A stretch of 64,000 bases of DNA, taken from assembly GCA_000091205.1 (NCBI GenBank), contig AP006500.2. The stretch is one strand, 5' to 3'. Under the pieces are notes generated by a model. The model was not told the DNA's origin. It was given only the letters and a program-made list of their open reading frames with translations, and did no database searches. Positions within the stretch are counted from its first letter, which is position 1, and the number at the start of each line of letters is the position of its first letter. This DNA is from Cyanidioschyzon merolae (taxonomy: Eukaryota). Position numbers and translations under genes: made by a program. Shown piece after piece: positions 1 to 64,000 of this stretch.

Positions 1-4
1 TGCT

Positions 5-997
5 GTGCGTGAGCGGTGCACGCATGCTGATACGCGGGAAGTGCACGGAGGCGATGCCCGCTCGAGGCAGCGCTTGTCGTCTGCTGAGCGCGCTACACGG
101 GTTCATGCTGGGGACTCCGAGGCGAATGTCCGTGATGGAGCCATATATCGGGGAACTTCGAAGCAATGGACACCTGGTTCACCGGCTGGAGCGTCTGGTC
201 GCGTTGTTGAGCGTTTCGAACTTGGCAAGGAGCCCGACAGCGATCATGTGTTGGACACTGAGCCAGAGCACGCACAGTCAAGTGCAGTTGTTGACGCACG
301 TTCCAGAGCGGTGCATGTTATGTCTGTGACGGAATTAGAATCCATGAAAGAAGCTCGGTTTCCTCGTTTGCTTGCACCGAAAATGGAACCAGAGCGATTT
401 CCATATGCGTGGTGCTCCGCAGACGAAGCAGCCATCAGGCAAATGTACGCAGCGGATGAGATCGTGCGCATGCCGCGCTCGTGCCGATACGGAGCCGCTC
501 TGGGGCCGTCATCATCGGTACTGCTGCCGTCGCAGGCACCACGGTCGGCGGTGGGGGTTCAGCGCTCGCGTGCGAGCGGCTGGTGGCAGACCCTCGTCAC
601 CGCATTCCATGCGGGTGTCCGCAACTCCACAACGCACACGAATCGTGATGATGATGATGATGGTGATGACGGTGCTTGTGCATTCGCGGGTCAGGTGGAT
701 GACGGGACGCAGTGTCCACCACCGGCCTCGAAAGCGGGTGAAGCGGGCGCGCCGGCATTACGAGGTCTTTCTGAGACTGATTTTGGCCAAATCAGCTCAG
801 AAGGAGCTCATCCAAATGCAGCGCTCCATGGCTCCATGCTTCTACACAGACCAGGGGCGTACAAAGCGACTTTCCTCAATGAGTCCAGATCCTGTTATCT
901 GCAATCTCGGACGCGAACGTATGAACGCATCCGAGCGCTGCGGAGACAGCTGCAAATGCAGCGTCAGCAGCGAACAGCTGATGCCATCAGCACCTAG
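5..997 (+). CDS. hypothetical protein; probably the 3' part of a gene starting left of the window (alternative internal ATG at 320)
   Basis: The frame is open from the window edge to TAG at 995-997. The track start is a GTG. I recognised no domain. It has an acidic run (DDDDDGDDG) and a basic coiled C-terminus. Confidence 0.3.
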   Translation: MRERCTHADTREVHGGDARSRQRLSSAERATRVHAGDSEANVRDGAIYRGTSKQWTPGSPAGASGRVVERFELGKEPDSDHVLDTEPEHAQSSAVVDARSRAVHVMSVTELESMKEARFPRLLAPKMEPERFPYAWCSADEAAIRQMYAADEIVRMPRSCRYGAALGPSSSVLLPSQAPRSAVGVQRSRASGWWQTLVTAFHAGVRNSTTHTNRDDDDDGDDGACAFAGQVDDGTQCPPPASKAGEAGAPALRGLSETDFGQISSEGAHPNAALHGSMLLHRPGAYKATFLNESRSCYLQSRTRTYERIRALRRQLQMQRQQRTADAIST

Positions 998-1910
998 AGC
1001 GTTCGACATCGCTATGTGCGTTGAGATACTTGACCTGGGACTCGCACACATGGGCACGCGTGAGCGACTCCGCGTGTCCCATAGAGATATGTATCCAAGC
1101 CGCCTCGATCCTCGAGAGGATCATCTGGTTTGCGACTCGTGTTCCTTGCCGTTCCCTTTGAGTATATACCCGCTATTCACATGTTATGCTTCGTATGCTG
1201 CGCTACAATGTTTCCCCTTTGGGTGTTCGTGGCTGCATCGATTTTCGCCATAGCGCGCCAGGGCGCAGGTGGGCGCGCGGGCTCGTTCGGAACGTCAACG
1301 AGATGCGTTTCCCAGCTTCGCGTCGCCGACAGCAGCAGTGTCCGAGCGAACGGCGCAGCTGTTACAGCATTAGCTTTGGCGTCAGTTGCTCGCTCAAGTT
1401 CATGTTTTTGAATCACTGAGTCCCCGTATGGGAGCGCCACGGGCGGCTGTCCGCATCCTGAGGACTTGCACGAGGCAACGTGCCTGCCGAGCGTCACCGA
1501 GTCTGCGTCCGTCTGGAGCATACCTAGGGCATCTGTATCCCAGAGATGGGCGTATCTCGTCGGGACCGTCAGCCGCCGGTGGTATCCGAACGATCCACTG
1601 GATGGCAACGCGAGGAGTGCGTCTCGACGACACGCAACGCTTGACGGTAGCTGCACTGCCGCACTCGGTCTCTTTCGTTGTGTGCAGCGCCCCGATTCTA
1701 CTCGGCATTGAGAACATACGCTAATCTAACGATGGCATTAGCTGGCAATGGTCATACCAAACGATGCACCCGTGCGCGGTTTCGTAGAAGCGGCCGCAAG
1801 CGAGCGATTACCGTGATGCGCTCCCGGTTCACATCGAGCGTCACATGCCTGGTAATGCGCCTGGTACCGATGATGCGTATCCGAATCGTTTCAGCGTCGG
1901 GGTCTAGATT

Positions 1911-3501
1911 GGTGTCAGCATAAAATGGAGCAGGTCCACGAATACTGGCTAGCTCTCTAAAAAATGGGCCTCTTCTCCTGGCCGTCAGCGCCAGCCACTG
2001 TGGGATTTTTCCGTGACTGCTTCTTGTTTTATGTTTCTTGTATCTGAAATGAAAAACCGCGGTCTGTCCTTTTACTCTAGATCGGTTGTCACTAGTCGAT
2101 GGATATTGAGGAACACGTCCAAGCGCCGATGTGGCCGATTCAAGCTGTTATCGACGAATATCATAGACACTCGATCGTTGTGAGCTACGCTTCACTCGCC
2201 ATTTTCATGTTATTTATACAGAGCCCCAGTGCGTCCTTCGCGGCGGTGGCGCTTAACTCTTTTCAGATGTTCCTATACGCGCACCAAACATCCGCGGGCT
2301 TCTCCTCCTTCTTCTTCGAGCACCGCCACGTGACACGGGAACGCTTGCTTCGTCCCTAACCACACGAACTTGACGGGTAGCGTGGGGTTCCTTCGATGTC
2401 TCACTCCGTTTCCGCGCCTCAGTGCTGTACCCTAGGATGACGGGCGTCGTCGTCGGCAATCTCCTCGGCGAGTGTGCTGTTCGCAGGACACGAAAGCGTA
2501 GGCTGCCCCATTCGGCTGCGGATTTGTGGAACGCGATATTGACCATGACGAAACAGTGTCTGGAAGGAAACCCGGGCCTGACGAAGCACTCGAGAGATCC
2601 AGTTCCATCTACGCTCCGTTCGTGCAGCGGATTTGTGGAACGCGATACTGACCATGACGAAACAGTGTCTGGAAGGAAACCCGGGCCTGACGAAGCACTC
2701 GAGAGATCCAGTTCCATCTACGCTCCGTTCGTGCAGCGGATTTGTGGAACGCGATATTGACCATGACGAAACAGTGCCTGGAAGGAAACCCAGGCCTGAC
2801 GAAGCACTCGAGAGATCCAGTTCCATCTACGCTCCGTTCGTGCAGCGCGGTGAAGCAGCCTCCGATAGAAGCGATCGCTGCGATAACGCAAGTCCGAGTC
2901 CAAGACACTTCTCCATGCAAACCGAAGACACGCGGGCCTCTACGAGCATACCCCGTGCAGCGTCGCACGCTGTTGTTGGCTCGCGCTCCACCGATAGCGT
3001 CAAAACGGGTAGGAATTGTTGTTCGGTCGATTTCAGCTAATGGAGGCGACAAGGTCAGTGAGCTTACGTTATGAGCTTGTACATACGACGTTCAGGGACA
3101 GCATCGACTTTTTCGTTTCCACGTCAATCCACCAGCGCCAACGCCTGCACCAACGAGTTGCTTTGAACGAGAACGATCGAAAACTTGAGCAGTGTCTGTG
3201 CTGCGAGCCTGCTATACGTCGGGCAAGGACAGGTGCGGCGGCTTGTACGCATGCATCGAATAACGATATCCGTTATTTGAGGAAGCCTTGTCTGAGGGCG
3301 TCGCGAATCGTCTCGACCCCAGTGCCGTCACGAATTCCAGCAACGACGAATTGAACGGGAGACACTGCAACAGAGACCGACCGAGACTCCTACAACTGCG
3401 TATCGGTTCGTATGCTCTTATTGCTGAACTTCAAATGTTGAGGCCGTGCTTCTAAAAAATCTTCGGAAAACTATCGAATGGTTAGAATGGAGCGAGCGGC
3501 T
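1911..3501. repeat. left arm of large inverted repeat (1591 bp)
   Basis: The reverse complement of 4442-5814 matches base for base, with about 1 mismatch per 200 bp in the stretches I compared. The outer end is ggtgtcagcataaaatggagc. The inner end is ggagcgagcggct. Confidence 0.9.
2518..2846. repeat. 109-bp tandem repeat, 3 copies, inside the left IR arm
   Basis: gatttgtggaacgcgata recurs at 2521, 2630 and 2739, giving a 109-bp period. Units differ by 1-3 nt. This explains the three near-identical overlapping ORFs in the track. Confidence 0.9.
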
Positions 3502-3529
3502 CAATGCTCTCTATTACGCCGAAACGACT

Positions 3530-4201
3530 CTAAAAGACGCACGTATTAGCTGCTGCTGTACCATCGGCCGAGGCAAAGCGCGTCCGAAGTTGTTCCCATA
3601 CTGCCGCTCTTTCCGATGAGACATCACCAACCGGACTGAGAAACATACTCAGTACCACCTCCTCGCCTGCCTTCTCGTGCCCGAGCAAGCGAATGATGTA
3701 TGTCGGTGTCGAGGGATCACCCCGACTGACGCCCTGTTCAAAACGCGCCGCACGAACGCCGCTGAGAAGAATGTGTAGATCCATGTTGATCGATAAGTCG
3801 ACGACGTTGGCGTAGAGGCCTCGGCGTGGCACCTCAGCGTAGAAGAGTTTCTCGAGGGTTGCGGTCGACTCAAGCACAACCGCCGCGTTCGTCGCGATAA
3901 AACGCAATTCGCCTAACTCCTTGCATGCTTCCAAAAACTCCACAAGACGAGGAAACTTTCCTGCAGCTTGGTCAACCGTCAACCGTCCGGGAGCTTGCGT
4001 TGCCATGCGCACAACGCTTCCCGTGCGCGCACGCCTTCGAACAGGGCGTGCGGCAGCCAGCGACGCGCTGTTCCAGGGCAGCAAACGCGTCCCATGAACG
4101 AGATCACGGTACACTGCCGCACAATGTAGTGCAGTATGTGTGCACCCACTAGATCTTGTGCGTTCTTCAAGCCTCAGCCTATTCAAGCCAGTGACAAACA
4201 T
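3530..4201 (-). CDS. small protein with ChuX/HutX-like (haem-utilisation/haem-binding fold) C-terminal domain and a transit-peptide-like N-terminus
   Basis: ATG at 4199-4201. The 223-aa ORF is the only ORF in the unique spacer of the IR. The pattern ELGELRFIATNAAVVLESTATLE...GLYANVV...DLHILLSGV...TPTYIIRLLG...VVLSMFLSP resembles my recollection of ChuX/HutX. The function call is weak. Confidence 0.45.
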   Translation of the reverse strand: MFVTGLNRLRLEERTRSSGCTHTALHCAAVYRDLVHGTRLLPWNSASLAAARPVRRRARTGSVVRMATQAPGRLTVDQAAGKFPRLVEFLEACKELGELRFIATNAAVVLESTATLEKLFYAEVPRRGLYANVVDLSINMDLHILLSGVRAARFEQGVSRGDPSTPTYIIRLLGHEKAGEEVVLSMFLSPVGDVSSERAAVWEQLRTRFASADGTAAANTCVF

Positions 4202-4441
4202 CGCTGGAGTTGATCGCAGTCCAAATGGAGATCAGCGAGTGCTGCAATCGATGTCAGCGCCGCTCGCGTTCCATCTTCGCAGGAGCCGTAGAGGAAATCG
4301 TACATGAATGTATATCTAGGGACAGTAATGGACATGAGCGCCTTCGCCCGATGCCGAGTCTCCAGCAGGGCCGGAGGGTCCGTGACGCACCGTCACTGTG
4401 ACGCGCACGTGGAACGCTAGACACACTCAGATGGAAGATGC

Positions 4442-5814
4442 AGCCGCTCGCTCCATTCTAACCATTCGATAGTTTTCCGAAGATTTTTTAGAAGCACGGC
4501 CTCAACATTTGAAGTTCAGCAATAAGAGCATACGAACCGATACGCAGTTGTAGGAGTCTCGGTCGGTCTCTGTTGCAGTGTCTCCCGTTCAATTCGTCGT
4601 TGCTGGAATTCGTGACGGCACTGGGGTCGAGACGATTCGCGACGCCCTCAGACAAGGCTTCCTCAAATAACGGATATCGTTATTCGATGCATGCGTACAA
4701 GCCGCCGCACCTGTCCTTGCCCGACGTATAGCAGGCTCGCAGCACAGACACTGCTCAAGTTTTCGATCGTTCTCGTTCAAAGCAACTCGTTGGTGCAGGC
4801 GTTGGCGCTGGTGGATTGACGTGGAAACGAAAAAGTCGATGCTGTCCCTGAACGTCATATGTACAAGCTCATGACGTAAGCTCACTGACCTAGTCGCCTC
4901 CATTAGCTGAAATCGACCGAACAACAATTCCTACGCGTTTTGACGCTATCGGTGGAGCGCGAGCCAGCAACAGCGTGCGACGCTGCACGGGGTATGCTCG
5001 TAGAGGCCCGCGTGTCTTCGGTTTGCATGGAGAAGTGTCTTGGACTCGGACTTGCGTTCTCGCAGCGATCGCTTCTATCGGAGGCTGCTTCACCGCGCTG
5101 CACGAACGGAGCGTAGATGGAACTGGATCTCTCGAGTGCTTCGTCAGGCCCGGGTTTCCTTCCAGACACTGTTTCGTCATGGTCAATATCGCGTTCTACA
5201 AATCCGCAGCCGAATGGGGCAGCCTACGCTTTCGTGTCCTGCGAACAGCACACTCGCCGAGGAGATTGCCGACGACGACGCCCGTCATCCTAGGGTACAG
5301 CACTGAGGCGCGGAAACGGAGTGAGACATCGAAGGAACCCCACGCTACCCGTCAAGGGCGTGTGGTTAGGGACGAAGCAAGCGTTCCCGTGTCACGTGGC
5401 GGTGCTCGAAGAAGAAGGAGGAGAAGCCCGCGGATGTTTGGTGCGCGTATAGGAACATCTGAAAAGAGTTAAGCGCCACCGCCGCGAAGGACGCACTGCG
5501 GCTCTGTATAAATAACATGAAAATGGCGAGTGAAGCGTAGCTCACAACGATCGAGTGTCTATGATATTCGTCGATAACAGCTTGAATCGGCCACATCGGC
5601 GCTTGGACGTGTTCCCCAATATCCATCGACTAGTGACAACCGATCTAGAGTAAAAGGACAGACCGCGGTTTTTCATTTCAGATACAAGAAACATAAAACA
5701 AGAAGCAGTCACGGAAAAATCCCACAGTGGCTGGCGCTGACGGCCAGGAGAAGAGGCCCATTTTTTAGAGAGCTAGCCAGTATTCGTGGACCTGCTCCAT
5801 TTTATGCTGACACC
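4442..5814. repeat. right arm of large inverted repeat (1373 bp; single copy of the 109-bp unit at about 5097-5208)
   Basis: It is the reverse complement of 1911-3501 minus two 109-bp units (218 bp, which is exactly the length difference). ORFs 5366-5626(-) and 4589-4927(-) mirror 2099-2359(+) and 3016-3354(+), each with 2 aa changes. Confidence 0.9.
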
Positions 5815-6049
5815 GGTGTAACACGAGACACTTGCCACTGTCGCGCTTCTATCCGCGTGCATGTACGTATGCTCGAGTTACCCGCCCCGTTGCCGGCGAC
5901 GTAATGAACAAGCTCACTTGGCGCACACCTAAAGACTCCCAAGCATCACGCTTTGACAGGCTCTATTATACCACACTCTTTGAAAGAAACAGCGCCACAC
6001 ACAGTATCGACGAGATATCTCGTTGCTATGACCTGCGCGGCGAATACAG

Positions 6050-8740
6050 TCACAAATGCGGATGCTCTGATGCAGCATTGCGACGCTTGTCTCGCGATTG
6101 TTGAGTCGCTTCGGGAACTTGGGTCAACGATACGGGCGCCTCGTACATACTCTGCGCAGCGCCGGTTGGCAGGAGTCCTGCTGACTCCGCTGCGAGCGCA
6201 TCGAGCGACTCTGCCTCTGACGAAGGCTGAAGCGCACCTGACGCTGCTGCGATGAGTTCCTGAAACAACGCATCCAGGCTGTTTTCAGCCAGCATGCGGG
6301 GTCGTAGTTGTTCGACGCGCTCCGAGGACACCAGTCCGGCAGTGAGCAGTGCATCGAAGACAGACATATGTAACGTCGAGTCCACTGGGGCATCGGGCGA
6401 CGTCTGCTCAGGCGAAGAGATCGCAATAAGTGGCTCGCTGGCGTCCTCGTGCTTGTCAGCGGGTGCTGCAGCCACTGGAGCTGTCGTCGTTGCTGATGCC
6501 GTTGTTTCACCGAAAAACAGAGCTAACGAGTCCGCTGCGGGTACCGGATTCGTTGCCACTGGCGCTTGCAGCTCGGTGCTTGTGTCTTGGTGCTTTTCAG
6601 CAGCCTGGTGCTTCGATGCCTCGGTTGACGGTACCAAAGGCAGCGACACATGTAAAAGGTTCGCATTTTCCGGCAGACATGAGGAAAACGTCGCTCCCGC
6701 GGAAGTGCACGCACTCCATGCGCAGAGCAGACAGCCGTTCGTCCATGCACTGGGCACAGCGAATGCTACCGCATCTCGGTTTCTCAGTGCATCTATGGCG
6801 TCTGTGCGAACGTCATCCACTATTGAGGAGGTTCTCAGTGGGGCACACTGCGGATGTGCTGCGGCGGCTTCCGCAGTACCTGCTCGAGGCGTTGGGTCGG
6901 TGTCAATGAGGGTCGTACTCTGCGCTACGCGCGCTTCCATGGTATCCATTACGCTCTCTGGACGAACCGAAATCTTATCGAGCGATTGTGCGCACTCCAC
7001 CGCGTAGCTCAGAACATCTACATCGTCATCTTCGAGGCCAGCGACCAGCAGGCTATTGAGTGCGCGCCAAGCTCGATCCGTGGATGTCCTTCGCGCCGCG
7101 AGCGTTCGAGCAAGACGTAGCAACTCGAGGCGCACTGGTGCAGCCAAGAGCAATCGATGCTGCTGCTGTTGCTGCTGCTGCTGCATCCATCTTCGCAGCA
7201 CCTCGTCGGCGACAGTCCCAATATGATCGATCATCGTGCCTACGATCCAGAGAAAACGACTTTGTGTCGGCGAGTCGGACTCGATCCATGCCGCATTGAG
7301 CACAATCTCTTTTAAGAGATTTTCTGCTTGACTTATGCGTTCCCGAGGCGTCGTCCGTAGCGCTCCCACTGTCATGCGCAGCAGCAGAAGGCCAACAGCA
7401 CCATAGACTGACGGCGATACGACGCTTCGGCTGCGCCAAATGTCGATGAGTTGCGGAATAGCGGCAGCACTGCTTACCGGATGCACTGCTGCCATTAAAG
7501 CCAACGCACGTGCTGCCATAATAGCAAGCTCTTCGCCACGGCACTTCAACAGCGGCACTAGCCGATCCATAATCGTGATGCACAGCGTCTCCTCGAATTC
7601 GACAAGTTTCACCAGGATGCCCAGCTGATGGCGATACACTGCCGGTTCATCAGTGCCGATCGTCGGCACAAACAGGGGCGCGTACCTTGTCAAACACGCT
7701 GGTTCACGCCACGCGAGCACGTGCAGCATTCGCAGGGCCAACACTTTCAGGCCGCTCTCGTGATCCAGCGCGTAGCGAAGCAGCGTTCGCACCACCGTCT
7801 CCGTGACGTCGTTATCGCTGGAGCGCCTCAAATGGTACAGCGTTAGCGCACCGCTCACAGCGACCGCTGCCGACAGGGACTCTACAGCTTTCCTGGCGAG
7901 TCGGTCGACGGCTTGCACAAAGCGGGTAAGCTCTTCACCGCAGAGTGTCTCTGTCATTCGCTCGGGCCGCGTTGTAGTACGCAGTAGGACGTAGCGCAGC
8001 AGCTGATGCAGTGCTATCGGGAGCAGGTTCCCCGGAATCGTCTGGTACTCTTCATCTAGTCGCTCGACCAGCGACACGGGAATGTTGAGCATTGCATCTC
8101 GATCTAGCATGCCCAGTGCTGCAGCAGTTGCAACCAGTACGGGTGCTTCCCGGTCATTTAACAACAACTGCCACAGAGGTGCCGTCAACGCCGAAGCAAT
8201 CTGCTCAACAGGCAGCTGGTGGAGGCTTTGCGCAGGCTCCGCACCGTCGGGCTCGTTCCACGTTAGCACTGGTGGGATACTCAGGGCTGCGGTGAGTCGC
8301 ACTTGCGGATGACGGTCCCGCACACCGCGGTGAATCGCCAACCACATAACCTGGCGTAGAGCGGGAACACGTAGCGAAGTCAGTAGGCGGAGCGCCTGAC
8401 TCCGCACCCAAGGGTCATTGTGCTGCAGGTCCTTAAACAACGCGTTAACCGCCAAGAGGACCAAATGCGGTTCGTCGTCCGCATGCTGCTGCAGGAATAT
8501 GCACACCAGTCGTTTCAGTTCATAGTCTGCTTGCAGCAGATTGCTCACCACGGCGGGTAGCAACTTGGCTACGGGCTGGCCCTGAACGCTGAGCGCTAGC
8601 ACTCTCTTCAGCGCTTCCCTGCGAACCTGTGCGTTGCCCTGTTCAAGCTGGAGTCGTAAAAGTGCCCAGTCTGTGTTCGCATCGTCCAAGTACGAGGCGT
8701 CTGTCCAGTTGCCCGCTAACTGAGACGCCAGCGTTGTCAT
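6050..8740 (-). CDS. adaptor-protein complex beta subunit, AP-3 beta-like (adaptin N-terminal HEAT/ARM domain)
   Basis: ELKRLVCIFLQQHADDEPHLVLLAVNALFKDLQHNDPWVRSQALRLLTSLRVPALRQVMWLAIHRGVRDRHPQVRLTAA fits the beta-adaptin N-terminal signature. The first ATG is at 8738-8740 (the track ORF begins at GTG 8782). TGA stop at 6050-6052. The C-terminal third is low complexity. Confidence 0.75.
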   Translation of the reverse strand: MTTLASQLAGNWTDASYLDDANTDWALLRLQLEQGNAQVRREALKRVLALSVQGQPVAKLLPAVVSNLLQADYELKRLVCIFLQQHADDEPHLVLLAVNALFKDLQHNDPWVRSQALRLLTSLRVPALRQVMWLAIHRGVRDRHPQVRLTAALSIPPVLTWNEPDGAEPAQSLHQLPVEQIASALTAPLWQLLLNDREAPVLVATAAALGMLDRDAMLNIPVSLVERLDEEYQTIPGNLLPIALHQLLRYVLLRTTTRPERMTETLCGEELTRFVQAVDRLARKAVESLSAAVAVSGALTLYHLRRSSDNDVTETVVRTLLRYALDHESGLKVLALRMLHVLAWREPACLTRYAPLFVPTIGTDEPAVYRHQLGILVKLVEFEETLCITIMDRLVPLLKCRGEELAIMAARALALMAAVHPVSSAAAIPQLIDIWRSRSVVSPSVYGAVGLLLLRMTVGALRTTPRERISQAENLLKEIVLNAAWIESDSPTQSRFLWIVGTMIDHIGTVADEVLRRWMQQQQQQQQHRLLLAAPVRLELLRLARTLAARRTSTDRAWRALNSLLVAGLEDDDVDVLSYAVECAQSLDKISVRPESVMDTMEARVAQSTTLIDTDPTPRAGTAEAAAAHPQCAPLRTSSIVDDVRTDAIDALRNRDAVAFAVPSAWTNGCLLCAWSACTSAGATFSSCLPENANLLHVSLPLVPSTEASKHQAAEKHQDTSTELQAPVATNPVPAADSLALFFGETTASATTTAPVAAAPADKHEDASEPLIAISSPEQTSPDAPVDSTLHMSVFDALLTAGLVSSERVEQLRPRMLAENSLDALFQELIAAASGALQPSSEAESLDALAAESAGLLPTGAAQSMYEAPVSLTQVPEATQQSRDKRRNAASEHPHL

Positions 8741-9350
8741 CGCCGAGGCGGTACAGCCGCGAACTCTCCCCTGGAGCACCACACAGCCGCGTTAGAGGAC
8801 GAGTATTGGCCGTTGCAGTGTACGGCCTGGGCAACAGTGACCTACAGTGCAGAAAGAATCTTGTCCGAAGACGCAGCGAGAAAATCTAGAAACGTACTGG
8901 TCTGAGCTTGCTGAGAAACAAACGCAACTCGAACGAGATGCGTCCAGTAGCACTCGCGCTACCAGTTTTCGGGCAACGGAACGCTGCACCTCCGGAGCCG
9001 CTTCCAGGTTCTACCAGCAACACCAACACCTTGTAAATTTAGACCTGTGCTCGTCCGCAGCGTCAAGGCACGAATCCCCGACTGCCAGGCTTGGGTCCCC
9101 GGTGTTACGGCACGGAGGCGAGGTCGTCCACCGGTGTCTCCTGGGAAATCCTGTCTCACGCTAGCCCATACGCCCTTGTCAGTGTAAAAACGGGAACAAG
9201 TCGACGAATACCGGCGCAGACACTCATGGATGTGTCGCTTATCGATGTCATCAACACGTGTGTGCGCAAGCTTTTTCTGTGAATGCCTCCTTTTCCTCCC
9301 ATACATCTCCGGCTTTCAACACGGTAGTATGCTTTCTTTCCCATGTTTAC

Positions 9351-10475
9351 GGTTGTCAGCAGTCGAGGAATGTTGATGGCATCTTTAAACTACCGATTTC
9401 TCCGTTTCCGGTGAAGGTCTGCGTATTTCATGTACAGGCCAAAATTGCGATCTATATTTCGCTTACCACATTCATCTTCGTTGTACACAGCCTCGGTGGG
9501 CTTTTCTGGCGATGACTATTTGCTATACACAGGCACGCTGATCTATCCATCCAGCTGAGGCGCTCCTTGGAACGCTGCCCCCATAGCGTATGAAGCCAAG
9601 CTTCATCGCCCGGTACACACTCTTGATGGGTTCAGAGAACTATTCTGGACGCCCTATTCGTTTTCCATGCCAGACGCGGCACCTCACCACCAGAGGCTTC
9701 CTCATGGGATTATCCTGTCGGCGAGTGCGCTGCCAGCTGCACATGCCAGAACAGGCTGTTCCGTTCGATCGAGCACTTGTGGAACGAGATTTTCTTCTTG
9801 ACAAATCAAGTACTGGAAGAAAAATTCCAGCAGGGCATCGTTTTGATCGATATCACTCCGTCTACGCCCTCTGGGTGCAAAGCGGTGACGCACGCGCCAC
9901 TGTTCATCGATCGCTGCGATGCCTCAAGACCGAGTCCAGGACCCGTGTTCATGCAAAAAAGAGAAACGAGCATCTCTCGGAGCGTACCCAGCGCCAGGTG
10001 ACATGCTCCTGTCGATTGCTGTTTCGTCGAGAGCTAAAAAGAGAAGTGGATTCCCCTCTCAACGGAATCGATTATTTGACGTGACAAGTTCAGAGAGCTC
10101 TTGGTATGAGCTCGTGAACCAGCCGTCATGGTTGCTTTGGGACAGAAAAATTTCAAGATTTGAAGAATACGTGATCTAGGCATTCAACTGGTTCATAAAG
10201 ACGAAGCGTGCAGTCTTCCATGTATGCATTGGATGGATGATATCGGTTATTGTCACGAACCCGTGTTCCAGGGCGTCGTGAATCCTCTTGATCCCGGTGA
10301 CGTAACGAATTCCAGTGGGAAACCGCCAGAGAAGCCATTCCTGGAAACACAACCAGCAATCCTTGATCCCCTAGTGATGCACTGCGAATATCGCTGCTGA
10401 TCATCTAAAAACATACTTCGGAAGACTAGTTCGAAATGCAAGAACAAAGCGAGCAGTTCAGAGCTCCATTTTATG
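9351..10475 (+). repeat. third, diverged copy of the IR-arm sequence family (core homology 9700-10475)
   Basis: Collinear blocks are shared with 2440-3501. Examples are tcggcgagtg(t/c)gctg, ttgtggaacg, gatcgctgcgat..ccgagtcca and agggcgtcg(c/t)gaatc.tct.ga.ccc.gtg..cgt.acgaattccag at 10270-10320 vs 3294-3343. The end block is tctaaaaa.at..ttcggaa.act...gagcgagc.g. Identity is roughly 70-75% by eye. The 5' limit is uncertain. Confidence 0.55.
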
Positions 10476-10639
10476 TTCATACGGGTGCTGCGATCTGCCG
10501 TCGCTGCTCCTTGTTTGCTGCGAGTCATATCCTACCTGCATTTCTGTTTGCGTTCATCAACGTACTTCCAGCGTCCAAGTGACGGGGTTGCGTCTGCCTC
10601 GTGATAGGGCTAGAGTGCTTGCCTCTGGCAAGCCCGTTC

Positions 10640-11449
10640 ATGGGATCGGCAGCACCTTTGTCGCGGATCGCGAGACTCCTCGAACGGGACGCAGCTACGC
10701 TGGCGTGGAGCGAACTTCACGAAGCGCACCAGGTACTGCTGCGCTGCACGCTGCGCTCGACTGACGGACAGGCACTCTGGTTGCTGTCGCAGTTCTATGA
10801 ACGCGGGTTTCACGTGCAGTGGCAGCTGCGCCGCAAGACTCGGCCTCGTGGAGGTGGTCTCATCGCTCGCTGGTGGTCCTCAGCGCGATATCGGTGGCAC
10901 TCGCTGTTCACGGAGCCGGTGCTCGCGCTTGATCGCTTCCTCGCCGACAGATACCGCTATGCAGCGGCTCGTGCTGACGTGCTTCCGGCCCAACTAGCCC
11001 TGGTAGAGGAGCTTCGGCGCAACGGTGACGATGCGGATCACGAGCTCGCCTATGCGCTCCTGAAGCGCATGGTACGGTTGATGGCAGGACAGCGCTCAGC
11101 GGGCATGAACGCTGCTGTGCTCCCGAAAATAGGTCTTGTCTGTCTAACCCGTGGTGCGTTCAATGACGCGCTAACGTTCCTGGAGCAATGGTATGAAAAT
11201 GCAGCTCCTCGTGAGGGACACGCAGACACCATAGCGGTGCTGGGCGTGCTCTACGCTCGCCGGTGGCTGCACGCAACTGAAGCAGCGCGTACGGATCACG
11301 ACCTAATGCAAGCGCAACGATATCTGACAGAGGCTGCGGAGAACGGAAGCGTACTGGCGCAGTCATGGATTGTCGCACTGGAAGAGCACTGGAAACATCC
11401 CAGGTCTGGAGAGGAGCGAACGGCCTCCATCCAAGCGGTACACATCTGA
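10640..11449 (+). CDS. hypothetical protein, possibly Sel1/TPR-like helical repeats
   Basis: 269-aa ORF from the first ATG at 10640 (track start is GTG 10601). Repeated A..W...AA..G motifs (YLTEAAENGSVLAQSWIV). No confident family assignment. Confidence 0.45.
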   Translation: MGSAAPLSRIARLLERDAATLAWSELHEAHQVLLRCTLRSTDGQALWLLSQFYERGFHVQWQLRRKTRPRGGGLIARWWSSARYRWHSLFTEPVLALDRFLADRYRYAAARADVLPAQLALVEELRRNGDDADHELAYALLKRMVRLMAGQRSAGMNAAVLPKIGLVCLTRGAFNDALTFLEQWYENAAPREGHADTIAVLGVLYARRWLHATEAARTDHDLMQAQRYLTEAAENGSVLAQSWIVALEEHWKHPRSGEERTASIQAVHI

Positions 11450-12163
11450 ATCCAGGGAAGCTAGACGAAGGCGTCGCTCACCTGAGCGACGGGATTTGGC
11501 ACTTTGGACTGCTGCTGCCTTTCGTCAAGAGCTACGTTCCTGGGCAGTGGCGATCAAGGTCGGTTTCCAAGGACGCTTGGTTGACCCAAACATCCCACAT
11601 GCGACAGCGCGTCACCGTAGGGCGTTTTTCATCGGGATCGGTCGCAACTCGATCATGTCCCTGGTAACTCGTGGGCGATAGAGACGAAGGTTTCGTGCAA
11701 ACGATCTGGTCTCGAGTTAGGCGCTTATGTGTGGTATCATGAATAAAGAAAGAAGGGCTTGCCGTCTCGGCGCTGCGGCGTCCGGCAAGTGATCTCCTGT
11801 TCTCACTTTAAAGGACGGGGAGTGCACCAAGTGCCGTATGGCCTCTGTTCCAATGACCTAGATGGAATCTGTTACTGACTTGAGCGTGAACCAAGCGAAC
11901 ACGGAGTGCTATGGCACACACGGAGCACATACGCCTGGGTAATGAAGACGCAAACAGATAAGTGTTCCGGGTTTGTGCTCATGCGGAACTGCCAAAGCAT
12001 TCCCGAGTGGTCCACAAATCGGCGAGAGGATACGCGCCGGACAAGAAGCGCATGCGCTGTGTCATCAGGAAGTGTCTAGTTCCTGGTTGCAACTGAACTA
12101 AAAAGCGGGATGCATCTCGCGCAACAACACGTCTTCTTTTCCTCTTTGGACCTATTTGGGATG

Positions 12164-13786
12164 TTATTTGGGGCGAGCTCGCACGTCCTCCAGCAGAAGC
12201 ATCGCATAGTCGCGAAATCGATCTTTTTCGGCGCCGAAGCTACGATAGAGCCCAATGAGGCGCTCATCCTGTCGCAAAGCCATCTGTACAAGCTGCGTTT
12301 CCTTCCAAGGTGCAAGTTTCAAGGCTGCAATCGCACCTAGCACGGACCAGGCAACGCCTCTCGAATCCGTACTCGTGCTCGGCGGTAGGGAAGCAGGGGT
12401 GTCTGCCAACTGCGCTTTCGTCGCCAAGTATGTCGAAGACGCGACGTCCGCTCTCGTCATATCTCGCGAGGCGTATCTTCCCCGCATCGACTCCATGCTT
12501 TGTTCTGTATCCAACGGGGGCACCAGTGGCGGCAGGCGCACATCCCTCGACATAGACCCCGCGGAAACGTTTGTTTGCACGGCCGCCAGATGCGTTGCAG
12601 CGTGCGTCACGAACGACCTCATTACATTTGCGGTTGTCTGCTGTTTCTCGTCGATGCTCGACGTCCAACCAGGCGCAGCGTTTCCCGGTTGCTGGGCCGC
12701 ATTTGAGCCCGTGAACGCGCTTTCCAAGGGACTCAGTTTCGCAGCGTCTTCCACCGGAGCCTGGATGGTCTGTACGACTTCGTGGTTCAGCACCGCGGAC
12801 TCGTTTCTTTCTTTGGTCGCTGCAGACGCGAGTCCGCAATGCTCGCTTCCAATGTCTGCGCCAGCTATCGGACCAGGCCGGGGTGGATGCGGTTCGCTCA
12901 TGCCGTCACCGCAACCGGGGAAGCGCTCATCTGTTCCTCTGATGCCCGCTATTCCTGGCGATGTCCGTCTAGGCTCCTGTGTCGTGCTTTCCTCTCGTAG
13001 TGCCTTCATTGTCGGCGGCCGAGTCCAGCCCTGGGACCATCCCGTTGGTATGGAACTGGCATGTTCTCCTAGTGAGGATGCGAGACCCAGCTCCTGTCGC
13101 ATCCGCTCCTCGACTTTGATGCGCAGTACACAAGCGGGGCAGAACCATTCTCCGCTTGGAATCGATGGCAACCCGATGCACTGCAAGTGATACCCCATGG
13201 GACACTCGTCGCAGCAGACAATATCGCCACCCAGACCGCAAATCGAGCACACATCGTCCGGCGCCCAGCCGTGCGCAATAGCCGCTATCGCGTGGTTCGA
13301 TAACGGGGTTCGGCACCGCCGGTATCGTTCCGGTATCGTCACTCGATTCAGATCTATCACCACACCGTGGCTGAGAGAGTGCAGCGACATCCGTTGTCGC
13401 CGCCATTCACTCGTTGAACCTGGCCTGCTCTCGAGCGACGCAACTGTAGGCAACGCCACACGCGCTTCAGTCTTCGCAGCGCCACGACGCCTACGCTGGC
13501 CGTTCCGCGGTACCACTTCTACATCCGCAGCTTCAGTTCCCAACCGCCGTCGCTTTATATTTTCGTTGTCGCGTACATTTCGCTTTGAAGGCAGCGGTTG
13601 TGCGAGCGAAGGTGGAACAGCCGGCCCCGCGCACGCAGCACGCAAACTGCTCCCGACTGTCGATAAACTTTGCGCACCACTTGCCACCAAAGGAACACGT
13701 CCACCTGATGCATGTGTATTCGCCCCACGAACGATCTCTTCTTCAGTCTCTGTGGAAGAAGTTTCAGTGCGTGAGTCTTCGCTCAT
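12164..13786 (-). CDS. PHD-finger protein
   Basis: C4HC3 PHD signature CSICGLGGDIVCCDECPMGYHLQCIGLPSIPSGEWFCPAC. The track ORF runs to 14251 but that part overlaps the FKBP gene. ATG at 13784-13786 (MSEDSRTE...) is the most plausible start. Confidence 0.7.
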   Translation of the reverse strand: MSEDSRTETSSTETEEEIVRGANTHASGGRVPLVASGAQSLSTVGSSLRAACAGPAVPPSLAQPLPSKRNVRDNENIKRRRLGTEAADVEVVPRNGQRRRRGAAKTEARVALPTVASLESRPGSTSEWRRQRMSLHSLSHGVVIDLNRVTIPERYRRCRTPLSNHAIAAIAHGWAPDDVCSICGLGGDIVCCDECPMGYHLQCIGLPSIPSGEWFCPACVLRIKVEERMRQELGLASSLGEHASSIPTGWSQGWTRPPTMKALREESTTQEPRRTSPGIAGIRGTDERFPGCGDGMSEPHPPRPGPIAGADIGSEHCGLASAATKERNESAVLNHEVVQTIQAPVEDAAKLSPLESAFTGSNAAQQPGNAAPGWTSSIDEKQQTTANVMRSFVTHAATHLAAVQTNVSAGSMSRDVRLPPLVPPLDTEQSMESMRGRYASRDMTRADVASSTYLATKAQLADTPASLPPSTSTDSRGVAWSVLGAIAALKLAPWKETQLVQMALRQDERLIGLYRSFGAEKDRFRDYAMLLLEDVRARPK

Positions 13787-13924
13787 ATCCCCTGGAGTCC
13801 ATGCGCGTCTCCGCGTACGGCGAAACGTGGTTAGGCGCGAAAGACGCTGCGTGCAACGCAGTGGTGGCCCGGATCTGTCACGGGTCACGGAGCCGGCACT
13901 TTGGAACGCCCATATCTGTACAAA

Positions 13925-14884
13925 ATGGACGCATTGCGTGAGACGCACGACACCGTGCGTGCGTGCGCGTGCGTACGCCGGAGCTGCGCATCCTCCTCCA
14001 GCCACGGTGATGTTGAGCACATGGGGGCGTGTACCACGCGAGGTGCACTGAGCAGTACCTTTGTTTGCCGAAAACTGTGTTTTATTGCCGGTACCGGCTG
14101 TTGTGGCAGTGCATTTCATCGAATTGTGTCTGATGAACGAGTTGTGCAGTTTTGTAGGCCAAGACGCCGTGTGCTCGCTGCCGCCGGGCCGTGTTGGCGA
14201 GCGGCTCTCTCCGAGGAACCCCCGGTGAGTCGCCGAACGTTGCTGCGGCACGGTGCTTGTGCACTTGTGACGCTTGTGGTGGCGCAGGTGCTCTCGGCAC
14301 GAGTTACACTAGCAGCGGCTGCTGCAGCCGAGACGACGCATGCAAGTGGCTCGGCTACGGAGCAGCAGGCAGCTGGTGCCCCGCTGGGCAAGGTGACTGC
14401 CACTGGGCTCCGGTACTATGACTTTGTCGAGGGCGACGGCACCTCGCCCGACTGGGGCGATCTCTGCGTTGTCGAGTTTGTGCTGTACAGTGTCCCGAGG
14501 CCACGCGCCGCGCCGGGATCTTCAGCGGCGCCAGCAATAAGGTTGCGACCGTGGTACTCTACCGGAGGCCGTGGATACTTGATCAAACACGGTGATGGTC
14601 GGACGATTGCTGGAATCGAAGAAGCGATTCACACTATGCGAGAGCATGGACGACGTCGAGTCATTGTGCCTCCTCGTCTTGCCTACGTGCACGCTGACCT
14701 CGGACCAGTACCGGACCGGACTTGGACACGCTTGCGCTTGGCGAAGAAATTGGAGGAGGGCGAGCTATTGGTTTTCGACCTGGAGCTTCGAAAAGTCATG
14801 AAGGATCCCAAAGATCGCGGATATTATAAGGACATCATTGTCCGCGATGGTATGCAACTGCCATCCCTAGCCGATAACGAATAA
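13925..14884 (+). CDS. FKBP-type peptidyl-prolyl cis-trans isomerase with twin-arginine (TAT) lumenal-type signal
   Basis: FKBP domain: GLRYYDFVEGDGTSPDWGDLCVVEFVLY...YLIKHGDGRTIAGIEEAIHTMREHGRRRVIVPPRLAY. It is preceded by VSRRTLLRHGACALVTLVVAQVLSARVTLA (RR codons 14231-14236) and an S/A/R-rich presequence. The start is uncertain (ATG 13925 or 14021). Confidence 0.8.
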   Translation: MDALRETHDTVRACACVRRSCASSSSHGDVEHMGACTTRGALSSTFVCRKLCFIAGTGCCGSAFHRIVSDERVVQFCRPRRRVLAAAGPCWRAALSEEPPVSRRTLLRHGACALVTLVVAQVLSARVTLAAAAAAETTHASGSATEQQAAGAPLGKVTATGLRYYDFVEGDGTSPDWGDLCVVEFVLYSVPRPRAAPGSSAAPAIRLRPWYSTGGRGYLIKHGDGRTIAGIEEAIHTMREHGRRRVIVPPRLAYVHADLGPVPDRTWTRLRLAKKLEEGELLVFDLELRKVMKDPKDRGYYKDIIVRDGMQLPSLADNE

Positions 14885-15400
14885 GCATCGCGCTGGGTAA
14901 CGCATGTCGGAACGCGATATCGAGAGGCACCTCACCGATGTTTCGGCCCTGTATGTCAACAGTGCTAACGAGATCCTCAGTTAGCGAGCGACAATTTCCA
15001 GCTTGGTCGTGTCCGGCATCGCGCGCTTGCCCGTCTGGCGCGTTCGTGCACGCAAGAATGTTCCGGCAAATGCTGATAAGCACAGCACAGCACAGCACAG
15101 CCTTATCGCGATGATCGGGCGAAATGCGGTAGCACTGGACAAACCGCTGATTGAAAACGAGTTGGGCGTCTCGCTAACACACGCAGCATCGCTGGCGTAG
15201 TCGATCGTACCTCGCAATGATCGTTGGCATCGCGAGGTTACCTGTCGAAATCACGGCTTCATACGAGCCACAGCACGACTCGGGGCATGATGACGCAGGG
15301 GTATCGATTTCGACCTATACTTCAAAAGCCACCTGCATGAGGCGCGCTCGATCAGCTGGCAAGCTGGTGTACACTGCGCCATTCGGTCAGGAACACCCGC

Positions 15401-16672
15401 CTAGAGACTCGGATGTTCTGGGACCTTTCTAGTCGAGTAAGCGTCGTTTTCGCAGTTAGGAAGACCGCCGAACTGCCGTCTTCGTTCGTGGAATGCCTCT
15501 AATGCCCGGAAAAAGTCACGAGACGTAAATTCTGGCCACAGGATATCGGTTGTATAGATTTCCGCGTAAGCAGCCTGCCAGAGCATAAAGTTGCTGAGCC
15601 GTTGCTCGCCGCCAGTGCGAATGATCAAGTCCGGATCGGGAACGTCGATTCCCCAGCACTGCGCCAGGTAGGTCTCAAACACGGATTCGTTGACACTGTC
15701 GGGGTCGAGCACGCCTCTTTCTACATCGCGAGCGACGCAACGTACAGCCTGTAGGATATCTTGTCGACCACTATAGTTGAGCGCTACCTGGAGACACAGA
15801 GCTCGATTCGACCGCGTGCGCTCTTCTGCATCGTGCATTCGTTCGCGAAGCGAGTCTGGAAGTGCACTACGGTCGCCGACAAAGCTCACACGCACACTAC
15901 GCGATTGCAGCTTTTCGAGCTCTGTATCCACAACATGTTGAAAAAGCGAGAGCAAACTCGATATTTCAGCAGCAGGACGTCGCCAGTTCTCGGTGCTGAA
16001 TGCAAATACTGTTAAGAATGGAATATGCAGCCAGAGGCAGTCCTCGACGATTCGACGCAATGTCTGGGTGCCGTACTCGTGACCCGCGGAACGACTTCCG
16101 CGGACGCGGAGCCCCCAGCGCCCATTCCCATCCATAATGATGCCTATATGAGTCGGTAACTTGAGCTTCTCAACCAAATGATCACGTATGCGTTCCATGT
16201 CTGTTTGACCGGCTACCTTGGGAGGCTCCTTCGTTGGATAGTCAGCGGCCACGGGACCAGTTGTGATACAATCTGAAGACGTTGCATGCTCCGAATTCTC
16301 CAGTTTTTGACATAACCTTAGCTGGAAACATCCACGATGCAGCCTGTTTCGGAGCTGGCGGTTGCTTGGACTCCGCGGAAGCAGGAGACAGTTGTGAAGC
16401 GTCCCGTTTTGACGAAGGTTGCGCGCTCCCCAGCGGACGCCAGCAGCGGAAAATGAGCGCCGATTTTCGGTGAAAGCGCCACTAGGTCGTCTGTGTCGAC
16501 AGGGGACCTTGGCGTCGTCGTGGAAAATACACCAAGTCCACGAAGACACACCAGCGGCCGGTGGTGGACCCGCGTAGGTCAGCAGACGCTCGTGGCGCAG
16601 CGAGCAACGTCCACGCAACCGCTGAGGTTCAGACGCTCGCGGAATTGTTTCCATCAAAAACACCGGCCACAT
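15401..16672 (-). CDS. cis-prenyltransferase (undecaprenyl/dehydrodolichyl diphosphate synthase family) with long N-terminal extension
   Basis: HIGIIMDGNGRW, FAFSTENWRRP and IRTGGEQRLSNFMLWQAAYAE are hallmark UPPS motifs. The first ATG is at 16670-16672 (track start is a GTG). TAG stop at 15401-15403. Confidence 0.85.
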   Translation of the reverse strand: MWPVFLMETIPRASEPQRLRGRCSLRHERLLTYAGPPPAAGVSSWTWCIFHDDAKVPCRHRRPSGAFTENRRSFSAAGVRWGARNLRQNGTLHNCLLLPRSPSNRQLRNRLHRGCFQLRLCQKLENSEHATSSDCITTGPVAADYPTKEPPKVAGQTDMERIRDHLVEKLKLPTHIGIIMDGNGRWGLRVRGSRSAGHEYGTQTLRRIVEDCLWLHIPFLTVFAFSTENWRRPAAEISSLLSLFQHVVDTELEKLQSRSVRVSFVGDRSALPDSLRERMHDAEERTRSNRALCLQVALNYSGRQDILQAVRCVARDVERGVLDPDSVNESVFETYLAQCWGIDVPDPDLIIRTGGEQRLSNFMLWQAAYAEIYTTDILWPEFTSRDFFRALEAFHERRRQFGGLPNCENDAYSTRKVPEHPSL

Positions 16673-17538
16673 GACGTCTTGCGTGCGCTCTGCAATGTCA
16701 GGGAAGACGAGGTGCGCTCTGTCGCACCGCGTAGCTAACGCTTCGTCTTCCGGCAACGCGCACGGCAGCCGTGAAGGCACGCCCGCACAGCGTCTTTGGC
16801 ACAGCCTCAGAGCGCCAAAACCTCAAGAACTTCCCTCTATAGCCAGTACAAGTGTCCGAGTCCGTACAGTGCGCTGCTGTGCGAAGCGCACAGCTCGTCC
16901 AGTCTCAGCAGTTCAAAAAAGCGCGTTGTTTACGAGCACGCGTTCAGCGTATGTGGAGCGCCTTGCGCGGCACCGTTTACCACCGGCAGCTGCGTTGTGT
17001 ACGTTTCTGGCGGAAACGATTGCAAAGCTGGTAACGACACTTGTTTCACTTTATCAGACGTTCTGTTAGCGGGCGCAGTACGTAGAGCGCTTGCTCACAA
17101 CGTTACCAGCTGCCGATACGAGATCCCAATGCGGTGGCAGTGCGAGTTGCAGAGCGCACCCGTACGCTTGCTTGTGGTGTCGCGTGCTCGCTCAGGAGGC
17201 AAGACGACACAATCGGCATCTGATACTGGACGACGTTTACTTCGATGGTATTGGGCACTTGGCGTAAGCTGACACAGAAATGGATGCTACCTAGTCGTTG
17301 GCTGAAATGCCTGATCTGCCTTTCACGGAGCTTTTTTTGGGAGGCATGCTTGAGGATTTCCATCGGAACCCCTGAGCGCTCATGGGAAAGCGAGCATAAC
17401 GCGTTGGGTAAACGAGTTTGAGATAGTATCTCTACCCTTTACAGAGCATTTCTGGGAGGCATGGTTGAAGATTTCCATCGCAATACCCGAGAGCTCATGG
17501 GCAAGCGCGCTTCTCGTTTTATTCCGACGAAAAGACGG

Positions 17539-17563
17539 GTGTGTGTGTGTGTGTGTCTGTGTC
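17539..17563. repeat. (GT)n microsatellite
   Basis: gtgtgtgtgtgtgtgtgtctgtgtc read directly. Confidence 0.9.
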
Positions 17564-19168
17564 TCTTGGAACGTCAAGTCATCCGGAGGGACTAGTTGAT
17601 CTGGTTTCGTGCTTGCTGGCTGTGCGGGCATATGCAGGAGGCCGCAATTGATGCATCAACCCCACAGCATGAGAAAAACACTCCTGGATGCAACAGCGGA
17701 AGTGACCATTCTTACTCGTAGGCAAGCGCGCAGAGATGTCGTTCAGGGATTTCGGATCGTCGACGCTGACTGCGAATCCCCGATGAAGCGATTGATATCC
17801 GCGTCCATCATTGCGCATCGCACTGTGAGGCGTCACCAATCACCACCTTTGCTTCTCTTCACGTATACTAGTCCGCCAGTTCGTGTGATGCTGTGTGGTG
17901 CCGACTGCCTACCCTGAGCGCCGACGAGGACGTACACGGTGCCGCAGCGGATGCTGCACGGAGGCAAAGCGGCTTCGCCATACCCGTGAGAACGTCGGCT
18001 CTAAATGTGGTTTATTTGACGCGTCGTCAGGTATCTCCCTCATGTCGTGCCCTGACAGTCACTGTATGCGGACCTGACTTTACATCAAGATGCGTTGCAG
18101 AAAAGAAGCTGTCAGGAGGAATCCTGAAAACCCCGAGTCTTCGCTTCCCTGTATTGGGAGGCATGCAATGCGGTCTTGCGACTCGGGGGCCATTGCGCTG
18201 CACTCAGCAGCCAGGAGATGCACGAAACGCCGGGCGCGCATGTTCATGCAGTTCGCGGCTCTTTTTCGCCTAGAAAGACGAATAAGAGTTTGGTGCCAGA
18301 TAGCGCGCATTTTGGTCCAACCAGTGGGCCTCCAATTGTCAGTTCTGCACCCAAAATAAGCGAACGCTCATGAGCATCTATAGTGACATCCACGAGGTGT
18401 GATTGCTCGAACAGCCAGCTTCGTTCCTGTGTCCGAACGCGAACACTGCAAAAGCGAGTCTCGCCGAGCATTGGGAGTTACGTCTCCCCTGCAGAAGCAG
18501 TATGATTCCCTGCGAGCATGTAATTTTTCGATGCAACACAAGGCCCGGACGTGCTAGACTTCACCGATTCGCTCTTTAGCGAGCCAGACGGTTCCCATGG
18601 GAACCTCTGACCACCCCAATGACTCCCGCCAAACGTTTCATGTCTCTACTCGGTGGTTCTTCTAATGGGATGCGAGGCCAACGTTGAAGATCCTGTTCTT
18701 TCGAAATCGGCATTTGCATTCTTTGCCTTGAACCGTTCGTTAGAGATGTCGAGAAAAGAGTCAGTCCCAGAAACCAACTGGTATATATCCACTCCAAAGC
18801 CATACTTGAGGAAAATCTGCCTCCACTAGACCCAAACGCTTTTTCGATACCTTGGGATGCACGCCATCATCCGGTTGAGCCGGGGGCGCGTGCTGGGCCT
18901 CTTGGCCCTTGTACGACGCGCTGCAGTCTGCTGCAATGACTTCCAACGGGGGTGTATAGGATTTACATCCGAGAGCTTCCGTGCTGGGTGCTCTGCCGAG
19001 CATCCCGACACGATTCGCATCGACCTGTTGACTGGGGTCTGCATTCGCGAAGCGAGTGCGAGGCTCATGCCCCACCATTCGACGCCCCAGGTGACCGCCT
19101 TGATGATGCACATCCTAATTGACCCGATGCAGACTCCCAGCGACATCCCTATGGGTCCGATAAGAACC

Positions 19169-19450
19169 TGCATGCACGAGCTGAGCGTTTCTTGATCTTG
19201 GCAATCTCCTCTCCTATATATACACACTTTCATCCAGTGTGCATGCACGAGCTGAGCGTTTCTTGATCTTGGCAATCTGCTCTCCTATATATACACACTT
19301 TCATCCAGTGTGCATGCACGAGCTGAGCGATTCTTGATCTTGGCAATCTGCTCTCCTATATATACACACTTTCATCCAGTGTGCATGCACGAGCTGAGCG
19401 TTTCTTGATCTTGGCAATCTTCTCTCCTATATATACACACTTTCATCCAG
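19169..19450. repeat. 71-bp tandem repeat, about 4 copies, each containing tatatatacacac
   Basis: catgcacgagctgagcg recurs at 19171, 19242, 19313 and 19384. Units differ by 1-2 nt. The array ends 136 bp upstream of ATG 19586. Confidence 0.9.
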
Positions 19451-19585
19451 CATCGACGTGAGTTGTACCAGGGCGCGGCGGGATTCGGCGTTGCCTCGCG
19501 AGCATCGCACTATCCGAAGATCGGCACTCGAGCTGCGCGTCCGAGGTGCTCCACAGCAGCTTCTAAGGTTCTGGCACAGCCTACG

Positions 19586-20728
19586 ATGCGTATGGAACAG
19601 CCAGCAGCGTTTCTGAGTGGCAAACTACAACCCTTGTGCCTAGATCGCAAGTTCCAGTTGCGCGTGAGCGGGTCACGGCAACAGTTTCGGGGCCGCCGCC
19701 GACCCATTCTCGTCGCCCGGGTCGGGATCGGCGTCATCGGTGCAGGCCGCATAGGACAGGTACATGCAGCAACGATAGCTCGTCTGATGAATGCAGAGCT
19801 ACGAGGTATTGCTGATCCAATTGAAGCAGCTGGGCGTAAGGTGGCCGAGAGTTTCCAGACAGCGTACTTTCCAGACTATCGTACGCTGCTAGAGGACCCC
19901 GATGTACAGGGTGTCGTCATCGGCTCGCCAACGCCGTTTCACGCGGAACAAATGATAGCTGCAGCCGAAGCCGGCAAGCATATATTTTGTGAAAAGCCTA
20001 TCAGCAACGATCTCGCGACGATCGACCGTTGTTTAGAGGTGGTACGCACCAGCGGCGTCAAACTCCTGGTGGGGTTCCAGCGGCGCTTCGATAGTAACTT
20101 TAGCTACGTACGTGACCAGATTGAGCGTGGCACCATTGGGCAAGTGCGTATGTTTCACATCCATTCAAGAGATCCGGCGCCACCTCCGGCGGAATACTTG
20201 GCGAAAAGCGGAGGTATTTTCCTCGACATGTGTTCCCATGATTACGATATGGCGCGTTTTGTGACGGGCCAGGAAATCGAGGAGGTTTACGTGGTTGGCA
20301 AGGCCTTCGATCCCGAGGCACAGGCCGCAAATGATCTCGACACCCACATAACGGTACTGCGGATGTCGGGCGGGGTCATGGGCACCATCGACAACTCTCG
20401 TCGTTGCGCATACGGCTACGACCAGCGTATCGAGGTGTTTGGCTCCGACGGTTCGTTAATCGGTCAAAACAAGAGCAAGCACTCCGTAGTAGCCGCCGGT
20501 CAAGATGGGTATCATCATGGACGACCTTTTGATTTCTTTATGGATCGCTATCTGGAGGCGTACGGGAACATCATGACCGCATTTGTGCAGATGATCGAGC
20601 GCGGCACAGACCCCCCTGTCTCGGGGTTAGACGGTCGCGCGCCGGTGCTCGCTGCGCTGGCCGCAGCCCGAAGTGTCAAGGAGAATCGACCAGTGAAACT
20701 CAGCGAAGTCGATATACGCATGCGCTAG
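19586..20728 (+). CDS. Gfo/Idh/MocA-family NAD(P)-dependent oxidoreductase (myo-inositol 2-dehydrogenase-like)
   Basis: Rossmann motif IGVIGAGRIGQVHA, conserved FCEKPIS, then LLVGFQRRFD and GGIFLDMCSHDYDM. The first ATG is at 19586 (track start is TTG 19463). N-terminal extension of about 45 aa. Confidence 0.85.
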   Translation: MRMEQPAAFLSGKLQPLCLDRKFQLRVSGSRQQFRGRRRPILVARVGIGVIGAGRIGQVHAATIARLMNAELRGIADPIEAAGRKVAESFQTAYFPDYRTLLEDPDVQGVVIGSPTPFHAEQMIAAAEAGKHIFCEKPISNDLATIDRCLEVVRTSGVKLLVGFQRRFDSNFSYVRDQIERGTIGQVRMFHIHSRDPAPPPAEYLAKSGGIFLDMCSHDYDMARFVTGQEIEEVYVVGKAFDPEAQAANDLDTHITVLRMSGGVMGTIDNSRRCAYGYDQRIEVFGSDGSLIGQNKSKHSVVAAGQDGYHHGRPFDFFMDRYLEAYGNIMTAFVQMIERGTDPPVSGLDGRAPVLAALAAARSVKENRPVKLSEVDIRMR

Positions 20729-23700
20729 GAATGAATGCAATCGCCCCTAAACCAGTATCAGGTTCAGAACTGGAACGCCGAACTGTTCGCTCTGTTGCTT
20801 CCTTGCAGTGCATTCCGAAATTTTGCTTGGACGTACAGACTCGACATTCGATGGGCAGCAATGGGAGCCTTTGGGCGCACACACAGTTTTAGGATTCTTC
20901 GTCGTCATTTCCGAGTGGCACCTTCGACGCTTTGCTGCTGCCATTGGTTGCACGTGACCTTTACCAAGGTGACTCGCCACGTTATTCACCAAGAATTCGT
21001 CATATAACCCGTATCACTATCCAGTTCAATCGCACAAATTTCGACACTTCTCCTTTCGAAAAGTTGGGTATGCTCCAATCAAATACTCCTGAACCTTTAG
21101 GTGTCTATCTTACAGAGCAGCTCGTGGGCGCTGCCATTCGCACCGCTGGATTGATGGGGAAAAACACCCGAACGTCTTCCTTTTGACGCCTTGTGCACAT
21201 GTACATGCTGAAAGTTCACCGAAATTCTCATATTAGATACTTGATTCGTTTCGAAGGCCAAATTATTTTTTGCGGCAAGTAACGAAGCTGCATTCGGCAG
21301 CAACATGATATCTCTCACGGGATATGCTCCCAGAGGCTCCCGTCTATTTTGTTTGCAGGTAAAAGGGTCTTGGATTCAGAACTGATTCATCGCTGTGAAT
21401 GCTTCCAGCGGAGCATGCTTTATCGCTTGGCATGGAGCAGACGTCGAGGGATCGAAATTACGCAAGCGAACCTTCACCCTGGACTCCCTTCCGTTTCCTG
21501 GTTCATCGTGGGCAACATCACATTCCGGGGATTCTATCGAATGAAATGTTGTCCGCTTGTGTTTGCAGCGAACAGAGTACTCGCTGACGGGGTCGCCCCG
21601 AAGGAGCCCATAGCTGTAGGTTACGGTAGCGAGCGCGCAATCGGGTAAGAGAGTCTGTGAAAGCCCTCTGCATCCGTCCAGGGCATCTACGGGGCGATGA
21701 GGCAACCATTACGCGCCACAGGACGGCCCTAGGAGGAGGTCATTTGGTTTGCATATGGGAAGATTCGACCTCAACCATACGTGACCGCTGCAGAGGGCGC
21801 ACAGCAGCTGGATAAAATGAAACTGAAAGTGGCACGCGAAGGGTACACTCCAACTACCGCCTGTGCATGAAATGCGGCACTAGGAGCCGGAAGCTGCGAA
21901 ACTGAGACTTGAAGGCGCCAATCAGCCTCCTTTGACTGTTGAGAACAGGGCTGGGGCGAACGGAGAGACCGGCGTATTGAAAGCGGGAGATACGAGAGAG
22001 TAAATGAAGCAGTCGCTAAACAAACGCGCAAAGCTTGTTGTTGATGTCAGTGGAACGAGAACCGAACTTGAGCGTGGATGCCCCTGTTAGATGACCTCTC
22101 CTGTTTAGTTATACCGCGATGCCAAACAAAGACACGCCGAAACTTTGGTGACGAGAAATCCCGTAAGAAGACTGCGAATGTTTTGATGGAGTATTGGTAC
22201 GATGGCACATACTAATGTCTCTCGGGGACGCCATTGGATCCAAACTTTGGGGATCCTAGGCTCATCTAAGACGCCACTATCAGAGTAGGTCGTGCGGAAC
22301 GTGGTCGCGGTGCAAAGTACGAGCGCCATACGGCATGTACTCTGGGGAGCGTAGAGCGACGCGGTTCGAGCTCATGGACACGAGGGGTCTTCGAGATGAT
22401 TGTGCCATCATGTCATCTAACAAGATCCACAGTATATGCAGATTTGCGGATCATTACGCTTTCTGCTGGAATCCTGCGGCATTTCAGACCGCATACGGGT
22501 ATTCATATCCGTGAACAAGCTGCAAAGTCGATGAAAGTGGTTGCCGCAATGGGACTCCCAGCTCATAGACGCTCCTCGATCCGAGAGAAATGCCCATATA
22601 TCTCGTAGTTCGATACCCGATTGGCTGTTGGCGCAAATACGAGGTTGCTCACGTACCGTCTAGCGTTCGATCGTGCGTCCTCATGAGGATTTTATGCTGG
22701 GAAAGCCAGCACAAGCACCGCTCAGGCGAACCAGCCTGAGTTGGGCGCTCTATCCTCCGTCATTTTCATTTCTATTCAATTTGAGTGGATTCGCGGAGGC
22801 CTGCCAACAGACCTCTCAAGCTGCAAGCGGGCACGTTACACGTTGTGCGCCTCCACCACTGAGTCTCTCGGACACAGGCACTGTTGCGTTATTCAGGTAT
22901 GTGGGCATCGATACAAGCTTCGCAATACAGCGGCATGGACGTGCAACTGCGCCAAACGACGGCGCGGTAGCATTCCGCAAGCCCTGTTCAGCAGAGCGAC
23001 CAGCGCTAGGCTGTTCGCGCATGAGACCTGGCGCTTTCCTAAACCCCGAGACCTTCATGAACGTCATCCGTGGACAAGACGAGGTGCGCATCAATCGAAT
23101 AAATGTCGAGCCAGACGTATCCTGCGCCCGCAAAAACTGGATACACGGGCATCAATGCCTGGAAGGCTCCATGTGCGAGACTCCCGCTATTTGACGTCCG
23201 GTATCTCCGCTACCTCCGATTCTACGACGAATGCTGCGCGGTCAGTCTACAGGAAGTTTTTAACTCGGGCCCCGGATCCGATATAGACTGGACGCGAACC
23301 ATGTCAAATGCCTCGCCTGGAAAATGCCTGAGTGTCACCTTCGTCAAGTACCACGGACCGAGCGAGGCGCGTTTGCAAATGGTGAACTGGTTGCGAGTCC
23401 TTAACAGCTCCACCGATGACTAGCTAATCTGTCAACACTGGATACGCCTCAACCGCGCTCTTCGTTCCGAATTCTGATGAGCTTCGGCATACGTCAAGGC
23501 GATCAGGCAAAGCGTCTTCATCGGCTAAGGAACTGTACTCCAGAGCGGGGGCTCGCAATCGCTCGTTGCCCAACAGTCCAGCACGCGAACCTCAGAGGAT
23601 CAGCATTCCATGTAGAATTCAGAATGCTGGAGGCGGCGCGTAGATGAAGACTAGGCTAGATATAAGCACTCACATCCACAAACAGATGGAAACGTTTGCG

Positions 23701-23760
23701 CTGTGCAGAATACGATAGCATCGAACGCACAGAGAACAGTCGTGCAGTGCTCGTAGACGC

Positions 23761-25038
23761 TCAGTCTTCGATTCGTGCTTTCCGATCCATCCATTCCTCG
23801 AGCTTCTCTCTCGGACTTTGACGATTTTCTAGGACGTCGATGACGCCTAACAGAATCGGAAACTTCAACGCTCGTCTCATGGGGTTCAAGTGCGGAAACT
23901 GCCTTTCAATGAGACTCGCAACTGCCTTTGCCGTCGGCACGCCTTCAGCGACCTGACTCGAAGTCTCTAAAATATGAGCAAGGGTTTCACCCTGACCCAG
24001 GCGGTAGCCAACCGTTCTGTTCCGACTGCTCGTGCCGAAGCAGGTCATAAACGTATCGCCTACGCCACTGAGGCCGGCCACAGTCACCGGACGAGCACCA
24101 AAACTCCGCGCAAGGCGCCGCATCTCCGAGCAGCCGCGAGTCACCAGCGCAGCTGTCGCGTTCATACCGAGACCAAGTCCCTCGCAGATGCCGGCAGCAA
24201 GGGCGATAACGTTCTTCACAGCGCCACAAATTTCAACGCCAACAACGTCGCTCGAGCGAAATACTTTCAGTGCTGGTGAGCTAATAGCGGCTGCAATACT
24301 CGCACATGCAGCAGCGTCATGCGAGGCCAGGACGACGGCTGCCGGAAGATCGGCCAACATCTCATGGGCGAAAGAGGGTCCCGAGAGAAACATGCATGGC
24401 ACCGGACGCTCTTTACCGAATACGTCGTCGAAAATCTCGTACATAAAGTTGCCTGTGCTAACCTCAATACCCTTGCTTGTGGACAGAATCGGTGTTCCGG
24501 GCGCCAAATTCGGGCGAACGCTCTCCACGAGAAAAGCTCTGCTCGCTTGGACCGGCACAGCATGAACACATAACCAGCAGCCTTTCAGAGCATCTTCGGG
24601 GTCCGTGGTCGCTCGAACAAGCTTTGGAAACCGGAAGCCTGGAACTAACGCAGTGTAGCGAGGGTTTGTGCGCTCCTTGTTGATCGTCTCTGCGACCTCC
24701 GCTCGACGAACAAGCAGCACAACCTGGTGACCATTGTTAGCCAAGGCAAACGCCATAGCGCTCCCAAAAGAGCCGCCGCCACAGATCGCTACGTGTCGAG
24801 CTTCCTCTTGGCTCTGCCCAGACAATCGTGCGTGCGTAGGTGGAACCTTCCGCCTCACAGACCGCCGCCCATAACTGGGGTCAGCAGAAGGGCGTCGCCA
24901 CAGCGTCACAGAAAAGGCGGTTTCCGTTCGAGCGGATCCTGCGCCCTCGAAGCCCCTAGCCAATGAGATGGCACAAGTGAACGCACTCGAAACAGACCTC
25001 GTGCTCTGTAGCCGCGGCACAGTTTGCTCAGGCTGCAT
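23761..25038 (-). CDS. NAD(P)H-dependent glycerol-3-phosphate dehydrogenase (GpsA type) with about 90-aa presequence
   Basis: VAICGGGSFGSAMAFALA, LSTSKGIE, GAVKNVIALAAGICEGLGLGMNA and GLSGVGDTFMTCF..SRNR.VG. ATG at 25036-25038. TGA stop at 23761-23763. Confidence 0.9.
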   Translation of the reverse strand: MQPEQTVPRLQSTRSVSSAFTCAISLARGFEGAGSARTETAFSVTLWRRPSADPSYGRRSVRRKVPPTHARLSGQSQEEARHVAICGGGSFGSAMAFALANNGHQVVLLVRRAEVAETINKERTNPRYTALVPGFRFPKLVRATTDPEDALKGCWLCVHAVPVQASRAFLVESVRPNLAPGTPILSTSKGIEVSTGNFMYEIFDDVFGKERPVPCMFLSGPSFAHEMLADLPAAVVLASHDAAACASIAAAISSPALKVFRSSDVVGVEICGAVKNVIALAAGICEGLGLGMNATAALVTRGCSEMRRLARSFGARPVTVAGLSGVGDTFMTCFGTSSRNRTVGYRLGQGETLAHILETSSQVAEGVPTAKAVASLIERQFPHLNPMRRALKFPILLGVIDVLENRQSPREKLEEWMDRKARIED

Positions 25039-26019
25039 GAGCTACTATCCTGCATCGGAACGAAGGACGCTCACCCGCGGTAGTGTCGCGCTTCTGATCC
25101 GCGCAGGCGCGTAAGCCGGCAGGAGTCGTTGCTGCATCGAGTTTTTTTCGATGACAGAGCGTTTCCATTGACCATGAATCCCCAATAGCGGGATGGGTAC
25201 TACGATTCATGTAATTCTCCATCATGACGCAACCTATCTCCAAGTTCCATTACCCATATTTCCTCTCAGGTATACTGGTCTTTTCCTTTGTTCTATCGTA
25301 TGCCAAGTGCCTGCAGTGAGCACCCACCGCAGCGCCTAAACCGCTTGTGCGGATGCTACACGGAGACAGAGTAGCTTTGTCATACCACTGAGGGCGTCGG
25401 CTCGAGGAATGCTACACCTGACACGGGATCAGGGCTACTTATCATTCTGGGAGTCTGGAAGCTGCGCAGGCAGGCGTACTGCCTGCGGCAGCGCAGAGCG
25501 ATATTCTTCGAGGACACCACGACCAGCGCGACGCCCAGACGCAGCATACCGCTCTGAGTCCCAGAATAAACTGCATTGCGGACGAGTTGCTCAGATCTCT
25601 CTGCATGACCAGGCTCCGAGAGGTCTATGAAGCACGAGCCTGGGAGAATCGTCCGACTCGCGGGACATTCCGCCCAGAAGGTAAACTTTCGTCAATATGG
25701 AAATCTTTGCTCCCCATGAATTTTTATCATTGACAGGGAAGGCAATTGTTATCTCGCTGCCAGTCAGTAGTGAGTCTCTGCTCTTCGTTCTATAGAGTAC
25801 AGTCGATAGGCGCACCCAGGAGATCTGCCAGGCACGAGGTACGACGTGGATATCGCCATTGAAGAGAAACGCGATCCTGATCATTAGCATGTTGTATACC
25901 GTACAAGGTGTATTTGCGTTGAAGTCGTAGCAACGTTTAGTCTTCAGTTCAGTTGTGTTCCAACCCCAAAGCAAGTATATACGAGCGATTTTTCGTGGTT
26001 TATAGCAGAAGCGTTCAAA

Positions 26020-28263
26020 GTGTGTTCTTTTTCGAAAATAAAAAAGGAAAGTTCTGGACGAAGAAGTGGAGGATCCTGGAGGCACGGTGTCGCCAGGTGG
26101 CGAAAAGAACGAAAAATAGTGCCGAGCAAAGATGAACAGGAGAAGAAGAAGAAGAAGCGAGAGCCAGACCTCAACGGCTGCAAGAAAGGCGACAGCATGA
26201 CGAGATGATAGTGAACGCCTGCCTTCTTGGATGTATCAAGGATCCGTACGAGCAGAAGATGCGAGAGACCACCAGAAGCCGTGTCGATTCCTACTCCAGG
26301 AGCGTGCGTAACACTTCTTTTTGGACTGAAGCATACGGTGAAGGAGATATACGATGACCTTACCGACACGAAAACAGTCGAGGTTCCGGAAGCGTTTTTT
26401 TTAACAAGACCCTCAGCCGCCACTTGATGCTTGGCACAGGGGGACGTCGAGGGAAAATGAGCGCATGTGCGTCCTCCATGAAAAATACCCCTACTAGGGT
26501 CTCAAAGGTACTCGTTACAGGGGTGACTCGCGTATTTTCGAATACAGGGCAAAAAAGTATCTCACGAACCTGAACAACCATATGATCATGAAGCTCGAAC
26601 GTTTCATGACACGCTCCATCGTTGCGCGCTACCCGGGCCTCTCTCGCAAAGGGATACGGGCCATCATCAATGGCGTCAGGAACGATAGTAAGAATGAACA
26701 GGAGATCGAATTCCTCGACGAGAAGACATCACACAGGAGAACGAATGAAGCTTCTGCAATCCGTACGGCAATTCAAGAGCACCGTCCGGTCTCGGAGCTG
26801 GTCAATCCAGCAGGAAATGTATCAGGTATGGAAAAAGAAAAGCAAAGATGTTATCCCCTAATCCTGCGCTATTTCGTGTGTTTGGACCGCGAACTCGATC
26901 CCAAGGCCAATATGGAGCTGGGTGTGGAACAAAATGTAGAGTCAGAGAAACGGAAGGGTATCCTAACGGGTAAGCGCTTTAGCGTTGTTGCGTTATGCAT
27001 CACCAAGTTCCATTTTGTAACAATCGACTCCAGAGTCCTCAACGGCATCATGAAGGAGGTCTGTCTGGAGTTCGATGTAAGGAAGATAGAGTTCACCAGT
27101 GAAAACCGGGAGACGTACTGGAAGAATATCTTCAATTTCAAACGTCTCAATACGTGCAAGCAAAAGGTATTCACTGGCATCATCGAAACCGATGGAGTAG
27201 CCATGTGTGTACACTCTCGGCGCTTGAAGGCAGATCGTCCAGTTCCGTCCTCGACTGCGCCCGTGGCGAAGCATGAAGAAAACAAGGAGGCTGGCCTTAC
27301 AACGCAGGAGGTACAGGAGAACGATTTTGTTGTTGGCACGGACCCTGGGAACACGAATATCGTAACCATCGCAGTACCCAAGCGTGCGGAAGATGATATC
27401 GACGGCAACTTACGTCAGAAGGACATCCGTCTTTGAAAGCTCACGACAGCTACATCTTACCGAGAATCAGGAAAACTGAATGCAAGGAAAAGAAATGAGA
27501 CGTGGAATGCAGGAGTGAAAGAGCACAAGGCAGCGATCAGCCAGGTGACGAGCCGAGGAGCGGACTTTGAAGCTTTTCGAGAGTTCATGAAAGTCCGCGC
27601 TGCTCTTGACGAGCCGCTGTCGAAAGAATCTACAAAGCCCCGGTGGGCTCGTCTGCTTAGAATCTTGTACTTTGGGAAGCAGCACGCATTTGCCAACTTC
27701 TTCAATGAGTTGAGCGCTCTCAAAGAGGACAAAATTCAGAGACTCGTGGTGGTATACGGAGCAGGGCATTGGATGACACGGAAAGGTAGCACACCAGCTC
27801 CATCGACACGAGCGTATAAGGAGTGCACACTGTGCTTCGTCATGATGTCGATAGATGGGTTCCGAACGTCGTATACATCCACCATGAGCTAGGGTGTGTA
27901 CTTGAGAGTGTCGAGATGGAAAAGTGCCAGCAGAGCACTGAGGATGTAGCAAACTACGGAGCGCTGACAGAGCACCTAACGGCATGGAGGGTGCGAGTTC
28001 GAGGTCTACTTCCGTTGGTGAGTACAACCAATGCCAAGAAACATATGAAATTCGTGAACCGAGACTTCAATGCCGCCAACAGTATAAGCAGATAGGCGGT
28101 GCTGGAGAAGAGGCCCCCAGAGTTGACCAGAGCCAACTTTCTGGGGCAACCTCTGCAGATGGCGCTGTACGAGAAGAAGCTGAAGCCAGTAGTAAATGGC
28201 CGGTCCAAAAACCCTGGGAGAATTCTGCACGCTGGCGTATATACATCAACGCTATCGGCTTGA
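26020..28263 (+). pseudogene. TnpB-like / Fanzor-type RuvC nuclease, copy 1, near full length but disabled
   Basis: Ordered motifs are [16 protein letters not shown] (Asp 27341-27343), QRLVVVYGAGHW..KG.TPAP and SIDGFRTSYT (Gly 27857-27859 where copies 2 and 3 have Glu). They are followed by KFVNRDFNAANSI (Asp 28063-28065). Lesions are TAG 26495-26497, a frame change at the T-run near 26395-26405, TGA 27437-27439, a +2 nt insertion at 27878-27879 and TAG 28093-28095. The 5' limit is uncertain. Confidence 0.75.
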
Positions 28264-28804
28264 TGTGTGTGCGTTCGTTTGCTCGTTTTGCTGGCGGGAT
28301 TGATGGCGTCGATCCCGAGTCCAGATGGAGAGCTGGCGGGAATGCTGCTGCGCTCTTTTCGCTGCAGTGCGTTGCGAGGCATTCTGTAACGAGAGGCAGG
28401 TTTCCAGGGGCAGCACAGAGCAGCAACACAGGATACGTTCAAAGGCGTGCTTGGCGTGCTTCCGAGCGGCACCTTCGGGGGTTTATTTCGGAGCTTCGCC
28501 TTCGAGCGCTCTCCATAAGCGAAATACCAACGGTTTCAGTGATGGGCGGGCAACGATGCGTACAGGTGAGAAACGCTCCAGATGCCACGACCACCGCGCG
28601 ATCGTTGCGCCAGGAAACGACATAATTTTGAGAAGAAGCATATACAGGCCCAATCCTAATGATAAGCGATTTCATGTAGTCGACGCATCGAATATATGTA
28701 GCCGCTAGGCACCGACGCATCCTCGTTGACATGCGGAGCGCAGCGTTCTCCTGTCCAATGCCCAGTCATGCCCCGTACAGGTATTCATTTCTTGACCGCA
28801 TCAT

Positions 28805-29563
28805 TCATTCCTCAGCGGACGCCGATGACGCCGGTCGAGAGCGAGGCCGAAAGCGCAGCGGTGCAGCGCTACGCTTTCGGCGACTCGAGCCCGAGGTGGC
28901 TTTCACGATGTTCGCGTCGGCGGCCGTGCAGATAAGACGCAAACGATCAGCGTAAACGTAGGCCTCGGTAGTCGCGTCTCCAGCGGAGCGTGCATGACTG
29001 GTCACAGCGGGAACAGCGCGTCCGTCCAGGCAGTCCGGCCGAGGCGGTAAATGGGAAGCAAGTCGCGGGCCCTCGAGTTTCAGGCTCCCGCTCGCGGGAA
29101 CTGCCGGTTCAACGCGTATACTGGCATCCGTGGCGCCACCTAGGTCACTGGTCCGTGGCAGTCGCTCCACAGCAGCGTAGGTTTCCGGTTTGCGCTCGAG
29201 TCGAAGCAGTGCATGTCGGACGAGAAAAGTCCACACGTTATCTCGCAAGTTGTAGTGTGCGAGGCGTCCCCTGAGCACGGAACGCTGGCGGACTTTCCGT
29301 CGTAGATAGCGAGCAACTGCTTGGTCAAACTGGGTCCACACCAAAGCAGCCTCTGACTCCTGCAAGTGTCCCGCGCTCAATAACTCGTCGAGGGTGTCCT
29401 CAAGAGTCAGGCCAATTGTTGAGGCCCGGTAGTGAGCGTAAAACACCCCCGGCTGGTTAGCGGCGGTGTTTGCATCTTGTTTCCCTCCCCGAATGCTTTC
29501 CGTTGTAGCTTGGCCCGCATCTGGCTCTGCTTTTGCAGTACGCTGCGGTGTTGCGTCGCTCAT
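28805..29563 (-). CDS. GTF2A2: transcription factor TFIIA small (gamma) subunit with an internal insertion
   Basis: YRASTIGLTLEDTLDELLSAGHL...ALVWTQFDQAVARYL...RGRLAHYNLRDNVWTFLV matches the TFIIA-gamma N-terminal helical and beta-barrel signature. ATG at 29561-29563. TGA stop at 28805-28807. Confidence 0.7.
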   Translation of the reverse strand: MSDATPQRTAKAEPDAGQATTESIRGGKQDANTAANQPGVFYAHYRASTIGLTLEDTLDELLSAGHLQESEAALVWTQFDQAVARYLRRKVRQRSVLRGRLAHYNLRDNVWTFLVRHALLRLERKPETYAAVERLPRTSDLGGATDASIRVEPAVPASGSLKLEGPRLASHLPPRPDCLDGRAVPAVTSHARSAGDATTEAYVYADRLRLICTAADANIVKATSGSSRRKRSAAPLRFRPRSRPASSASAEE

Positions 29564-30203
29564 CGCACGACCAGGATATTCCCCTACGGAGCACGCCTCG
29601 GCTGGCGGCTTAGGTACTGATCTTCACCGTACTGTACGTCCTACCTCAAGAGTTATCGCTCCTATTTTGTTTCACCTTGATCCAAGTAGGTTAGCAGTTT
29701 AAAGACTGGTTGCTGCCCAGCCGGTCCAGCAAGGCGCTCACGAGACGCAAACACGGAACGTTTCGCGCTCGCGCGGCGTTTGCAACGCCGGATACACGCG
29801 CTAGCCAGGGCGATCCATGACTACTCCCACCTCTATCACTTCTCCTACATCAATAACTACTTTCTGGGGTCCTAGAACGGAACGGAATGGTGGTCCCTTC
29901 CCTGGATGCCGATGATCATCACGCAATGGGCACTTCCACCCCAGTCTCATCGATCCAACACTATTCAAGTAAGTTATTGCGATCGTCCCGTGCCTTCGGC
30001 ACCGTCGTGAAGCTGCCGACGATCGCAGCACCACGGGACTCGGTTTATGCCGGCGATCAGGCTCCGCTGCAGTTCATGGACCGGCTGCGCTGCTGCATCA
30101 TGTGCATCGCTCAGTCTAGTTAAAAGCGTAAGCAAGCTCGACCAAAAATCGTTTGATCTCTGTGTATCCCCGATGAGGCTTTTGATGCTGGATGCGGGGT
30201 GAC

Positions 30204-30845
30204 CTATCGTCTCCCGGTCCACGAGGAAAGACTCGGCATCCTGGCACGGCATATTGGCAACGACACCGGCTCCCGTGGCGTATTGCGAGCATCGGGTGCA
30301 TTCCAGAGAACCCGGCCATCGTGCTGCCTGCACCAAGCTGCTAACACTGAAGGGCCAGCATATGATCCTCCTCTTTCCTGTACGCGATGCACAGGGCACT
30401 CTGGGTGCCCAGGCCTATATGGGGCGCTTGCCATGACGCTGGGCGTGTCGCCGCCAATGCCGCACGAAGACAAGATGCATGCACGACGTGTTCTATGCTG
30501 TGCGACTGAAGCGTCTGCCCAGGTTTCGACGAATGCGGAATCGGTGATGGCAATCAGGGAAGAGCACACAACTCCGCTTCGAATCTTGCACCGTACTATC
30601 AGCACAAGGTCAGTAGTTCCGATGGGTATGTGGGTGCGTTTCAGAGACTCTCCGAGTACCAACTCTATTACGTCGATTTGCGCTACCACTACGGGCGTCA
30701 GTTCGATGTGCGTGAGTATCATTCGATGGGTGCGCTGGCGTCGACATAATCGCGCCCGTATCCGGCGCAGCTCGTGCACGACTCCATAGCGCTTTCTTAG
30801 CGCTTTTGTGGCGATACGTTCGGGCAGCAAGGATTCACTCATCAA
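30204..30845 (-). CDS. hypothetical protein (frame uncertain; may continue in ORF 29974-30399 after a frame change)
   Basis: 213-aa ORF, but a 196-aa ORF on the opposite strand overlaps it completely. No family recognised. Confidence 0.25.
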   Translation of the reverse strand: MMSESLLPERIATKALRKRYGVVHELRRIRARLCRRQRTHRMILTHIELTPVVVAQIDVIELVLGESLKRTHIPIGTTDLVLIVRCKIRSGVVCSSLIAITDSAFVETWADASVAQHRTRRACILSSCGIGGDTPSVMASAPYRPGHPECPVHRVQERGGSYAGPSVLAAWCRQHDGRVLWNAPDARNTPREPVSLPICRARMPSLSSWTGRR

Positions 30846-31099
30846 AGCGGTGCGTTTGCCACAGACTTGGGTGAGCGTTCGGAGCTGCGAGCTCGTGCTG
30901 TCAGCGTGCTATTCCCCGATGCATCCAGTAGTATAGACGCCGTCCTCTCGAAGAAAAGCCAAAAAGCGATCAGCAACCATCCAGCAGACTTTCTCTTCAT
31001 GGAGTCTGTCTCTTTCCCGCTCATGGACGCCCCAAGTACGCAATCGACTCAGCAAATTTGCACCATCAAAAGTCGCCTCTGAAGCGCTTTTCGTGTCCT

Positions 31100-31138
31100 C
31101 ACGCACGCACGCACGCACGCACGCATGCATGCATGCGT
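31100..31138. repeat. (CACG)n(CATG)n microsatellite
   Basis: cacgcacgcacgcacgcacgcacgcatgcatgcatgc read directly. Confidence 0.9.
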
Positions 31139-31687
31139 GTGTTCCAGTGCCGCAACCGCATCGCAACGCCAGCAATGAACGCGCAGGTACAGCAATGTCC
31201 AGAATCGATCCGTGTCGCCGCTCCGTGGCCCGACTGAAGATGCCGGCGGCGAGTGCCGGCATCATCAATGCCCGACGAAGCAGCAGCAGCAGCGGCGGCG
31301 GTGGCGGCATCGATAGCGCGCCCGACAGCTGCGCACCGCTGCCGCCGAGCGCAGAATCGAAGGATTGCCGCCGCCGCCGCCGCCGCCGCCGTCAAATCCA
31401 GCGCCTACGAACCTGTAGCTACTGTTCTTATAGTTGTTTTCGGGGTATCCCTCACATACAGAACAAACTCGCAGGGTTTCGCAGGGCCCTATAGATACTG
31501 TGGTGCAGATCAACAAACCTTGCGCTTACGAACCTTGAGAACCGACGGAAATTACTACGAACGAACGCAGAGACGTACAGCGTACCACGACTTGATCAGC
31601 GACGGTACCAACCTGTATACACTCCAGCGCTCTCTTTTGAGCGTGCAAGTCGTGCACACGCAAACTTCATCGGGCACCGATCCCTAA

Positions 31688-33655
<1,968 letters not shown>

Positions 33656-34370
33656 ACACGTAAAGTGAATACCCTCAAGATGCCTGCTATCGTCCGCTGC
33701 GGCATTCTCCAAAGCGCGTATCCGCTTGTCGTGGACGCGAATACTGCGTGTCGGCGCTGCAGTTCCGGGACGGCCGCAGGGCCCGCAAGCGCGACACGCC
33801 TCGCTGGCGCGTTCCCGCTGGTAGCTGTCAACGCGAGCTTGTCGTGGGCTTCTCTGCCCAGAGCCGCTGTTATCGGAACCCGGGTTACGGTACTCAAGTG
33901 CGGACAGTGCAGGCAGGGGTCCGCCTAGGTCTGCAACGAGTGCCGCACTGGTCGGCGCCCGCCAGTTCAGATTCGAAGCACATGCCGAAGCGCGTCAGTG
34001 TCACCAGGTCGCTATGAAACGCCAGTGACACTCTCTCCAGATCCAGATACCCAAGTGAGTGACTTATGCTCCTTCAGCGAGTGTCAAGTTCCCGGTGCAT
34101 AAGCTTGCCGAACTGGCGCAGCATGCATCCTGCCAGATGGAAGCAGTTCGATGGTTCACGCTCGCTAGCCTGACGGATCATCTGTAGTCTTTTGTACATA
34201 CCAGGTTTGCAGCCCAGCGAGCCTGGATTCCGATGAAGCACTCGACCGCGATAGCGTACCAGGTCGTCTATTGCAGAGCACGACTTGCATCGATTCTGGA
34301 ATACCGCCACCAAACGCCGTTCGAAAGTCGAACGACGCCAACGGTGTACAGTAGTGGCGAGTGACCCGCC

Positions 34371-35400
34371 CTAGACAAGACGTCTCCAAGTGACGTGCAG
34401 ACGCCATCCGATCTTTCTCGACCGGCCACCTACGACTACTGCTCCCAACTTCTTCTCATATAGTTCGACTTTTGGAGGTTGTTCCACAAAGTTCTCCCGT
34501 GTCAACTCTGGAGGTCTCGTCTCTATCACCGCACATCTCCTTATATTGGTAGCGGCATTAAGGTCTCGGTTCACAAACTCCATACGTTTCTTGCAATCAT
34601 TGGTTGTACGTACTCATGCGAGTAGCCCTCGAAGTCTCGCTCTCCTTTCCATTTGCTCCTCCGTCAGCGGTCCATACTTTTTTATATCTTCAGGGCTCCG
34701 CTGACACTTTTCCATCTCCACTGTCTGAAGTGTACACCCCTGTTCATGGTGTGTATACGAGGTTCGGAACTCATCTACAGGTATCGTAACGAAACGCCGT
34801 GCGCCCTCCTTGTACGTTCTTGTCGTTGGAGCTGGCGTAGTCCCTTTTTGGGTCTTCCATCGCCTTGCTCCGTACGCTACGACGAGCCTCTGATTTCCAT
34901 CCTCCTTCAGGTCACTCAACTGATTGAAAAAATTCGCGAACGCCCGCTGCTCCCCACAATACAAATTCATTCGCAAACGAGCCCGCCGGGGCTTGGTATA
35001 CTCCTCCCACAGCGCATCCCAATGGGCAACGCGAACTTTCATGAATTTCCGAAAAGCTGCAAAGTCCGCGCCTCGTCTAGTCACCTCGCTCAAAGCTTCC
35101 AGGTGCTCTTTCATTCCTGAGTTCCAAGTCTCGATTTTCTTCCTCGCATTCATTATACCGGATTCTCGATAGTATCTTGCTCTCGAGAGCCTCAAAAGAC
35201 GCATGTCTTTCTGACGTAAGTTACCATCAGTCCCATCTTCCGCACACTTTGGTACAGAGATGGTTATGATGCTCGTATTCCCAGGGTCCGCGCCAACGAC
35301 AAAGTCGTTATCCTGCACCTCCTGCATCGCAGGATCCGCATCATTCTCATCTACATCCTTCGCCAGGGGCGAAGCCGAGGACGGACCAGGAAGCGGGCCC
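34371..35400 (-). pseudogene. TnpB-like / Fanzor-type RuvC nuclease, copy 2; the N-terminal half is missing and there is one in-frame TGA
   Basis: DFVVGADPGNTSIITI (Asp 35286-35288), QRLVVAYGARRW, PVDEFRTSYTHHEQGC (Glu 34770-34772) and EFVNRDLNAATNIRR (Asp 34563-34565). ORFs 34614-35327 and 34371-34583 are in the same frame, separated only by TGA 34614-34616. Homology to copy 1 runs upstream to about 35400 (GPLPGPSSASPLAK vs [12 protein letters not shown]) and then stops. Confidence 0.75.
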
Positions 35401-35401
35401 G

Positions 35402-36323
35402 ACGGCGCTGGAGGTGCAGAAGAACGCGTTTGTCGTTGGCGTGGATCCCGGGAACACCCACATCGTTACCATCGCAGCACCCAAGCGTGAGGAAGATGGC
35501 TCTGTCGGCAACTTACGTCAGAAAGACATAAGTCTGTTGAAGCTCTCATGAGCGAGATATTACCAAGAATCCGGTATAATGAATGCGACGGAGAAAAGTG
35601 AGACATCGAACTCAAGAGTGAAGGGAATTTGGAAGCGATCAGCCGGGTGACGAGCCGCGGAGCCGACATTGAAGCGTTTCGAGAGGTTATGAGCATTCAC
35701 GCAGCTGATGACGAGAGCTTTTGGAAAGAATGCACAAAGTTCAGGTGGGCTCGTCTGCGTATGAACCTGTACTGTAGGAAGCAGCGAGCATACGCCAGCT
35801 TTTTCAATCAATTGAGCGCCCTCAAGGAGGACATGAGCCAAAGGCTCGGAGTAGCATACGGGGCAGGGCGCTGGATGACCCAAAAAGGGTGTACACCAGC
35901 TCCAACGACAAGAACGTACAAGGAGTGCGCACATCGTTATGTCGAAATACCTTTAGATGAGTTTCGAACATCTCATACACACCACGAGCTGTGTTGTACA
36001 CTTCAGAGGGTCGCGATGGAGAAAAGCCAGCGGCTCGCTGACGGAAATGCAAATAGCAAGGAGGGCGAAACTTCGAGGACTACTCGCTTTGGTTCGTAAA
36101 ACTAATGATAGGAAGAAACGAATAGAGTTCCTGGACTGAGACTTTAACGCCGCCATCAGTATAAGGAAATGTGCAGTACTGGAAAGAAGACCCCCGGAGT
36201 TGGCGAGAGCCAACTTTGCGGGGCAACCTCTTAAAATGGAGTGATACGAGAAGAAGTTGAAACCAGTAGTAGGTGGCCAGTTGCTGAACGCCAGCACAGT
36301 CGTCTGCACATCATTGGGTAGAC
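35402..36323 (+). pseudogene. TnpB-like / Fanzor-type RuvC nuclease, copy 3; the N-terminal half is missing and it is heavily disabled
   Basis: AFVVGVDPGNTHIVTI (Asp 35444-35446), QRLGVAYGAGRW, PLDEFRTSHTHHELCC (Glu 35959-35961) and EFLD*DFNAAISIRK. In the last motif the Arg codon of NRD is TGA (36137-36139). Further stops lie at 35549-35551 and 36242-36244. There are frame changes near 35620 and near 36030. Confidence 0.7.
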
Positions 36324-36661
36324 AATCGGTCTACGGCGGACGGTGTGAGAAACGCCACCATTGTACACTGGCTTTCCAGCGTTTCTCTTTTGCAAGGCGT
36401 TTGGTGGTGTTTCCAGAGACGAATTGTTTACCAAAAACGTCTTCTATCGATCTTCGAAACCAACGTGCTGCTTCCTCTGTGCGGCACGGGGCGTACGCTA
36501 TGCGCTTTTCTGCTGATTGACAGCGGAAGCGACGAGTCCGGTTACTGCCTTGAAGACTTTGACGCTTTGGAGAGACCATCATATCGATGGTTTCAGTTTT
36601 CTGACCTCCTCCTAACCACCACGCTCGGATCTCTGTTGCAACGGCACGCGCAGCAGCTCTC

Positions 36662-37610
36662 ATGGCAGCCAAAGCTGAACCCGGGCATCGAGAGAGTGGA
36701 AAGCTGCATCAAAGGTGGCGGAAAGCCAATGAAGCTGGTTATCTGAGCAAGCTTGCATCACCTGCAGAGCTGCGAGCACTCGTCCAAGCGAAACTGACAC
36801 CCGAGGAGCAAGTGCGTTTTGGGATGCAGTGTGCAGGGCTGGCAGCCAAGGCACTTGAGGTACTCGACAAGTCGCTTACATCTTTAGAGCAAGACATAGA
36901 GAACGAGTCTTGTGACTGGGAAATAGAATCGGACGATGCCATGGACCGTGTTGCGAGACGATTCCTTGCCGATCTCGAACAGCTAAAGCAGACTGGCAGC
37001 ACGCGTCGACTCACCCAACTCAGTATTTGGCGTCGCATCAGTCGCTAGGTCGTACTGGCGGAAAGGCGAGCATGAACTGCAGGCTGAAGGCAGTCCTCTT
37101 GTGAGGCAAGTCGCGAAGATCGCGGACCAGGCATCCAAGACTCCGGGATACCGCCAGGTCGTTGCCTGGGAGCATCTGGAAGAGCTCGCAGATGCGGCAA
37201 CTGCAGATGGTGTATTCGGTTCGCAGTCGCGGTCGATGTCACGTATCTTACGTCGCCCAGAAAGTCGGTTTCGACTCTTGCTCACGAAACTAGAGCTTGG
37301 TGAGGAGCTCTGCACACGCGACGAGCGGCGTTTGATGCTAGCATTGGATACCTCTGATGCGAGACTTGAACCCGAACGCATGCGCTCGAGGAAGAGGGCA
37401 CCTGGTGGAGCGCAGGATGGCGCCTCTGCAAAGCGCGACCACGGGAGGTCTGCATCCGTTTCGTCGTCGTCGTCGTCGTCGTCGTTAGAGCCAGAGCACG
37501 AGGATCACGTGCACCCAGCGGCCAAGAACGCGTCTTCCGCGAGAAAGAAAAGACGACATCATCGGCGACGATCATCCAACAAAAACGAAACCCTGGAGAA
37601 TCCTCAGTAA
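36662..37610 (+). CDS. hypothetical coiled-coil / Ser- and Arg-rich protein; reading frame split into two ORFs (36662-37048 and 37101-37610)
   Basis: ATG at 36662. The second frame is already open from 36987, so the two frames overlap at 36987-37048 and a single 1-nt indel would join them. No family recognised. Confidence 0.35.
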
Positions 37611-38604
37611 GCTAGCATTTGAGCGAGATTGCTGCCGAATCATCGCCGTGCCCTGGCCCAGTGGATATCGCATGATGCATCGTTTACAGCGTTTCAGTCA
37701 TGATCCTGGGTGGTGATTATCCCCGCCGGAATACCTCAGGACTAGATCGCGGATCGTTGGAAGCTACGCTCGCGTCCATCGCGTGTACCATGCGCTGCAA
37801 AAGTGGTGCTTGTCTGCAGCTCCTCAAAGAGCACATGATCGCTTGCTGTGCTGCGAGCACCACGCCGCCGGCCTCTGTCGGCAAACGCGCTCAAAGGCGT
37901 ACTCGCGACAAGCATGAATTCAGCAGGAATATTGGCGCTGGTTGAGGCACTGCGACTGACTATCGAGAGACCAATCTCAGCAACCGCAGCATGCGTCGAT
38001 CACTGGGGCGCAGCTTAAACTCCAGCAGCGATGCGGCAGTGTCAGAGCCAGACCTGCAGACTAGTGGACAGAGCGCAGCATGCCTCGTTCTGGATTTCGC
38101 AGAAGTACCCGCCAGAGACGCTTTTCAGGGTAGCCAGTGGCGGATCGCGTCTATTTCGCTACCGGGAATTCGGACGGATTCCGCGTCCAGTCGACCGGGG
38201 ACGGTTCACGCTCTCCACTCGGACGTCAACGCGTTTCACTTTGGTGATGAAGGTGCTGCATTCATCGACCGACCAGTCTGCATGACGATTCGAAGAACAT
38301 CGGGCGGAATCTTTGATGCATACCTCTGGAGCATGATTCGCAGAGGTGTACTTTTTTGCGGGTCGTCGAGGTGGAGCGTGTGGCGAGAGCCACATATTTG
38401 AGCGACCTCGCACCGGGCGTGATCCAAGTCACCATTCGGCTGATGCTCAAGCGTGCCTCGCGTACCCGACATGTCGTTGCTCACCTTCGTGATGCTGGTG
38501 TGCTTCTGTGGGTAGCGCACTTGCGCCCGTTTGCGAAGCGTAGCGGACCTTGAGGACAAATGGCACGCTCCAGCAGCCATGCGCTTGCATAGGTCATGCA
38601 TTCA

Positions 38605-39449
38605 TCATGTGATGCTTTCCAAAGCAGCACCCAGGGCGTGGTCATCAAACACGTCGTGGAAATCCCAGAACTGCACATTCCAGCGGGGGTGGTAGCGCCG
38701 ACACCAGCGCTCAAACCCCTGGATATATGCGGGTCGCAGGTGCGCATCCAAAGCGTTCCGGAACGCCACCATGGACTCCTCGATGATCGAGGGATCCATG
38801 AGAATGCTCCCCGACAACGGATCCAGCATCACCTTGACCGGAACATGCTCATAACCCCAGAAAGGCAGTTTCGTCCCGATATCGCCGACCGCTGCCCATC
38901 GGAATGAAAACGGCACATGTCGCTGGAACGCTGCAGCGAAAGCGCGATTCCCGACTCGAGGCGACCCAAAAGTCACACTCATCACCAGATCCGATGACAG
39001 ACGCAACGACTGTGAATTCTCAAAACACGTCATATCGAGGGCAGCGATGCTTGCCAGAGCCCCGCCGAGAGAGTGACCTCAAAAGATCACCGGTTTGTGG
39101 TTGCAAGATGCACTATCCAAGGAGTTCATCGCACTACACGGTTGCGCTTCGCTCGCATCTGCATCTGCTGCTGCTGCTGCTGCTGCTGCATAGGTCAGTT
39201 GAGCGTTCTGTGCAGTCTCTGCTTCCCAGCGGCTGGGGTGCCGGCTGCACTGGGGTCCGCGCATCGAGATCCTATCAGGTTGAGGCTTTCCGAACGATAC
39301 CGTCCATCAGGAAGCTTATCCATGATCCACGAATGCATCCTGATGTGCTGTTCAAGGAGCAGGTTGCTTCTTTCCATGCATAGCTCATGCACCGCTGACA
39401 GGTGCCGCGTACGGACGCACGCACGGCTCGCGCAAAGCCGCCCAGACAC
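38605..39449 (-). pseudogene. class 3 (fungal/plant-type) triacylglycerol lipase, disrupted
   Basis: The nucleophile elbow GHSLGGALASIAAL (39061-39078, minus strand) is immediately preceded by an in-frame TGA (39079-39081). Downstream are TFGSPRVGNRAFA and VGDIGTKLPFWGYEHV. The upstream part (..MHSWIMDKL..) is in another frame, so there is also a frameshift at about 39195-39264. Confidence 0.65.
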
Positions 39450-39767
39450 TCAAAGGCGTCTGCGAAACCGTTCCATCAAATCAGACTTGACGCTAAAACG
39501 ACAGCACTGTTCTGGTTGCAGCGTAACGTGGACGCGTCCGTATCGGAGTCGAGGTCTGGTCCTCGGGTCCAAGCAGCGTCGGTGCATCGCCTAGTACCTG
39601 GTTCAAACGAGGGAACACCTGCGTGGATGCGGCTTCATGTGGAGTGTCCTATTTGTACAGTATACGACAACGATGCGCTGGAGAGGATATTTTGGAACAA
39701 TCATATATATTTAGGACAATAGTCCGCCGAGCGTTTCGGGATTTCAAATGCAAACGCCTCGGAACGG

Positions 39768-42700
39768 ATGCGCCCGTCGGCCGGGCACACTGCGCAGCTG
39801 CAGCGCGCTCCCGCTCCAAAACACCCTATCGCTCTAGTTCACAAAACACTTCAAGCAATGACGTCTGCGGAAGCGTTTCTGCTCCCGTTCCATTGGGAAG
39901 ATGTGGTTCTGGATCCGGACCTCAGGAGCAAGCACCCCGCGAGAGGGCCGGTTGCTCCGCGCTACGCCGTTTCCGTGGACGCATTCGACCTCTCCGACCC
40001 TGATATGGTACAGAGCGCTGTGGCGCTCGCCTCCGGTCACGTTTCCGACCATGCTGCCAACGCGCTGCTCATACCCGAAGACGTTGCGGAAAACGAAACC
40101 ATCCAATGTTTGGACTCGCTTGCCGGTGTCGATGGCGACCAGTCCCTGTCCTGGTGGCTCGCTCCTCTGAGCGACCGAGCAGCAGCGCAACTGCGCGCTC
40201 TTCTTTGGTGCATTCATCACTGGTGCGGACTGAATGACTTCAGCATCCGGGCACAGCTTTTTACTTGTGTTCAACACGGGATCAAGCAAGCACTACACGT
40301 CATGCGGAACGCAGCCCGCGCTGAGCTCAGTGCAGACCCCGCAAACCGAACCGGTACGGATACCTGGCGCTCTATTCTTCGCTTGGTGGCGTTCGTTAGC
40401 GCCCACTGGCTGCAGGCCGTGGAGCGTGAACTTGCTGAGGACGCTGTCGCCTTAAGTCTGCCGCTTGCCGGTACCTCTGGTGGCAGCAGGGTAACTCGTC
40501 TTGAGAGCAGCTCGGCGCGCACAGGCACCAATCAAGGCGGCACACCGGCGCGCTGTCGGGCGAAGCGCCCCAACCTTCGCAAGAAGACGTCTCGTTTCAT
40601 CGTCGAGTCGGATGCTTCCGATGAGGAATCGCCAGCATACGCAGAAGACCAGGCAACGGTATGCACCGGGGACTTGCCTGGAGAACGCGAGCATGCTGGT
40701 CCAGAGAATTCATGGGCTGAGCTCTACGAGGGCGAGCGCGAGCGTCTCCTAGAGGCATTCGGTGAGCTCCTGCGCCAAGAAGGCATCATCAAACTCGCCT
40801 TTCCCTCAGCAATTCCCGAAGACGCATACCTCTACCTGTTTGTGCGCACGTCCTGTGCCTTGCTCGAGTCGCGTCTGGTATGTCGCAAGGAGCGAGCACG
40901 AGCGCTGCTCGTTGATCTCATCGTAGAGTGCCTCTCGCGCTACGGACAAGCTGGTCGATTGTGTCCCATTCTCGTTCACAGTTTGCAACGGTATGAGCAT
41001 GTAGCCCCGGTTCTCGTCGATATCGTGGTGGTGCTGTGTCAAGATGACGCTGACAGCGGCAACACGCAGCGCCGCAGCGGCTCTAATACCAGGGACGCGC
41101 TCCAGGAATCGTTGACTCGTGGCGATGTACCAGCGCTCTCCGTCAGCCAAGCCGGACGCGATGACTGCATTCGAGACCTGATGACGCAAGTGACCCAGAT
41201 TCCTATTAGTGAACTCGCTCGTGACAATACCTGTGCGCGTCATGTTGCACGGTTTCTCACGGAGCTTGCAGAGCGCTCTCCTGGGACGCTGGTTCCCTAT
41301 TTTGCTGCATGGATTCCGCATTTCGATGGTGAGGCATACTCCGTTCGTAACGCGCTTGTGCAAGCCTTTGGATGTGTCCTGAAGCATCTGGCAGAACACA
41401 GGAGCCCTGAGGCTGTACAGGCGCCTCACCAGGAGCCACACGACGAGTCCATGACGCTCCAAGAGCGCCTGCTGCAGTTGCTCTTGCGACGCCTGGATGA
41501 CGTGCATGCTTTGGCGCGCTCGCGGACGCTCCAGGTCTGGCAACAGCTCATCGAGGCTCGTTGTGTACCCGTCAGCTTGTATGCTACCCTGGCTGCTCAG
41601 GTCGCGCAGCGGCTGCAAGACAAGTCGATGCACGTACGCCGTGCTGCCCTGCAACTTATTGCCGTTGCCATCCGGTTGAACCCGTTTGCTGATCGTCTGC
41701 AGCCGGCATTGTTTATACAGCGCCAAGCTCAGTGCCTCCGTATAGCGCCCGATGACCCCGCCTCAACGTTCGAGATGCCCTTCGCGTTAGCGCAAGAAGG
41801 TGCTTCTTTCTATGCGGGCGCAGCTACTTTTGCGGAAATTCTCAACAAAGCTATCCCGCTGGTCAGCAGGCTGTGTCGTTCCCGTCAGAACGGTGACGTG
41901 CTCGATGCCATTCGTGTCTTGTGCACAGCTTACCAGTTCGAGGTGCCAGCTGCTGTGGCTGAGGCACCCAAGCAGACTTTACGTCTGGGTTTATCCCGGG
42001 AGGAAAGCGTTCAGACAGCAGCGCTCGATGCCTTTTACACCATGTGCTTCGTTCTGCCGCTGGAACAGGTCTTGCGCTCGACAAAGCAGCAACAAGATAT
42101 GGCACTCGCGACAGAAGCGCTGCAGACCATGGGTGTCTTGGCCATCACCAGATCCCTGGTGTCGCTGGTCGCTCGGGCTACTGTTGGCGAACTGACCTGC
42201 TTCGAGCGACTCTTGCCAGCATTGTATCGCAGTGAGCGCCTCGCTCCTTCGGTCCTGCAGTGCTGGTGGGACGTGCTCGCCGGTCGAATTCCCGGTGCGA
42301 ACTTGGAACTCATCCGTGGATGCACCTTCCTCATTCAGTGCGTCGTATCCGCAAAGCCACTCACCAAGTCGCAATGCGAGCTGCTGCGAGAGCACGCGTT
42401 TACTGATCTGGTGACTGCCCGTTGGGCCTGCGCGGCACTTACCCACGGTCTAGCAGCCCAGTCGTTAGACTCCGAAGATGGACTGCTTGTCGGCAAGGTC
42501 GAGGCGCTGCTCGTCGACGACACCAGGAGTGTGTACTGGCCAGCAGCCGCTCAGGCCGCTGTCACATGCCTCTTCCATTGCAGCCGGGATCCTTCGCAGA
42601 GCGTTCATCGGGTTCTGCAGCGCCTTGTGGAGCGGCACCAGGTTGCACAGCAACAGGCGAGAGGCTCGCAAGGCAGCACGGCTCATGGCGACGTGCACCA

Positions 42701-44237
42701 AGACAAACCGCAGGTTCGTTGCGCCAGCTCTTGGCTAAGCCGCCTCTTCACCGTGGGCAGCGCTTTTGCTGTGCACCAACTGCACTTTGCCGTGAAGAGT
42801 GTACGCGCTTGTCTGCGCTCCGAGTCGTCGACGAACCCGGTCGAGACCTGTCTCGCCGAGGCAGTTGCGCAGCTGCAACTCGACGATGCGTCAAAGCAGG
42901 TGGAGGCAACTTTGACGACACCGGCAACGGGCCAAGCGCGACGTGCTCGTCAGTCGCACTCGAAAGCGGCCGCGTCCGTTACGGAAGCTAGCGTCGCGCA
43001 CGTTGGTATCGATCCCGAGCGCCTCCAGTACCTGGAAAGTCGTCTGGATCAGCTGTGCAGCGTGCTGGAGACGGAGCTGACGGCACCGGAGGCACCTCTG
43101 GCGGCGCTGGCACCACTCGCTGCCCATGTGCTGTTACGCGCTTGTGCTTGGACACCGCAGTCGCAGTCGCAGTCGCAGTCGCAGTCGCAGCCTGCTGCAT
43201 CTCTCGAGGACGACTCCAGCGTTACCGCAGCGCAGACGCCTGTGCATGGCGCCCGAGTCCAGCCTCGGTCTAGCGCGGACAATACACTCGGGGCTGCTGC
43301 CGCCCTGTGCCTGGGACGACTCGCCTGTCTCCACGAGTCCGTTGCCGAGCGCTTCCTGCGTGTGCTCTTCACCGCCCTGCAACAAGCATCCAGCGCTGTA
43401 GTGCGCATCAACATTGTGGTCGCACTGGGTGACCTGGTTGCCCGCTTTCCCAACCGGCTCGAGCCGTGGACAGATCAACTGTATACGGTACTGCGCCAGG
43501 ATCAAGACGCTCGGGTGCGTCGCTATATGCTCATGGTGCTGACGCACCTCATTCTTAACGAAATGATCAAAATTAAGGGACACTGGGTCGACCTGGTGCG
43601 CTGTCTGCAGGATTCTGACGCTAGCGTCGCGCGACTCGCTCGAACACTTTTCACTGAAATGCAGCGTAAGCGCGTCAGTGCAGCACAAACGTTCATGCTG
43701 CTGCTTCCGGACCTGGTTTGCAGTCTGTCCCAGGAGGAGGAGGCGGAGGAGGAGGCGGCAACGCTGGTTAGCGGGCACGCACCGAGCCGGCTCACAAAAC
43801 CGAAAGCTCTGCAACCGTCCATATCCACGGAAGCATTCCTGGATATGATGCAATTCCTCTTATCGTTTGTGCGCCAGGAGCGTCTGACAGAGCACCTGCT
43901 GGAACGTTTCTGTTACCGTCTGCGGGGTGCCGCCGATGTGCATACTGCACAACGTTTGGCGCTGTGCCTGCCGCTGTTGCACTGCACCAGCGAGCGTTGT
44001 CTCCGCCGTCTCGTGGAGCTCAGCAAGTGCTACACGCACTGGCTAGCAGACGGTGTCGTAGCGGAGGCTCTGTCCCATGTGCTGGCTCGGGTGCAACGAG
44101 CCGCCAAGCGCCCAGAGCAACGCGAACTCGTCCAAGCGTTCGCACAGTGCCTCGCACGCGGCGCACATGTTGATCAGGGCGTTGGTTGTCACGGGATCAG
44201 CACTGGCGACAATGACGACGATGATGACAAGGGTGGC

Positions 44238-44275
<38 letters not shown>

Positions 44276-44747
44276 GATGACGACACCCGCACGCGTGCCC
44301 CAGCACCTCAGCAACAGCAACAGCAGTAGGTTGTCGATGCTCAGGTCTCCAGACGCGGACTCGCCCGTACTCTGGACACCAGGAGCACCTACAGCAACGA
44401 CAAGGGCAATATCAGCGTCTACATCGACTCCGAAAAACGCGGCTGGTGTGCCTGGGAGCGCTGCACTGTGCACACCAGGCAGCGGCTGGCGAACACCGGC
44501 AAGTGCGCGGCAACTTGCACGAGCGCGTGCTCGCACTGCAATGCAGCAACTACTCCAAGAGCACCTTCATCACCGTCATAATCATAACCATCGTAGTCAT
44601 TCTCGTAAGCAACAACAGAACAGCACCAAGCTGGAGCGTTCGCCCTCGTTTGATCAAGTGACGCCTGAGCGAGGTCGCTCGACAAGTCGTCGTCGTCGTC
44701 GTCGTCGTTGTGCGGGCAGCCCAGGGGCCTCGATACGTTCGCCCTAG
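39768..44747 (+). CDS. condensin complex non-SMC HEAT subunit (CAP-D2/Cnd1-like; D2 vs D3 not resolved)
   Basis: Cnd1 C-terminal domain: VRINIVVALGDLVARFPNRLEPWTDQLYTVLRQDQDARVRRYMLMVLTHLILNEMIKIKGHWVDLVRCLQDSD. HEAT-like repeats run throughout the 1659 aa. ATG at 39768 (alternative ATG at 39858). The tail has low-complexity A/Q/R/D runs. Confidence 0.85.
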
Positions 44748-46510
44748 ACACCTACATCAGAGGAACGAAGGACTCTTGAAAAACGCAATCCATACATCGC
44801 TTTCGCTACGCATGTGTTCGTGGGGTTACCATACAAGCTCGGTGCGCTTGAGGCAGCGTCGTCGCTTGGCTATGGTCAGGTGTTTCCGTCTATCCAGCAT
44901 CGCTCATCTTCTAAAGCCGGTACAGCGACGCAGGAACGTTCTCTGTTTCATCGCTCGGCACGTATCGTGAACCGGTACAGAGGGCTCCTTTCGATCTCCT
45001 GCTTCATCATCTGCGCCAGGTGCTGTACCAGTCGATCACGGACCGCGGTTTGGCGATCGACTTGACGAGTACGCTGGGTGCTGCAGGTGCAAGCGCACGC
45101 TATGCCGATCGCTCGAAACGACTTGTGGAGTGCGGTACTGTCCAGTATGACTCGAGTACCATACGAAAAACCCAGACCGGTGCCGCAGTCGAGATATCAG
45201 CTCGATCCGTTGGGGCTCTGGTCGGGCGGAGGAGTCACGCGCGCTCCACTGGAAGCGAACGTTGCGAGACCGCTCGCGTCCAAGAAGTTTTTTTTTTGCC
45301 TAGGACCAGAAGAGACCGGGGCCTCGCTGGGACCACAATTGCTCGTGAACGGTTCATGTTGCCGTGGAGTGTCGTTTCGTTGATGTCCATAAAAAGAAGG
45401 CGATCTTTCGTTCTAGCGAAATCGATCATTTGACGTGACAAGCTCCGTGACCATTCGGTATACGCTGGTGAGCAAGTCGTCGAAAGCACGACGTCGTCGA
45501 CGTGCTATGCTCGTCTTTCGAGTAGTGCGAACTGGTGTGCCCGCGAGTTGCCTTGAATCAGGAAAAACGAAAACGTGAAAAATGTCTGATTTCAGCATGC
45601 CATACGGACGGAGATGAGAGGAACAGGGGATTCTGCGCCTGCACTGGATCCCGGTATCGATTACCTTGCGAATGCTTCTTCCGTTGCGTTCCGGATCATG
45701 TTGATTCTGTTGACGACGACGGGAACTCTAGCGCCAAACAGTCTACGAAGCCACATCGAAAAGAAGACCGTGCATCCTGAAGCGACATGCGAGTCCGCAA
45801 GGCCTTGCTCTTCTGCTGCGCTTCGAAATTCGGCACAATGCATATACGAGGGAACACCTCGGAGAACGTCGACGAACAGGTCCAGATCTAGCTGTCCAGT
45901 GTTCCAGTTCAAGCTGAAACTGGTGTCGTGATGCTGGGGCATGGACGGCGAGTCAACCGCTGTCGCACGGCTCGCGGAGGACGCACCCAGGCAACCGCTA
46001 TTGTCGTCCTCGTAACGATGCTGGCACGCTGGAACGCATCGGATGCGTATCGGTAAGCACGAGCACCGGTCGCTACCCGGAATTCAGAACAGGAGTGGCG
46101 TATTCACGAAGCATACGTCGTTTCACAGCATTGATCGTGTACCGCGCACACACATACACAAGCGATCCACGAGTCGGGAGCAGAACGTTACGCCCTGATA
46201 CCCTGAGCTCCTGGTCATTTGCGCGCTTGCGGTAGCGCTCGACGTGACACACGAGGCCGGCGGAAACCTCACGGGAGTGCAGAGCGAAACGAGATGCCAA
46301 AGCGCGCTTACGAAGCATCCCGCACGTCTTGAACCGAGTATCGACACGCGTGACCCAGCGTCGTGCGTATTCTCCCGCTCGGTGCAGCATGACAGCTGCT
46401 CCCAGCGATACCGAAAAACGTCATGCACTCGGCGATGCCTGGTTAGGAGCGACATCCTCGAGAAAGAAAGGCGCTGAACGCAGTCGTAGCATGCCGCCTC
46501 TGGTGTTGGT

Positions 46511-49308
46511 TCAGAGGTTTAGACGTTCACTCACGTCGCTGCTGCGCCACCATACTTGCCCGTAAAACTCCCATGACGCCAGTACCAGTCGATCTGTACC
46601 TGAACTATTTCGCAGAGCTCGTAAGCGAATGTAGCGCAGCAATGGTGCCTGAGCAGCAGCACCGGCAGCATCAGAAGCACCAGCAGCACCAACAGCACCA
46701 GCAGCAGCAGCACCAGCAACGGCAGCTTCAGAAGCACCAGCAGCAGCGCCCCGCTTGTCATGCGGATGCACACCAGTCCACGCTCTGCTTGGCTTGTTCG
46801 GCACTGCGCCCAGCGACCAGACAGCGAACGCATGTGGACTTGTCAGCCGTTCATCGTGGTGCTGGTGCTGGAGCACTACCCAGGGCAACCCATGGGTGGC
46901 GTTCGTTTGCCGTATCCGCTGCGACGATGTCGACGGTGCTGAGCAAGCGCAGGCGACCTGCGTAGGTCCACCGGCTTGAGTGTGCGCCTTGTCAAGCTTC
47001 TGATTCTCGAAATCGACATGATCGTTGTCGTCGGGTCTGCCTTCAAGAATCCATTCACGCAGGTATTCACCATCGCGCTCATCATGACGTAAAGCGTAAT
47101 GCGTCAAGCGAACGCGACGCAAAGCACCCAAGTCAATAGAGACCCATGCAGTGTCATTGTCATTGTCATTGTCGTTCGACTCTTGCAGAGCGGTCACTGG
47201 TCCCGTCTGTGTTATCGAACCGCTGTGCTGTCGCGCAGCACGCCCAGAAGAAAGCGTCGCACGATCCACGTCGTCGTCGTTGTCGTCGTATACAGGCAAC
47301 GAACGTCTGGCTGGCTCCTTGGTCCGCCTCGGAGCGACAAAGCTATGGGCAGCACGCCCCAGATGATCGCAGAGTAGTTCGCAGTTCAGGTTCAGTAACG
47401 AGGAAGCGGTGATGCGCACCATACCAGTTCGATGCGGATTTCTCCACACGCGTCCCTGGGGAAGCGTCCCGAGAAACGACAGGATACCATTGGCTTCTGT
47501 TCCCGGTAGATATCGCACAAAGACGTGCTGCCAGTTTCGTCCGTCTGGTGGCATATTCACTGGATCGCGACTCCATGGCGACGGTTGGAGTACTGAACAA
47601 GCCACGGCTAGCGACACGTGTTCGTCCACGAATGTGTCCAGCTGCGGCGGCACACAAACTCTCGGCCTATAGAACAGATGATCCTCGTCAATGAGTTCGA
47701 GGCTCGGCAAGCAATGCTCGTCGATTTCGTGTCGTTCGATATGGTGCTCCAGACTCGAAACATCGGCAGCTGCTGCGAATGCACAAGCCCATTCCAAAAG
47801 CATATTCGCTCGCTTTGCAGCGGCGTCGGCAGCAGGCCCTACCGCAGATGCTGCTGTCCCCGGTGATCCCATGAGTACCAGCTGCTCGGGTGTGTCGACT
47901 TTCGTGCACGTTGGTGCCTGGGCGCGCGTGTCGAGCCACTGCTGCAGTAGCACGAGCGATGCCTCAGGTCGATTCCAGAACGAAAGCATACCAAGGAGGC
48001 AGTACAAGTCCAGACGCTGCAGTGTCGCCTCGACAAGGGCGTTGGGATCCTCTGGCGGTGTCGAGGTGCTCGAGGCCGAAGCGCACGCTGCACCTCTACT
48101 CTGGCCTTCGAGGATGCCGGTCTGCACCTCCGCGGGTACCCAGGGAGGTACTGGCACGCTCGCTTCCTGTTCGTCGGGCGACGCAGGAGAATGCCACTGT
48201 GGTGACACGTTTTGTTCGGCACTTGGTACCGACGGGCGCGCGTCTGCCGTACTCGCACAACAGTGACTGGTATCGCAACTGCTCTCGCTGCTGCTGCCGC
48301 TGCTGCTGCTACTGCTGCCCGTCATGTCGGTTTGCATCAGGTCCCAGCAGTGATCCAGTGAACGCGCCATCGCTTCCCAGGCGGTGAGGAGCATATCCGA
48401 ACGACTCAGTCGCAGAGCTGTCTCCGCGACAGCTGCAGTCCACGGCAAGTGATGCTCACTCAATGTGCGCATATGGTGCACCAGTGCTCGGGCTGCTTCG
48501 CATTCAAGGTGATCCCATTGAAAAGTATCAGCGAAACAGAGCAGCGCTAGGGCCTGTTCCGGAGTCCAGTGCTCTCGATACGGGGTTTTCGCTTCTCCGG
48601 GGTATCGTTCGAGGAACTGCAGCGCGGTGCGCAGACACCCTGCCGACACGCTAGGTAGCATGATGCCACACAGAGGGTCCGGCTGCTTTACCACCGTTTC
48701 CGATTCGGGTGGTGCCCCAGCACCGGGGCATGTGCTGGTGAGTGATCGGCTCTCTCGCATGCCCGAGGTCTCGAGAAGTGCCCGAAATACCGGCGACACG
48801 GCGATGAGCTGCTGCCGTGGCGCCCATACGGGTACCCACTCGCCAGGCACGTCACTGGTGTTGGTGTTGATGTGCTGCTTCGTTCCGTGGTGACTGCTAG
48901 TGCTGCTGTTACTGTTCTTACGATTCTTAATGCTTTCATCTGTGTTTCTCAGTGCGAGTGCTTCGAGCTCCACTGACAATTTTCTCGGTGATCGATTTGC
49001 TGGAGCGGGCACAGCACCCGTCGTCCACGCAGGCACGTACACGGCATCCTTGGCACACCAGAAGAGCACCAGGTCGCTGCTCGATCGATGCTGGGATGCT
49101 TTCTGGCCCGTGCCGTTCTCTGCATCTCCCTGATCAGGTATTGGCGGGCGTGTTGTTGAGCGCAGGGGTCCAGCCTGCCGACGAAGGCTCGCGTCTTGTG
49201 CACGTGAAGGCAGCGGGCTCGTCGCGTGCTCGCAGCGCACCCGAGCCTGCGCACTGCCATGAACGCCGTCTCCGAGCGCTGTTGTAGAGCCTTCTTCTTC
49301 CTCTTGTT

Positions 49309-49339
<31 letters not shown>

Positions 49340-50071
49340 TATCCACGGTAGCAGCCGAACCTGCGGCAGATGCAGGACATCGACTCGATAGAAGATGACC
49401 GCGGTGTCCCAGCAAGAGAAGCCAATCCATTGAATGGGGCATGATTCGGTGAAAGCGTCCAGCACGCTTCCCGTAGCAACTGTTGTCGTTTGCTCACGCC
49501 GCATTCGCCGGTAATGGAGGTGAGACGACTCGCCCGGCCAACCGAGACCAGCGGCAACATATTCCGGCGAGAGCGCGACCCAGTAGCGTTGCCGACTTTG
49601 TCCATTGAGGAACTCTTGTGAGAGCGGGGCGATATCTCTTCCTGCATTGGTGAACGGGCCACCAGTCGCTACAGAATGCCCGGGAAAAGGCAAAGCAGCT
49701 CCACGGGGTCCAGCATGTGACTCCTGGCTCGCATTGCGTCCCAGTGCAGGACGCTCATATATGTACTCTTGGCGGACAACGCCATGCTCCCGAAGAAGCG
49801 TTCGCGTCCGTCGATGGCTTTGAAAGGATATCTCGAAGCAGGCTCGCGAGCCTTGTGCCTGTGTCTCGACCCGCGAGTCCGCATCGACACCAGTTGAGCG
49901 GTGACAGAGCAGACAAACAATGTCGTGGTCGCCGGCAGCCTCGAACACCACCAGGCCGAGGTTCGGCACCCTCAGGCGATGGGAGGTGAGCCAAACCGGC
50001 CGACCGCGACGGTTTACCAACGCAAAGGCTCCATCAGGATACGTTACCACCGTCGACGAGGAAGCCGGCAT
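46511..50071 (-). CDS. BTB/POZ-domain protein with C-terminal galactose-binding/discoidin-like domain
   Basis: BTB-like segment: LIAVSPVFRALLETSGM...IMLPSVSAGCLRTALQFLE. C-terminal pattern: AWVSIDLGALRRVRLTHYALRHDERDGEYLREWILEGRPDD...RYIRLRALRNSSGTDRLVLASWEFYG. ATG at 50069-50071. Confidence 0.65.
49309..49339. repeat. (CAG)10 microsatellite inside the BTB gene (encodes poly-Ala on the minus strand)
   Basis: cagcagcag... read directly. It corresponds to AAAAAAAAAAA in the protein. Confidence 0.9.
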
Positions 50072-50269
50072 TCACCACCGTGATGCGAGGAGCGTGCGGG
50101 CACGGCGTTTCTCACACGGTGGAGCGCCCCCAGCCCAGCTTTGCCACTCGCGTTTTGCTCTCTGTACCAGATCATGTACGCGTAGAGCGTACAGTTGAAA
50201 AGAGACCCGCCTCGTAACAAGGAATTCGAAGAACGGCTCGTAAACTCCAAGCGAGACAGCGTCGAGCAC

Positions 50270-50293
50270 ACAGACAGACAGACAGACAGACAG
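50270..50293. repeat. (ACAG)6 microsatellite
   Basis: acagacagacagacagacagacag read directly. Confidence 0.9.
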
Positions 50294-51053
50294 CGCAGCG
50301 TTGACAGTAGCTGCCAGACGCTGCACCAGAGGACACCTGGTTCCACAACCAGGAGCAACTCAGTCAGGGCCCAAGACCCTGTACGGGTACCGGAACAGCG
50401 TACTACACAGCGCTCGTAGCGTTGTGGAAATCCGTAGTGACACAGCGGCAGCAGCAGTACTGATAGTTCACCAGGTGTCGAGGTACGTTCCGTAGAGGGC
50501 TCGTCTGTACCTGGGGGCTCCACCGCCGCACCGTTTCCCGAGCCAGTCAGTCGAGTCACTCTCGGCGAAAGCGCACAAATCGTGCGATTCTACCAGCAAG
50601 AACGCGTGTCGTAGCAGGCAACCCTACGACACCAGTCACTGTTCAGGCTGGTCCAACGCTCGAGCGCCAACACCTCCTCGATTAGCCTTTCACGCTCCGC
50701 TCCGCTACGACAAGACAAGCTACGCGCTCACAAGTCGGGAACCGTTGACCCGTAGGTATCGTGACTCGTGTCCCAAGGCAGTCCCTCACTGAACCGAAAC
50801 TGATCAGGCTACTCCCTGTCAGTGTTCTTGTTTTACGTCTGAGAAGCACTGTGACTTTTTCGCCTGTAACGCAGTCCCCGCGGTACCGGTACCGGGGCTT
50901 CGCTGCAGCGGCCGATGCTCCCCTGCCCGGTTACGACGCTGAACGCTAAACGCTTCATGCACAAGGCTACCATCGTTACTTTCGAGCCCTAACAAGTATT
51001 TCGGGGTGTATTCTCTGCAAGACGAGAGTCACTGCGTAACCGACATCGATGCG

Positions 51054-51962
51054 ATGAACGGCAGTTACGCTCTGGAAGCGCTTGACAGTGAGCGTCGTTG
51101 GATGAAGCGTTCGGAACTGGTGGACTGCAGCCTGGCGGTGCTTGTCGGATGGGTGCTCCCCCTTGTCCTCGATCGATACATACCGCCTCGGGTCACTGCA
51201 GTAGCGTTGGAAGATCCCAGCGTTCAACTTCCGAAACGGGCAGAGCTGGTCCCGGCGCCGCTGCTGCTCCTTTTTGCCTACGTGGCTCCAGTGGGGATGC
51301 TTTGGTGGCAGCAGCAGCAGCAGCAGCAGCGGCTGCGCGAGTCGTTTGGAAACGGCTTCAGATCGAAGGGCGGCACCTTGCTGGATCTTTTAACGGGCGT
51401 TATCGAGGCCAATGGCCTGACACTGCTCGCTACCGTCGTACTGAAGCTGCTGATCGGAAAACCGCGTCCCTACTTTGCACAAGTCTGTGGGCAGTACCTG
51501 GACCCCGTCCTGCGTCACGAGTGTGCCGGTGACCCGTGGCAGGTACGTGAAGCGCGCAAGTCGTTCCCGTCTGGACATGCCGCTTTAGCTTTCAGTGGTG
51601 TCATGCACTGGCAGTGCTGCATCTGGTATCTCGGCATACCGCTGCCCTGGTTCGAGGCATTGCCCAGCGTAACCATGGTTCATTTGCTTTTACGCTTGCT
51701 GCCGTGGACCGGGGCGACCCTGGTTGCGGCCTCACGCGTTCTCGATCATCACCATGACGTGGTTGACGTGCTAGGAGGAGCAGTGCTGGGTTGTGCATTG
51801 TCGCACTTGGTGACCATGAACCGGTTCCTCCGACTCGAGGGACGCGTACCTGGACATCAGAGTACCGCGTCGACGGTTGGTGCACGAAGGACTGCATCCG
51901 CATCGGAGATGGAAGCGATACAGGTTTCCGAGACGACGTCCATTCCTGACGCTGTCGTCTAG
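51054..51962 (+). CDS. PAP2-family lipid phosphate phosphatase
   Basis: The three PAP2 motifs are KLLIGKPRPYF, SFPSGHAA and SRVLDHHHDVVDVLGG, with several hydrophobic segments. The first ATG is at 51054 (track start is GTG 51006). Confidence 0.85.
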   Translation: MNGSYALEALDSERRWMKRSELVDCSLAVLVGWVLPLVLDRYIPPRVTAVALEDPSVQLPKRAELVPAPLLLLFAYVAPVGMLWWQQQQQQQRLRESFGNGFRSKGGTLLDLLTGVIEANGLTLLATVVLKLLIGKPRPYFAQVCGQYLDPVLRHECAGDPWQVREARKSFPSGHAALAFSGVMHWQCCIWYLGIPLPWFEALPSVTMVHLLLRLLPWTGATLVAASRVLDHHHDVVDVLGGAVLGCALSHLVTMNRFLRLEGRVPGHQSTASTVGARRTASASEMEAIQVSETTSIPDAVV

Positions 51963-52467
51963 GGCAGCAGGCCTGTAACCAACCGGTGTTTACCCACGAT
52001 ACGTTGCTCTGGGTTCGTCTGGGAGCACGGTGTGGTGAATTCGAGTCGGCGGCTTGCATGTTTCATGCTAAAGAACATTGAGCTGTGGAATAATTGTCCA
52101 TGACTATCAATTGTGGATACGGAGAATCTATGAGGCATCCACACTACTGATCAATCTATGCATTGATCCGTCTCCACCGCTCTACCTGTCTATCGATGGA
52201 TCGCTTCGGGGCAAGCGCCAAGGCGAAGTGCATCGCCTGGAGCGCCGACGGACGCATTGGTAGAACACCAAAACGCATCTAGACTGCTCATCAGTGATAG
52301 AGGAGAAGGCGTGGAGCCCAGTGCTCGTCGAACATGCAATGCTGCCGCACACCAGTGCGTTCACGATAACCCTGCCTCCTCTGGTGCGCTTCTTCCATAG
52401 GCAGCGCCGCGCCTTTGCATACGTTGTGCACAAGGCGTGCTCGATAGCCTCGCTCGACACCGATGCC

Positions 52468-52509
52468 CATCATTCATTCATTCATTCATTCATTCGTTCG
52501 TTCGTTCAT
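52468..52509. repeat. (CATT)n(CGTT)n microsatellite
   Basis: catcattcattcattcattcattcattcgttcgttcgttcat read directly. Confidence 0.9.
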
Positions 52510-52897
52510 CCAGCATGATCTTTGTACATCATCATGCTGGAGATCGGTTTTTCCGTTGGCAACGATTACGGCCTGGCTGCACTCTACCGCGTTACAGCAG
52601 TTCAAGCGGACCTGCAACGCGTGTATCGAGAGAAACGGGGCCAGTGGCCCTCTGCATACACTGTATCGACCTTGTCGATGTCGATGCCGCCACCCGCACG
52701 GTATCTTTGCGGCTGTATGGCGCCCACAGGTAGCCAAGCAGGGCGTCGCTGCGTCGCAGAGCCTTGCTCCCACGCGACTGCAAAGCAAAAGCATGTGTAT
52801 GAATGTGTGTCTGTGTCCAGAGATGTTTTACGAATGCGTACGACCAGCATGATGTGTCCCGCTGCTTCCGCTCATACGGCATGCGCGTTTCAGAGCG

Positions 52898-55657
52898 TTA
52901 TCGATCGTAGCCGTGCACCTGTGCCGCCACCGCATCCAACAGCAGAGAACGCATGCGCTCCTGGTGCTGTCGCAGCGTCGACACTGCCGCCCGCACCGTC
53001 TGAAAGCCGAAACGAGCAACCGCATGACAAAGCACTGCCTGCATGGTCTCTGGAAGCAAGCGCTCCGTTCTCGTCGTCAATGTACTCTTACCGGAATCAT
53101 CGGTATGCTCAACCAAGTATTGCCAGATGTGATCCAGGGCTTGCACAACGGCAGGCGCCTCGCCGTGCTCTGTCTGCAAGGCCGCCAAACGAAACCAGAC
53201 GGTAAGCGTTGGCGTCTGAGCCCGCTCTGCAACACCGAGGCAGATACGGTAGGCGCGCTCTGCCATCTCTGGTCGACCGAGTCGCTCGGCCAGTTCACCA
53301 CGTCGAAGCCAATCCACTGGTGCACGTCGTGTTTCGGTAATCAACAATGATTCAGAGACCAGCGCTGGAGATGCAGCACGCTCGGCATTCTCCGCAGCCG
53401 TCGTTTCGTTCGAATGCAGAGACTCATAGAGCGTGGATTCTTCGTGTTGCCAAATCGACCAGGCTCTCAGGTCCTCATACAAGCAATGAATCAGCATATC
53501 CAACCACGCCGTGCAGAGCGCTTTGCTGAGCGCAGCAGGGTGCACCTGACGCCGCGCGTCCGCCAGTGTCAGGGTTGCTTTGGGTTCGCCTTGTTGGTGG
53601 CCGTCCAGGTCGCTTTGGGTAGCGCCAAGCGGTCCAGTGCCCGTGCTGTGTACTTGTGTTTCGGTTGCTGGTTCGCGTCTTGAAGACAACGAGATCGTCT
53701 GCAGGGACGGCTCTTCAGCGTTGTCCGTACTTGAGTGCTGCGGAGGGGATTCGTGTGGCGGTGCGGGGCGAGCCTCGGCAGATGCCGTCGACAACTCGAG
53801 AGCTCCAGTACCAGCCGACTCCAAAGGCAATACATCCGACTCCATGATAAAGACTCGATTGCGAATGAGAAGGAACTCATCCCAACCGATTTGGTTGACG
53901 ATCTTCACCAGGATATCGAATGCTTCCCGCTCCTCCGGGCTGAGTACACTCGCTGTGAGATCACCCAGCAGGCGATCGGCGTGGTGTTGCTCACGACCCT
54001 TGCCAAAGGCGCCTGCTCCTATACGTTCCTCCGAGAGGCGACGCGCCAGTACTCGAACACCGTCGGTTCCGGCTGCAAAGCCCGGACGAGGCTGTGTCAA
54101 CTGCCGCATCTTGCTTGTTTTCCCCTCAATCCCAGGGCTTGAATCGGGTGCTGTCACCTGCCTCAGAAACCAGTCCATCTGCGGCGGTTCCACATCTGCT
54201 ATATTCAACGAGCGGAGCGCGGACTCATACTCCCCAGTTTGTACATAGAGGCGCGCGAGCAGGAAACAGGCGAGACGTCCAAGTTCACCTGGTGCAGCGA
54301 TCCGAACGTTGGCGCTCTCTTCGTCGCTTGCTTCGACGGCATCAGTCGTATTCAGGTGCTTGGTGCGTTCCTCTTGAGCAGCTGCTCCAGTAGCCGATGA
54401 TTCTGGAGACGTGTGCGTACCGAAGCACTCCGGAATCACCGTACCCTGGATGCGATCCGTAGCTTCGATCAGGTTGCCAAGCTCGAGCTCACATTCCGCG
54501 AGCGTCAGTTCGAGCAGCAGTCGATCGATACCAGGAAGTTCGGCGCAAGCTGCCTGATCCAAAAGCAGCTCTTCCAGCTTTTTCTGAGCAATCTGATGTT
54601 GGCGCTGGCCCATCAACGATCGAGCGACGTAGAGCACGAGTGCCGGCTCGTGGCATGACGTCGCGAGCGTCTGGAAGAAATCCTGAGCGGCCTGATAACG
54701 AGCGTAACGTGCGAAATACTCCCAAACGCCCTCAGCGATGATAGAGCAGGTCGCCGTCGCCTGGGCAGCGTCAACAAAGCGAGAGCCTGCCAGCTTCCAT
54801 TGTGGCAAAGTACGCGCCGCAGCGTCGAGGAAGAGTTGTTCCGCGTTCCACGCTACATCCAACGTAGCAACAACTTTGAGAGCTGGATAGAGGGGATGCT
54901 CACCAGTTGCTTTCACAGAGCGGAGAACAGCACTGACGAAGAGCTGTGCCCATTGGTTCTCGTCATCTTGAGTGTCGGCGACTTGTCGCGTAGCAGGTTG
55001 CCCATTCTCGTTTGCAACGCTTTGGTGGAACGGCTCCGGACCTCTCAGTCGTTTAACCTGCGTACACCCAGGAAAGCGTGCCTCGACAACGGTATCTTCG
55101 TTGGTGAAACAGTTGTAAGCCAGGCAGGCAGCTCGATCGATCCGATAGCTTCCAGTAGCGTACCACGAGGCGCCCTCGAGACCGTGCTTCACGAGGGAGC
55201 CCAGATAGCTCGCTGCGTCCGCAGGTGTTCGATGCCATATCCCGCGAACGAAGTGAAACCAAGCAGCCAGCTGTGCTCCACGACTTTTGAGATCTCCGGA
55301 CGTTACCTCCATGGCTAGGGAGTCTGGGGTGCTCGTTGCCGGCACTTCGGCACCGGCACCGCTAGAAATGTTCACTTTGGTGCTGTTTGCACGCCCGTCG
55401 CTTCCGCTCGCAAGCACAGTCCTCCAGCTTTTGTAAACGACACATAGATCAGGTGGCCCCAGCGTACGCCGGAAAGTCGGTAAGAGTACCTGACGTACGC
55501 GTATCGAGCGCGCTACCCAGAGGTCTTCGTTCAACGTCGACGCGGCGTCATGTGTTGCAGTTCCTGTGTTTGCGTCAACGCCTGCCAGCACCGCTTCGTG
55601 CACACCAACAAACGGATCCGACACTTCAACGGTACCACGAATGGTTTCCGTCGTCAT
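52898..55657 (-). CDS. TPR-containing protein, ChAPs (Chs5-Arf1-binding, exomer cargo-adaptor)-like
   Basis: The N-terminal pattern is TLGPPDLCVVY...ASWYATGSYRIDRAACLAYNCF. It resembles the Bch1/Bud7 pattern IGPPDLIHC...FYITGIDASS...TFNIF as I recall it. TPR-like helices (LARLYVQTGEYESALRSLN). The first ATG is at 55655-55657 (track start is TTG 55699). Confidence 0.55.
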   Translation of the reverse strand: MTTETIRGTVEVSDPFVGVHEAVLAGVDANTGTATHDAASTLNEDLWVARSIRVRQVLLPTFRRTLGPPDLCVVYKSWRTVLASGSDGRANSTKVNISSGAGAEVPATSTPDSLAMEVTSGDLKSRGAQLAAWFHFVRGIWHRTPADAASYLGSLVKHGLEGASWYATGSYRIDRAACLAYNCFTNEDTVVEARFPGCTQVKRLRGPEPFHQSVANENGQPATRQVADTQDDENQWAQLFVSAVLRSVKATGEHPLYPALKVVATLDVAWNAEQLFLDAAARTLPQWKLAGSRFVDAAQATATCSIIAEGVWEYFARYARYQAAQDFFQTLATSCHEPALVLYVARSLMGQRQHQIAQKKLEELLLDQAACAELPGIDRLLLELTLAECELELGNLIEATDRIQGTVIPECFGTHTSPESSATGAAAQEERTKHLNTTDAVEASDEESANVRIAAPGELGRLACFLLARLYVQTGEYESALRSLNIADVEPPQMDWFLRQVTAPDSSPGIEGKTSKMRQLTQPRPGFAAGTDGVRVLARRLSEERIGAGAFGKGREQHHADRLLGDLTASVLSPEEREAFDILVKIVNQIGWDEFLLIRNRVFIMESDVLPLESAGTGALELSTASAEARPAPPHESPPQHSSTDNAEEPSLQTISLSSRREPATETQVHSTGTGPLGATQSDLDGHQQGEPKATLTLADARRQVHPAALSKALCTAWLDMLIHCLYEDLRAWSIWQHEESTLYESLHSNETTAAENAERAASPALVSESLLITETRRAPVDWLRRGELAERLGRPEMAERAYRICLGVAERAQTPTLTVWFRLAALQTEHGEAPAVVQALDHIWQYLVEHTDDSGKSTLTTRTERLLPETMQAVLCHAVARFGFQTVRAAVSTLRQHQERMRSLLLDAVAAQVHGYDR

Positions 55658-57554
55658 CAAGGTCCGGACTGACGTATAACCGCTGTACACGAACACCAAT
55701 ACCGAGCAGTTAGGCCCGTACCAAGCCGCGTGGTATGCCGAGTCACGAGCACAGCTGCTATTGCGCTCGTCTACGACGACATCGTCTACATCCTGTGGAT
55801 GCTACTCAGAACTGGTGCATCGTTCGTGCGTTCGTTCTATGTCGATTTTCGACTAGATGGGAATGGGTTCCCAAACCAAACACGAGGCTACACACGAAAG
55901 TTCGCGTCTCTTCCCAGTGTCATGAGCGTTGGAATCTGCAGCCTGTTTTTGCTTGTGCGACTGCTTCCGTTTCCTGTGTCTCTGATTTCCGCCTTGAACG
56001 ACGCCTGCCTCTTCTGTGCTTCGAGATCGGTGATCAGCAGTCATTGGATATTGATGATGGCGTTCAAATCCCGATATCGGTGCTTTGGATTGTTGCCGAC
56101 GCATTTCATGCACAAGCGGTCGATACGAAATGCGCTTGGCTTGCCACTTTCATCCGCTTGGTAGACCGTCCTGTACGCCAGTTGCAACGGTGACACTTGG
56201 TTGTGTTCTGGGATACCTGTATGCCAACTGCAGCTTCGCTTAGTGAGGTCGCCCTATGGCTTGTGTGAACGTTCGCATCATCGCCGGTCACATGTCCTTG
56301 ACGAGCTCCGAGGGATGCCTCTGACGTTCGCATCAGACTCCGCACTCGGTATCGTGTCCTGGGATCAGCGGCTTCTTCTTCGTGGTCTTGTCTGCGAGTT
56401 TACGTTATAGAGCGCCCGCCGGTGCACGATGTTCCAATCGATCGAGGATTTGTGGAAGGCGCGTTGTTGTCCCTGATGAAACAGGAATCAAAAAGGAAAA
56501 TTCCAGGATGGAGAAGTGGAGAGCGTCTGATCCATCTGCGATTCCTTCAAGCAAGGCGGTGACAGTCGCTCCACTTGTCGAGATCGCTACGATGACTCGA
56601 ATCCGAATCCAACACCATTATCCATGCAAACGGAAGCACCGGGAGTCTCTGGAAGCATATCCAGATAGAGGACTCATGCAGACGCGGAATGCCGTCGCCT
56701 CCATGACCGCAAAGAGAGCAGTTTTTGTGTTTGGAATGGCATGTTTTACTTGACAGTTTCTTTGAACATTGTGTAGGAGCTTGCGCGAGAATCACCAACG
56801 CACGACCTAGCGTACTTCTCCTTGTCGATCCAGAGGCGCTCATCGTTGCACCATTCGCTTACGTTGATGCACAAAAATCTAAAACTTGGAGAATGCCAGA
56901 TTTTGAAGCATGCTGCACGCAAGGCAAGCAGAAGAAAAGAGACCTGCAGGTACGCATTGGATAAGGACATGGGAGAGGCTACGAGCCCGTGTTCAAGAGC
57001 GTCGCGATTGATCCTGACTCCATCGATCGAACATGTTGCAGCGGCAGAGCGTCTAAGGAACGCCCTGGAAAGGACGACTGAGAATTCTTGTAACCCACGT
57101 ATGAATCCAAAATTGATTGTGACTGCAAACAGATGTTCAATGCTCAGTCTCGAAAAAAGTTCGGAAAAAAACCGAAACGCACGAACGAATCGATCAGGTT
57201 CGAATACCACGTTCATTGGACTAGGGCGTCGCAGGGACGTTCGCTCGACAAGCGCCTCACCGCCACTGCAACTGGTAGCTAGCTAGGTATTCCTTCGAGA
57301 TCAAAGGCGGAATCGCTTATCATTGTGTGGACGGAAACAACTGAGCACGCCACGGGAGACTTCTGGTACGGAATCTGGGAACTCGCTCAGCGCTTCGTTT
57401 CGGGGAAGCGAGCAAGGCACGACCCCAGCCTCCTGCTCGCTGCAGCGAAGTCGTGTGCCCAGGATCGTATCACGCTACGACTCGCTCTGTAAATTTCCTG
57501 CATCGAAACAGTGCGTCGTTTCAAGCGGTTCACAGGACGCTGTCAGTCACCAGA

Positions 57555-59240
57555 ATGGAGAGCGCCAACCAGCGACCAGCAGGGGACGTAGCAACAGATG
57601 CAACGGCAACCCGTACACCGCTGTCGTCGAACCTGTCTGCGGAAACCGCGTCTCCGGGTACGGCACCAGCAGCGCTGCACCCGGAGACTGCTGGACCAGA
57701 GTCCGCTGTTTCGGCTTCAGAAGCCCTGGACAACTGGCGCAGACGAGTATGCAAAGCACTACACAAACTTACGACAGCGGAGTCGATCTCCTCCATAACC
57801 TCTGGGCTTCAGGTGCATAGAGGAAAGCTTGCAGCCCTCGCAGACCTACTCGAGGAGCTCCACTTCATCGAGTGCTGGGTACACGAGCTCGCCCTTCGTC
57901 GCGAAGCCGCACGCCTCGCATCCGACTGTGCTTCACCGGAGCAGTCAGCAACCCGCGAAGAACCGCTCGTTATTCCCGATATTCCAGCGTGTTTTGCCGA
58001 CTCCCTCCTGAACTGGCAGGGCATATTCACGGAAACTTGCAAGCCATCACCGCTCGACATAGCCCTGTATACCTGGCGAACATGTTTCGGAGTTCTTCTG
58101 GCGGCTGCGATCCAGCATGCAGTCGCTATCGATGGCCACGCGCTGGTCCTCGATTACCTAACCTCCTTCCTGACCCGCACTGGCTACTTTCAACAGAGCG
58201 TCTGCAGCGCATGCCTGGCGAAACAGGCCACCACAACGCACCACCGGATACACGGCTGGCAACCGCTACTCGATATGGTACCAAACGCGCTCAATCTCTG
58301 GGAGACGACGCAGCTCGTTCAGCTTCTGCTTTGTATCATGCGAGGGTTCCTTTCCCTGTTAGCCATCGAGTGCGCCGTAGCGACACTGCAGCTTTGCGAG
58401 CAAATTCTCAAGCGACTGCAGTTGCTGGCCGGAGAAACCGGTATACGCGCACCCGACACCGCCGACACCGCCCCGCGTGCGGAGATTTTCCAGGTACCCG
58501 ACGAAACACCAGAGTCGATGATCCAGAGTCAAGAGCGTCCACGCGAAACGCTGCCCATTCCAGTGGCTCCCGAAATGCCGTCCAGTGCGTCCACGGGGGA
58601 AGCGCTGCCAGAGCGCACGTCGTTCGAAGCTGTCCCTGCAATGACCTCCGATATCGTCCAGGGGCAAAGTCGAATAGCGCAACCCGCTCTGGAAATGACC
58701 GTGCAAGCGTTGCGGGCATTGCTGTTGTTTCATCGCGGCCTTCTGGACGGTATGCGCGGTGCCCACGAGGACAGCATTGATGCCTTCGATGCGGCAGTGA
58801 TTCTGTGTGAATCGCTCGATCATGGCGACTGGGCGTTAACCCCAGAATCCGAAGCGATGCTGCCGTCGGCAGCGGTGCCCAGCGGCCTATTCCGTACTGC
58901 ACCTATTCGGGACTGGGTTCGAGTTGCCTACAACAACAGCGCCCTCTGCAGTGTGCAAGTGGAAGATCTTGCGGATGCTCTGGAGAAACTTGATCAGGCG
59001 AAGCGTTTCTCGGTTTCAGCAGCGACGGCATGGCTATCGGATCCGTGTTCGTTAGGACGCAACGAGGACGTGGAGCGCTCTGCGGAGATGCCGCTGCATT
59101 CCGAGGAGCACTGTGTGCATGCCCATTACGCCTGGGTTGCGGAGCGTGTGCCGTGGGAGCTGCAGCCTACCGACCATAGTGCGGCCCTAGAATGGTCCTC
59201 GGTTATCCAGCAATTCGAGGATACGAGTCTCAGACGCTGA
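57555..59240 (+). CDS. hypothetical helical-repeat (TPR-like) protein
   Basis: 561-aa ORF from the first ATG at 57555 (track start is GTG 57453). It has helical repeat character (LLFHRGLLDGMRGAHEDSIDAFDAAVILCESL). No confident family. Confidence 0.5.
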   Translation: MESANQRPAGDVATDATATRTPLSSNLSAETASPGTAPAALHPETAGPESAVSASEALDNWRRRVCKALHKLTTAESISSITSGLQVHRGKLAALADLLEELHFIECWVHELALRREAARLASDCASPEQSATREEPLVIPDIPACFADSLLNWQGIFTETCKPSPLDIALYTWRTCFGVLLAAAIQHAVAIDGHALVLDYLTSFLTRTGYFQQSVCSACLAKQATTTHHRIHGWQPLLDMVPNALNLWETTQLVQLLLCIMRGFLSLLAIECAVATLQLCEQILKRLQLLAGETGIRAPDTADTAPRAEIFQVPDETPESMIQSQERPRETLPIPVAPEMPSSASTGEALPERTSFEAVPAMTSDIVQGQSRIAQPALEMTVQALRALLLFHRGLLDGMRGAHEDSIDAFDAAVILCESLDHGDWALTPESEAMLPSAAVPSGLFRTAPIRDWVRVAYNNSALCSVQVEDLADALEKLDQAKRFSVSAATAWLSDPCSLGRNEDVERSAEMPLHSEEHCVHAHYAWVAERVPWELQPTDHSAALEWSSVIQQFEDTSLRR

Positions 59241-59495
59241 CCTCATTCCCCAGGCCGTGACTCCATCTCTGAGACGTTCACCTCACTCGACGGGCATCAG
59301 AAGCATCCTGGTGCGCAGGGCACTTCATGTTGATGATTCCTATCGCTGTGCTTTAGGGGTCTGGATGCGCGACCGCTTCGCGAACCTGCACCGCTCGGTA
59401 CCGTTTGAAATGATCACGACGTTCTGGTCAAGCAACGACGTGTGCAGCGGATCGCCAACGCTTTGGAAGAGCGAGCGAGCGAGCGAGCGAGCCAG

Positions 59496-59909
59496 CTACG
59501 TCCATATCGAAAGAGGGACTGGACTAGGTTCACGTGGCTGACTCTGGCGTGCACGCTCGAGTTTGGACCTATTGACATCGTTGTGAACATCAGCATGTTT
59601 GCGACGCTTTTGTAACCGTGTCGTTTTCCCCACTCTTATATCCGACTGTGAAAACATTGGTCTGTCTTTTGACGCCAGATGTGTTGCCGTCAGTCGAAGG
59701 ACGTTGATGGTCGCGTGCAAGTCCCGAATGCACCGCCATTGCCTCTTGTCGACGCTTTTTATGAACAGGCGCATGAGGAGATCTTCGCTTTGCTTGACGG
59801 TTTCATTCTGTTTGCAGACAGCCTCGGTGCACGCTTCGCAGCAGTGACACTTTGCTGCGGTCCGGTATTCGCAGGCGTCCACCTGACCTGGTCTCTCGCC
59901 GGCCGTCAT
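59496..59909 (-). CDS. hypothetical small Cys-rich protein
   Basis: The first ATG is at 59907-59909 (MTAGERPGQVDACEYRTAAKCHCCEACTEAVCKQ...). The track ORF starts at GTG 60149. No family recognised. Confidence 0.3.
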   Translation of the reverse strand: MTAGERPGQVDACEYRTAAKCHCCEACTEAVCKQNETVKQSEDLLMRLFIKSVDKRQWRCIRDLHATINVLRLTATHLASKDRPMFSQSDIRVGKTTRLQKRRKHADVHNDVNRSKLERARQSQPREPSPVPLSIWT

Positions 59910-60924
59910 AGTTGGTGCGTAAAAGCTTGCCTCGTCGCTCGTTACGTGCCTGTGACGGGTACAGAGGGTGCCCCTTCGACGCTGTCGTCCGTTTTCCGCG
60001 CCCGTGGTGTACGCTTCGATCACCGGCTTCTTCTGGGCGATGCTCTCCGCGCGAGTACTCCGTCTGCCGCACACACGCGCACGCGTTTCCGTTCGTGAAA
60101 GGATTTGTGGAACGGAACCCGTCCGTGATGAAAGAAGAACTGGAAGCACAATCCATTCTGGAGAGCAGTCCCAAAAGTTCGAACTGTCTTCGCCACCTTG
60201 AAGCGATTGCCGTTATGACTCAAGCCCGAATGACTGCCAGACACGCTCCCATGCACACCCAAGAGCTGGGCACGTCTCGGAGCATATCCCGTGATACGTT
60301 GCATGCTGGAGTCGAATGGCGTCTCGTCAAAGCGTAGATCCCGATGGAGACGAGTTTTACCACCAGAAGCGATTGTTTCGCAAGTTCATTGAACTTTCCG
60401 CACGAACCTGTGAACAAGTCGTCGAGGGACAATGGCTCGTGCTTTCCATCGTGCATTGCGCGGCGAGTACTGATGCAACCACAAGTTTATTTCGAAAAAG
60501 AACGATAAAAAACTTGGAGAATGCCTGAAACAAGCGTGCTACCCGAATGGAAAGGACAAGTCTTAAACCCATTCCGAATGTATTCGATATTCATAGATCG
60601 CATACCTTACGAAAGCTTCATTGAGAGCGTCGTAAATCATCCTGATTTCAATCGCATCACGATTTCCAGCTGCCGAGCATCTAAGCAGCCACTCCGGAAA
60701 CAACTCTCAAGGAATCCGTAGAATTTGATTTTCAAATGCCGATTTTCGGCACTTTACAATTAGGAAAATACTTCGAAAACAGATATCGCAAGCCAGGACC
60801 ATACCGAACACTTCACTACCCGGTTTCTTTCTCTGACACGGTTGTAGCCGCAATACTGAGGTTTCGAATATCGAGCGCATGCCTTACTAACGTCCTCGCA
60901 GTTGCCTCCGTGCATCGATACCCA

Positions 60925-63654
60925 CTAGATGGCGAAAGCAAACCAGCGACTGAGAACCGAACGACTGCGATGCAGATGCGCTGTAAACTCCTCGGGTTCG
61001 TGGTATTCGAATACAACGTGCAAAGGCAGGTTCGGGATCGTGTACAGTGTCAGCATTTCAAAGGAGTTTGTCGCTTGTCGTGTCTTCAGAGCAAGTTCCA
61101 GCTCTCGTTCAAGCGTCTCCCACATGGCAATTTTCTCGTGGATCGAGTCCACATAGAGGCACTCGGTTATGGCAATGTTCCACGCCAGGCGCAAGCTGGC
61201 ATACAAAAGCTCCACCGGGGCACGCGAGCCACACCAGATGAAGAGACGCGTATCGCCGAGCCATTCGTTCTCCTCGGGACGCACGGCAGCCAGTGCATGA
61301 CTCGGTGGATCGTGCACCATCGATTGGGTACCGACCGAGACCGAACGGCGATGTCGTACCCGATTGACTGGTTCAGCGGCGGGCTCTGGAGCTGAACCCG
61401 TGGGATACCGCTCCAGAATGGAGTCCGCCAGACGCCCTAAGAAGGTAGCGCTGAACGGTGTATGCAGCACGTAGCATCGATCGGAGGCGATGCGAATTCG
61501 TCGCTGCAGTTTGCCGGTGTAGAAGCTGTGGCATCCCGACGCTCGTCGTACGCTACGCTGCGTAGTGGCGGCGTCCTGCTGGGCGCCACTGCCAGCATCC
61601 AGAGCACCGACGCTGTGCGGTTCCCCGGAGCGCTCTGTTTCATGCCCCGGGGAAAGCGGTGATCGGAACGAGCGCAACAGCAACAGGTATCGCATTCCGC
61701 GGTGACCTGTGGGACTCGGCATGCCGCGGTATTTTTCGAGGCGAAACAGCCGTAGCTTGAGCAGTTCATCAACCTCCTCGGGACGCAGCAGCGTGCACTT
61801 ATCCGATGTATGTGGTTGCGTATCTGCAGGACACTCTGTTGATGAACCCAGAGTCCACATCGAAAGCAGGTTCGTTAGTCGGCTCGTGGAAAACTGGGAG
61901 ATGCAGCGAAATGGTGCTGCGTTTGCTACCGTACTCGAAGCGCGGCCAGATGAGGCTCTCTCTCCCGATGGCATTCGTTGTGCATAACCGCAGTTCGTCG
62001 CAATGGAGCGCTCTCTGACTTTGTGTTTCGCAGCTTCTCCGGTAGAGGCAGCGCCATCACTCGCTGTTGGCGACGCTGCAGACGTGGGCATCGAAGGCTC
62101 CAGTGCCCGATTCTGGTGATGCGTCGCCGCGAACGTGTTCTGGAAGAGAGCGTTGCGCGCGGTCATCGCAGCGTAGGCAAAGTCTCCGGTCTGGCCAAGG
62201 AGGGCGTTGCGCATTGCGGCGCGGTAGCGCCCAATAAGAATGCGAAGTTCGATCTCAGACAGTGCATCCAGAAAAGCCGCGTTCGGGCAGGCGGTTGGTC
62301 GAACCCGCAGCAGCTGGCGGACGGCCTCCTCCAAAGGCCAGATACTTTCCCTAATCAGCAGGTAAGCGAGAGCGAGTGCACTCGACCGTGAGATGCCTTG
62401 ATAGCAATGAATGAGAACTCGCCCGCCTGCTACTCGAGCAGCGTCTATGAAGTCGCAAACTGGATAAAAGAGTTGCATCATTTCTTCGGTTGCGAAGCGT
62501 TCATCCCGATCCTGGATGAAGAGCGGCAGATAACGGAATTCGTTTTCAAAGAAATTCGGCACTTCGAGTCCCGAGGCGTTCACAATATGCGTGATGCCGT
62601 GGTGCTGAAGCAGAGCCGCATTGGCAGCTGGTTTTCGCCCACTGACGCCTAGATAACTGCGAACGAACGAAATGCTCTCCGACAGGTGCTGCACAAGGCT
62701 CGATACGTCCTGCCCGGATACGGGCGTTACGGGTGGTAACGTTGCCTCCGTATAGCCTGCAGCTTTCCCTGAAGTTGTGGACGCGTCCGGTGTGAGCGAT
62801 TCCGGTCGCCCCGACGCTGCGGTCGCGTGCAGCCGAAGCGGCGACCGACTGCGAAGGCGGCTCACCCAGCCCAAGGATCCAGCACGCGACCGATGGCCGA
62901 CACCATTTTCAGTACCGTAAACAGACCGATTTCCAGTCTGGGATGACCGAGGCTGACCCGAGCTCGTTCCCGGAGGTGACAACGGTTGGGCTGCATCCGT
63001 GCGACGTTCAGTGCTGCAGTCAGCGTTCGCGCGCTGCGCTGCCGGGCAATCGGGACTCTCGGATCCCGTGCTGCACTTGGTTTTCCGAGTCTCGGCTTCT
63101 ACCTGCGAAGCCAAATCTTGCCACCAATCGTCTCGTTCGCCATTGGATCGAGAACGGCTTCGGAACCGCCTTCGTGTCATGTTGCCCTCAATACTCCAGC
63201 CCAGTTCAGAGAGAAAATGTTTGGATTGCTGTTGTTGTTGTTGTTGTTGCTGCTGCTGCTGATCTTCTGCGGCCGGTATTGCAAAGCGTGCGAGCCCATC
63301 TTCGTTTGCAGCACACGATCGGCTGCAGGTCGCGGCGAGTTCCGAACGATAAATCGGACATGTCGCCACCGTGCTGAGATCCAAACTAGGCAGGCTTGTG
63401 GGTGTTGAGGTTCGACTCCCCAGTGAGCGCGCGCTGTTCAAGTCCTCTGCGTGTGAAGCTCTTATCGGTGTCGTCGGAATTACGAGGGTATCTGGCTTTG
63501 CATATTCGGCGGAGAAGCGCACCTCACTCCCGTGGCCTAGCTGTGGGCCAGTCCCGCGTTGCGAGCAAGAATGACAGGGTCGTGCATGGGCGTCCGGCGT
63601 TTTCGGCAGCCCGAAATGTTTCGCGTGCTCGCCGCTCTCCAGCAAAGGACACAT
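60925..63654 (-). CDS. dual-specificity protein phosphatase with C-terminal gelsolin-homology-like region (plant MKP1-like architecture)
   Basis: Active site VLIHCYQGISRSSALALAYLL (HCxxGxxRS) after GITHIVNAS. C-terminal segments are LFRLEKYRG...CYVLHTP...RLFIWCGSRAP...VFEYHEPEEF. Poly-Q from the (CAA/CAG)n run at about 63226-63262. ATG at 63652-63654. Confidence 0.8.
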   Translation of the reverse strand: MCPLLESGEHAKHFGLPKTPDAHARPCHSCSQRGTGPQLGHGSEVRFSAEYAKPDTLVIPTTPIRASHAEDLNSARSLGSRTSTPTSLPSLDLSTVATCPIYRSELAATCSRSCAANEDGLARFAIPAAEDQQQQQQQQQQQQSKHFLSELGWSIEGNMTRRRFRSRSRSNGERDDWWQDLASQVEAETRKTKCSTGSESPDCPAAQRANADCSTERRTDAAQPLSPPGTSSGQPRSSQTGNRSVYGTENGVGHRSRAGSLGWVSRLRSRSPLRLHATAASGRPESLTPDASTTSGKAAGYTEATLPPVTPVSGQDVSSLVQHLSESISFVRSYLGVSGRKPAANAALLQHHGITHIVNASGLEVPNFFENEFRYLPLFIQDRDERFATEEMMQLFYPVCDFIDAARVAGGRVLIHCYQGISRSSALALAYLLIRESIWPLEEAVRQLLRVRPTACPNAAFLDALSEIELRILIGRYRAAMRNALLGQTGDFAYAAMTARNALFQNTFAATHHQNRALEPSMPTSAASPTASDGAASTGEAAKHKVRERSIATNCGYAQRMPSGERASSGRASSTVANAAPFRCISQFSTSRLTNLLSMWTLGSSTECPADTQPHTSDKCTLLRPEEVDELLKLRLFRLEKYRGMPSPTGHRGMRYLLLLRSFRSPLSPGHETERSGEPHSVGALDAGSGAQQDAATTQRSVRRASGCHSFYTGKLQRRIRIASDRCYVLHTPFSATFLGRLADSILERYPTGSAPEPAAEPVNRVRHRRSVSVGTQSMVHDPPSHALAAVRPEENEWLGDTRLFIWCGSRAPVELLYASLRLAWNIAITECLYVDSIHEKIAMWETLERELELALKTRQATNSFEMLTLYTIPNLPLHVVFEYHEPEEFTAHLHRSRSVLSRWFAFAI

Positions 63655-64000
63655 TGTGCTGGACTAGGCGTCTGTGAGCGACCACGCAGAACTCTATCAC
63701 CAGCGCAAGATCCGCGCCAAGTATCTGGCCCAGCGCTGTAGCAATTATATCCGCAAGAAACACCCTCAAAAGCTCGTTCAACCAGGCTCGGCTGGGTGCC
63801 ACCTCAAGAGCGCCCTGTGAGCGTGTACTGCCGTCGGTTCGCACGGCACCAATTGCCCCTCTACCGCGGGATCCCGTGTCTCAGAATAGGGTCCGAAGTA
63901 CCTGCGTTGAAAAGTCTGAGGTTACTTTCACCTCAGCGCTTCGCTAACTCGGTGAGCGCTCAGAAGAGGCGCTGCGGCGTTACCGCTACGAACGTGGTCC

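Follow-up and report, generated by a model that had tools for sequence, protein, structure and literature searches.

The 64-kb stretch of DNA analysed here (the window), from chromosome 18 of the red alga Cyanidioschyzon merolae 10D, contains two long, inverted and nearly identical arms around one small gene, which raises the question of what the arms are and how they have stayed so alike.

The inverted repeat and its tandem array

The repeat is real. A repeat search recovered one arm pair at 2733-3501/4442-5210 (769 nt) and another at 1911-2629/5096-5814 (719 nt), each 99% complementary, with a spacer of 940 nt between the arms, and global alignment merged both pairs into a left arm of 1591 nt and a right arm of 1373 nt that are reverse complements of each other. 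The central features are as follows.

1911..3501, left arm of the ~99% identity zone (repeat search and global alignment)
2511..2847, tandem array of a 109-nt unit, 3.1 copies (TRF), in the left arm, inside the transposase relic described below
3530..4201, minus strand, ChuX/HutX- or HemS-like gene of 223 amino acids (BAM82634.1, ‘hypothetical protein, conserved’), in the spacer (3502-4441)
4442..5814, right arm of the ~99% identity zone (repeat search and global alignment)

Over 1373 aligned nucleotides the arms differ by 11 mismatches (99.2% identity, i.e., a mismatch of 0.8% where ~0.5% had been estimated in the preliminary description) and by a single 218-nt gap, the extra sequence in the left arm being two additional copies of the 109-nt unit. 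All 11 mismatches avoid the outer 198 nt and the inner 415 nt of the arms, a distribution with a probability of about 0.0015 if they were placed uniformly. The distances first reported were right, with 28 nt measured from the stop codon to the left arm and 240 nt from the ATG to the right arm. The suggestion that the arms are built partly from tandem subrepeats applies to the left arm, where the array takes up 337 of 1591 nt, and not to the right, which has a single unit; arms in metagenome contigs have one or two, for a range of 1 to 3 across arms and strains. From the ORF translations, the array was placed in the region of the second catalytic D (...FVMVNIAFHKS...), and the tandem subrepeat is a local minisatellite within the transposase relic of one arm.

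Misassembly is a well-known problem with inverted repeats, and the metagenome contigs do break within the arms, but an artefact of assembly (e.g., a contig that is collapsed or chimeric), which the preliminary description had named as its possible refutation, is excluded for practical purposes, since the 10D assembly is gap-free and telomere-to-telomere (PMC1955436), at least 15 independent contigs from different samples have the same boundaries at the arm-spacer and flank-arm junctions (arm-spacer-arm in L001, L007 and L015; flank-arm-spacer in L002-L006 and L018-L020), and the arms differ at the 11 sites and in repeat number.

The arms belong to a dispersed transposon family

An nhmmer search with one arm found five more intergenic copies in the window, full- or near-full-length (E 1e-51 to 1e-90), with hits spanning model positions ~4-1371 of 1373. 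The family is a dispersed, non-coding unit of ~1.4 kb, and its solo copies are 52-58% identical to one another and to the arm.

9178..10487, minus strand, solo copy between the adaptin gene and the next gene (an intergenic region of only 163-281 bp in outgroups)
20760..22118, plus strand, solo copy (nhmmer and identity comparison)
44803..45910, minus strand, solo copy truncated at its outer end (nhmmer and identity comparison)
55876..57225, minus strand, solo copy (nhmmer and identity comparison)
59518..60840, minus strand, solo copy (nhmmer and identity comparison)
2609..3052, minus strand, longest transposase-relic ORF of the left arm, 147 amino acids

Pfam searches of the six longest arm ORFs returned nothing beyond one weak DDE_3 hit; the 147-residue ORF, which aligns with other decayed copies, matched DDE_3 on its own with an E value of 0.056. 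Classification therefore required the family consensus. Reverse frame 1 of the consensus matched Pfam DDE_3 at 32.4 bits (cut-off 28.6; E 9.5e-8), and the consensus also matched the IS630-family transposase model NCBIfam NF033545 (E 1.4e-10, profile positions 19-238 of 299). When the consensus was used in a word-indexed protein search, the hits were short decayed ORFs only; an exhaustive search with a profile of the decayed ORF fragments, including the arm ORF, retrieved 352 clusters, among them intact proteins of 304-324 amino acids with DDE_3 scores of up to 102 bits and HTH domains. In the relic, the motifs around the first two catalytic residues, DE... and ...MDN...H, can still be read, and the DDE_3 match ends at about position 101 of 146 in the profile; the consensus is frameshifted, and a possible remnant of the YS.E..N..E motif lies in another frame. 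By consensus and relic profile alike, the family carries a DDE_3/IS630 transposase gene, as a relic and not as a functional gene. Coding tests on the copies were negative, i.e., tblastx hits fell in all frames on both strands and there was no 3-base periodicity, and all seven copies in the window are dead, with no open frame and about 33% divergence from the consensus. Scans of positions 1-10000 for Rfam families (E up to 1) and tRNAs found nothing, so there is no indication of RNA genes in the arms. A centromere or low-GC origin was also considered and dropped, the arms not being the lowest-GC part of the window.

As to the ends of the two elements, an nhmmer model built from the solo copies alone aligned to 1904-3523 on the left and to 5835-4417 on the right, that is, 7-21 nt past the outer boundaries of identity and 22-25 nt past the inner ones in both arms.

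1905..1906, target-site TA bordering the left element on its outer side; the termini of family copies repeatedly show TA + 5 nt + GTGTCAG
1907..3530, minus strand (transposase sense), left element copy of the decayed IS630/Tc1-mariner type, TA to TA, 1624 nt
3502..3530, inner terminal inverted repeat (TIR) remnant of the left element, outside the identity zone; nhmmer extends into it
4418..4419, flanking TA at the inner end of the right element
4420..5818, plus strand (transposase sense), right element copy, decayed, 1399 nt (solo-copy nhmmer model and termini)
4420..4441, inner TIR remnant of the right element with a ~6-nt deletion, outside the identity zone and weaker than the left inner TIR
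5819..5820, flanking TA at the outer end of the right element

Less its two extra 109-nt units, the left element measures 1406 nt. The termini read TA + 5 nt + GT[GAT]TCAG-CATAAAATGGAGC at the outer ends and the reverse complement at the inner ends; the inner end of the solo copy at 9178-10487, for example, is GTATGAACATAAAATGGAGC, to be compared with GTGTCAGCATAAAATGGAGC at the arm outer end. In the predicted register, the outer and inner TIRs of the left element match at 18 of 30 positions without the TA and at 20 of 34 with it. When the left outer TIR was scanned across the whole window, 11 of 127,940 30-mers were hit, including 3530 (minus strand) and the solo-copy inner end at 10487 (minus strand). 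The copies thus have the ~30-nt TIRs of an IS630/Tc1/mariner (ITm) transposon, degraded at the inner end of the right element, and a TA, a dinucleotide of little weight by itself, lies directly outside the termini of both arms and of most solo copies.

These ends put two earlier observations in a different light. It had been stated that there is no target-site duplication, and indeed neither this nor microhomology was found at the identity boundaries; those boundaries, however, are not element ends, and a few nucleotides further out each arm is a TA-flanked element. The palindrome seen at the right junction is likewise real (10 nt, ACACC|GGTGT), but it is no junction signature, merely the TIR end of the right element (TA|CACCGGTGTCAG...). 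The arms are two separate dead IS630/Tc1-mariner-type copies, placed head-to-head, and the initial ‘Foldback-like’ reading has to be given up, since the arms are members of a family found mostly as solo copies (five in the window), each with its own TIRs and TA.

About 15% of the 64-kb window consists of this family. The published transposon content of the C. merolae genome is 0.7%, and eight ‘transposase-related elements’ and a ‘253-copy, 3.2-kb interspersed element’ have been reported (PMC1955436). The literature searched contained no description of the repeat or of a C. merolae IS630/mariner family, although those eight elements and the 253-copy element are candidates for overlap. Should the window be representative, a large part of the intergenic DNA in this ‘simplest’ eukaryotic genome would be decayed transposon overlooked by protein-similarity searches.

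The enclosed gene was there before the arms

The product of the enclosed gene scores 23.3 bits against Pfam ChuX_HutX, just below the cut-off of 25 bits, and matches PDB 3fm2, an uncharacterised HemS-related protein and the closest solved structure, with an E value of 2e-15. Its stop codon, TAG at 3530-3532, contains the TA (3531-3532) that doubles as the flanking TA of the left element. Because the left element was inserted in the stop-codon TA, the 3′ untranslated region and polyadenylation signal of the gene must now derive from transposon sequence. On the other side, the element boundaries suggest a stretch of native upstream DNA.

4202..4417, putative native upstream region of the gene, 216 nt, from the ATG to the insertion site of the right element

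Comparison with related genomes, as the preliminary description had proposed, was informative. In Cyanidiococcus yangmingshanensis (L011) and in a JGI contig (L012), the order adaptin -> ChuX <- 650-amino-acid gene is kept with orientation unchanged, and blastn and nhmmer searches with the arms found neither the inverted repeat nor any family copy at these orthologous loci. It is to be noted that intergenic DNA is unalignable among these species even in controls, so that a base-by-base empty site is confined to the short stop-codon junction; there, the TAG is conserved and the reconstructed empty site ...TTTTA|GACC... matches ...TTCTA|GACC... of L011. Both relatives thus have the gene in its usual place and direction but neither of the elements, which means that the elements did not bring it in. 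This bears directly on the proposal that the whole 3.9-kb unit is a mobile element, Foldback-like or a composite transposon, that brought the ChuX-like gene with it. Two inverted IS630-type elements around a prokaryotic-type gene, with 3fm2 as its closest solved structure, do resemble a bacterial composite transposon. Nonetheless, the conserved synteny and stop codon, the inner ends with their own TA and TIRs as expected of two separate insertions, the otherwise solo occurrence of the family, and a search for a second copy of the composite that found none together make this proposal very improbable.

Arm identity is nested within the elements, and the arms co-vary among strains

The zone of 99% identity is nested inside the two elements. 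Beyond it the arms differ, with GATT versus CACC as the outermost 4 nt and with inner TIRs that are roughly half identical and gapped, and these terminal differences were present in every metagenome contig compared. By leave-one-out comparison, the arm is 68.8% identical to the family consensus, and the solo copies 64-67%.

The metagenome contigs also allowed arms to be compared among strains, counting only alleles no more than 124 nt from a unique junction and hence safely phased. The variant at 3450 was found both on arm ends linked to the gene's 3′-end side (S3′) and on those linked to its 5′-end side (S5′) in contigs L001, L007 and L015; both 10D arms carry the alternative base. Similarly, the variants at 1946, 1951, 1982 and 2012 occurred in arms linked to the left flank (all four in L004; 1982 and 2012 only in L003) and also in arms linked to the right flank (L005 and L018). 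This co-variation comprises about five junction-proximal sites in short-read metagenome contigs, at least one of which (L018) mixes strain haplotypes. The pattern is that of concerted evolution: 99.2% identity between the arms versus 52-58% among the sister copies, equal divergence from the consensus, and junction-anchored alleles that co-vary between arms in short-read contigs. The idea that the repeat is a substrate for gene conversion has thereby gained direct support from strain comparisons, and the C. merolae nucleus is known to perform homologous recombination and gene conversion (PMC3764038).

We consider it about 75% probable that the arms are two old, independent insertions whose interiors were homogenised by arm-to-arm gene conversion, leaving the gene cassette invertible by crossing-over. 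In this scheme, two elements of ~1.4 kb would have been inserted long ago and independently, in opposite orientations, at TA sites flanking the ChuX/HemS-like gene, one in the stop-codon TA and the other 216 nt upstream of the ATG. Both copies are now dead, with a broken transposase frame, and repeated intrachromosomal gene conversion, favoured because the copies are only 0.9 kb apart and inverted, would have held the 1373-nt interiors about 99% identical. The last few to ~29 nt of each element end would have escaped the converted domain and diverged, and the solo copies would have drifted to about 55% identity. Uninterrupted conversion from the time of insertion is our inference, and it presupposes near-identical insertions at the start, which is an assumption. 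There is counter-evidence as well: the two solo copies 55876-57225 and 59518-60840, which are 2.3 kb from each other in direct orientation with a gene between them, share no more than 56% identity, so that proximity alone does not guarantee homogenisation.

Identity could instead be a matter of youth, a family member that is still active, and possibly non-autonomous, having inserted twice in recent times, e.g., by local hopping. Local reinsertion is a known behaviour of Tc1/mariner elements, each arm amounts almost exactly to one family unit, both are TA-flanked, and intact family transposases exist in the protein collection. However, young copies should match through their TIRs, whereas here the outermost 4 nt and the inner TIRs of 22-29 nt differ at the level of the family; judged by its distance from the consensus, the arm is as old as the solo copies, and it has a broken transposase frame; and a metagenome scan with the outer 24-mer of the arm found this locus only, i.e., no other young copy. 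The strain-specific alleles common to both arms would, moreover, need conversion anyway. On these grounds, recent insertion appears quite unlikely.

A single event could also be envisaged, in which the interior of one old element was recently overwritten with that of its partner, by a long conversion tract or a replication template switch, with no long-term concerted evolution. This would equally account for a nested zone with diverged ends, and the boundaries do lie in the best-conserved motifs, the GTGTCAG TIR core and the GAGCGAGC block, where microhomology is possible. However, ordinary homologous recombination is not known to operate at about 55% sequence identity, and it would take a coincidence for the tract to reach almost to both ends of the 1.4-kb unit. 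Moreover, conversion after the strains split is needed in any case, so the process is recurrent, and a lone event is therefore unlikely.

Orientation of the gene cassette

Crossing-over between the arms could also invert the 940-bp cassette, and the preliminary description had indeed proposed the repeat as a substrate for spacer inversion. Both orientations were found: of ten arm-spanning metagenome contigs, five are window-like (L002, L003, L004, L015 and L019) and five inverted (L001, L005, L006, L018 and L020), a count that is ambiguous, as flank and spacer cannot be connected by short reads, both isomers of an inverted repeat yield one and the same assembly graph, and an arbitrary choice by the assembler would give 5:5. 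Near their ends the arms do not differ over at least 198-600 nt, and at 1.4 kb they are beyond short-read assembler phasing; several contigs end 121-160 nt into an arm. Phasing of arm variants gave no proof of inversion, since arms of one strain group show no differences over 400-600 nt at the arm ends and at least one contig is a strain chimera. Flipping of the cassette is accordingly plausible but unproven. A flip would leave the surroundings of the gene unchanged for 1.4 kb on each side and is thus expected to be functionally near-neutral.

A bolder combination of these ideas is that the cassette truly flips in living populations by crossing-over of dead transposons, that conversion has preserved its invertibility while the sisters decayed to about 55%, and that an unrecognised dead IS630/Tc1-mariner family fills a tenth or more of a genome cited at 0.7% transposons; we hold this combination to be possible but on the whole doubtful.

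Comparison with known systems

The structure is of a known kind. Like the ITm superfamily (DDE_3, NF033545), the arms and solo copies are ~1.4 kb long with a flanking TA, ~30-nt TIRs and a transposase relic; all seven copies here are dead, however, and no subfamily is assigned because the third catalytic residue and the D-to-D/E spacing are unreadable. The locus shares long inverted arms with Foldback (FB) elements, and one arm has a short tandem array. FB arms, however, are largely tandem subrepeats that occur in pairs, with a target-site duplication of the whole unit, whereas the arms here are transposase-relic units, mostly single, with a three-copy array of 337 of 1591 nt in one arm only; outside the unit there is no shared direct repeat beyond the non-discriminating TA (1905-6 and 5819-20), and the centre is a conserved host gene that is in place in species without the arms. 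With composite transposons such as Tn10 and Tn5 the locus shares two inverted elements, here of the IS630 type, around one small gene; in contrast, the gene playing the part of ‘cargo’ is a resident still in its ancestral place, as synteny in L011 and L012 demonstrates, both elements have died, and nothing indicates that the unit ever moved.

Further parallels are the palindromes of primate Y chromosomes and the large inverted repeat of plastids with its flip-flop isomers, in which identity is kept by arm-to-arm gene conversion. In common with these are the near-identical old arms, the strain-specific changes present in both, the sharp boundaries, and the unique spacer that could invert. The present repeat differs in being far smaller (1.4-kb arms and a 0.9-kb spacer), and its arms are dead transposons rather than gene-bearing duplications, with no sign of selection maintaining them. 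It would offer a compact natural case of concerted evolution, in which two neutral dead copies stay near-identical purely through proximity and orientation, while five nearby sister copies serve as internal controls for the expected divergence. Since C. merolae is tractable and proficient in homologous recombination, the rates of conversion and inversion at this locus are directly measurable.

Structure and authenticity of the inverted repeat

The inverted repeat claimed in the preliminary description is indeed present, a repeat search having returned arm segments of 769 and 719 nt that were 99% complementary. Global alignment of the single arm pair, 1911-3501 against 4442-5814, comprised 1373 aligned nucleotides with 11 mismatches (0.8%) and one 218-nt gap, which corresponds to two additional 109-nt tandem units. 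The outer 198 nt and the inner 415 nt of the arms are free of mismatches (P ~0.0015 under uniform placement of the 11). An assembly artefact is excluded, since the finished C. merolae sequence extends from telomere to telomere (PMC1955436) and both the arm-spacer and the flank-arm junctions recur, with identical boundaries, in metagenome contigs of ~99%-identical strains.

Features of the inverted repeat
2511-2847: 109-nt tandem array of the left arm, 3.1 copies (one copy in the right arm)
3530-4201, minus strand: ORF of the ChuX/HutX- or HemS-like gene BAM82634.1, within the 940-nt spacer

The enclosed ORF scored 23.3 bits against ChuX_HutX, slightly under the Pfam cut-off, and matched the HemS-related structure 3fm2 with an E value of 2e-15.

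The arms as transposon relics

Sensitive self-comparison showed that other parts of the window contain collinear homologues of the arm, 57-62% identical to it, and nhmmer with one arm as query retrieved five further copies (E 1e-51 to 1e-90), all of them intergenic and here called solo copies. Four of the five cover the model from about 4-43 to 1239-1371 of its 1373 positions; the third one listed begins at 293.

Solo copies: nhmmer extent; full coordinates
9178-10456; 9178-10487
20785-22106; 20760-22118
44816-45866; 44803-45910
55891-57195; 55876-57225
59518-60694; 59518-60840

Pairwise identity among copies was 52-58% in a star-like pattern, neither frame bias nor codon periodicity was found in the family copies, and individual arm ORFs had no convincing Pfam match. 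The majority consensus, on the strand reading outward from the spacer side, translates to ...FVAIDETAF...FIMDNIAFHKS..., and it scored 32.4 bits against Pfam DDE_3 (gathering threshold 28.6 bits) and E 1.4e-10 against the NCBIfam IS630-family transposase. A relic profile, made of decayed ORF fragments alone, including the 147-aa ORF of the left arm, retrieved 352 cluster representatives from public data clustered at 50% identity, among them intact proteins of 304-324 aa with helix-turn-helix domains and DDE_3 scores of up to 102 bits. Based on the consensus scores and on the retrieval of intact proteins by the relic profile, the family is judged to consist of dead transposons of the IS630/Tc1/mariner (ITm) type. 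Each arm has a DDE_3 relic, flanking TA and terminal inverted repeats (TIRs), the consensus being frameshifted, and we place the probability that the arms are dead ITm elements at about 0.95.

The aligned ends of the copies share TA + 5 nt + GT[GAT]TCAG-CATAAAATGGAGC at the outer end and, reverse-complemented, at the inner end. When the left outer terminus was scanned over the whole window, only 11 of 127,940 30-mers had at least 18 of 30 matches, and these included the outer ends of both arms, the inner end predicted for the left element (3530, minus strand) and the inner end of a solo copy at 10487 (minus strand). The extents of the two elements therefore follow from the shared termini and the scan.

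Elements containing the arms
1907-3530: left element, between TA 1905-6 and TA 3531-2
4420-5818: right element, between TA 4418-9 and TA 5819-20

The small palindrome caccggtg, previously regarded as a feature of the right junction, turned out to be the terminal sequence of the right element, TA/CACCGGTGTCAG.

The 109-nt unit, located inside the transposase relic, acts as a minisatellite, with 3 copies in the left arm and 1 in the right arm of the reference strain 10D, and 1 or 2 copies in the metagenome arms (L001-L006). Three substitutions clustered within 36 nt (3051, 3070 and 3086) occur in the left arm of 10D alone; its right arm and every metagenome arm have the other bases in common. 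The cluster may stem from a short tract of ectopic conversion or from one mutation of several bases. The window also contains a second, older palindrome of 1.7 kb (34500-36200), reverse-complementary to itself throughout (nhmmer E 6e-288), the arms of which are 73-79% complementary with their innermost segments 47 nt apart; a third copy of its arm lies at 27234-28127. It is not a member of the ITm family, and the ORFs overlapping it or its third arm copy, 34614-35327 (minus strand) and 26582-27436 (plus strand), had no Pfam match.

A resident gene flanked by later insertions

The comparison with related genomes suggested in the preliminary description was made at the orthologous loci of two relatives, Cyanidiococcus yangmingshanensis (L011) and a closer one represented by a JGI contig (L012). 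The gene order is present in both, adaptin -> ChuX-like <- 650-aa gene <- ABC gene, with the same relative orientation as in the window; no inverted repeat was found at either locus, the arms had no DNA match there, and no family copy was present. The intergenic region that holds solo copy 9178-10487 has an outgroup counterpart of only 163-281 bp. Since synteny and orientation are kept in both relatives in the absence of the elements, the ChuX-like gene is, on sequence comparison, the resident and the elements the later arrivals, acquired in the C. merolae lineage; the window likewise carries the ancestral orientation of the gene. A composite transposon that brought in the gene together with its arms fails on the same evidence, and the earlier Foldback-type reading was abandoned because the arms joined a gene already in place.

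The inner flanking TA of the left element doubles as the TA of the gene's TAG stop codon (3530-3532), and the element begins with the G of that codon as it now stands. The TAG stop occupies the same position in the two related species, the orthologues sharing the ending ...CVF-stop, and the reconstructed empty site, ...TTTTA/GACC..., resembles the Cyanidiococcus sequence ...TTCTA/GACC... Judging from these junctions, the left element entered at the stop codon's TA, and the gene's 3' UTR must presumably lie within transposon sequence.

Two tandem repeats were also encountered: a 71-nt unit in 4 copies at 19169-19450, just upstream of ORF 19463-20728, and an unrelated-looking intergenic 112-nt unit, ~2.5 copies, at 11010-11293 of L012.

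Similarity of the arms

The ~99% zone is nested inside the elements, since a model built from solo copies only aligned past the identity boundaries of both arms, by 7-21 nt at the outer and 22-25 nt at the inner boundaries, the conservation among solo copies dropping to background ~10-15 nt past the inner boundary. In those terminal stretches the outer ends of the arms differ (GATT versus CACC), and about half of the positions match between the inner TIRs (3502-3530 versus 4420-4441), gaps being required to align them. Against a leave-one-out consensus the arm was 68.8% identical and the solo copies 64-67%; being as distant from the consensus as the solo copies, the arm sequence is old. Freshly transposed copies would match through their TIRs, which here differ between the arms. 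An arbitrary segmental duplication would not match the extent of a family unit, nor would it leave behind a further TIR, diverged but in register. The simplest account is two old insertions, the interiors of which were homogenised by gene conversion, and it is probable that conversion is what keeps the arms alike.

For strain comparison, the alleles were restricted to those lying no more than 124 nt from a unique junction, a distance over which a read or k-mer can phase them. In L001, L007 and L015, the variant at 3450 is seen at the inner ends of both arms within one contig, 10D having the other base at both. Variants at 1946, 1951, 1982 and 2012 are found in left-flank-linked arms (all four in L004, only 1982 and 2012 in L003) and also in right-flank-linked arms (L005, L018), both arms being of the reference type at these sites in 10D and other strains. 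These strain alleles support ongoing conversion between the arms; nuclear homologous recombination and gene conversion are known in C. merolae (PMC3764038).

Possible inversion of the spacer

Contigs spanning a whole arm were sorted by which flank joins which end of the gene. Five (L002, L003, L004, L015, L019) were window-like, with the 3' end joined through an arm to the left flank or the 5' end to the right flank, and five (L001, L005, L006, L018, L020) were inverted, the left flank leading to the 5' end or the right flank to the 3' end. This 5:5 split is predicted by equilibrium flip-flop and by arbitrary path choice of a short-read assembler alike; both isomers give the same assembly graph. 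Within a strain group, arm variants do not differ over 400-600 nt at their ends, and three contigs end 121-160 nt into the arm. In L018 the outer-arm alleles come from one strain group and the inner-arm allele from a second, the contig being a natural recombinant or else a chimera assembled from co-occurring strains. In one strain group (L003, L004, L005), the left-flank and right-flank arms carry the arm-specific variant at 2367/2368 the other way round from 10D, and variant 2226 keeps its arm. Two crossovers at different points (flip and flip-back) would be expected to leave such a footprint, a hint of reciprocal exchange, although short-read phasing over 456 nt is unsafe. We consider the chances evenly balanced that inversion actually occurs. 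Any flip would move the gene together with its stop codon and what remains of the inner TIRs, and the sequence on both sides would then be identical for 1.4 kb; with the same surroundings, almost no effect of a flip on expression is to be expected. The original idea of a substrate for conversion and inversion is thus retained and sharpened, shared strain alleles favoring conversion, and the evenly divided contigs being ambiguous as to inversion.

Extent of the family and relation to known systems

The two arms and five solo copies amount to 9.5 kb, or 14.8% of the 64-kb window, a share that pertains to this single window. The genome paper, whose repeat categories may overlap with this family, gives the transposon content as 0.7% and lists eight transposase-related elements and, separately, a 3.2-kb interspersed element of 253 copies (PMC1955436). 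The share in this window is a side result that may be of more interest to specialists. Copies 55876-57225 and 59518-60840 lie in direct orientation on the two sides of gene 57453-59240, 2.3 kb from each other, and are only 56% identical, in contrast to the homogenised inverted pair. No description of the ITm family or of the inverted repeat in C. merolae was found in the literature. The arm pair, a small palindrome derived from dead transposons, behaves as if under concerted evolution, itself a well-known phenomenon exemplified by the primate Y palindromes and plastid inverted repeats.

What the first reader, a model, noticed from the sequence alone, without database searches (positions are those of the whole stretch)
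9351..10475. Diverged third copy of the arm ends with the inverted outer-terminus motif and abuts a gene start
The third copy follows the arm sequence to the arm's inner end (aaagcgagcagtt, about 10445-10457). After 5 nt it continues with gctccattttatg (10463-10475). That is the exact reverse complement of the arm's outer terminus cataaaatggagc (1919-1931), and 17 of 20 positions match when extended. I estimate a 13-mer match of this kind is very unlikely by chance in 64 kb. This suggests the ancestral unit (about 1.1-1.4 kb) was bounded by short terminal inverted repeats, like a non-autonomous DNA transposon. The big palindrome would then derive from two such units that lost their inner termini. 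In two cases the inner end lies 165-241 bp upstream of a start codon (ATG 10640 and ATG 4201), so the unit may supply promoter activity.
Basis: partly seen in the sequence, partly recalled or inferred. Interest (0 to 1): 0.5.

Follow-up and report, generated by a model that had tools for sequence, protein, structure and literature searches.

The report
Dead Tc1/IS630-type transposon copy

Summary
GCTCCATTTTATG (10463-10475) is the exact reverse complement of 1919-1931, and the third copy is real (nhmmer E 1e-75). Its true limits are 9171-10487, not 9351-10475.

The unit is not non-coding. A majority consensus of 9 copies encodes an HTH + DDE_3 transposase (Pfam 41.5 bits; NCBIfam IS630 E 6e-16; 31% identity to an intact DD34E transposase, E 1.5e-21).

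The consensus has terminal inverted repeats (TIRs) matching at 26 of 31 positions. TA flanks 9 of 19 ends.

All copies are pseudogenes, 63-74% identical to the consensus. They cover about 15% of the window.

Two syntenic relatives lack the family. Their AP3b/g269 spacer is 162-282 nt, against 1899 nt here, so the third copy is an insertion.

The last ~45 codons derive from a Fanzor/TnpB gene. The intact relative carries transposase plus a 636-aa TNB-domain protein, so this family is probably a deletion derivative of such a composite.

On the palindrome, the right arm keeps a decayed inner terminus in the spacer. The left arm lacks both termini, so it is a segmental inverted duplicate.

The promoter idea has no support: inner ends face 3 gene starts and 4 gene 3' ends.

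The parts
9171..10487 (-). Third copy: a complete but decayed family-A element of 1317 nt. The transposase pseudogene lies on the minus strand.
   Evidence: nhmmer E 1e-75 against the arm. TIR-defined ends. The consensus protein maps colinearly in frames -2/-1/-2/-3. There are at least 5 in-frame stops, and the longest open stretch is 83 aa. An independent intact transposase, P0006, hits 10127-9891 at E 0.007.
10459..10487 (-).
9171..9200 (+). Right TIR of the third copy (the 'outer' end): CGCCCTTGTCAGTGTAAAAACGGGAACAAG. It is preceded by TA at 9169-9170.
9333..9506 (-). Fanzor/TnpB-derived tail of the ORF in the third copy (..YMKYADLHRKRRNR*FKDAINIPRLLTT).
   Evidence: tblastn of the consensus protein and translation. 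The consensus tail hits Pfam PF07282 at 22.5-25.1 bits. hhalign against the Fanzor profile gives probability 91.7%, E 8e-7.
4413..5818 (+). Right-arm element: a full family-A copy with the transposase remnant on the plus strand. The palindrome arm (4442-5814) lies inside it. TA follows at 5819-5820.
1911..3501 (-). Left arm: a 99%-identical inverted duplicate of 4442-5814. It lacks both element termini and carries 3 copies of a 109-bp tandem repeat at 2515-2847.
   Evidence: Both relatives lack it: the ChuX-to-g683 spacer is 2532 nt here, which is 1591 + 941, against 914 and 955 nt in the relatives.
20750..22121 (+). Copy C21 (1372 nt). TA at 20748-20749. Its left end lies 21 nt after the stop codon of the GFO/IDH/MocA gene.
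44796..45925 (-). Copy C45, truncated at the transposase 3' (outer) end near the stop codon of the condensin Cnd1 gene.
55840..57228 (-). Copy C56 (1389 nt). TA at 55838-55839.
59499..60844 (-). Copy C60 (1346 nt). TA on both sides (59497-59498 and 60845-60846).

Best explanation
Positions 9171-10487 are a fixed, long-dead insertion of a ~1.38-kb cut-and-paste DNA transposon of the IS630-Tc1-mariner superfamily. I call the family 'family A'.

The ORF encodes an N-terminal helix-turn-helix and a DDE_3 catalytic domain. An intact relative of this transposase has DD34E spacing.

Inferred mechanism, from what is established for Tc1/mariner elements: the transposase bound the TIRs, excised the element, and inserted it at TA dinucleotides in intergenic DNA. 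One old burst left many copies, which then decayed neutrally. Copies are 63-74% identical to the consensus, pairwise identities form a star-like pattern at 47-57%, and every copy has stops and frameshifts.

It survives at the inner end of the third copy and at the outer ends of the palindrome arms.

The ORF's last ~45 codons (CxxC...NRDLNAAINIL) come from the 3' end of a Fanzor/TnpB gene. Inferred: family A descends from a transposase + Fanzor composite by an internal deletion that kept the right end.

The 99%-identical palindrome arose later. A transposase-independent inverted duplication copied most of the right-arm element to a site 28 nt downstream of the ChuX-like gene.

Today the copies are most likely inert spacer DNA. 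The third copy splits a formerly ~160-280-nt divergent promoter region between AP3-beta and the g269 gene.
For: Shown by tool results:
- Full-length, colinear copies exist. nhmmer E-values run from 1e-51 to 1e-90. Further copies occur in metagenome contigs.
- The consensus ORF hits Pfam DDE_3 at 41.5 bits, above the 28.6 cut-off, E 1.5e-10, together with weaker HTH_33 and HTH_Tnp_Tc3_2 matches. It hits NCBIfam 'IS630 family transposase' at E 6.2e-16.
- It hits the real 307-aa transposase P0006 at E 1.5e-21 against 5.8 billion proteins. The alignment starts MYSLD.R..AIR and includes DETAF and DN.AFHK. P0006 has 34 residues between its second D and its E.
- Consensus left and right TIRs match at 26 of 31 positions. 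Local score is 20, against 6.8 +/- 1.4 in shuffles; 0 of 5000 shuffles reach it.
- TA flanks 9 of 19 scorable ends, p 8e-8. Copy C60 has TA on both sides.
- tblastx shows no dominant reading frame in individual copies. The third copy has at least 5 stops and at least 3 frameshifts.
- The syntenic 22-kb regions of Cyanidiococcus yangmingshanensis and a second relative keep the gene order. They have no family-A DNA hit (nhmmer, E up to 10) and no protein hit. Their AP3b/g269 spacer is 162-282 nt, against 1899 nt here.
- Fanzor tail: PF07282 at 25.1 bits; hhalign probability 91.7%. P0006 is followed 93 nt downstream, on the same strand, by a 636-aa protein with a TNB domain.

Inferred rather than shown: the transposition mechanism, the deletion origin, and present-day inertness.
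Against: - The third catalytic residue reads K, not E, in the consensus, and a frameshift sits next to it. DD34E is therefore shown only in the relative.
- TA is common at the right end (6 of 8 ends) but rarer at the left (3 of 11). Four left ends read GA, which a simple TA duplication does not predict.
- The TNB-tail Pfam score is just under the gathering threshold.
- No DNA was available for the P0006 contigs, so its TIRs could not be compared with family A.
- No empty site or presence/absence polymorphism was seen. All metagenome contigs, at ~99% identity, carry the copies.
- Only 22 kb of each relative's genome was searched.
Confidence: 0.9

Rival explanations
1. One reading: a non-coding, non-autonomous (MITE-like) TIR element whose inner end supplies promoter activity to the adjacent gene.
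For: TIRs and multiple copies are real. In three cases (armR, third, C56) the inner end lies about 150-230 nt upstream of a gene start. If the family is a deletion derivative of a transposase + Fanzor composite, it is 'derived', though still transposase-bearing.
Against: The consensus encodes a full-length transposase. At 1.3-1.4 kb the element is transposase-sized. Four other inner ends abut gene 3' ends. The relatives have only a 162-282-nt spacer between the same two genes. Conservation is lowest at the element ends, 0.46-0.50, which is not expected of a selected promoter.
Confidence: 0.07
2. A conserved functional intergenic module, such as a lncRNA gene or a regulatory cassette, kept at full length by selection rather than a decaying transposon.
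For: All copies are close to full length with few indels (gap fraction 0-7%) despite ~45% pairwise divergence. All are intergenic.
Against: It is absent from the syntenic regions of two relatives. The consensus is protein-coding. There are no Rfam or tRNA hits. Divergence is uniform along the element, with a star-like pattern. Orientation relative to neighbouring genes is random.
Confidence: 0.02
3. The 13-mer match is coincidence, and the 'third copy' is merely a diverged segmental duplicate of an upstream region.
For: Three of the 13 matching bases are not family consensus. The neighbouring genes are unrelated to each other.
Against: About 0.002 chance matches are expected for one 13-mer in 128 kb. 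The motif sits at the homologous TIR position in most copies. The flanks of the copies are unrelated to each other. The consensus TIR test gives 0 of 5000 shuffles.
Confidence: 0.01

Closest known systems
Tc1-like (DD34E) elements of the IS630-Tc1-mariner superfamily
   Same: A single ORF with paired HTH and DDE_3 domains. A ~30-bp TIR at each end. TA at the insertion flanks. Size about 1.3-1.4 kb. Cut-and-paste biology is inferred from these features.
   Different: All copies here are dead. The ORF carries a C-terminal piece of a Fanzor/TnpB gene. The TIR begins CACC..GTGTCAG rather than the classic CAGT. The host is a cyanidiophyte-like red alga, and my two literature searches turned up no description of such a family there.
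Mariner/Tc1-Fanzor1 composite elements (for example PUl-1 and PGv-1; Bao & Jurka 2013, PMC3627910)
   Same: A transposase of this superfamily travels with a TnpB-like (Fanzor) gene inside TA-flanked TIRs. The nearest intact relative, P0006, has exactly this layout.
   Different: Family A keeps only about the last 45 codons of the Fanzor gene, fused in frame to the transposase. No intact composite was found in this organism's data.
Stowaway-type MITEs (Tc1/mariner-derived non-autonomous elements)
   Same: TIRs and TA flanks. Many dispersed intergenic copies.
   Different: MITEs are under about 0.8 kb and have no coding remnant. This unit is 1.3-1.4 kb and spans a whole transposase frame.
CMe-1A Fanzor1 family of Cyanidioschyzon merolae (PMC3627910)
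   Same: An old, diverged, multi-copy Fanzor-bearing repeat in a cyanidialean genome. It resembles 'family B' in this window (26582-28211 and 34295-36417).

Membership tests
IS630-Tc1-mariner superfamily | Transposase with a DDE_3 / IS630-type catalytic domain and an N-terminal HTH | tested here: met
   Consensus ORF: PF13358 at 41.5 bits, above the 28.6 cut-off, plus weak HTH_33 and HTH_Tnp_Tc3_2 matches. NF033545 (IS630) at E 6e-16, 58.7 bits, which is below the equivalog cut-off of 100. Hit to P0006, which carries HTH_Tnp_Tc3_2 + DDE_3, at E 1.5e-21.
IS630-Tc1-mariner superfamily | Terminal inverted repeats | tested here: met
   Consensus left against right TIR: 26 of 31 positions, with 0 of 5000 shuffles reaching the score. 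Per-copy TIR alignment.
IS630-Tc1-mariner superfamily | TA target-site duplication | tested here: inconclusive
   TA flanks 9 of 19 ends (p 8e-8). Both sides are TA only in C60. Four left ends read GA. No empty site was available.
Tc1-like DD34E family | Catalytic triad D, D, then 34 residues, then E | tested here: inconclusive
   P0006 has D140, D219 and E254, which leaves 34 residues between the second D and the E. The family-A consensus keeps both D motifs but reads K at the E position, next to a frameshift.
Transposase + Fanzor1 composite transposon | An intact Fanzor/TnpB ORF (RuvC + TNB) inside the same TIRs | tested here: not met
   Only the C-terminal CxxC...NRDLNAAINIL piece is present. 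The relative P0006 does have a 636-aa neighbour with a TNB domain.
MITE | Short (under about 800 bp) with no coding remnant | tested here: not met
   Copies are 1317-1406 nt and each spans a colinear transposase remnant.
Helitron / IS200-605-like | No TIRs; a 5'-TC...CTRR-3' terminus or subterminal hairpins; HUH or Rep-helicase genes | tested here: not met
   I considered this because some copies can form a short hairpin at the inner end. The ends are inverted repeats of each other, and the ORF is a DDE transposase.

The most novel reading that the evidence does not exclude
Family A keeps precisely the part of a Fanzor element that, in TnpB/Fanzor systems, encodes the guide (omega) RNA scaffold: the 3' end of the Fanzor gene plus the right transposon end. 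The copies could therefore be, or have been, guide-RNA donors. They would act in trans with the many stand-alone Fanzor1 genes of this organism (over 100 homologues, many intact), each copy targeting the sequence next to its right end.
Probability: 0.04. Interest if true: 0.7.

Novelty: new member of a known kind. Interest (0 to 1): 0.3.

Why it matters
The finding explains about 15% of this window, including both arms of the large palindrome, as relics of one transposon burst. That is useful for annotating a compact, intron-poor algal genome, where such DNA would otherwise be read as long 'intergenic regulatory' sequence.

It also adds one example in which a Tc1/IS630-type transposase and a Fanzor gene travelled together and were later separated by deletion.

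It does not open a new mechanism.

Tried and rejected
- Protein-coding test on individual copies. tblastx gave equal scores in all frames, and Pfam on the longest ORFs of the arms gave nothing. This first suggested non-coding DNA. Only the multi-copy consensus revealed the transposase.
- Rfam and tRNA scans of the window found nothing.
- Helitron-like reading. I considered a 3' hairpin plus CTRR and a 5' TC, then dropped it once the TIR and the DDE ORF were clear.
- Solo-LTR reading (TG...CA ends). I dropped it for the same reason.
- Relation of family A to family B at DNA level. nhmmer with --max and E up to 100 gave no hit.
- A TIR-only HMM scan found no extra solo TIRs and none around family B.
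- phmmer of the A tail and of the stitched B1 protein against PDB sequences gave no meaningful hit. Pfam and NCBIfam on B1 also gave nothing. Only a profile built from B homologues reached Fanzor1 structures.
- The protein of gene 10640-11449 is not on record by exact look-up.
- DNA for the P0006 contigs was unavailable.
- The two genes next to the inner ends (ChuX-like and g269) are unrelated, so this is not a duplicated gene-plus-upstream block.

Full report
**Host and setting.** The window is from an intron-poor eukaryote with 56% GC and genes on both strands. Its AP-3 beta protein (6050-8740, minus strand) is 48% identical to that of the red alga Cyanidiococcus yangmingshanensis. It is 99% identical to a JGI metagenome protein. 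The organism is therefore a cyanidiophyte-like alga known mainly from hot-spring-type metagenomes. That last point is my inference from the sample sources.

**Checking the observation.** The sequence is as described.
- CATAAAATGGAGC occurs exactly at 1919 (+), 5794 (-) and 10463 (-), and nowhere else without mismatch.
- With the palindrome arm as a single nhmmer query, the third copy aligns end to end: model positions 4-1371 against 9178-10456, E 1.4e-75.

**More copies.** The same search found other full-length copies.
- These lie at 22106-20785 (-), 55891-57195 (+) and 59518-60694 (+; 59499-60844 once the ends were defined). A 5'-truncated copy lies at 44816-45866 (+).
- Most of the 21 loci returned are the same loci from a ~99%-identical population.
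- Three loci are new copies (N1-N3). Later look-ups added N4, N5 and one more in L040.
- All copies are about equally distant from each other, at 47-57% pairwise identity. Only the two palindrome arms are nearly identical.

**What the unit is.** Individual copies look non-coding.
- tblastx scores are alike in all six frames.
- Rfam and tRNA scans are empty.
- The longest ORFs have no Pfam hit.

A majority-rule consensus of nine copies tells a different story. Each copy is 63-74% identical to it.
- Pfam: DDE_3 at 41.5 bits, above the 28.6 cut-off, E 1.5e-10. Weaker HTH_33 and HTH_Tnp_Tc3_2 matches accompany it.
- NCBIfam: IS630 family transposase, E 6.2e-16.
- A search of 5.8 billion proteins returned P0006, an intact 307-aa HTH_Tnp_Tc3_2 + DDE_3 transposase, at E 1.5e-21 and 31% identity over 75% of the query.
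- The pairwise alignment shares MYSLD.R..AIR, the DETAF and DN.AFHK catalytic motifs, and the YSP...P(I/V)(E/K) motif.
- P0006 has 34 residues between its second D and its E, so it is DD34E.
- The consensus protein maps colinearly, on the expected strand and with frameshifts, onto every copy.

For the third copy specifically:
- The four mapped segments lie in frames -2, -1, -2 and -3 and contain at least 5 stops. The longest open stretch is 83 aa.
- P0006 alone hits the third copy at E 0.007.

**Termini.** Aligned in transposase orientation, the two ends of the consensus are inverted repeats. They are GCGACACCCGTGTCAGATTCAAAT-GGAACA and GCTACACCGGTGTCAGAATAAAATGGGAACA.
- They match at 26 of 31 positions. 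The local score is 20, against 6.8 +/- 1.4 in 5000 shuffles, none of which reaches it.
- Across the full TIR, the third copy's inner end and the arm's outer end agree at 21 of 29 positions.
- In the register fixed by the TIR alignment, the dinucleotide just outside the element is TA at 9 of 19 scorable ends: 6 of 8 right ends and 3 of 11 left ends. The background frequency of TA is 0.048, giving p 8e-8.
- Copy C60 has TA on both sides. Four left ends read GA, which I cannot explain.

TIR-defined coordinates are as follows.

| Copy | Coordinates |
|---|---|
| third | 9171-10487 |
| armR | 4413-5818 |
| C21 | 20750-22121 |
| C56 | 55840-57228 |
| C60 | 59499-60844 |
| C45 | about 44796-45925 |

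Together with the left arm, this is about 9.5 kb, or roughly 15% of the window.

**Insertion, not ancestral sequence.** Exact-protein look-ups retrieved the syntenic 22 kb from Cyanidiococcus yangmingshanensis (GCA_013995675.1) and from a second relative.
- Gene order is identical: GFO/IDH/MocA, prenyltransferase, FKBP, PHD, g269, AP3-beta, ChuX-like, g683, ABC.
- Neither the family HMM (E up to 10) nor the consensus protein hits these regions.
- The divergent spacer between g269 and AP3-beta is 162-282 nt in the relatives and 1899 nt here. Of that, 1317 nt is the element.
- The convergent spacer between ChuX and g683 is 914 and 955 nt in the relatives. Here it is 2532 nt, which equals the 1591-nt left arm plus 941 nt.
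- No presence/absence polymorphism was seen among the ~99%-identical metagenome contigs. The insertions are old and fixed.

**The palindrome.** Similarity among family members runs past the palindrome's inner boundary on the right-arm side.
- Positions 4413-4441 match the left-TIR consensus at 17 of 29 positions in the expected register. Only 0.02% of all window 29-mers do as well.
- With the third copy as the query, the nhmmer alignment runs to 4432.
- On the outer side, the element extends 4 nt beyond the arm, to 5818, followed by TA.
- The left arm (1911-3501) lacks both termini.
- The right arm is therefore the original insertion. The left arm is a later inverted segmental duplicate of most of it, placed 28 nt after the ChuX stop codon.
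- Because the element had long been dead, a repair or replication error is more likely than transposition. This last step is inference.

**The Fanzor link.** The consensus ORF continues about 50 codons past the point where P0006 ends. This tail reads ..FRVCMKCVDNSRKRRNRDLNAAINILRLL.. .
- It hits Pfam Cas12f1-like_TNB (PF07282) at 25.1 and 22.5 bits, just below the 26.3 cut-off.
- It aligns to the RuvC-III motif of a Fanzor profile, with hhalign probability 91.7% and E 8e-7.
- It is recognisable in individual copies, for example RKRRNR*FKDAINIPRLLTT in the third copy.
- On both contigs that carry P0006, the transposase gene is followed 93 nt later, on the same strand, by a 576-636-aa protein. 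The complete 636-aa one carries a TNB domain.
- That layout is the Mariner + Fanzor1 composite described by Bao & Jurka 2013 (PMC3627910).
- The simplest reading is that family A is an internal-deletion derivative of such a composite. This is inferred, because no DNA was available for those contigs and no intact composite was found in this organism.

**Present-day function.**
- Conservation along the element is flat, at 0.46-0.65 pairwise identity. It is lowest at both ends. That argues against selection on a promoter or on an omega-RNA-like right end.
- The inner (transposase 5') end faces a gene start in 3 cases and a gene 3' end in 4.
- With corrected ends, the distances are 152 nt (10488-10639) and 211 nt (4202-4412).
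- Promoter donation remains untested, because no expression data were available.

**Verdict.** The transposon reading is right in kind but wrong in several details: coding capacity, the history of the palindrome, and the promoter idea. The element is a new member of a well-known superfamily, with a modestly unusual chimeric ancestry.

Noticed in passing
window 26582-28211 (+), and 34295-36417 (palindrome centred near 35366): A second repeat family ('B') is a decayed Fanzor1-like gene. A ~1-kb piece of it is present as an old palindrome with arms ~72% identical. A profile of its homologues hits Spizellomyces punctatus Fanzor1 (8GKH) at E 1.5e-11 and Guillardia theta Fanzor1 at E 0.024. Over 100 homologues, many of them intact at 580-750 aa, occur in JGI metagenomes. 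They stand alone, without a neighbouring transposase, in L040 and L041.
   Followed up: partly
window 3502-4441 (palindrome spacer holding the ChuX/HutX-like gene); loci L001-L010, L026, L029: Different metagenome contigs join the spacer to the outside flanks in both orientations. L002-L004 and L026 match the window. L001, L005 and L006/L029 are flipped. This means either real inversion isomers produced by recombination between the 1.4-kb arms, or short-read assembly ambiguity.
   Followed up: partly
window 2515-2847: A 109-bp tandem repeat lies inside the transposase remnant. It has 3 copies in the left arm, 1 in the right arm, and 1 or 2 in the corresponding arm of metagenome contigs. Its copy number is therefore polymorphic.
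   Followed up: partly
window 19169-19521: A 71-bp tandem repeat, with about 5 units at 98-99% identity, overlaps the start of the GFO/IDH/MocA ORF (19463-20728).
   Followed up: no
window 20729-28804: In Cyanidiococcus, GFO/IDH/MocA and TFIIA-gamma are convergent neighbours 1450 nt apart. Here they are 8.1 kb apart. The interval holds family-A copy C21, a glycerol-3-phosphate dehydrogenase gene (23761-25038) and the Fanzor-like pseudogene.
   Followed up: no
L040 11435-12259: Another family-A copy was found by chance next to a Fanzor-like gene on a 49-kb JGI contig. It matches the consensus transposase over 239 aa in one frame without frameshift (52% identity). It may be a better-preserved copy, but it is cut off by the end of the locus.
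   Followed up: no
left ends of C56, C45, N1 and N2 (for example window 57229-57230 and 45926-45927): Four independent copies have GA rather than TA immediately outside the left TIR. The chance expectation for any given dinucleotide is about 1 in 16. I have no explanation for this.
   Followed up: no

Follow-up and report, generated by a model that had tools for sequence, protein, structure and literature searches.

The segment 25133–28235 of the window (the whole 64,000-nt stretch of DNA that was analysed) is almost certainly an old, inactivated copy of CMe-1A, a Fanzor1-carrying transposable element, in the nuclear genome of Cyanidioschyzon merolae 10D. This copy, called copy 1 below, is a molecular fossil incapable of nuclease, RNA, or transposon functions, because its start codon, reading frame, catalytic Glu, and 3'-terminal ca. 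90 nt have all been lost. The occurrence of Fanzor1 in C. merolae is already known: a family of about 150 copies, CMe-1A, was described by Bao and Jurka (Mobile DNA 2013, 4:12; PMC3627910) as an element of about 3 kb without terminal inverted repeats (TIRs), its copies being about 80% identical to the consensus and its 5' 635 bp corresponding to TE-N2_CMe, and no target site duplications (TSDs) were found for it. Copy 1 is one decayed member of this family, from which it differs in nothing essential. The details that go beyond the 2013 description are the position of the start codon, the full list of lesions, a structured 3' terminus that includes the stop codon of the ORF, and head-to-head dimers. 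As both the family (2013) and the RNA-guided nuclease activity of Fanzor (2023) have been published, the remaining value is descriptive and includes the exact lesion map of copy 1 and the true start codon of the family. It is worth mentioning that a degraded gene of an RNA-guided nuclease could be recognised from the raw sequence alone.

Location and anatomy of copy 1

Copy 1 occupies an intergenic site between a G3P dehydrogenase gene and a TFIIA-gamma gene; these two and a DEAD-box helicase gene are its neighbours. The condensin ORF of the window exactly matches a C. merolae 10D sequence in the database. The G+C content at copy 1 is 0.50 locally versus ca. 0.55–0.58 in the flanks. The junction of copy 1 with the TFIIA-gamma gene is the same in a contig of a 99.5%-identical strain (L079), where the copy is already present. 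Three copies of the Fanzor unit lie within the window. The components of copy 1, together with a related fragment, are as follows:

25133–25795, plus strand: TE-N2_CMe-like 5' module of ca. 660 bp, directly upstream of the Fanzor unit (alignments of metagenome loci begin at 25133–25144; 13-copy multiple alignment)
25796–28235, plus strand: Fanzor unit of copy 1, comprising a 5' leader, the decayed ORF, and the first ca. 50 nt of the 3' terminus
26054–28263, plus strand: Fanzor1 ORF remnant, ca. 736 codons if repaired (25-copy consensus alignment; frame changes seen in tblastn of P0002)
28187–28235, plus strand: truncated start of the 3'-terminal structured region, model positions 2–50 of 132 only (nhmmer, 3'-end profile)
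17728–18031, plus strand: solo TE-N2-like 5' module fragment with no attached Fanzor ORF (nhmmer, E=1.6e-24)

The limits of the Fanzor unit are given by the coverage by 46–78 other copies, which climbs at ca. 25800–25850 and stops at ca. 28231, and its 5' end bears a boundary motif common to the copies, CGCTCGGTGAGCGCACC. The match to other copies ends at ca. 28231–28235, and hence the element has lost its last ca. 90 nt; the span from 25133 to ca. 28235 together with the lost nucleotides gives ca. 3.2 kb. The 5' module also occurs separately: in blastn its positions 25349–25403 match 17947–18001 of the solo fragment, and it is found without the Fanzor ORF in other loci (for example L035 and L025). 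Against the 25-copy consensus, copy 1 has 77% identity over 2490 aligned bases. A search for TIRs was negative, the 5' ends having only chance 7–9-mers in common with the 3' end of the element. The host, the multi-copy state, the length of ca. 3 kb, the identity to the consensus, the TE-N2-type 5' module, and the absence of TIRs all agree with CMe-1A, and it is on the species, the protein family, and this shared anatomy that the assignment is based.

Related loci were found in metagenomes (n=71), none of them with an intact ORF; the nearest to intact, L001, is open over 819 codons, yet it lacks an ATG and contains a premature stop. The family consensus encodes a Fanzor1 protein of roughly 760–780 aa with a D/E/D RuvC triad and a basic N-terminus, its ORF being open except in a variable repeat region. 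Differences at third codon positions are in excess in all copies, which argues for past coding constraint. No empty orthologous site from which the exact termini and a TSD could be read was found, as the contigs of 98–99.5%-identical strains either end before the copies (L076, L077) or include copy 1 (L079).

The Fanzor1 protein family and its RuvC motifs

The reading of the gene as a nuclease of the TnpB/Fanzor type, proposed in the first-pass annotation, is supported, and specifically as Fanzor1, by the match of the family profile and of the predicted fold to solved Fanzor1 structures. The expected Pfam matches were not obtained: the repaired copy 1 matches neither PF01385 (OrfB_IS605) nor PF07282 (Zn-ribbon). 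Among the relatives, 14 of 25 members match PF07282 (best E=3.7e-4), in every case below its cut-off of 26.3 bits, and their only precomputed Pfam label is PF26935, DUF8286; Pfam thus files CMe-1A relatives under a DUF and not under TnpB/Fanzor. A profile of 22 homologues searched against PDB sequences matched the solved Fanzor1 proteins PpFz1 of Parasitella (9cf0, E=1.1e-14) and SpuFz1 of Spizellomyces (8gkh, E=1.2e-11), and also GtFz1 of Guillardia (9cer, E=0.011), while no Fanzor2 or TnpB chains were listed in this search. In the profile alignment, the family motifs DPG, DEFRTS, and NRD line up with the active-site motifs of Fanzor1.

Structural comparison was performed with an AlphaFold2 model of a homologue, P0072, 39% identical to the repaired copy 1 (pLDDT 83.4, pTM 0.76), and this model, of the relative and not of copy 1 itself, resembles solved Fanzor1, the fold of which is bilobed and has an RNase-H-like split RuvC domain. 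Foldseek ranks 1–7 are all Fanzor1 (SpuFz, PpFz, GtFz; E=2.7e-17 to 5e-15, TM 0.52–0.70), with E=3e-17 and TM 0.62–0.70 for the Spizellomyces protein, and the next matches, to Cas12f, are weaker (E of about 4e-4).

A bacterial or archaeal TnpB (a contamination or a recent horizontal insert) or an element of the Fanzor2/IS607 type, in place of Fanzor1, is very hard to credit. The RuvC motifs of the gene are shared with TnpB and Cas12f, and Cas12f does appear among the weaker fold matches; however, in both sequence and fold all of the best matches are to eukaryotic Fanzor1, and neither a serine recombinase nor TnpA is encoded nearby. Moreover, the eukaryotic flanking genes, the exact condensin match, the TFIIA-gamma junction kept in the related strain, the local G+C content, and the multi-copy state in the C. 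merolae lineage stand against it, and the earlier claim of a eukaryote-resident gene free of contamination is thereby borne out.

Fanzor1 of this family lacks the CCCC zinc finger which is located in the NUC/TNB domain, between RuvC-II and RuvC-III, and is common to SpuFz1 and ISDra2 TnpB (PMC10432273). At the sites of CPRC and GC..NC in SpuFz1, the sequences of the family are (T/I)HHE(D/L) and W/L-x-S, and no Cys is conserved there. In the Cyanidiales copies the residues H, H, C, and C occur near the zinc-finger site, although they are not conserved family-wide.

The four motifs reported earlier are all found in copy 1 in the order given then, between 27329 and 28086. The motifs and catalytic codons are:

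27329–27364, plus strand: RuvC-I motif of 12 residues, frame 2
27341–27343, plus strand: RuvC-I Asp codon, D of GTDPGNT, retained; it is the invariant D of DPG in the alignment and pairs with DPN of SpuFz1
27743–27772, plus strand: LVVVYGAGHW motif of copy 1
27782–27802, plus strand: KGSTPAP motif of copy 1
27851–27877, plus strand: IDGFRTSYT motif, with GGG (Gly) where every relative has Glu
27857–27859, plus strand: RuvC-II position, GGG (Gly) replacing the invariant Glu of DEFRTS, which is kept in copies 2 and 3 and in all homologues
28051–28086, plus strand: FVNRDFNAANSI motif (RuvC-III), frame 1
28063–28065, plus strand: RuvC-III Asp codon, D of NRDFNAA, retained (homologue alignment; sequence check)

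The repaired protein has 104 homologues with E-values as low as 3e-212, and a chance origin of the motifs is therefore excluded. In the family alignment D484, E656, and D725 are invariant, so the D-E-D RuvC triad is complete in the family. Copy 1 is a pseudogene member of the Fanzor1 (Fz1) clade, because its triad Glu is Gly, a replacement already seen in the first reading of the sequence, and six frameshifting indels together with three stops disrupt its ORF.

Decay of copy 1 and the head-to-head dimer

The first-pass annotation was correct in calling the copy dead, the decay being more extensive than it stated. The GTG at 26020, where the annotated range begins, is in the wrong frame and is not the start of the ORF, which lies at 26054–26056, the position of the ATG of the family. 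The 41-copy consensus at the start reads GGAAAGTT ATG AAA AAG CAA and encodes MKKQVDDPGG. The start and stop codons are:

26054–26056, plus strand: family start codon position, CTG here, the ATG being lost (consensus of 41 copies)
26495–26497, plus strand: in-frame stop TAG (tblastn and sequence check)
27434–27436, plus strand: in-frame stop TGA (sequence check)
28093–28095, plus strand: in-frame stop TAG (sequence check)

The outer two stops were reported earlier at these same positions, while the middle one is real but had been placed at 27437. A further stop, at 26117, was dropped, because it is no longer in frame when the -1 deletion at 26102 is allowed for. The six frameshifting indels are -1 at 26102, -4 at 26152, +1 at 26318, +2 at 26391–26392, -1 at 26444, and +2 at 27878–27879. 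The last of these (inserted bases TC) was already known; the frameshift formerly described near a T-run at ca. 26400 exists, and the 25-copy consensus alignment puts it, as the +2 indel, at 26391–26392; the other four, also from the consensus alignment, had been missed.

That copy 1 might be a functional host gene, with its stops and frameshifts removed by introns, editing, or programmed recoding, is most improbable. The reading frames jointly still span the whole protein, and the third-position excess hints at the past coding constraint mentioned above. Nevertheless, besides the loss of the start codon, the indels, the stops, the Gly in place of the catalytic Glu, and the missing 3' end of the element, the lesions are copy-specific, the other copies being open at these positions. 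Genes of C. merolae are almost all intron-less, which also counts against such a gene.

The two other Fanzor units of the window are 5'-truncated and adjoin each other:

34308–35391, minus strand: copy 2, 5'-truncated Fanzor unit with the C-terminal ca. 330 codons, one in-frame stop, and DPG, DEFRTS, and RDLNAA kept
34308–34438, minus strand: complete 3' terminus of copy 2 (nhmmer, 3'-end profile)
35358–36407, plus strand: copy 3, 5'-truncated Fanzor unit, more decayed, head-to-head with copy 2
36264–36406, plus strand: 3' terminus of copy 3 (nhmmer, 3'-end profile)

Copies 2 and 3 (34308–36407) form a head-to-head dimer, an arrangement found also at other loci, in which both outer ends are the 3' terminus of the element. 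Twin priming was considered as the origin of the pair and rejected, because the two arms correspond to one and the same portion of the element and each has a 3' terminus of its own. Several internal 5'-truncated copies likewise keep complete 3' ends.

The 3' terminus and comparison with known systems

The element ends in a conserved, hairpin-rich 3' terminus of ca. 130 nt, which contains the stop codon of the ORF and is kept in 45 copies. In these, 86% of the proposed pairs form, versus 39–64% in slid controls, and the terminus of copy 2 has a folding energy of -65.3 kcal/mol (z=-4.18). The terminal hairpin lies a few nt from the end and its pairing is kept in two variants, TTCGA/TCGAA versus TTTTTC/GAAAGG. 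Compensatory changes in the terminus are no more frequent than in shuffled controls. RNAalifold predicted no pairs from the untrimmed 45-sequence alignment; the trimmed alignment gave a consensus fold, with covariation counts no better than in shuffles. Rfam gave no match within the element, and its two sub-threshold miRNA-like chance matches both lie outside it.

In Fanzor systems an omega-RNA is derived from the transposon end, the 3' flank serving as the guide, and a target-adjacent motif (TAM) is involved (PMC10432273). By analogy, the ca. 130-nt terminus is likely to be an omega-RNA scaffold or a transposition signal, and it provides a concrete candidate omega-RNA for a Fanzor of a thermo-acidophilic alga. 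In an active element, as in SpuFz1 and TnpB, the terminal region would be transcribed as the omega-RNA scaffold and the adjoining flank would become the guide; the Fanzor1–RNA complex would then cut matching DNA beside a TAM, and such cutting may help the element to persist or spread.

It is possible, though less likely than not, that the 3' terminus is mainly a transposition signal acting at the DNA or template level, instead of or besides an omega-RNA scaffold. The subterminal hairpins would then be recognised by an HUH/rolling-circle enzyme or a reverse transcriptase, and CMe-1A would be a replicative but non-autonomous element with Fanzor1 as a mere passenger. In favour of this speak the lack of TIRs here and of TSDs according to Bao and Jurka (PMC3627910), the near-terminal hairpin with pairing kept in both variants, the 5'-truncated internal copies with complete 3' ends, the at least four different recurrent sequences adjoining the 5' end of the unit, and the dimers with 3' termini at both outer ends; HUH transposons in general have hairpins, lack TSDs, and insert in a specific orientation (PMC10288648). 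On the other hand, no Rep/HUH or reverse transcriptase partner was found here, Replitron-like proteins were not detected in red algae (PMC10288648), and the canonical Helitron termini 5'-TC and 3'-CTRR are absent from the end alignments. The transposition signal is also compatible with an omega-RNA, one end having both roles in TnpB and Fanzor systems.

A bolder proposal, which we consider rather unlikely, is that CMe-1A and its relatives (Pfam DUF8286) form a distinct Fanzor1 lineage without the zinc finger, whose elements are defined only by the ca. 130-nt 3' terminus, acting at once as the omega-RNA scaffold and as the sole cis-signal of a replicative transposition that starts at the 3' end and is rolling-circle-like or RNA-mediated. 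Four observations would then have a common explanation: TIRs and TSDs are lacking, copies are truncated at the 5' end, the 5' partners vary, and head-to-head dimers recur as units at different loci. If true, the proposal would also classify a transposon family unclassified since 2013.

The closest known system is the published CMe-1A/TE-N2_CMe, with which copy 1 has in common the species, the Fanzor1 ORF, the length of ca. 3 kb, the lack of TIRs, copies about 75–85% identical to the consensus, and a 5' module of ca. 635–660 bp found also as a separate repeat. The Fanzor1 proteins of Spizellomyces (SpuFz1; 8gkh, 9ceu), Parasitella, and Guillardia have a homologous WED/REC/RuvC core (profile E=1e-11 to 1e-14), the same predicted fold (TM 0.6–0.7), and the D/E/D order DPx, DE[FY]xTS, NRD, while their identity with the CMe-1A family is just 11–16%. 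SpuFz1 also belongs to a multi-copy eukaryotic element, and by analogy a non-coding RNA would be expected at the 3' end of CMe-1A; however, the four Cys of its NUC-domain zinc finger are absent from the CMe-1A family, and its elements have inverted repeats at both ends (PMC10432273), unlike CMe-1A. ISDra2 TnpB and Cas12f resemble the family in the split RuvC fold, the weak Cas12f fold matches, and the sub-threshold PF07282 matches, and the guide RNA scaffold of ISDra2 TnpB overlaps the 3' end of the nuclease ORF and the right end of the element, as the candidate scaffold of CMe-1A does. They differ in that the CMe-1A family has a much larger REC lobe and an N-terminal extension, and resides in a eukaryotic nucleus without a TnpA partner or the CCCC zinc finger. 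Finally, Fanzor1 genes carried by Helitrons of Chlamydomonas, and other HUH-type elements, resemble CMe-1A in that TIRs and TSDs are lacking, the 3' end has a subterminal hairpin, and there are copies truncated at the 5' end (for HUH background see PMC10288648), whereas in CMe-1A no Rep/helicase gene is seen and the end alignments show no canonical 5'-TC and 3'-CTRR ends.

The Fanzor1 coding remnant of copy 1

Translation in all frames of the region of copy 1, a decayed element on the plus strand, recovered the four motifs reported in the first-pass annotation, in the claimed order.

Motif segments in copy 1, plus strand
27329-27364, first motif, RuvC-I region, 12 residues
27743-27772, LVVVYGAGHW
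27782-27802, KGSTPAP
27851-27877, IDGFRTSYT
28051-28086, FVNRDFNAANSI

Chance is excluded as their origin, since a search with the conceptually repaired 559-aa protein finds 104 homologues, the best at E=3e-212. The start codon of the family, taken from the consensus of 41 copies (…GGAAAGTT ATG AAA AAG…, MKKQVDDPGG…), lies at 26054 and is followed by a basic, NLS-like N-terminus, while the GTG at 26020, previously proposed as the start, is in another frame. The consensus of 25 copies is open all through, up to the C-terminal …GRRLHVSWRRLV and stop, except for a variable 75-bp tandem-repeat region just upstream of RuvC-I. The 25-aa repeat (…KHEExKEA…QEVQDNDxVV…) is found at 27262-27335, in a related metagenome locus (L001:7146-7450) and at residues ~395-480 of the homologue P0002; copy 1 has one unit and other copies about five.

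The Pfam search by which the family was to be verified fails: the repaired protein has no match, and its relatives show only sub-threshold similarity to PF07282, the Cas12f1-like TNB domain formerly called OrfB_Zn_ribbon (14 of 25 members, best E=3.7e-4). The precomputed Pfam label of the relatives, in the gene tables of the metagenome loci L001, L002, and L003, is PF26935 (DUF8286), so that the curated library has yet to connect the family with TnpB/Fanzor. Across 22 aligned homologues the Asp of DPG, the Glu of DEFRT, and the Asp of RDxNAA never vary, and the profile built from this alignment matched the following solved-structure chains.

Profile matches
Parasitella parasitica Fz1, 9cf0, E=1.1e-14
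Spizellomyces punctatus Fz1 (SpuFz1), 8gkh, E=1.2e-11
Guillardia theta Fz1, 9cer, E=0.011

In the profile alignments the three motifs correspond to DPN, DEYKTS, and NRD of SpuFz1. The AlphaFold2 model of P0072, an intact-looking relative of the copy 1 protein (pLDDT 83.4), resembles Fanzor, its seven best Foldseek matches being Fanzor1 structures (E=2.7e-17 to 5e-15, TM 0.52-0.70), followed by Cas12f (E about 4e-4). Together, the profile matches and the predicted fold of this relative support, despite the failed Pfam test, the assignment of the copy 1 family to Fanzor1 and the original reading of a Fanzor-type RuvC nuclease gene. The relatives P0072, P0076, and P0088-P0103 (590-700 aa, 30-39% identical) look intact, with Met starts and complete C-termini; they come from metagenomes, apparently of more AT-rich organisms, and the family is thus wider than Cyanidiales.

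Decay and genomic setting of copy 1

Copy 1 is 77% identical to the 25-copy consensus and is inert, as originally stated. It has CTG at the start-codon position, six frameshifting indels, three in-frame stops (26495, 27434, 28093), a Gly codon (GGG, 27857-27859) in place of the Glu of the RuvC-II DEFRTS motif, and a 3' terminus cut short after the first ~50 of its ~132 positions (28187-28235). The Glu-to-Gly change, the final +2 insertion and the outer two stops (both TAG) are as first described; the middle stop, previously placed at 27437, is a TGA three bases earlier (27434-27436).

Frameshifting indels in copy 1
26102, -1
26152, -4
26318, +1
26391-26392, +2, beside a T-run
26444, -1
27878-27879, +2 (TC)

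Where copy 1 departs from the consensus, third codon positions are overrepresented (rates of 0.20, 0.18, and 0.30 at positions 1, 2, and 3), as they are in all other copies, so part of the divergence arose in master copies under coding constraint. This excess agrees with the argument of Bao & Jurka for the importance of the protein to the family (PMC3627910). No fully intact copy occurs among the 71 from metagenomes.

The element lies in nuclear red-algal DNA and is eukaryote-resident rather than contamination, as had been claimed. The 1659-aa ORF at 39768-44744 has an exact database match, and its 90% cluster includes condensin subunit D2 of C. merolae 10D (BAM82644 / XP_005538680), on a 1.25-Mb chromosome record; the flanking ORFs are eukaryotic, and the junction of the element with the TFIIA-gamma gene recurs in a contig of a 99.5%-identical strain.

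Flanking ORFs
23761-25038, minus, NAD-dependent glycerol-3-phosphate dehydrogenase
28805-29563, minus, TFIIA-gamma
31703-33655, plus, DEAD-box helicase

Two metagenome contigs (L076 and L077), 98-99% identical to the window and compared over 38849-40253, break off at 38849 and 39051, a short way before the condensin gene, and another assembly-breaking repeat may lie between 36.4 and 38.8 kb.

Anatomy of the element, its 3' terminus and its dimers

The element was compared with 71 related loci from metagenome contigs and four more from exact protein look-ups. Copy 1 is homologous to other copies between about 25133 and about 28231, a stretch made up of two parts, of which the 5' module also occurs elsewhere with no Fanzor ORF (in the window at 17728-18031 and in the metagenome loci L035 and L025).

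Fanzor-related features
17728-18031, plus, solo TE-N2-like 5' module fragment, no Fanzor ORF attached (nhmmer E=1.6e-24)
25133-25795, plus, 5' module of copy 1, ~660 bp, upstream part
from about 25796, plus, Fanzor unit of copy 1, second part
34308-35391, minus, copy 2, 5'-truncated Fanzor unit
35358-36407, plus, copy 3, 5'-truncated Fanzor unit

The 5' boundary motif of the Fanzor unit (CGCTCGGTGAGCGCACC...) is common to all copies, but what abuts it varies from copy to copy, with at least four distinct recurrent sequences in that place. No TIRs were found when either 5' end was compared with the 3' end. A reverse-transcriptase (RVT_1) gene fragment lies ~2 kb upstream of one metagenome Fanzor copy (L003:742-1239, minus), which may be coincidental.

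The last ~130 nt are conserved in 45 non-redundant copies (…GCAGTAGTGGGTGGCCGGTC…GGCGTCTGCACGTCAGTTGGAGACGTTTCGTCTAGGGCG…CGCCACTACTGTAC…CGTCGTTCGACTTTCGAACGGCGTT), after which similarity ceases; the ORF ends at the TAG in …GTCTAGG…, about 55-60 nt before the element end. Folds of single sequences recurrently give a closing stem of 9-10 bp (CAGUAGUGG/CCACUACUG), internal hairpins, and a terminal hairpin whose pairing is kept as TTCGA/TCGAA in one sequence variant and as TTTTTC/GAAAGG in another. The copy 2 terminus folds at -65.3 kcal/mol (z=-4.18), a stability reached by none of 200 shuffles, and 86% of alignment cells are paired in the proposed structure vs 39-64% in slid controls. The 3'-terminus alignment has no excess of compensatory changes over shuffles, RNAalifold predicted nothing on its untrimmed form, and the terminus has no Rfam match; the structure is therefore plausible, not proven by covariation. 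By analogy with TnpB and SpuFz1, the terminus is the likeliest candidate for an omega-RNA scaffold; equally or additionally, it could serve as a DNA or template signal for transposition. The flank after the terminal …GGCG (45 copies, columns ~150-165 of the 3'-end alignment) is in many cases T/G-rich and triplet-like (TTTGGTG, GTGGTGGTG, GCTGCTGCTG), and the two dimer flanks in the window (34296-34307, 36396-36412) are ~70% similar for about 18 nt beyond the terminus, which could point to a preferred target, to a tail, or to a true terminus lying slightly further on.

Copies 2 and 3 lie head-to-head in an imperfect palindrome of ~2.1 kb (34308-36407) with arms 73-79% complementary, whose outer ends are complete element 3' termini; its centre falls in the 75-bp repeat region, as do the dimer junctions. 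The same architecture is found in the metagenome loci L045 (1798-4343), L046/L047 (L047:1-1810), and L063 (1-1732). Copy 3 is 95% identical to the corresponding L047 arm and copy 2 88% to the other, and the homology stops at the element terminus, with unrelated flanks; this sequence comparison suggests the existence of multi-copy dimer units whose arms have already diverged. There are also 5'-truncated copies with intact 3' ends. The dimers, these truncated copies, the variable 5' partners, and the lack of TIRs are jointly compatible with a replicative mechanism that would start at the 3' end, put forward as a hypothesis only.

Relation to CMe-1A and characterised Fanzor systems

One Fanzor1 family, CMe-1A, was described in C. 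merolae by Bao & Jurka (Mobile DNA 2013, PMC3627910): each of its roughly 150 copies shares about 80% identity with a ~3-kb consensus, some are still intact, TIRs are absent, and TSDs could not be determined. The 5' 635 bp of CMe-1A share 95% identity with TE-N2_CMe, a separate repeat of ~70 copies (PMC3627910), a relationship matched by the copy 1 5' module, which also occurs alone. SpuFz1 and TnpB have in common, as a defining feature, a CCCC zinc finger in the NUC domain (PMC10432273), whereas the copy 1 family has no conserved Cys at the aligned positions and is without that finger. In this region (columns ~755-830 of the homologue alignment, window 27880-28030) the Cyanidiales copies read THHELGC…KC, and Cys is entirely missing from other members. 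Work published in 2023 established Fanzor proteins as DNA endonucleases guided by omega-RNA, which is transcribed from the transposon end and whose 3' flank is the guide (PMC10432273); by homology with characterised Fanzor1 proteins, an intact element would perform such RNA-guided cleavage. As both the family and the mechanism were already published, the finding of copy 1 is a correct rediscovery of what is known as CMe-1A.

Follow-up and report, generated by a model that had tools for sequence, protein, structure and literature searches.

Three decayed Fanzor1 elements on chromosome 18 of Cyanidioschyzon merolae point to lineage divergence under purifying selection followed by separate neutral decay

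Results

Locus and element copies

The window analyzed here, a 64,000-nucleotide stretch of chromosome 18 of Cyanidioschyzon merolae 10D (AP006500.2), contains three related copies of a Fanzor1 (eukaryotic TnpB-like) element, designated c1, c2, and c3 (Table 1). The open reading frames (ORFs) flanking the copies include eight exact matches to the C. merolae 10D proteins BAM82635–BAM82649, and GPDH, TFIIA-gamma, p68 helicase, and condensin D2 are found as neighbors; the copies themselves, slightly below their surroundings in GC content, are unannotated transposon pseudogenes. The c1 element begins well 5′ of position 26020, at which the preliminary description had started, and matches the elements of two related-strain loci (L001/L002) from ~25230 to 28231. 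When compared by tblastn with the homologue P0002, c1 covers residues 20–752 in four pieces and three frames, and on its 3′ side the final ~75–90 nt of the family 3′ end are unrecognizable.

Both other copies are missing the 5′ ~2.1 kb, with almost coincident truncation points, and adjoin each other head to head. Against L001/L002, c2 shows 85% DNA identity across 34316–35362, with repeat-unit homology reaching 35391, and c3 shows 73% identity from 35406/35414 (72% to c1 from 35358); c3 extends slightly past 36323, the previously assigned end. The c1 sequence homologous to the c2/c3 junction, CTGCGCCCGTGGCGAAG, is a near-palindrome, and a self inverted-repeat alignment spans 34295–36417 at 71.6% identity. 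Strains L083/L085 have an additional 75-bp repeat unit immediately left of this junction. At the 3′ side of the elements, ~65 nt of conserved non-coding sequence with a subterminal hairpin are present in 50 copies, ending at the position of the c2 hairpin. A search of the window for further copies and for a second, distant Fanzor family returned none beyond c1–c3.

Table 1 Features of the three element copies, in coordinates of the window
Feature	Position	Strand	Description
c1	25142..~28231	+	Near-complete CMe-1A/Fanzor1 element (assignment from sequence), ~3.1 kb; ~1 kb 5′ non-coding, then broken ORF
c1 5′ terminus	25142–25166	+	TTTTTTTCGATGACAGAGCGTTTCC; set by alignment start of eight independent copies
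c1 ORF remnants	26172–28240	+	Broken Fanzor1 ORF
c1 stops	TGA 26355–57, 26495–97, 27434–36; TAG 28093–95	+	
c1 frame lesions	~27878; 26330–26450	+	+2 nt insertion at ~27878; further frame changes in 26330–26450
c1 RuvC-II Glu→Gly	27857–59	+	GGG, 'IDGFRTS'
c2	34310..35391	-	5′-truncated: RuvC half, C-terminal tail, and 3′ end
c2 subterminal 3′ hairpin, type I	34310..34339	-	CGTCGTTCGA-CTT-TCGAACGGCG, then TTTGG
c2 RuvC motifs	DPGNT 35288–35274; DEFRTS 34775–34758; NRD 34571–34551	-	All three intact
c2 sole in-frame stop	TGA 34616–34614	-	Family majority codon here is TTA
c2/c3 head-to-head junction	35358..35374	.	17-bp inverted repeat CTTCGCC-AGG-GGCGAAG
c3	35392..36404	+	5′-truncated, heavily decayed; start uncertain within 35375–35414
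c3 stops	TGA 35549–51, 36137–39, 36242–44	+	
c3 deletions	~35626; 36031/32	+	-1 at ~35626; -26 at 36031/32
c3 decayed 3′ hairpin, type II	36376..36404	+	Family form AACGTTTTTC-TTTT-GAAAGACGTT, then TTTGG

Family identity

Fanzor1, the eukaryotic relative of bacterial TnpB, is an RNA-guided RuvC DNA endonuclease; its omega-RNA is produced from the element's own 3′ terminal part. A profile built from 18 homologues matched only Fanzor1 chains in the PDB (9cf0, E = 1.2e-13; 8gkh, E = 2e-10), with the DPG, DEFRTS, and NRD motifs aligned to the RuvC motifs of 9cf0/8gkh; little or no variation is seen in DPG(N/R)T, DEFRTS, and NRDxNAAxN among homologues, 18 of them distant and 10 close. The AlphaFold (AF2) model of P0002 (pLDDT 75, pTM 0.68) likewise gave seven top Foldseek matches in the PDB that are all Fanzor1 (E 1e-15 to 2e-13, probability 1.00), with target-normalized TM values of 0.47–0.69 to Fanzor1 structures and matches to Cas12/Fanzor2 appearing only at E >= 0.016.

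A Pfam scan of the window ORFs yielded only a sub-threshold Cas12f1-like_TNB match (E = 0.24; score 12 bits, cut-off 26.3), and the same scan of five homologues gave no match. Precomputed matches to 'DUF8286' were weak. An assignment to TnpB of IS200/IS605 or IS607 was not supported, Pfam OrfB/TnpB being sub-threshold and no transposase-like entry of the ORF list adjoining the copies. No TnpA partner for the copies is present in the ORF list of 24000–38500, and neither that list nor the Fanzor searches of the window revealed a transposase. To our knowledge, no transposase has been described for CMe-1A.

In searches for an omega-RNA, RNAalifold on 32 3′ ends produced only a weak 5-bp helix and no covariation-supported consensus, and MAFFT did not bring the two hairpin types into register; an Rfam scan of 24500–37500 returned only two sub-threshold miRNA-like matches in a simple-sequence stretch; and synonymous diversity near the ORF 3′ end, examined as a test for omega-RNA overlap, was not reduced.

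Judged from their sequence, c1–c3 are identified as dead copies of CMe-1A, a Fanzor1-encoding repeat family of C. merolae. The identification rests on the C. merolae host, the ~3 kb size (~3.1 kb in c1), the Fanzor1 ORF, ends that are not mutual inverted repeats, and the presence of many diverged copies, with the Repbase consensus used by description only. CMe-1A was reported as a family of ~150 old copies of ~3 kb, without TIRs and ~80% identical to their consensus, the 5′ 635 bp of which matches TE-N2_CMe (Bao & Jurka 2013, Mobile DNA 4:12; PMC3627910).

Private lesions in the three copies

Lesion mapping agrees with the preliminary description in that no stop or frameshift is common to any two of c1, c2, and c3. 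The CGA-to-TGA change that it reports for c3, within the catalytic NRD motif, is confirmed: it forms the TGA at 36137–39, where c1 and c2 carry CGA, and lies beside an Asn-to-Asp change. Among 55 related lineages, the stops of c1–c3 are private to each locus except for this one, which recurs in the unrelated L079/L082; several stops are CGA-to-TGA or TGG-to-TAG changes recurring across the family. The core lesions of c1 are common only to its own orthologues in L083/L084/L086, and three other lineages have TAA at the site of the c2 stop, a different mutation. The split Asp/Glu/Asp site of RuvC is kept in c2; c1 has the Glu-to-Gly replacement, and in c3 a stop stands beside the RuvC-III Asp. 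Read-through of the stops was rejected because of the frameshifts, the truncations, and the replacement of the catalytic Glu.

Selection between the copies

The codons quoted in the preliminary description are exact, both for DPGNT (GAC CCT GGG AAC ACG in c1, GAC CCT GGG AAT ACG in c2, GAT CCC GGG AAC ACC in c3) and for NLRQKD (AAC TTA CGT CAG AA(G/A) GAC). About half of the differences fall at third positions (52:54:103, 52:60:94, and 51:51:107 by codon position for the three pairs). Its description of the divergence as largely synonymous holds per site and not by raw count: non-synonymous differences (110–118 per pair) slightly outnumber synonymous ones (88–99), and protein identity is only 61–69%. 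The NG86 estimates of dN/dS are 0.26, 0.29, and 0.22, at dS of 0.71–0.86. Maximum-likelihood ω (GY94-F3x4) is 0.31, 0.34, and 0.25, and likelihood-ratio tests reject ω = 1 at p = 7e-12, 9e-10, and 2e-15. In shifted-frame controls, dN/dS came to 0.9–1.7 in all but one of the five alternative frames; the exception, the antisense frame whose third positions coincide with those of the coding frame, gave 0.35–0.47, as expected. Over codons 0–260, diversity at third positions is roughly double that at positions 1 and 2, and the constraint on the protein is weaker beyond codon 260.

Related lineages and present-day decay

A family survey of metagenomes of related strains recovered 323 related stretches, and 55 related lineages from these hot-spring metagenomes were placed on a neighbor-joining tree with parsimony counts. 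On this tree, ω is ~0.22 on internal branches and 0.34 overall on terminal branches, the latter being 0.36 where the copy has lesions and 0.24 where it has none; the c2 and c3 terminal branches have ~0.45. The internal-branch value and the pairwise ω of 0.25–0.34 differ from the dN/dS near 1 on which the preliminary description would have been abandoned.

The copies occupy different places in the family. Their pairwise DNA identities are 75.6% (c1–c2), 72.2% (c1–c3), and 71.6% (c2–c3); for lineages of related strains the median is 83%. While c2 is 87% identical to several mainstream lineages, c1 and c3 stand apart on long branches, with <=77% identity to every sampled lineage; c3, with <=76% identity to any of 52 other lineages, has c1 as its neighbor-joining sister.

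A search for the orthologous locus among 80 metagenome loci found none; the locus was reached in related strains via the helicase cluster member P0127, and the 99%-identical strains L083–L086 also carry the c1–c3 insertions, with identical lesions. The differences between strains within the three insertions are distributed 18:17:19 by codon position, an even spread indicating that c1–c3 now evolve neutrally; the pooled ω is ~0.66 and, by a hand calculation on these counts, is compatible with 1 and lies ~3 SD above 0.25.

Cores free of lesions were found in 6 of 85 cases in related strains. The anticipated existence of intact members elsewhere in the genome is borne out by the report that some CMe-1A copies are intact (PMC3627910), and in related strains the ORF at the L002/L004 locus is open over 752 aa. 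Since L002, L003, and L004 have the element and right flank in common, they look like one locus in different samples, although the left flank differs between L002 and L004; occurrence of the intact P0002 element at more than one locus, as a sign of recent transposition, is accordingly not supported.

Discussion

The results described above make it highly probable that c1–c3 are pseudogenized CMe-1A insertions, representing three lineages that diverged under purifying selection and then decayed separately and neutrally. In the proposed history, CMe-1A would have existed for long as many co-existing lineages, each retaining its nuclease ORF through purifying selection (ω ~0.2); the presumed reason is that copying continues only where the Fanzor works. 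Each fixed copy, useless to the host, would decay neutrally. The three copies, coming from three different lineages, would have inserted into two gaps between genes on a very gene-dense chromosome and then gained their own stops and frameshifts. That the lineages separated as working genes, as first proposed, is in agreement with the low ω both between copies and on internal branches. The accompanying claim of inactivation after insertion fares less uniformly: the private lesions support independent inactivation, whereas its occurrence after insertion and at insertion (copies defective on arrival) are both compatible with the data, notably for the 5′ truncations of c2 and c3.

The adjacent c2 and c3 are two separate 5′-truncated copies placed head to head rather than a duplicated pair, and their common deficiency may have arisen by one deletion between adjacent inverted elements or by truncation of each on arrival. 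Independent events alone do not explain the near-coincident truncation points.

Ectopic gene conversion between copies may have occurred, possibly blurring lineage assignments. A more far-reaching version, in which copies long dead were patchily overwritten from active members so as to mimic selected divergence, is improbable. Such overwriting would fit the clustering of copies within a few kb and a 180-bp segment of c3 (35541–35719) that contains 18 differences between strains otherwise ~1% apart, one strain having the family-majority base at 12 of these 18 sites; however, identical lesions are kept in all strains, and frequent conversion would erase the isolation of c1 and c3. As this reading still needs active, selected lineages, the main inference stands.

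It is even less probable that c2 and c3 are palindrome arms generated by fold-back duplication of one truncated dead copy that then diverged neutrally. The alignment of 34295–36417 with its own reverse complement, the central 17-bp inverted repeat with the near-palindrome at the homologous site of c1, and the absence of the same 5′ ~2.1 kb from both arms are what such an event would leave. Yet the arms diverged with ω of 0.25 (ω = 1 rejected at p = 2e-15), a value incompatible with duplication of a dead fragment and neutral divergence thereafter; they are no closer to each other than to c1; and c2 resembles many lineages at 87%, whereas c3 resembles none above 76% and groups with c1. Moreover, homology of c2 continues ~20–50 bp past the symmetry center, so that the break points of the arms are near but not identical.

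The third-position excess can hardly be a mutational or compositional artefact (GC3-rich decay, CpG deamination, or RIP-like hypermutation), as might be suspected from the recurrent CGA-to-TGA and TGG-to-TAG stops and the slightly lower GC content of the copies, because GC3 (0.52–0.58) is close to GC1 (0.52–0.55), ts/tv is only 1.15–1.35, ω remains 0.25–0.34 under a codon model that includes kappa and F3x4 frequencies, all alternative frames except the antisense one with common third positions give 0.9–1.7, and the between-strain comparison lacks the excess (18:17:19).

One doubtful scheme for the spread of the family is that CMe-1A is without a transposase and is propagated by Fanzor-guided cleavage and homology-directed copying inward from the hairpin-bearing 3′ end. 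If true, this scheme would account for purifying selection on the ORF (ω ~0.2) across dozens of lineages, for the 3′-retaining, 5′-less form of the partial copies (most of those away from contig ends keep the 3′ and lack the 5′ sequence), and for the clustering of copies and head-to-head junctions at microhomologies such as that of c2/c3. C. merolae performs homologous recombination efficiently and would therefore be a natural choice for observing how a eukaryotic RNA-guided nuclease propels the element that encodes it. Maintenance under selection of the sole gene, Fanzor1, through many lineages speaks for a requirement of the nuclease in propagation of the element itself, and the selection result bears on the question of the natural role of Fanzor proteins. 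For genome annotation, the value is routine, namely, three unannotated transposon pseudogenes.

The history of CMe-1A as a long-lived coding family was largely published in 2013, when its 'long lasting coding capability' was taken to imply Fanzor1 function (PMC3627910); the point was then qualitative and is now numerical. New with respect to Bao & Jurka (2013) are the dN/dS values, the contrast between deep selection and between-strain neutrality, the element termini, and the head-to-head truncated pair. The window copies share with the published family the host, the ~3 kb length, the Fanzor1 protein, the lack of TIRs, and old diverged copies, with no essential difference; identity is ~80% to the consensus in that paper and 72–76% pairwise in the window.

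The mode of evolution is worth comparing with that of long-lived transposon families with several active lineages side by side, such as HAL1/L1, an analogy drawn already by Bao & Jurka (PMC3627910). Purifying selection between lineages, neutral decay with private lesions, and 5′-truncated copies are found in both, but CMe-1A is without a reverse transcriptase. With the bacterial TnpB of IS200/IS605, the C. merolae family has in common a RuvC nuclease beside an element end that supplies the guide RNA (as would be predicted for CMe-1A), subterminal hairpins at the element ends, and selfish upkeep of the nuclease, and it differs in its eukaryotic nuclear host. A further comparison is with the Fanzor1 nucleases of solved structure, SpuFz1, PpFz, and GtFz (PDB 8gkh, 9ceu–9cez, 9cf0–9cf3, and 9cer), although sequence identity is only 12–15% and the C. 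merolae family is known from sequence and model. Unlike them, the C. merolae proteins contain a disordered insert of one to ~six tandem 22–25-aa repeats just before RuvC-I, and, following RuvC-II, THHE.GC...C stands in place of the CxxC cysteines of the zinc finger usual there. The overall fold and the motifs RuvC-I DPG, RuvC-II DE(F/Y)(R/K)TS, and RuvC-III NRD are alike in the solved enzymes and in the C. merolae family.

Results

The window belongs to chromosome 18 of the red alga C. merolae 10D, and eight long open reading frames in it match proteins of this strain exactly. Interspersed with these genes are three copies (c1, c2 and c3) of a single repeat that the annotation does not show, members of the decayed Fanzor1 element family CMe-1A (see the table). 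The preliminary description placed them at 26020–36323; the copies are indeed present there, but this span omits the 5′ kilobase of c1 and the last 80 nt of c3. The 5′ end of c1, TTTTTTTCGATGACAGAGCGTTTCC (25142–25166), was set by the alignment start of independent copies and lies upstream of the GPDH gene, ~105 bp from its start codon. Upstream of the helicase gene, 31090–31400 is a simple-sequence stretch that comprises repeats of the ACGCACGCATGC type and a GC-rich run whose translation in several frames is poly-Ala or poly-Arg; its two sub-threshold miRNA-like Rfam matches are almost certainly due to chance.

The ORF of the repeat carries the motifs DPGNT, DEFRTS and NRDxNAAxNI. The repaired c1 protein as query found 104 homologues, all metagenomic and none from annotated genomes, and a Pfam scan of the window ORFs and five homologues gave nothing above threshold. 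Against the PDB, a profile of 18 homologues matched solely Fanzor1 chains (Parasitella 9cf0, E = 1.2e-13; Spizellomyces 8gkh, E = 2e-10), with the three motifs aligned to RuvC-I, -II and -III, respectively. For the AlphaFold model of P0002, a 752-aa homologue (pLDDT 75), the best seven Foldseek matches were all Fanzor1 structures (E = 1e-15 to 2e-13, TM ≤0.69), Cas12 and Fanzor2 appearing only at E ≥ 0.016. By homology with the solved Fanzor1 enzymes, intact family members would most likely be RNA-guided RuvC endonucleases, the function established for Fanzor1. Related strains also have, at most a few kb from CMe-1A copies, fragments from another, distant Fanzor family (30–34% identity to P0002, similar to homologues P0088–P0103); the window has none.

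Features of the window and of related metagenome loci (L numbers)
Feature	Position	Strand	Detail
AP-3 beta			BAM82635, exact ORF match
Inositol dehydrogenase			BAM82640, exact ORF match
GPDH			BAM82641, exact ORF match
p68 helicase			BAM82643, exact ORF match
Condensin D2			BAM82644, exact ORF match
CMR487C			exact ORF match
Conserved hypothetical protein			BAM82647, exact ORF match
CMR491C			exact ORF match
c1	25142–28231	+	~3.1 kb; alignment to other elements reaches 28231
c1 stops (4)	26355, 26495, 27434, 28093	+
c1 further frame changes	26330–26450	+
c1 Glu to Gly	27857–59	+	RuvC-II
c1 +2 insertion	~27878	+
c2	35391..34310	−	3′ third of element only
c2 hairpin	34310–34339	−	type I
c2 single stop	34616–34614	−	TGA
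c2/c3 join	35358–35374		17-bp inverted repeat
c3	~35392..36404	+	3′ third of element only
c3 stops	35549, 36137, 36242	+	TGA; 36137 in NRD motif
c3 −1 deletion	~35626	+
c3 −26 deletion	36031/32	+
c3 hairpin	36376–36404	+	decayed type II
Partial/clustered copies	L042/43, L052/53, L062, L068, L004; window c2, c3
Distant Fanzor fragment	L025 5275–5599
Distant Fanzor fragments	L050/L061 ~8900–9450
Distant Fanzor fragments	L072/L073 ~3170–3810
Distant Fanzor fragment	L076 376–771
Distant Fanzor fragment	L082 7056–7740

Over ~290 aligned codons, the differences at first, second and third positions number 52:54:103 (c1–c2), 52:60:94 (c1–c3) and 51:51:107 (c2–c3), the codons quoted in the preliminary description being exact. 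In the same order of pairs, the Nei–Gojobori dN/dS is 0.26, 0.29 and 0.22 (dS 0.71–0.86), and the maximum-likelihood ω (dN/dS; GY94-F3x4) is 0.31, 0.34 and 0.25, with ω = 1 rejected at p = 7e-12, 9e-10 and 2e-15. As a control, dN/dS is 0.9–1.7 in four of the five alternative frames and 0.35–0.47 in the antisense frame with common third positions. The proposed "largely synonymous" divergence holds per site but not in raw counts, in which non-synonymous changes are slightly more numerous; protein identity among the copies is just 61–69%. Compositional decay or RIP-like hypermutation as the cause is excluded, because GC3 is unremarkable (0.52–0.58) and ts/tv among the copies is 1.15–1.35.

For a wider comparison, 85 cores (~930 nt) were extracted from the window and from 80 loci, taken by a metagenome contig scan from at least 323 related stretches in hot-spring samples with close C. 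merolae relatives. Indels are few, since core lengths are nearly uniform (n = 85); at 98% identity the cores form 55 lineages, with a pairwise median of 83%. On a neighbour-joining tree of these lineages with parsimony reconstruction, internal-branch ω is ~0.22 (629 synonymous, 492 non-synonymous changes), not near 1, which, with the pairwise 0.25–0.34, upholds the view that the lineages split under purifying selection. Terminal-branch ω is 0.34 overall, 0.36 for lesioned versus 0.24 for lesion-free cores, and ~0.45 for c2 and c3. The difference between internal and terminal branches is the signature of selected lineages with neutral decay at the tips.

No stop or frameshift is shared among the lesion lists of c1, c2 and c3, as had been claimed, and the CGA-to-TGA change in the NRD motif of c3 is present exactly as described. 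Most stops in the 55-lineage set are singletons, located at codons that a single change turns into a stop (TGG, CAG, CGA, TTA). Those of c1 are found solely in c1 orthologues and the TGA of c2 is unique, the same codon being TAA in three other lineages; the inactivation of the copies as separate events is thereby supported. The NRD TGA of c3 also occurs in L079/L082, which are not c3 relatives, and is a recurrent CGA-to-TGA change. Codon 274 of the family core (aligned to c1 28123–28125) is TAG in 12 of the 55 lineages and TTG, TCG or TGG in the others, and the open P0002 ORF also stops early, at codon 282; in some lineages the natural end may lie ~35 residues short, so that not all tail "stops" may be disabling.

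The segment 34295–36417, in which c2 and c3 abut head to head, is 71.6% identical to its reverse complement, which invites the reading that one dead fragment was duplicated and that c2 and c3 are its two arms; the lesion would then be shared, against separate inactivation. This is rejected, given that c2 versus c3 has an ω of 0.25 and that the two resemble each other no more than either resembles c1. Moreover, many "mainstream" lineages share 87% identity with c2 and none exceeds 76% with c3, c3 is the sister of c1 in the tree, and homology of c2 with full-length elements reaches 35391, beyond the symmetry centre, c3 starting at 35375–35414. On this sequence evidence, c2 and c3 are two copies from different lineages, each without ~2.1 kb of 5′ sequence. 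Their near-symmetric truncation fits one deletion through two adjacent inverted elements, and fits arrival of both already truncated. The join falls within tandem 66–75-bp repeats (1 to ~6 units across family members), encoding a 22–25-aa unit, KHEExKEAxPxTQEVQDNDxVV, likewise in 1 to ~6 copies among family proteins and predicted to be disordered in the AlphaFold model (P0002 residues 376–471). L083/L085, from strains 99% identical to 10D, have one extra 75-bp unit in c2 relative to 10D beside this junction (window 35300–35320 versus L083 13599–13674 / L085). Further head-to-head pairs occur in L004 and L079/L082.

A second test, independent of the 55-lineage tree, came from L083–L086, the same chromosome region in strains 99% identical to 10D, which bear the same three insertions with identical lesions. 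Between-strain differences by codon position are 7:7:6 (c1), 4:1:3 (c2) and 7:9:10 (c3), pooled 18:17:19, with ω ~0.66. The non-synonymous fraction, calculated by hand from codon-position counts, is 37.5/54, within 1.4 SD of neutrality and ~3.4 SD above the expectation for ω = 0.25, so c1–c3 evolve neutrally at present, their lineages having diverged under constraint. In c3, 10D and L083/L085 show 18 differences in 180 bp (35541–35719), compared with ~1% divergence over the rest of the 13.6-kb orthologous region; at 12 of these sites it is 10D that departs from the family base and at six the other strain, and the segment may be an ectopic gene-conversion tract.

The last ~65 nt of the element are non-coding and conserved and contain a 10-bp subterminal hairpin. 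Among the 3′ ends of L001–L082 this hairpin occupies a single position and has two alternative sequences, type I (CGTCGTTCGA-CTT-TCGAACGGCG) and type II (AACGTTTTTC-TTTT-GAAAGACGTT); after either form come GTTTG and a microsatellite-like tail rich in G and T. In c1 the terminal ~75–90 nt are unrecognisable. The conserved 3′ region may be part of a guide RNA or of end recognition; no covariation was demonstrated in it. The 5′ end is a T run, then C(G/A)(A/T)TGACA(A/G)(A/G)(A/G)CGTTT (25142–25166; L002 4401, L004 1659 and others), and downstream of this common start there are two different 5′ sequence types. Some copies carry an inverted ~190-bp 5′ module ~450 nt upstream of the ORF, which may be related to TE-N2_CMe, an element named by Bao & Jurka (PMC3627910). 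Among partial copies away from contig ends, most retain the 3′ end without the 5′ end, with no reverse case, and at least 10 of ~55 loci have a second copy <4 kb away, counts that are small and come from a sample picked by a C-terminal pattern. A short fragment in L038/L046 has neither end.

Discussion

The observation made in the preliminary description is confirmed and its interpretation supported. Since an ω of ~0.2 persists in an element without another gene, production of copies would need the nuclease. Most copies in the sampled strains are dead; the expectation of intact members elsewhere is borne out in relatives by six of the 85 cores, which are lesion-free, and by the P0002 locus (L002/L004), open across 752 aa, of which the L003 allele has a stop, and for 10D by the report that some CMe-1A copies are intact (Bao & Jurka 2013, PMC3627910). 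The family to which c1–c3 belong is an ordinary transposon family, already published for C. merolae with ~150 copies at ~80% identity to a ~3-kb consensus, without TIRs and listed there with TSDs not determined and class unknown; that some members survive intact and that coding capacity has lasted long was likewise noted in 2013 (Bao & Jurka, PMC3627910). The residual curiosity is how a transposase-less Fanzor element copies itself.

Follow-up and report, generated by a model that had tools for sequence, protein, structure and literature searches.

A head-to-head pair of truncated Fanzor1 elements between a helicase gene and a condensin gene

Introduction

Fanzor nucleases, which are TnpB-like, RNA-guided and eukaryotic, and bacterial TnpB nucleases are the described systems closest to the locus reported here. 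A Fanzor element normally encodes its omega-RNA at the 3' end, and in TnpB / IS200-IS605 elements the 3' end of the nuclease ORF overlaps a structured right-end non-coding sequence. For the arrangement of the locus, the relevant precedents are inverted transposon pairs at one site, such as the maize 'double Ds', which are a known source of chromosome breakage and rearrangement. Unspaced inverted repeats in general are prone to breakage and are revised through centre-break deletion or translocation (PMC3300023).

Here we analyse a 64,000-nucleotide stretch of contig AP006500.2 (the window) in which positions 34306-36407, between a helicase gene and a condensin gene, form an imperfect inverted repeat with arms of about 1.05 kb that are 72% identical. 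The repeat consists of the 3' halves of two copies of the same element: copy 2 lies on the minus strand, copy 3 lies on the plus strand, and the two meet at about 35368-35392. The evidence base for the comparisons is short-read metagenome contigs.

Results

The repeated element is a Fanzor1 family

All three copies in the window (copies 2 and 3, and a longer copy 1) belong to the Fanzor1 family, as established by profile matches to solved structures and by a fold search. A single-sequence search of the PDB gave no match and the family profile was needed: a profile built from 33 homologues matched the solved Fanzor1 chains 9cf0 (E = 2e-16), 8gkh (1.5e-11) and 9cer (0.015). The Fanzor1 fold (WED, REC and split RuvC) was tested on the full-length relative P0002 rather than on the fragments, and its AlphaFold model (mean pLDDT 76.5) matched SpuFz, GtFz and PpFz in Foldseek with E = 1e-15 to 1e-12 and a probability of 1.0. 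A Pfam scan of copies 1 and 2 and full-length relatives returned only a sub-threshold match to the Cas12f1-like TNB domain (E = 0.02-0.05), and the N-terminal half of the protein carries just the Pfam label DUF8286.

The element is a high-copy, single-ORF repeat unit of about 2.8-3.1 kb with sharp 5' and 3' boundaries, and 266 related stretches were found in JGI metagenomes. Just before RuvC-I the family protein has a disordered linker of about 100 aa, made from 75-nt tandem repeats. The 3' end is a conserved, hairpin-ended non-coding segment of 55-90 nt that occurs in two sequence subtypes; RNAalifold applied to 40 aligned 3' ends gave no meaningful consensus structure, and an Rfam search of 24000-40000 matched no family. 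The element termini are weakly inverse-similar (about 14/21 positions, by eye), and the element has no transposase gene and no clear target-site duplication.

Derivatives with an internal deletion that retain the 5' module and the 3' part (L021, L036 and L055/L068) are taken as a signature of DNA transposons. Single copies cut at aa 492-499 also occur (L021b, L036b and L066b), and because the 5' module lies directly upstream of L021b and L036b, these two are internal-deletion derivatives and not 5' truncations. Deletion endpoints in the family cluster just 3' of the linker repeats. In many full-length copies (L057, L065, L028, L021 and L034) an inverted duplicate of the 5' module immediately precedes the shared core, always at the same junction. 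LINE-like 5' truncation was considered for the family and rejected, there being no poly(A) and several apparent truncations being internal deletions that keep the 5' module.

Copy 1 served as the reference for the two arms:

25139-28235, plus strand: copy 1, a full-length but decayed element of the same family
25139-25708, plus strand: 5' module of copy 1
from about 25810, plus strand: core of copy 1
about 26110-28240, plus strand: ORF of copy 1

Copy 1, which diverges from the family consensus by 21%, is a pseudogene: its reading frame is interrupted by a TGA (27434-27436) and shifted near 27878, and its DEFRTS motif reads DGFRTS.

Two copies cut just before RuvC-I meet head to head

The earlier note, made from the letters of the window and their open reading frames, described TnpB/Fanzor-type nuclease copies on opposite strands, fused head-to-head and truncated just 5' of RuvC-I, and the comparison with the element family confirms this arrangement. 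Compared with itself by blastn, 34295-36417 matches its reverse complement over 2173 columns with 71.6% identity (E = 0); the 75-80% identity estimated by eye was a little high. The inverted repeat ends about 10 nt beyond the element ends, both flanks are unique, and no family sequence was found elsewhere in the window outside copies 1-3. The features of the two arms are as follows:

34306-35392, minus strand: copy 2, the 3' 1.09 kb of a Fanzor1 element, holding a single 75-nt linker repeat, the half of the ORF that spans RuvC-I to RuvC-III, and the non-coding 3' end
34306-34370, minus strand: 3' non-coding end of copy 2, terminal hairpin subtype 'CGTCGTTCGACTTTCGAACGGCG', from 3'-end alignments of 40-78 copies
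34371-34373, minus strand: natural stop of copy 2
34551-34571, minus strand: NRDLNAA of copy 2
34614-34616, minus strand: in-frame TGA, the sole in-frame stop of copy 2, aligned with Leu codons of other copies
34758-34775, minus strand: DEFRTS of copy 2
35271-35288, minus strand: RuvC-I motif DPGNTS of copy 2
35358-35374, no strand: perfect mini-palindrome cttcgcc-agg-ggcgaag, 7-bp stem and 3-nt loop, in the zone where the arms overlap
35368-36407, plus strand: copy 3, the 3' 1.04 kb of an older Fanzor1 element, with three in-frame stops, two frameshifts and a deletion of about 26 nt
35444-35455, plus strand: DPGN of copy 3
35549-35551 and 36242-36244, plus strand: additional stops of copy 3
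near 35625 and near 36032, plus strand: frameshifts of copy 3
35956-35973, plus strand: DEFRTS of copy 3
36140-36142, plus strand: RuvC-III Asp codon of copy 3, with a TGA (36137-36139) immediately before it
36335-36407, plus strand: 3' non-coding end of copy 3, terminal hairpin of the other subtype, 'GCGTTTCTCTTTTGCAAGGCG' (TTTTTC type)

Copy 2 corresponds to aa 460-751 of P0002 (tblastn) and to element reference positions 1989-3190 at 84% identity (blastn). Copy 3 corresponds to aa 442-752 of P0002, recovered by tblastn in three pieces. Both arms are homologous to copy 1: 34414-35391 of copy 2 is 75.6% identical to 27238-28211, and 35358-36281 of copy 3 is 72.2% identical to 27255-28204. The decay of each arm had been read correctly, in that copy 2 keeps all three acidic positions (in DPGNTS, DEFRTS and NRDLNAA) and is broken by its single TGA, and the stops (at least three) and two frameshifts ascribed to copy 3 were all located. 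Copy 3 retains the catalytic D, E and D of the RuvC motifs, the TGA standing directly before the third. By analogy with other Fanzors, the 3' non-coding end of copy 2 is presumed to be the omega-RNA or right-end region.

The arms start at about aa 433-460 of P0002 (752 aa), so each lacks about 430-460 aa and about 1 kb of 5' non-coding element sequence; the N-terminal half is missing from both, as had been proposed, but the loss is larger than the 350 or so residues then suggested. Because the WED/REC half is absent and stops are present, both arms are dead. As members of the family, copies 2 and 3 are fragmentary and non-functional, and the head-to-head feature looks like inert transposon debris, neither a working gene nor a new type of system. 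Reading TGA as a sense codon was rejected, as the TGAs align with Leu or Arg codons of other copies.

The junction recurs in other assemblies

Family homology extends to about 35392 in copy 2 and begins at about 35368-35386 in copy 3, and 35368-35392 can be read as part of either arm. There is a head-to-head junction where one had been placed (about 35395-35405), but the position was off by 10-30 nt. Measured from the DPGN codon, the cut points of the two arms in the window differ by about 30-45 nt, and almost no spacer separates the arms. The copy-2 side of the junction has one 75-nt repeat unit in the window and in L024 and two in other haplotypes; the unit number varies among haplotypes, so the centre is still unstable.

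Seven other contigs (L024, L033, L044, L045, L046, L056 and L066) from at least five metagenome assemblies contain the same junction sequence, and the junction copies in the eight contigs, window included, carry allelic SNPs. This argues against an artefact in which a short-read assembler, working in a repeat, falsely joined copy 2 to copy 3 or to the helicase flank. The sole palindromic stretch is 17 nt, below the usual k-mers of assemblers; the arms differ by 28%, so the join is not a graph fold-back; the helicase-condensin order of the window is the same in a related species; and a second palindrome, L072, is reproduced in L071 from a different assembly. On the other side, L024, L056/L045/L046 and L066 agree with the window at the centre and in copy 3 but then run into other copy-2 arms, with left flanks of unrelated sequence; all four contigs with helicase alleles (L084-L087) end inside copy 2, and contig ends are frequent in the 75-nt repeat region. 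The arm switches in L024, L056/L045/L046 and L066 are sharp and fall within the most conserved part of the element, and these alternative copy-2 arms and left flanks are either chimeric assembly or real recombination. Weighing both sides, we hold an artefact of the join or of the helicase link to be improbable.

The arms differ in age and subtype and probably in ancestry

Copy 2 diverges from the family consensus by 12% and copy 3 by 23.5%, about twice as much. In a neighbour-joining tree, copy 3 clusters with copy 1 at a bootstrap of 1.0, apart from copy 2. The identity between the arms is no higher near the centre, and their 3' hairpins are of different subtypes. Copies 1, 2 and 3 show similar substitution spectra without bias, and hypermutation of a RIP-like or other biased kind was therefore rejected as the cause of the older look of copy 3. 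A single duplication is probably not the source of both arms, since they are unequally diverged, differ in hairpin subtype and are not sisters in the tree, and since the flanks are unduplicated. The earlier view that this is not a recent palindromic duplication holds. The hairpin subtypes follow the tree poorly, so that recombination between copies may blur the argument for different sources.

An old palindrome formed in a single event was also among the origins first listed. In its fullest form, fold-back (snap-back) priming at a break or during insertion would have produced an inverted duplicate of a 5'-truncated copy, and the left arm would later have been gene-converted by younger members. 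Such an event would account for two arms cut near the same position, for the short one-sided spacer, which is typical of fold-back junctions, and for the natural 7-bp hairpin at the axis, and the sharp switches of the left arm to other family members elsewhere would fit frequent conversion or recombination. Against it, copy 2 is consensus-like over its full length, the part next to the centre included, with no remnant resembling copy 3; the hairpin subtypes of the arms differ at both palindromic loci; the arms are non-sister; and the repeat stops at the element ends, while a chromosomal fold-back would have duplicated the flanks too. We regard this origin as unlikely.

We also considered a mobile head-to-head dimer that used its 3' ends as long terminal inverted repeats, moved as a single unit and was afterwards deleted internally, in the manner of non-autonomous DNA transposons. 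The inverted 5' module found upstream of the core in L057, L065, L028, L021 and L034, with the same junction in each, implies that one head-to-head junction has propagated, and deletion derivatives are common in the family. Copy 3, however, has no close relative: beyond the alleles of L024 and L056, which match it at 95-96% identity, the nearest non-allelic relative among 80 loci compared is at a distance of 0.30, which means that there is no dimer family carrying the copy-3 arm. The arms are moreover of unequal age, and no target-site duplication is recognisable around 34306 and 36407 when the sequence is read directly. A dimer of this kind is therefore a doubtful source of the window pair.

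The locus in relatives and comparable pairs

In a related species (L083) the helicase gene lies 1.3 kb from the condensin gene and there is no family member in 21 kb, while the gap in the window is 6.1 kb. Among named organisms, the closest homologues of the helicase share only 54-62% identity with it. The comparison with related species that the earlier note had proposed thus finds the same order of helicase and condensin genes and the whole insert absent from L083. A longer head-to-head precursor was not found at the same locus; all seven allelic contigs already have the same junction. Exact-protein look-up of the helicase ORF (with either start codon), the copy-2 ORF, the ORF at 36662-37048 and the condensin ORF returned no record, and for a lipase fragment the one return was a contig of 942 nt.

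Another head-to-head pair, independent of this one, occurs in two assemblies (L072/L071). Both of its arms are cut at about aa 337, its one-sided spacer of 58 nt comes from one arm, its cut points are 58 nt apart, and its arms again have different hairpin subtypes. A third pair, L057, is near-full-length and stands at another locus; it is the only undeleted analogue found, and it illustrates the precursor that the account we favour would require without being that precursor. In both truncated pairs the cut points lie about 30-60 nt apart on an element of about 3,100 nt, a closeness that by our own estimate has a chance of about 4% per pair if the cuts were independent and uniformly placed. Together, L072/L071, L057 and the window pair suggest that two insertions formed a quasi-palindrome whose centre was then lost in a roughly symmetric deletion. 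Given where the endpoints of the family concentrate, the agreement of the cut points in the window could partly reflect a shared hotspot and not one symmetric deletion.

The clustering of truncation and deletion points near the boundary of linker and RuvC-I at several loci would also fit a self-targeted (nested) insertion, in which a new copy enters a specific site of a resident copy just 5' of RuvC-I. Such an event should leave the 5' part of the host element beyond the insert, but neither 33656-34305 nor 36408-39767 has family similarity, and the missing 5' part of copy 3 was not seen beyond copy 2 in any haplotype; the incoming copy should also be complete, and the copy in the window is incomplete. 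Self-targeting, once offered as a possible origin, is accordingly unsupported, and we think it highly improbable.

Discussion

Among the origins first proposed, two elements inserted head-to-head with later loss of the DNA between them is the one favoured by the unequal divergence, the hairpin subtypes and the tree, with L057 as the undeleted analogue. At roughly even confidence, we read the locus as two separate insertions that lost their shared middle in a roughly symmetric deletion and are now inert debris. Copy 3 would have entered the helicase-condensin intergenic region in an older wave of insertion, to which copy 1, judged by its divergence, would also belong. Copy 2 would have arrived later in the opposite orientation, giving a head-to-head pair like L057. 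This pair would have been an imperfect long palindrome, a type of structure that breaks readily, and its centre may have been lost in a single, roughly symmetric deletion, either through hairpin or cruciform processing and end joining ('centre-break') or through replication slippage across the base of a hairpin. The deletion would have removed both 5' regions and both WED/REC-coding halves, leaving arms cut at almost the same element position, within the repetitive linker immediately before RuvC-I. When copy 2 arrived, the two arms probably shared only about 85-88% identity, which is poor for cruciform extrusion, so the deletion may have been ordinary end-joining.

The feature itself is of little consequence, being two dead intergenic fragments of an abundant transposon. 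Its surroundings document a large Fanzor1 family with many open reading frames, and the two independent, near-symmetric head-to-head truncations are a natural example of the trimming of an inverted transposon pair. If the alternative flanks are real, the site would be a natural recombination hotspot. More broadly, head-to-head Fanzor pairs might be recurrent and mechanism-driven, with integration against resident 5' ends producing fragile quasi-palindromes that undergo near-symmetric central deletion (as in the window and L072) and, should the arms and flanks of L024, L056 and L066 be real, also ectopic recombination or break-induced translocation among wild strains; we think this quite unlikely and put it forward as speculation.

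Comparison with known systems

By profile and predicted fold, the family resembles the Fanzor1 nucleases SpuFz1 of Spizellomyces punctatus (8gkh), PpFz (9cf0) and GtFz (9cer), and like Fanzor1 it has a RuvC split into the motifs DPGN, DEFRTS and NRDxNAA and, at the 3' end, conserved non-coding sequence. It differs from the solved proteins in being only 12-14% identical to them and in having the linker of about 100 aa built from 75-nt repeats, and copies 2 and 3 differ further in lacking the WED/REC half and in containing stops. With bacterial TnpB / IS200-IS605 OMEGA systems it has in common a single RuvC nuclease ORF whose 3' end overlaps right-end non-coding sequence with sub-terminal hairpins; the differences are that the Cas12f1-like TNB domain is matched weakly here, that the unit has no TnpA-like gene and that the host is a eukaryote.

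The arrangement of the window pair resembles the maize 'double Ds' in that two copies of the same DNA-transposon family stand inverted at a single site, but a double Ds is an element inside an element, whereas the window has no split host element. It also resembles centre-break revision of palindromes, and the deletions or translocations of palindromic AT-rich repeats, in that a near-spacerless head-to-head repeat has lost its centre with near-equivalent endpoints and possibly in the exchange of arm and flank with other loci (PMC3300023). Unlike the arms of a revised palindrome, those of the window were never identical and come from two different element copies, and the deletion would have spanned kilobases, not tens of bases, by a route that we infer from the arms that remain.

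Structure of the head-to-head pair

We aligned 34295-36417 with its own reverse complement and obtained 71.6% identity over 2173 columns, lower than the 75-80% that the earlier note had judged by eye, although its view that this is not a recent palindromic duplication holds. Self-alignment and frame reading agree that copies 2 and 3 lie head-to-head and are both cut near RuvC-I. Alignment with copy 1, which the earlier note had proposed, finds both arms homologous to the copy 1 stretch 26172-28235 (copy 2 75.6%, copy 3 72.2%); copy 1 is itself a pseudogene. As had been read from the sequence, copy 2 has the three acidic motifs and a single in-frame TGA. Copy 3 carries two frameshifts and two stops besides a TGA next to the third catalytic Asp codon, confirming the count of at least three stops and two frameshifts.

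Features of copies 2 and 3 from frame reading
~35392 to 34371-34373, minus: copy 2, to its natural stop
35271-35288, minus: copy 2, DPGNTS
34758-34775, minus: copy 2, DEFRTS
34614-34616, minus: copy 2, single in-frame TGA
34551-34571, minus: copy 2, NRDLNAA
~35368-35386, plus: copy 3, start
35444-35455, plus: copy 3, DPGN
35956-35973, plus: copy 3, DEFRTS
36137-36142, plus: copy 3, TGA and, directly 3' of it, third catalytic Asp codon

The junction zone 35368-35392 can be assigned to either arm. At 35358-35374 lies a mini-hairpin whose 7-bp stem is perfect; copy 1 has a weaker form of it at the equivalent position.

The element family

The translation of repaired copy 1 retrieved 126 homologues, all metagenomic, the longest being P0002 (752 aa). 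A profile of 33 family members matches the solved Fanzor1 structures 9cf0 (PpFz, E = 2e-16), 8gkh (SpuFz, 1.5e-11) and 9cer (GtFz, 0.015), and the AlphaFold model of P0002 (pLDDT 76.5) matches all three with probability 1.0; by profile and predicted fold the family is Fanzor1. Pfam gave a Cas12f1-like TNB match below threshold and nothing else. The precomputed Pfam label on the N-terminal half of homologues P0001-P0120 is DUF8286 (PF26935), and since profile and fold show the labelled proteins to be Fanzor1, this domain seems to represent a portion of the Fanzor1 WED/REC (N-terminal) half.

A metagenome scan yielded 266 related stretches, from which 80 loci were retained. The repeated unit is ~2.8-3.1 kb long, with a single ORF and no transposase, ~1 kb of 5' non-coding sequence and, at the 3' end, 55-90 nt of non-coding sequence terminating in hairpins of two sequence subtypes. 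At several loci the ORF forms one unbroken tblastn segment against P0002, so intact members probably persist in the family. Copy 1 is a full-length decayed element (25139-28235). Some seemingly 5'-truncated copies are internal deletions retaining the 5' module along with the 3' part, which we take to be the usual decay pattern of (non-autonomous) DNA transposons.

Upstream of copy 1 the 5' module (~560 nt) is directly oriented. Many other full-length copies carry it inverted, abutting the shared core at an always identical junction. The family's 5' regions are therefore modular, and a single old head-to-head junction appears to have spread together with the element. The hairpin subtypes, CGTCGTTCGACTTTCGAACGGCG and CAACGTTTTTCTTTTGAAAGGCG, can each form a stem, in different registers, and may be two variants of an omega-RNA terminal stem.

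The P0002 model is disordered at aa 374-471, where between one and four tandem 75-nt units encode a linker directly before RuvC-I; copies 2 and 3 are both truncated within it or next to it. The number of units differs between copies and also between alleles of the junction locus, whose centre has one unit in the window and L024 and two in the other allelic contigs. The 75-nt repeat region is also the end point of many contigs.

Features of the family in the window and in metagenome loci
Window 25139-25708: 5' module upstream of copy 1
L057:1719-2411, L065:3906-4470, L028:4044-4248, L021:3790-3969, L034:968-1162: other 5' module sites
L021:9606-10708, L036:5136-6109, L055:4418-6969, L068:4386-6965: internal-deletion derivatives
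Window 34306-34370 (copy 2), 36335-36407 (copy 3): 3' ends, alignment A2
Window 35289-35443 and 27262-27341, P0002 aa 374-471: tandem 75-nt units encoding approximately 'KHEEKKEADPATQEVQDNDFVVDA'
L072:4476-6973, L071:1-1263: second head-to-head pair, arms 82% identical
L024:3440-10450, L056:2640-9653, L045:600-7616, L066:240-10419: contigs with switching left arms

Origin of the pair

The arms appear to differ in age and ancestry. Divergence from the family consensus is 12% for copy 2, 23.5% for copy 3 and 21% for copy 1, with similar, unbiased substitution spectra. Neighbour joining groups copy 3, along with its alleles, with copy 1 (bootstrap 1.0) and places copy 2 among the younger copies. 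Inter-arm identity is no higher near the centre than elsewhere, the 3'-terminal hairpin is of the 'TTCGAC' subtype in copy 2 and the 'TTTTTC' subtype in copy 3, and the inverted repeat ends ~10 nt past the element ends, each flank being unique. Together these observations favour two events over one. A single fold-back followed by conversion of one arm is unlikely: fold-back at a break would have produced duplicated chromosomal DNA beside the arms, where we found none. Nested, self-targeted insertion is very improbable, because the window holds no family sequence besides the three copies.

Cut positions suggest how the centre may have been lost. A second, independent pair (L072, also present as L071 in another assembly) has both arms cut at ~aa 337, one arm being 58 nt longer, which leaves a one-sided spacer; its arms also differ in hairpin subtype. 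The two pairs are cut at different positions on the element, yet within each pair the arm cuts lie ~30-60 nt apart on ~3.1 kb. By our own estimate independent truncation would match the cuts with about 4% probability per pair, and is an unlikely source. Matched cuts are as expected from a single central deletion, in which a head-to-head pair would lose its centre with the end points opposite one another in a hairpin or cruciform. Inverted repeats lacking a spacer are known to be prone to breakage and to undergo revision through translocation or centre-break deletion (PMC3300023). L057:1-4932 is a near-full-length head-to-head pair with adjoining 5' ends. Derivation of the window pair, by deletion, from a head-to-head dimer that was itself mobile is quite improbable. 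In several single copies the 5' end points fall at aa 492-499, so the linker/RuvC-I boundary may also act as a hotspot at which deletions end; at least two of these copies (L021b, L036b) are internal deletions retaining the 5' module. The best explanation, with roughly even chances of being right, is that two elements inserted at different times and that a near-symmetric deletion then removed the centre.

Related species and allelic contigs

The window looks eukaryotic, with long intron-free ORFs including a DDX5-type helicase and a condensin Cnd1 subunit. Its proteins match metagenome contigs only; the nearest named helicase homologues are just 54-62% identical, so that the database contains no closely related sequenced organism. 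Comparison with a related species, as the earlier note had proposed, shows that its contig L083 (helicase 85% identical) has the window's gene order without the element pair. Because the order matches, the helicase-condensin gap is 1.3 kb in L083 versus 6.1 kb in the window, and 21 kb of L083 contain no family member, the window is collinear with L083 at large scale and the pair plus 36408-39767 is a lineage-specific insert. The remainder of this insert, from copy 3 to the condensin gene, has two ORFs without Pfam match (36662-37048, 37101-37610) and the C-terminal part alone of a class-3 lipase domain (38605-39033, minus), probably a gene fragment. At 20719-28805 the window has ~6 kb more DNA than L083; alongside copy 1 this includes a glycerol-3-phosphate dehydrogenase gene (23761-25038, minus) with a bacterial-type C-terminal domain (PF20618).

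The junction also occurs in seven other contigs, with allelic differences, and an assembly artefact is a reading we consider quite improbable. The window's helicase flank and copy 2 recur in L033 and L044; L024, L056/L045/L046 and L066 share the centre and copy 3, the right flank of L024 and L056 being the window's at about 97.5%. In these latter contigs the copy-2 arm switches sharply to other family members at ~35150 (L024), ~35300 (L056/L045/L046) and ~35100 (L066), and beyond the switch they run into three different, unrelated left flanks. Because the switch points fall within the element's most conserved part, chimeric short-read assembly is suggested. Genuine ectopic recombination, or a translocation at the palindrome, may also explain the switches, since the L056-type arrangement recurs in contigs 1-4% apart (L056 versus L045), the window type likewise recurs (window versus L044), and palindromes can resolve by translocation. 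The helicase-allele contigs all stop inside copy 2 and hence do not inform on the switching.

Copies 2 and 3 are fragments that have lost the protein's RNA-binding half and contain stops, so they would not be expected to function. The arms are remnants of Fanzor1 transposons, an already known kind of element.
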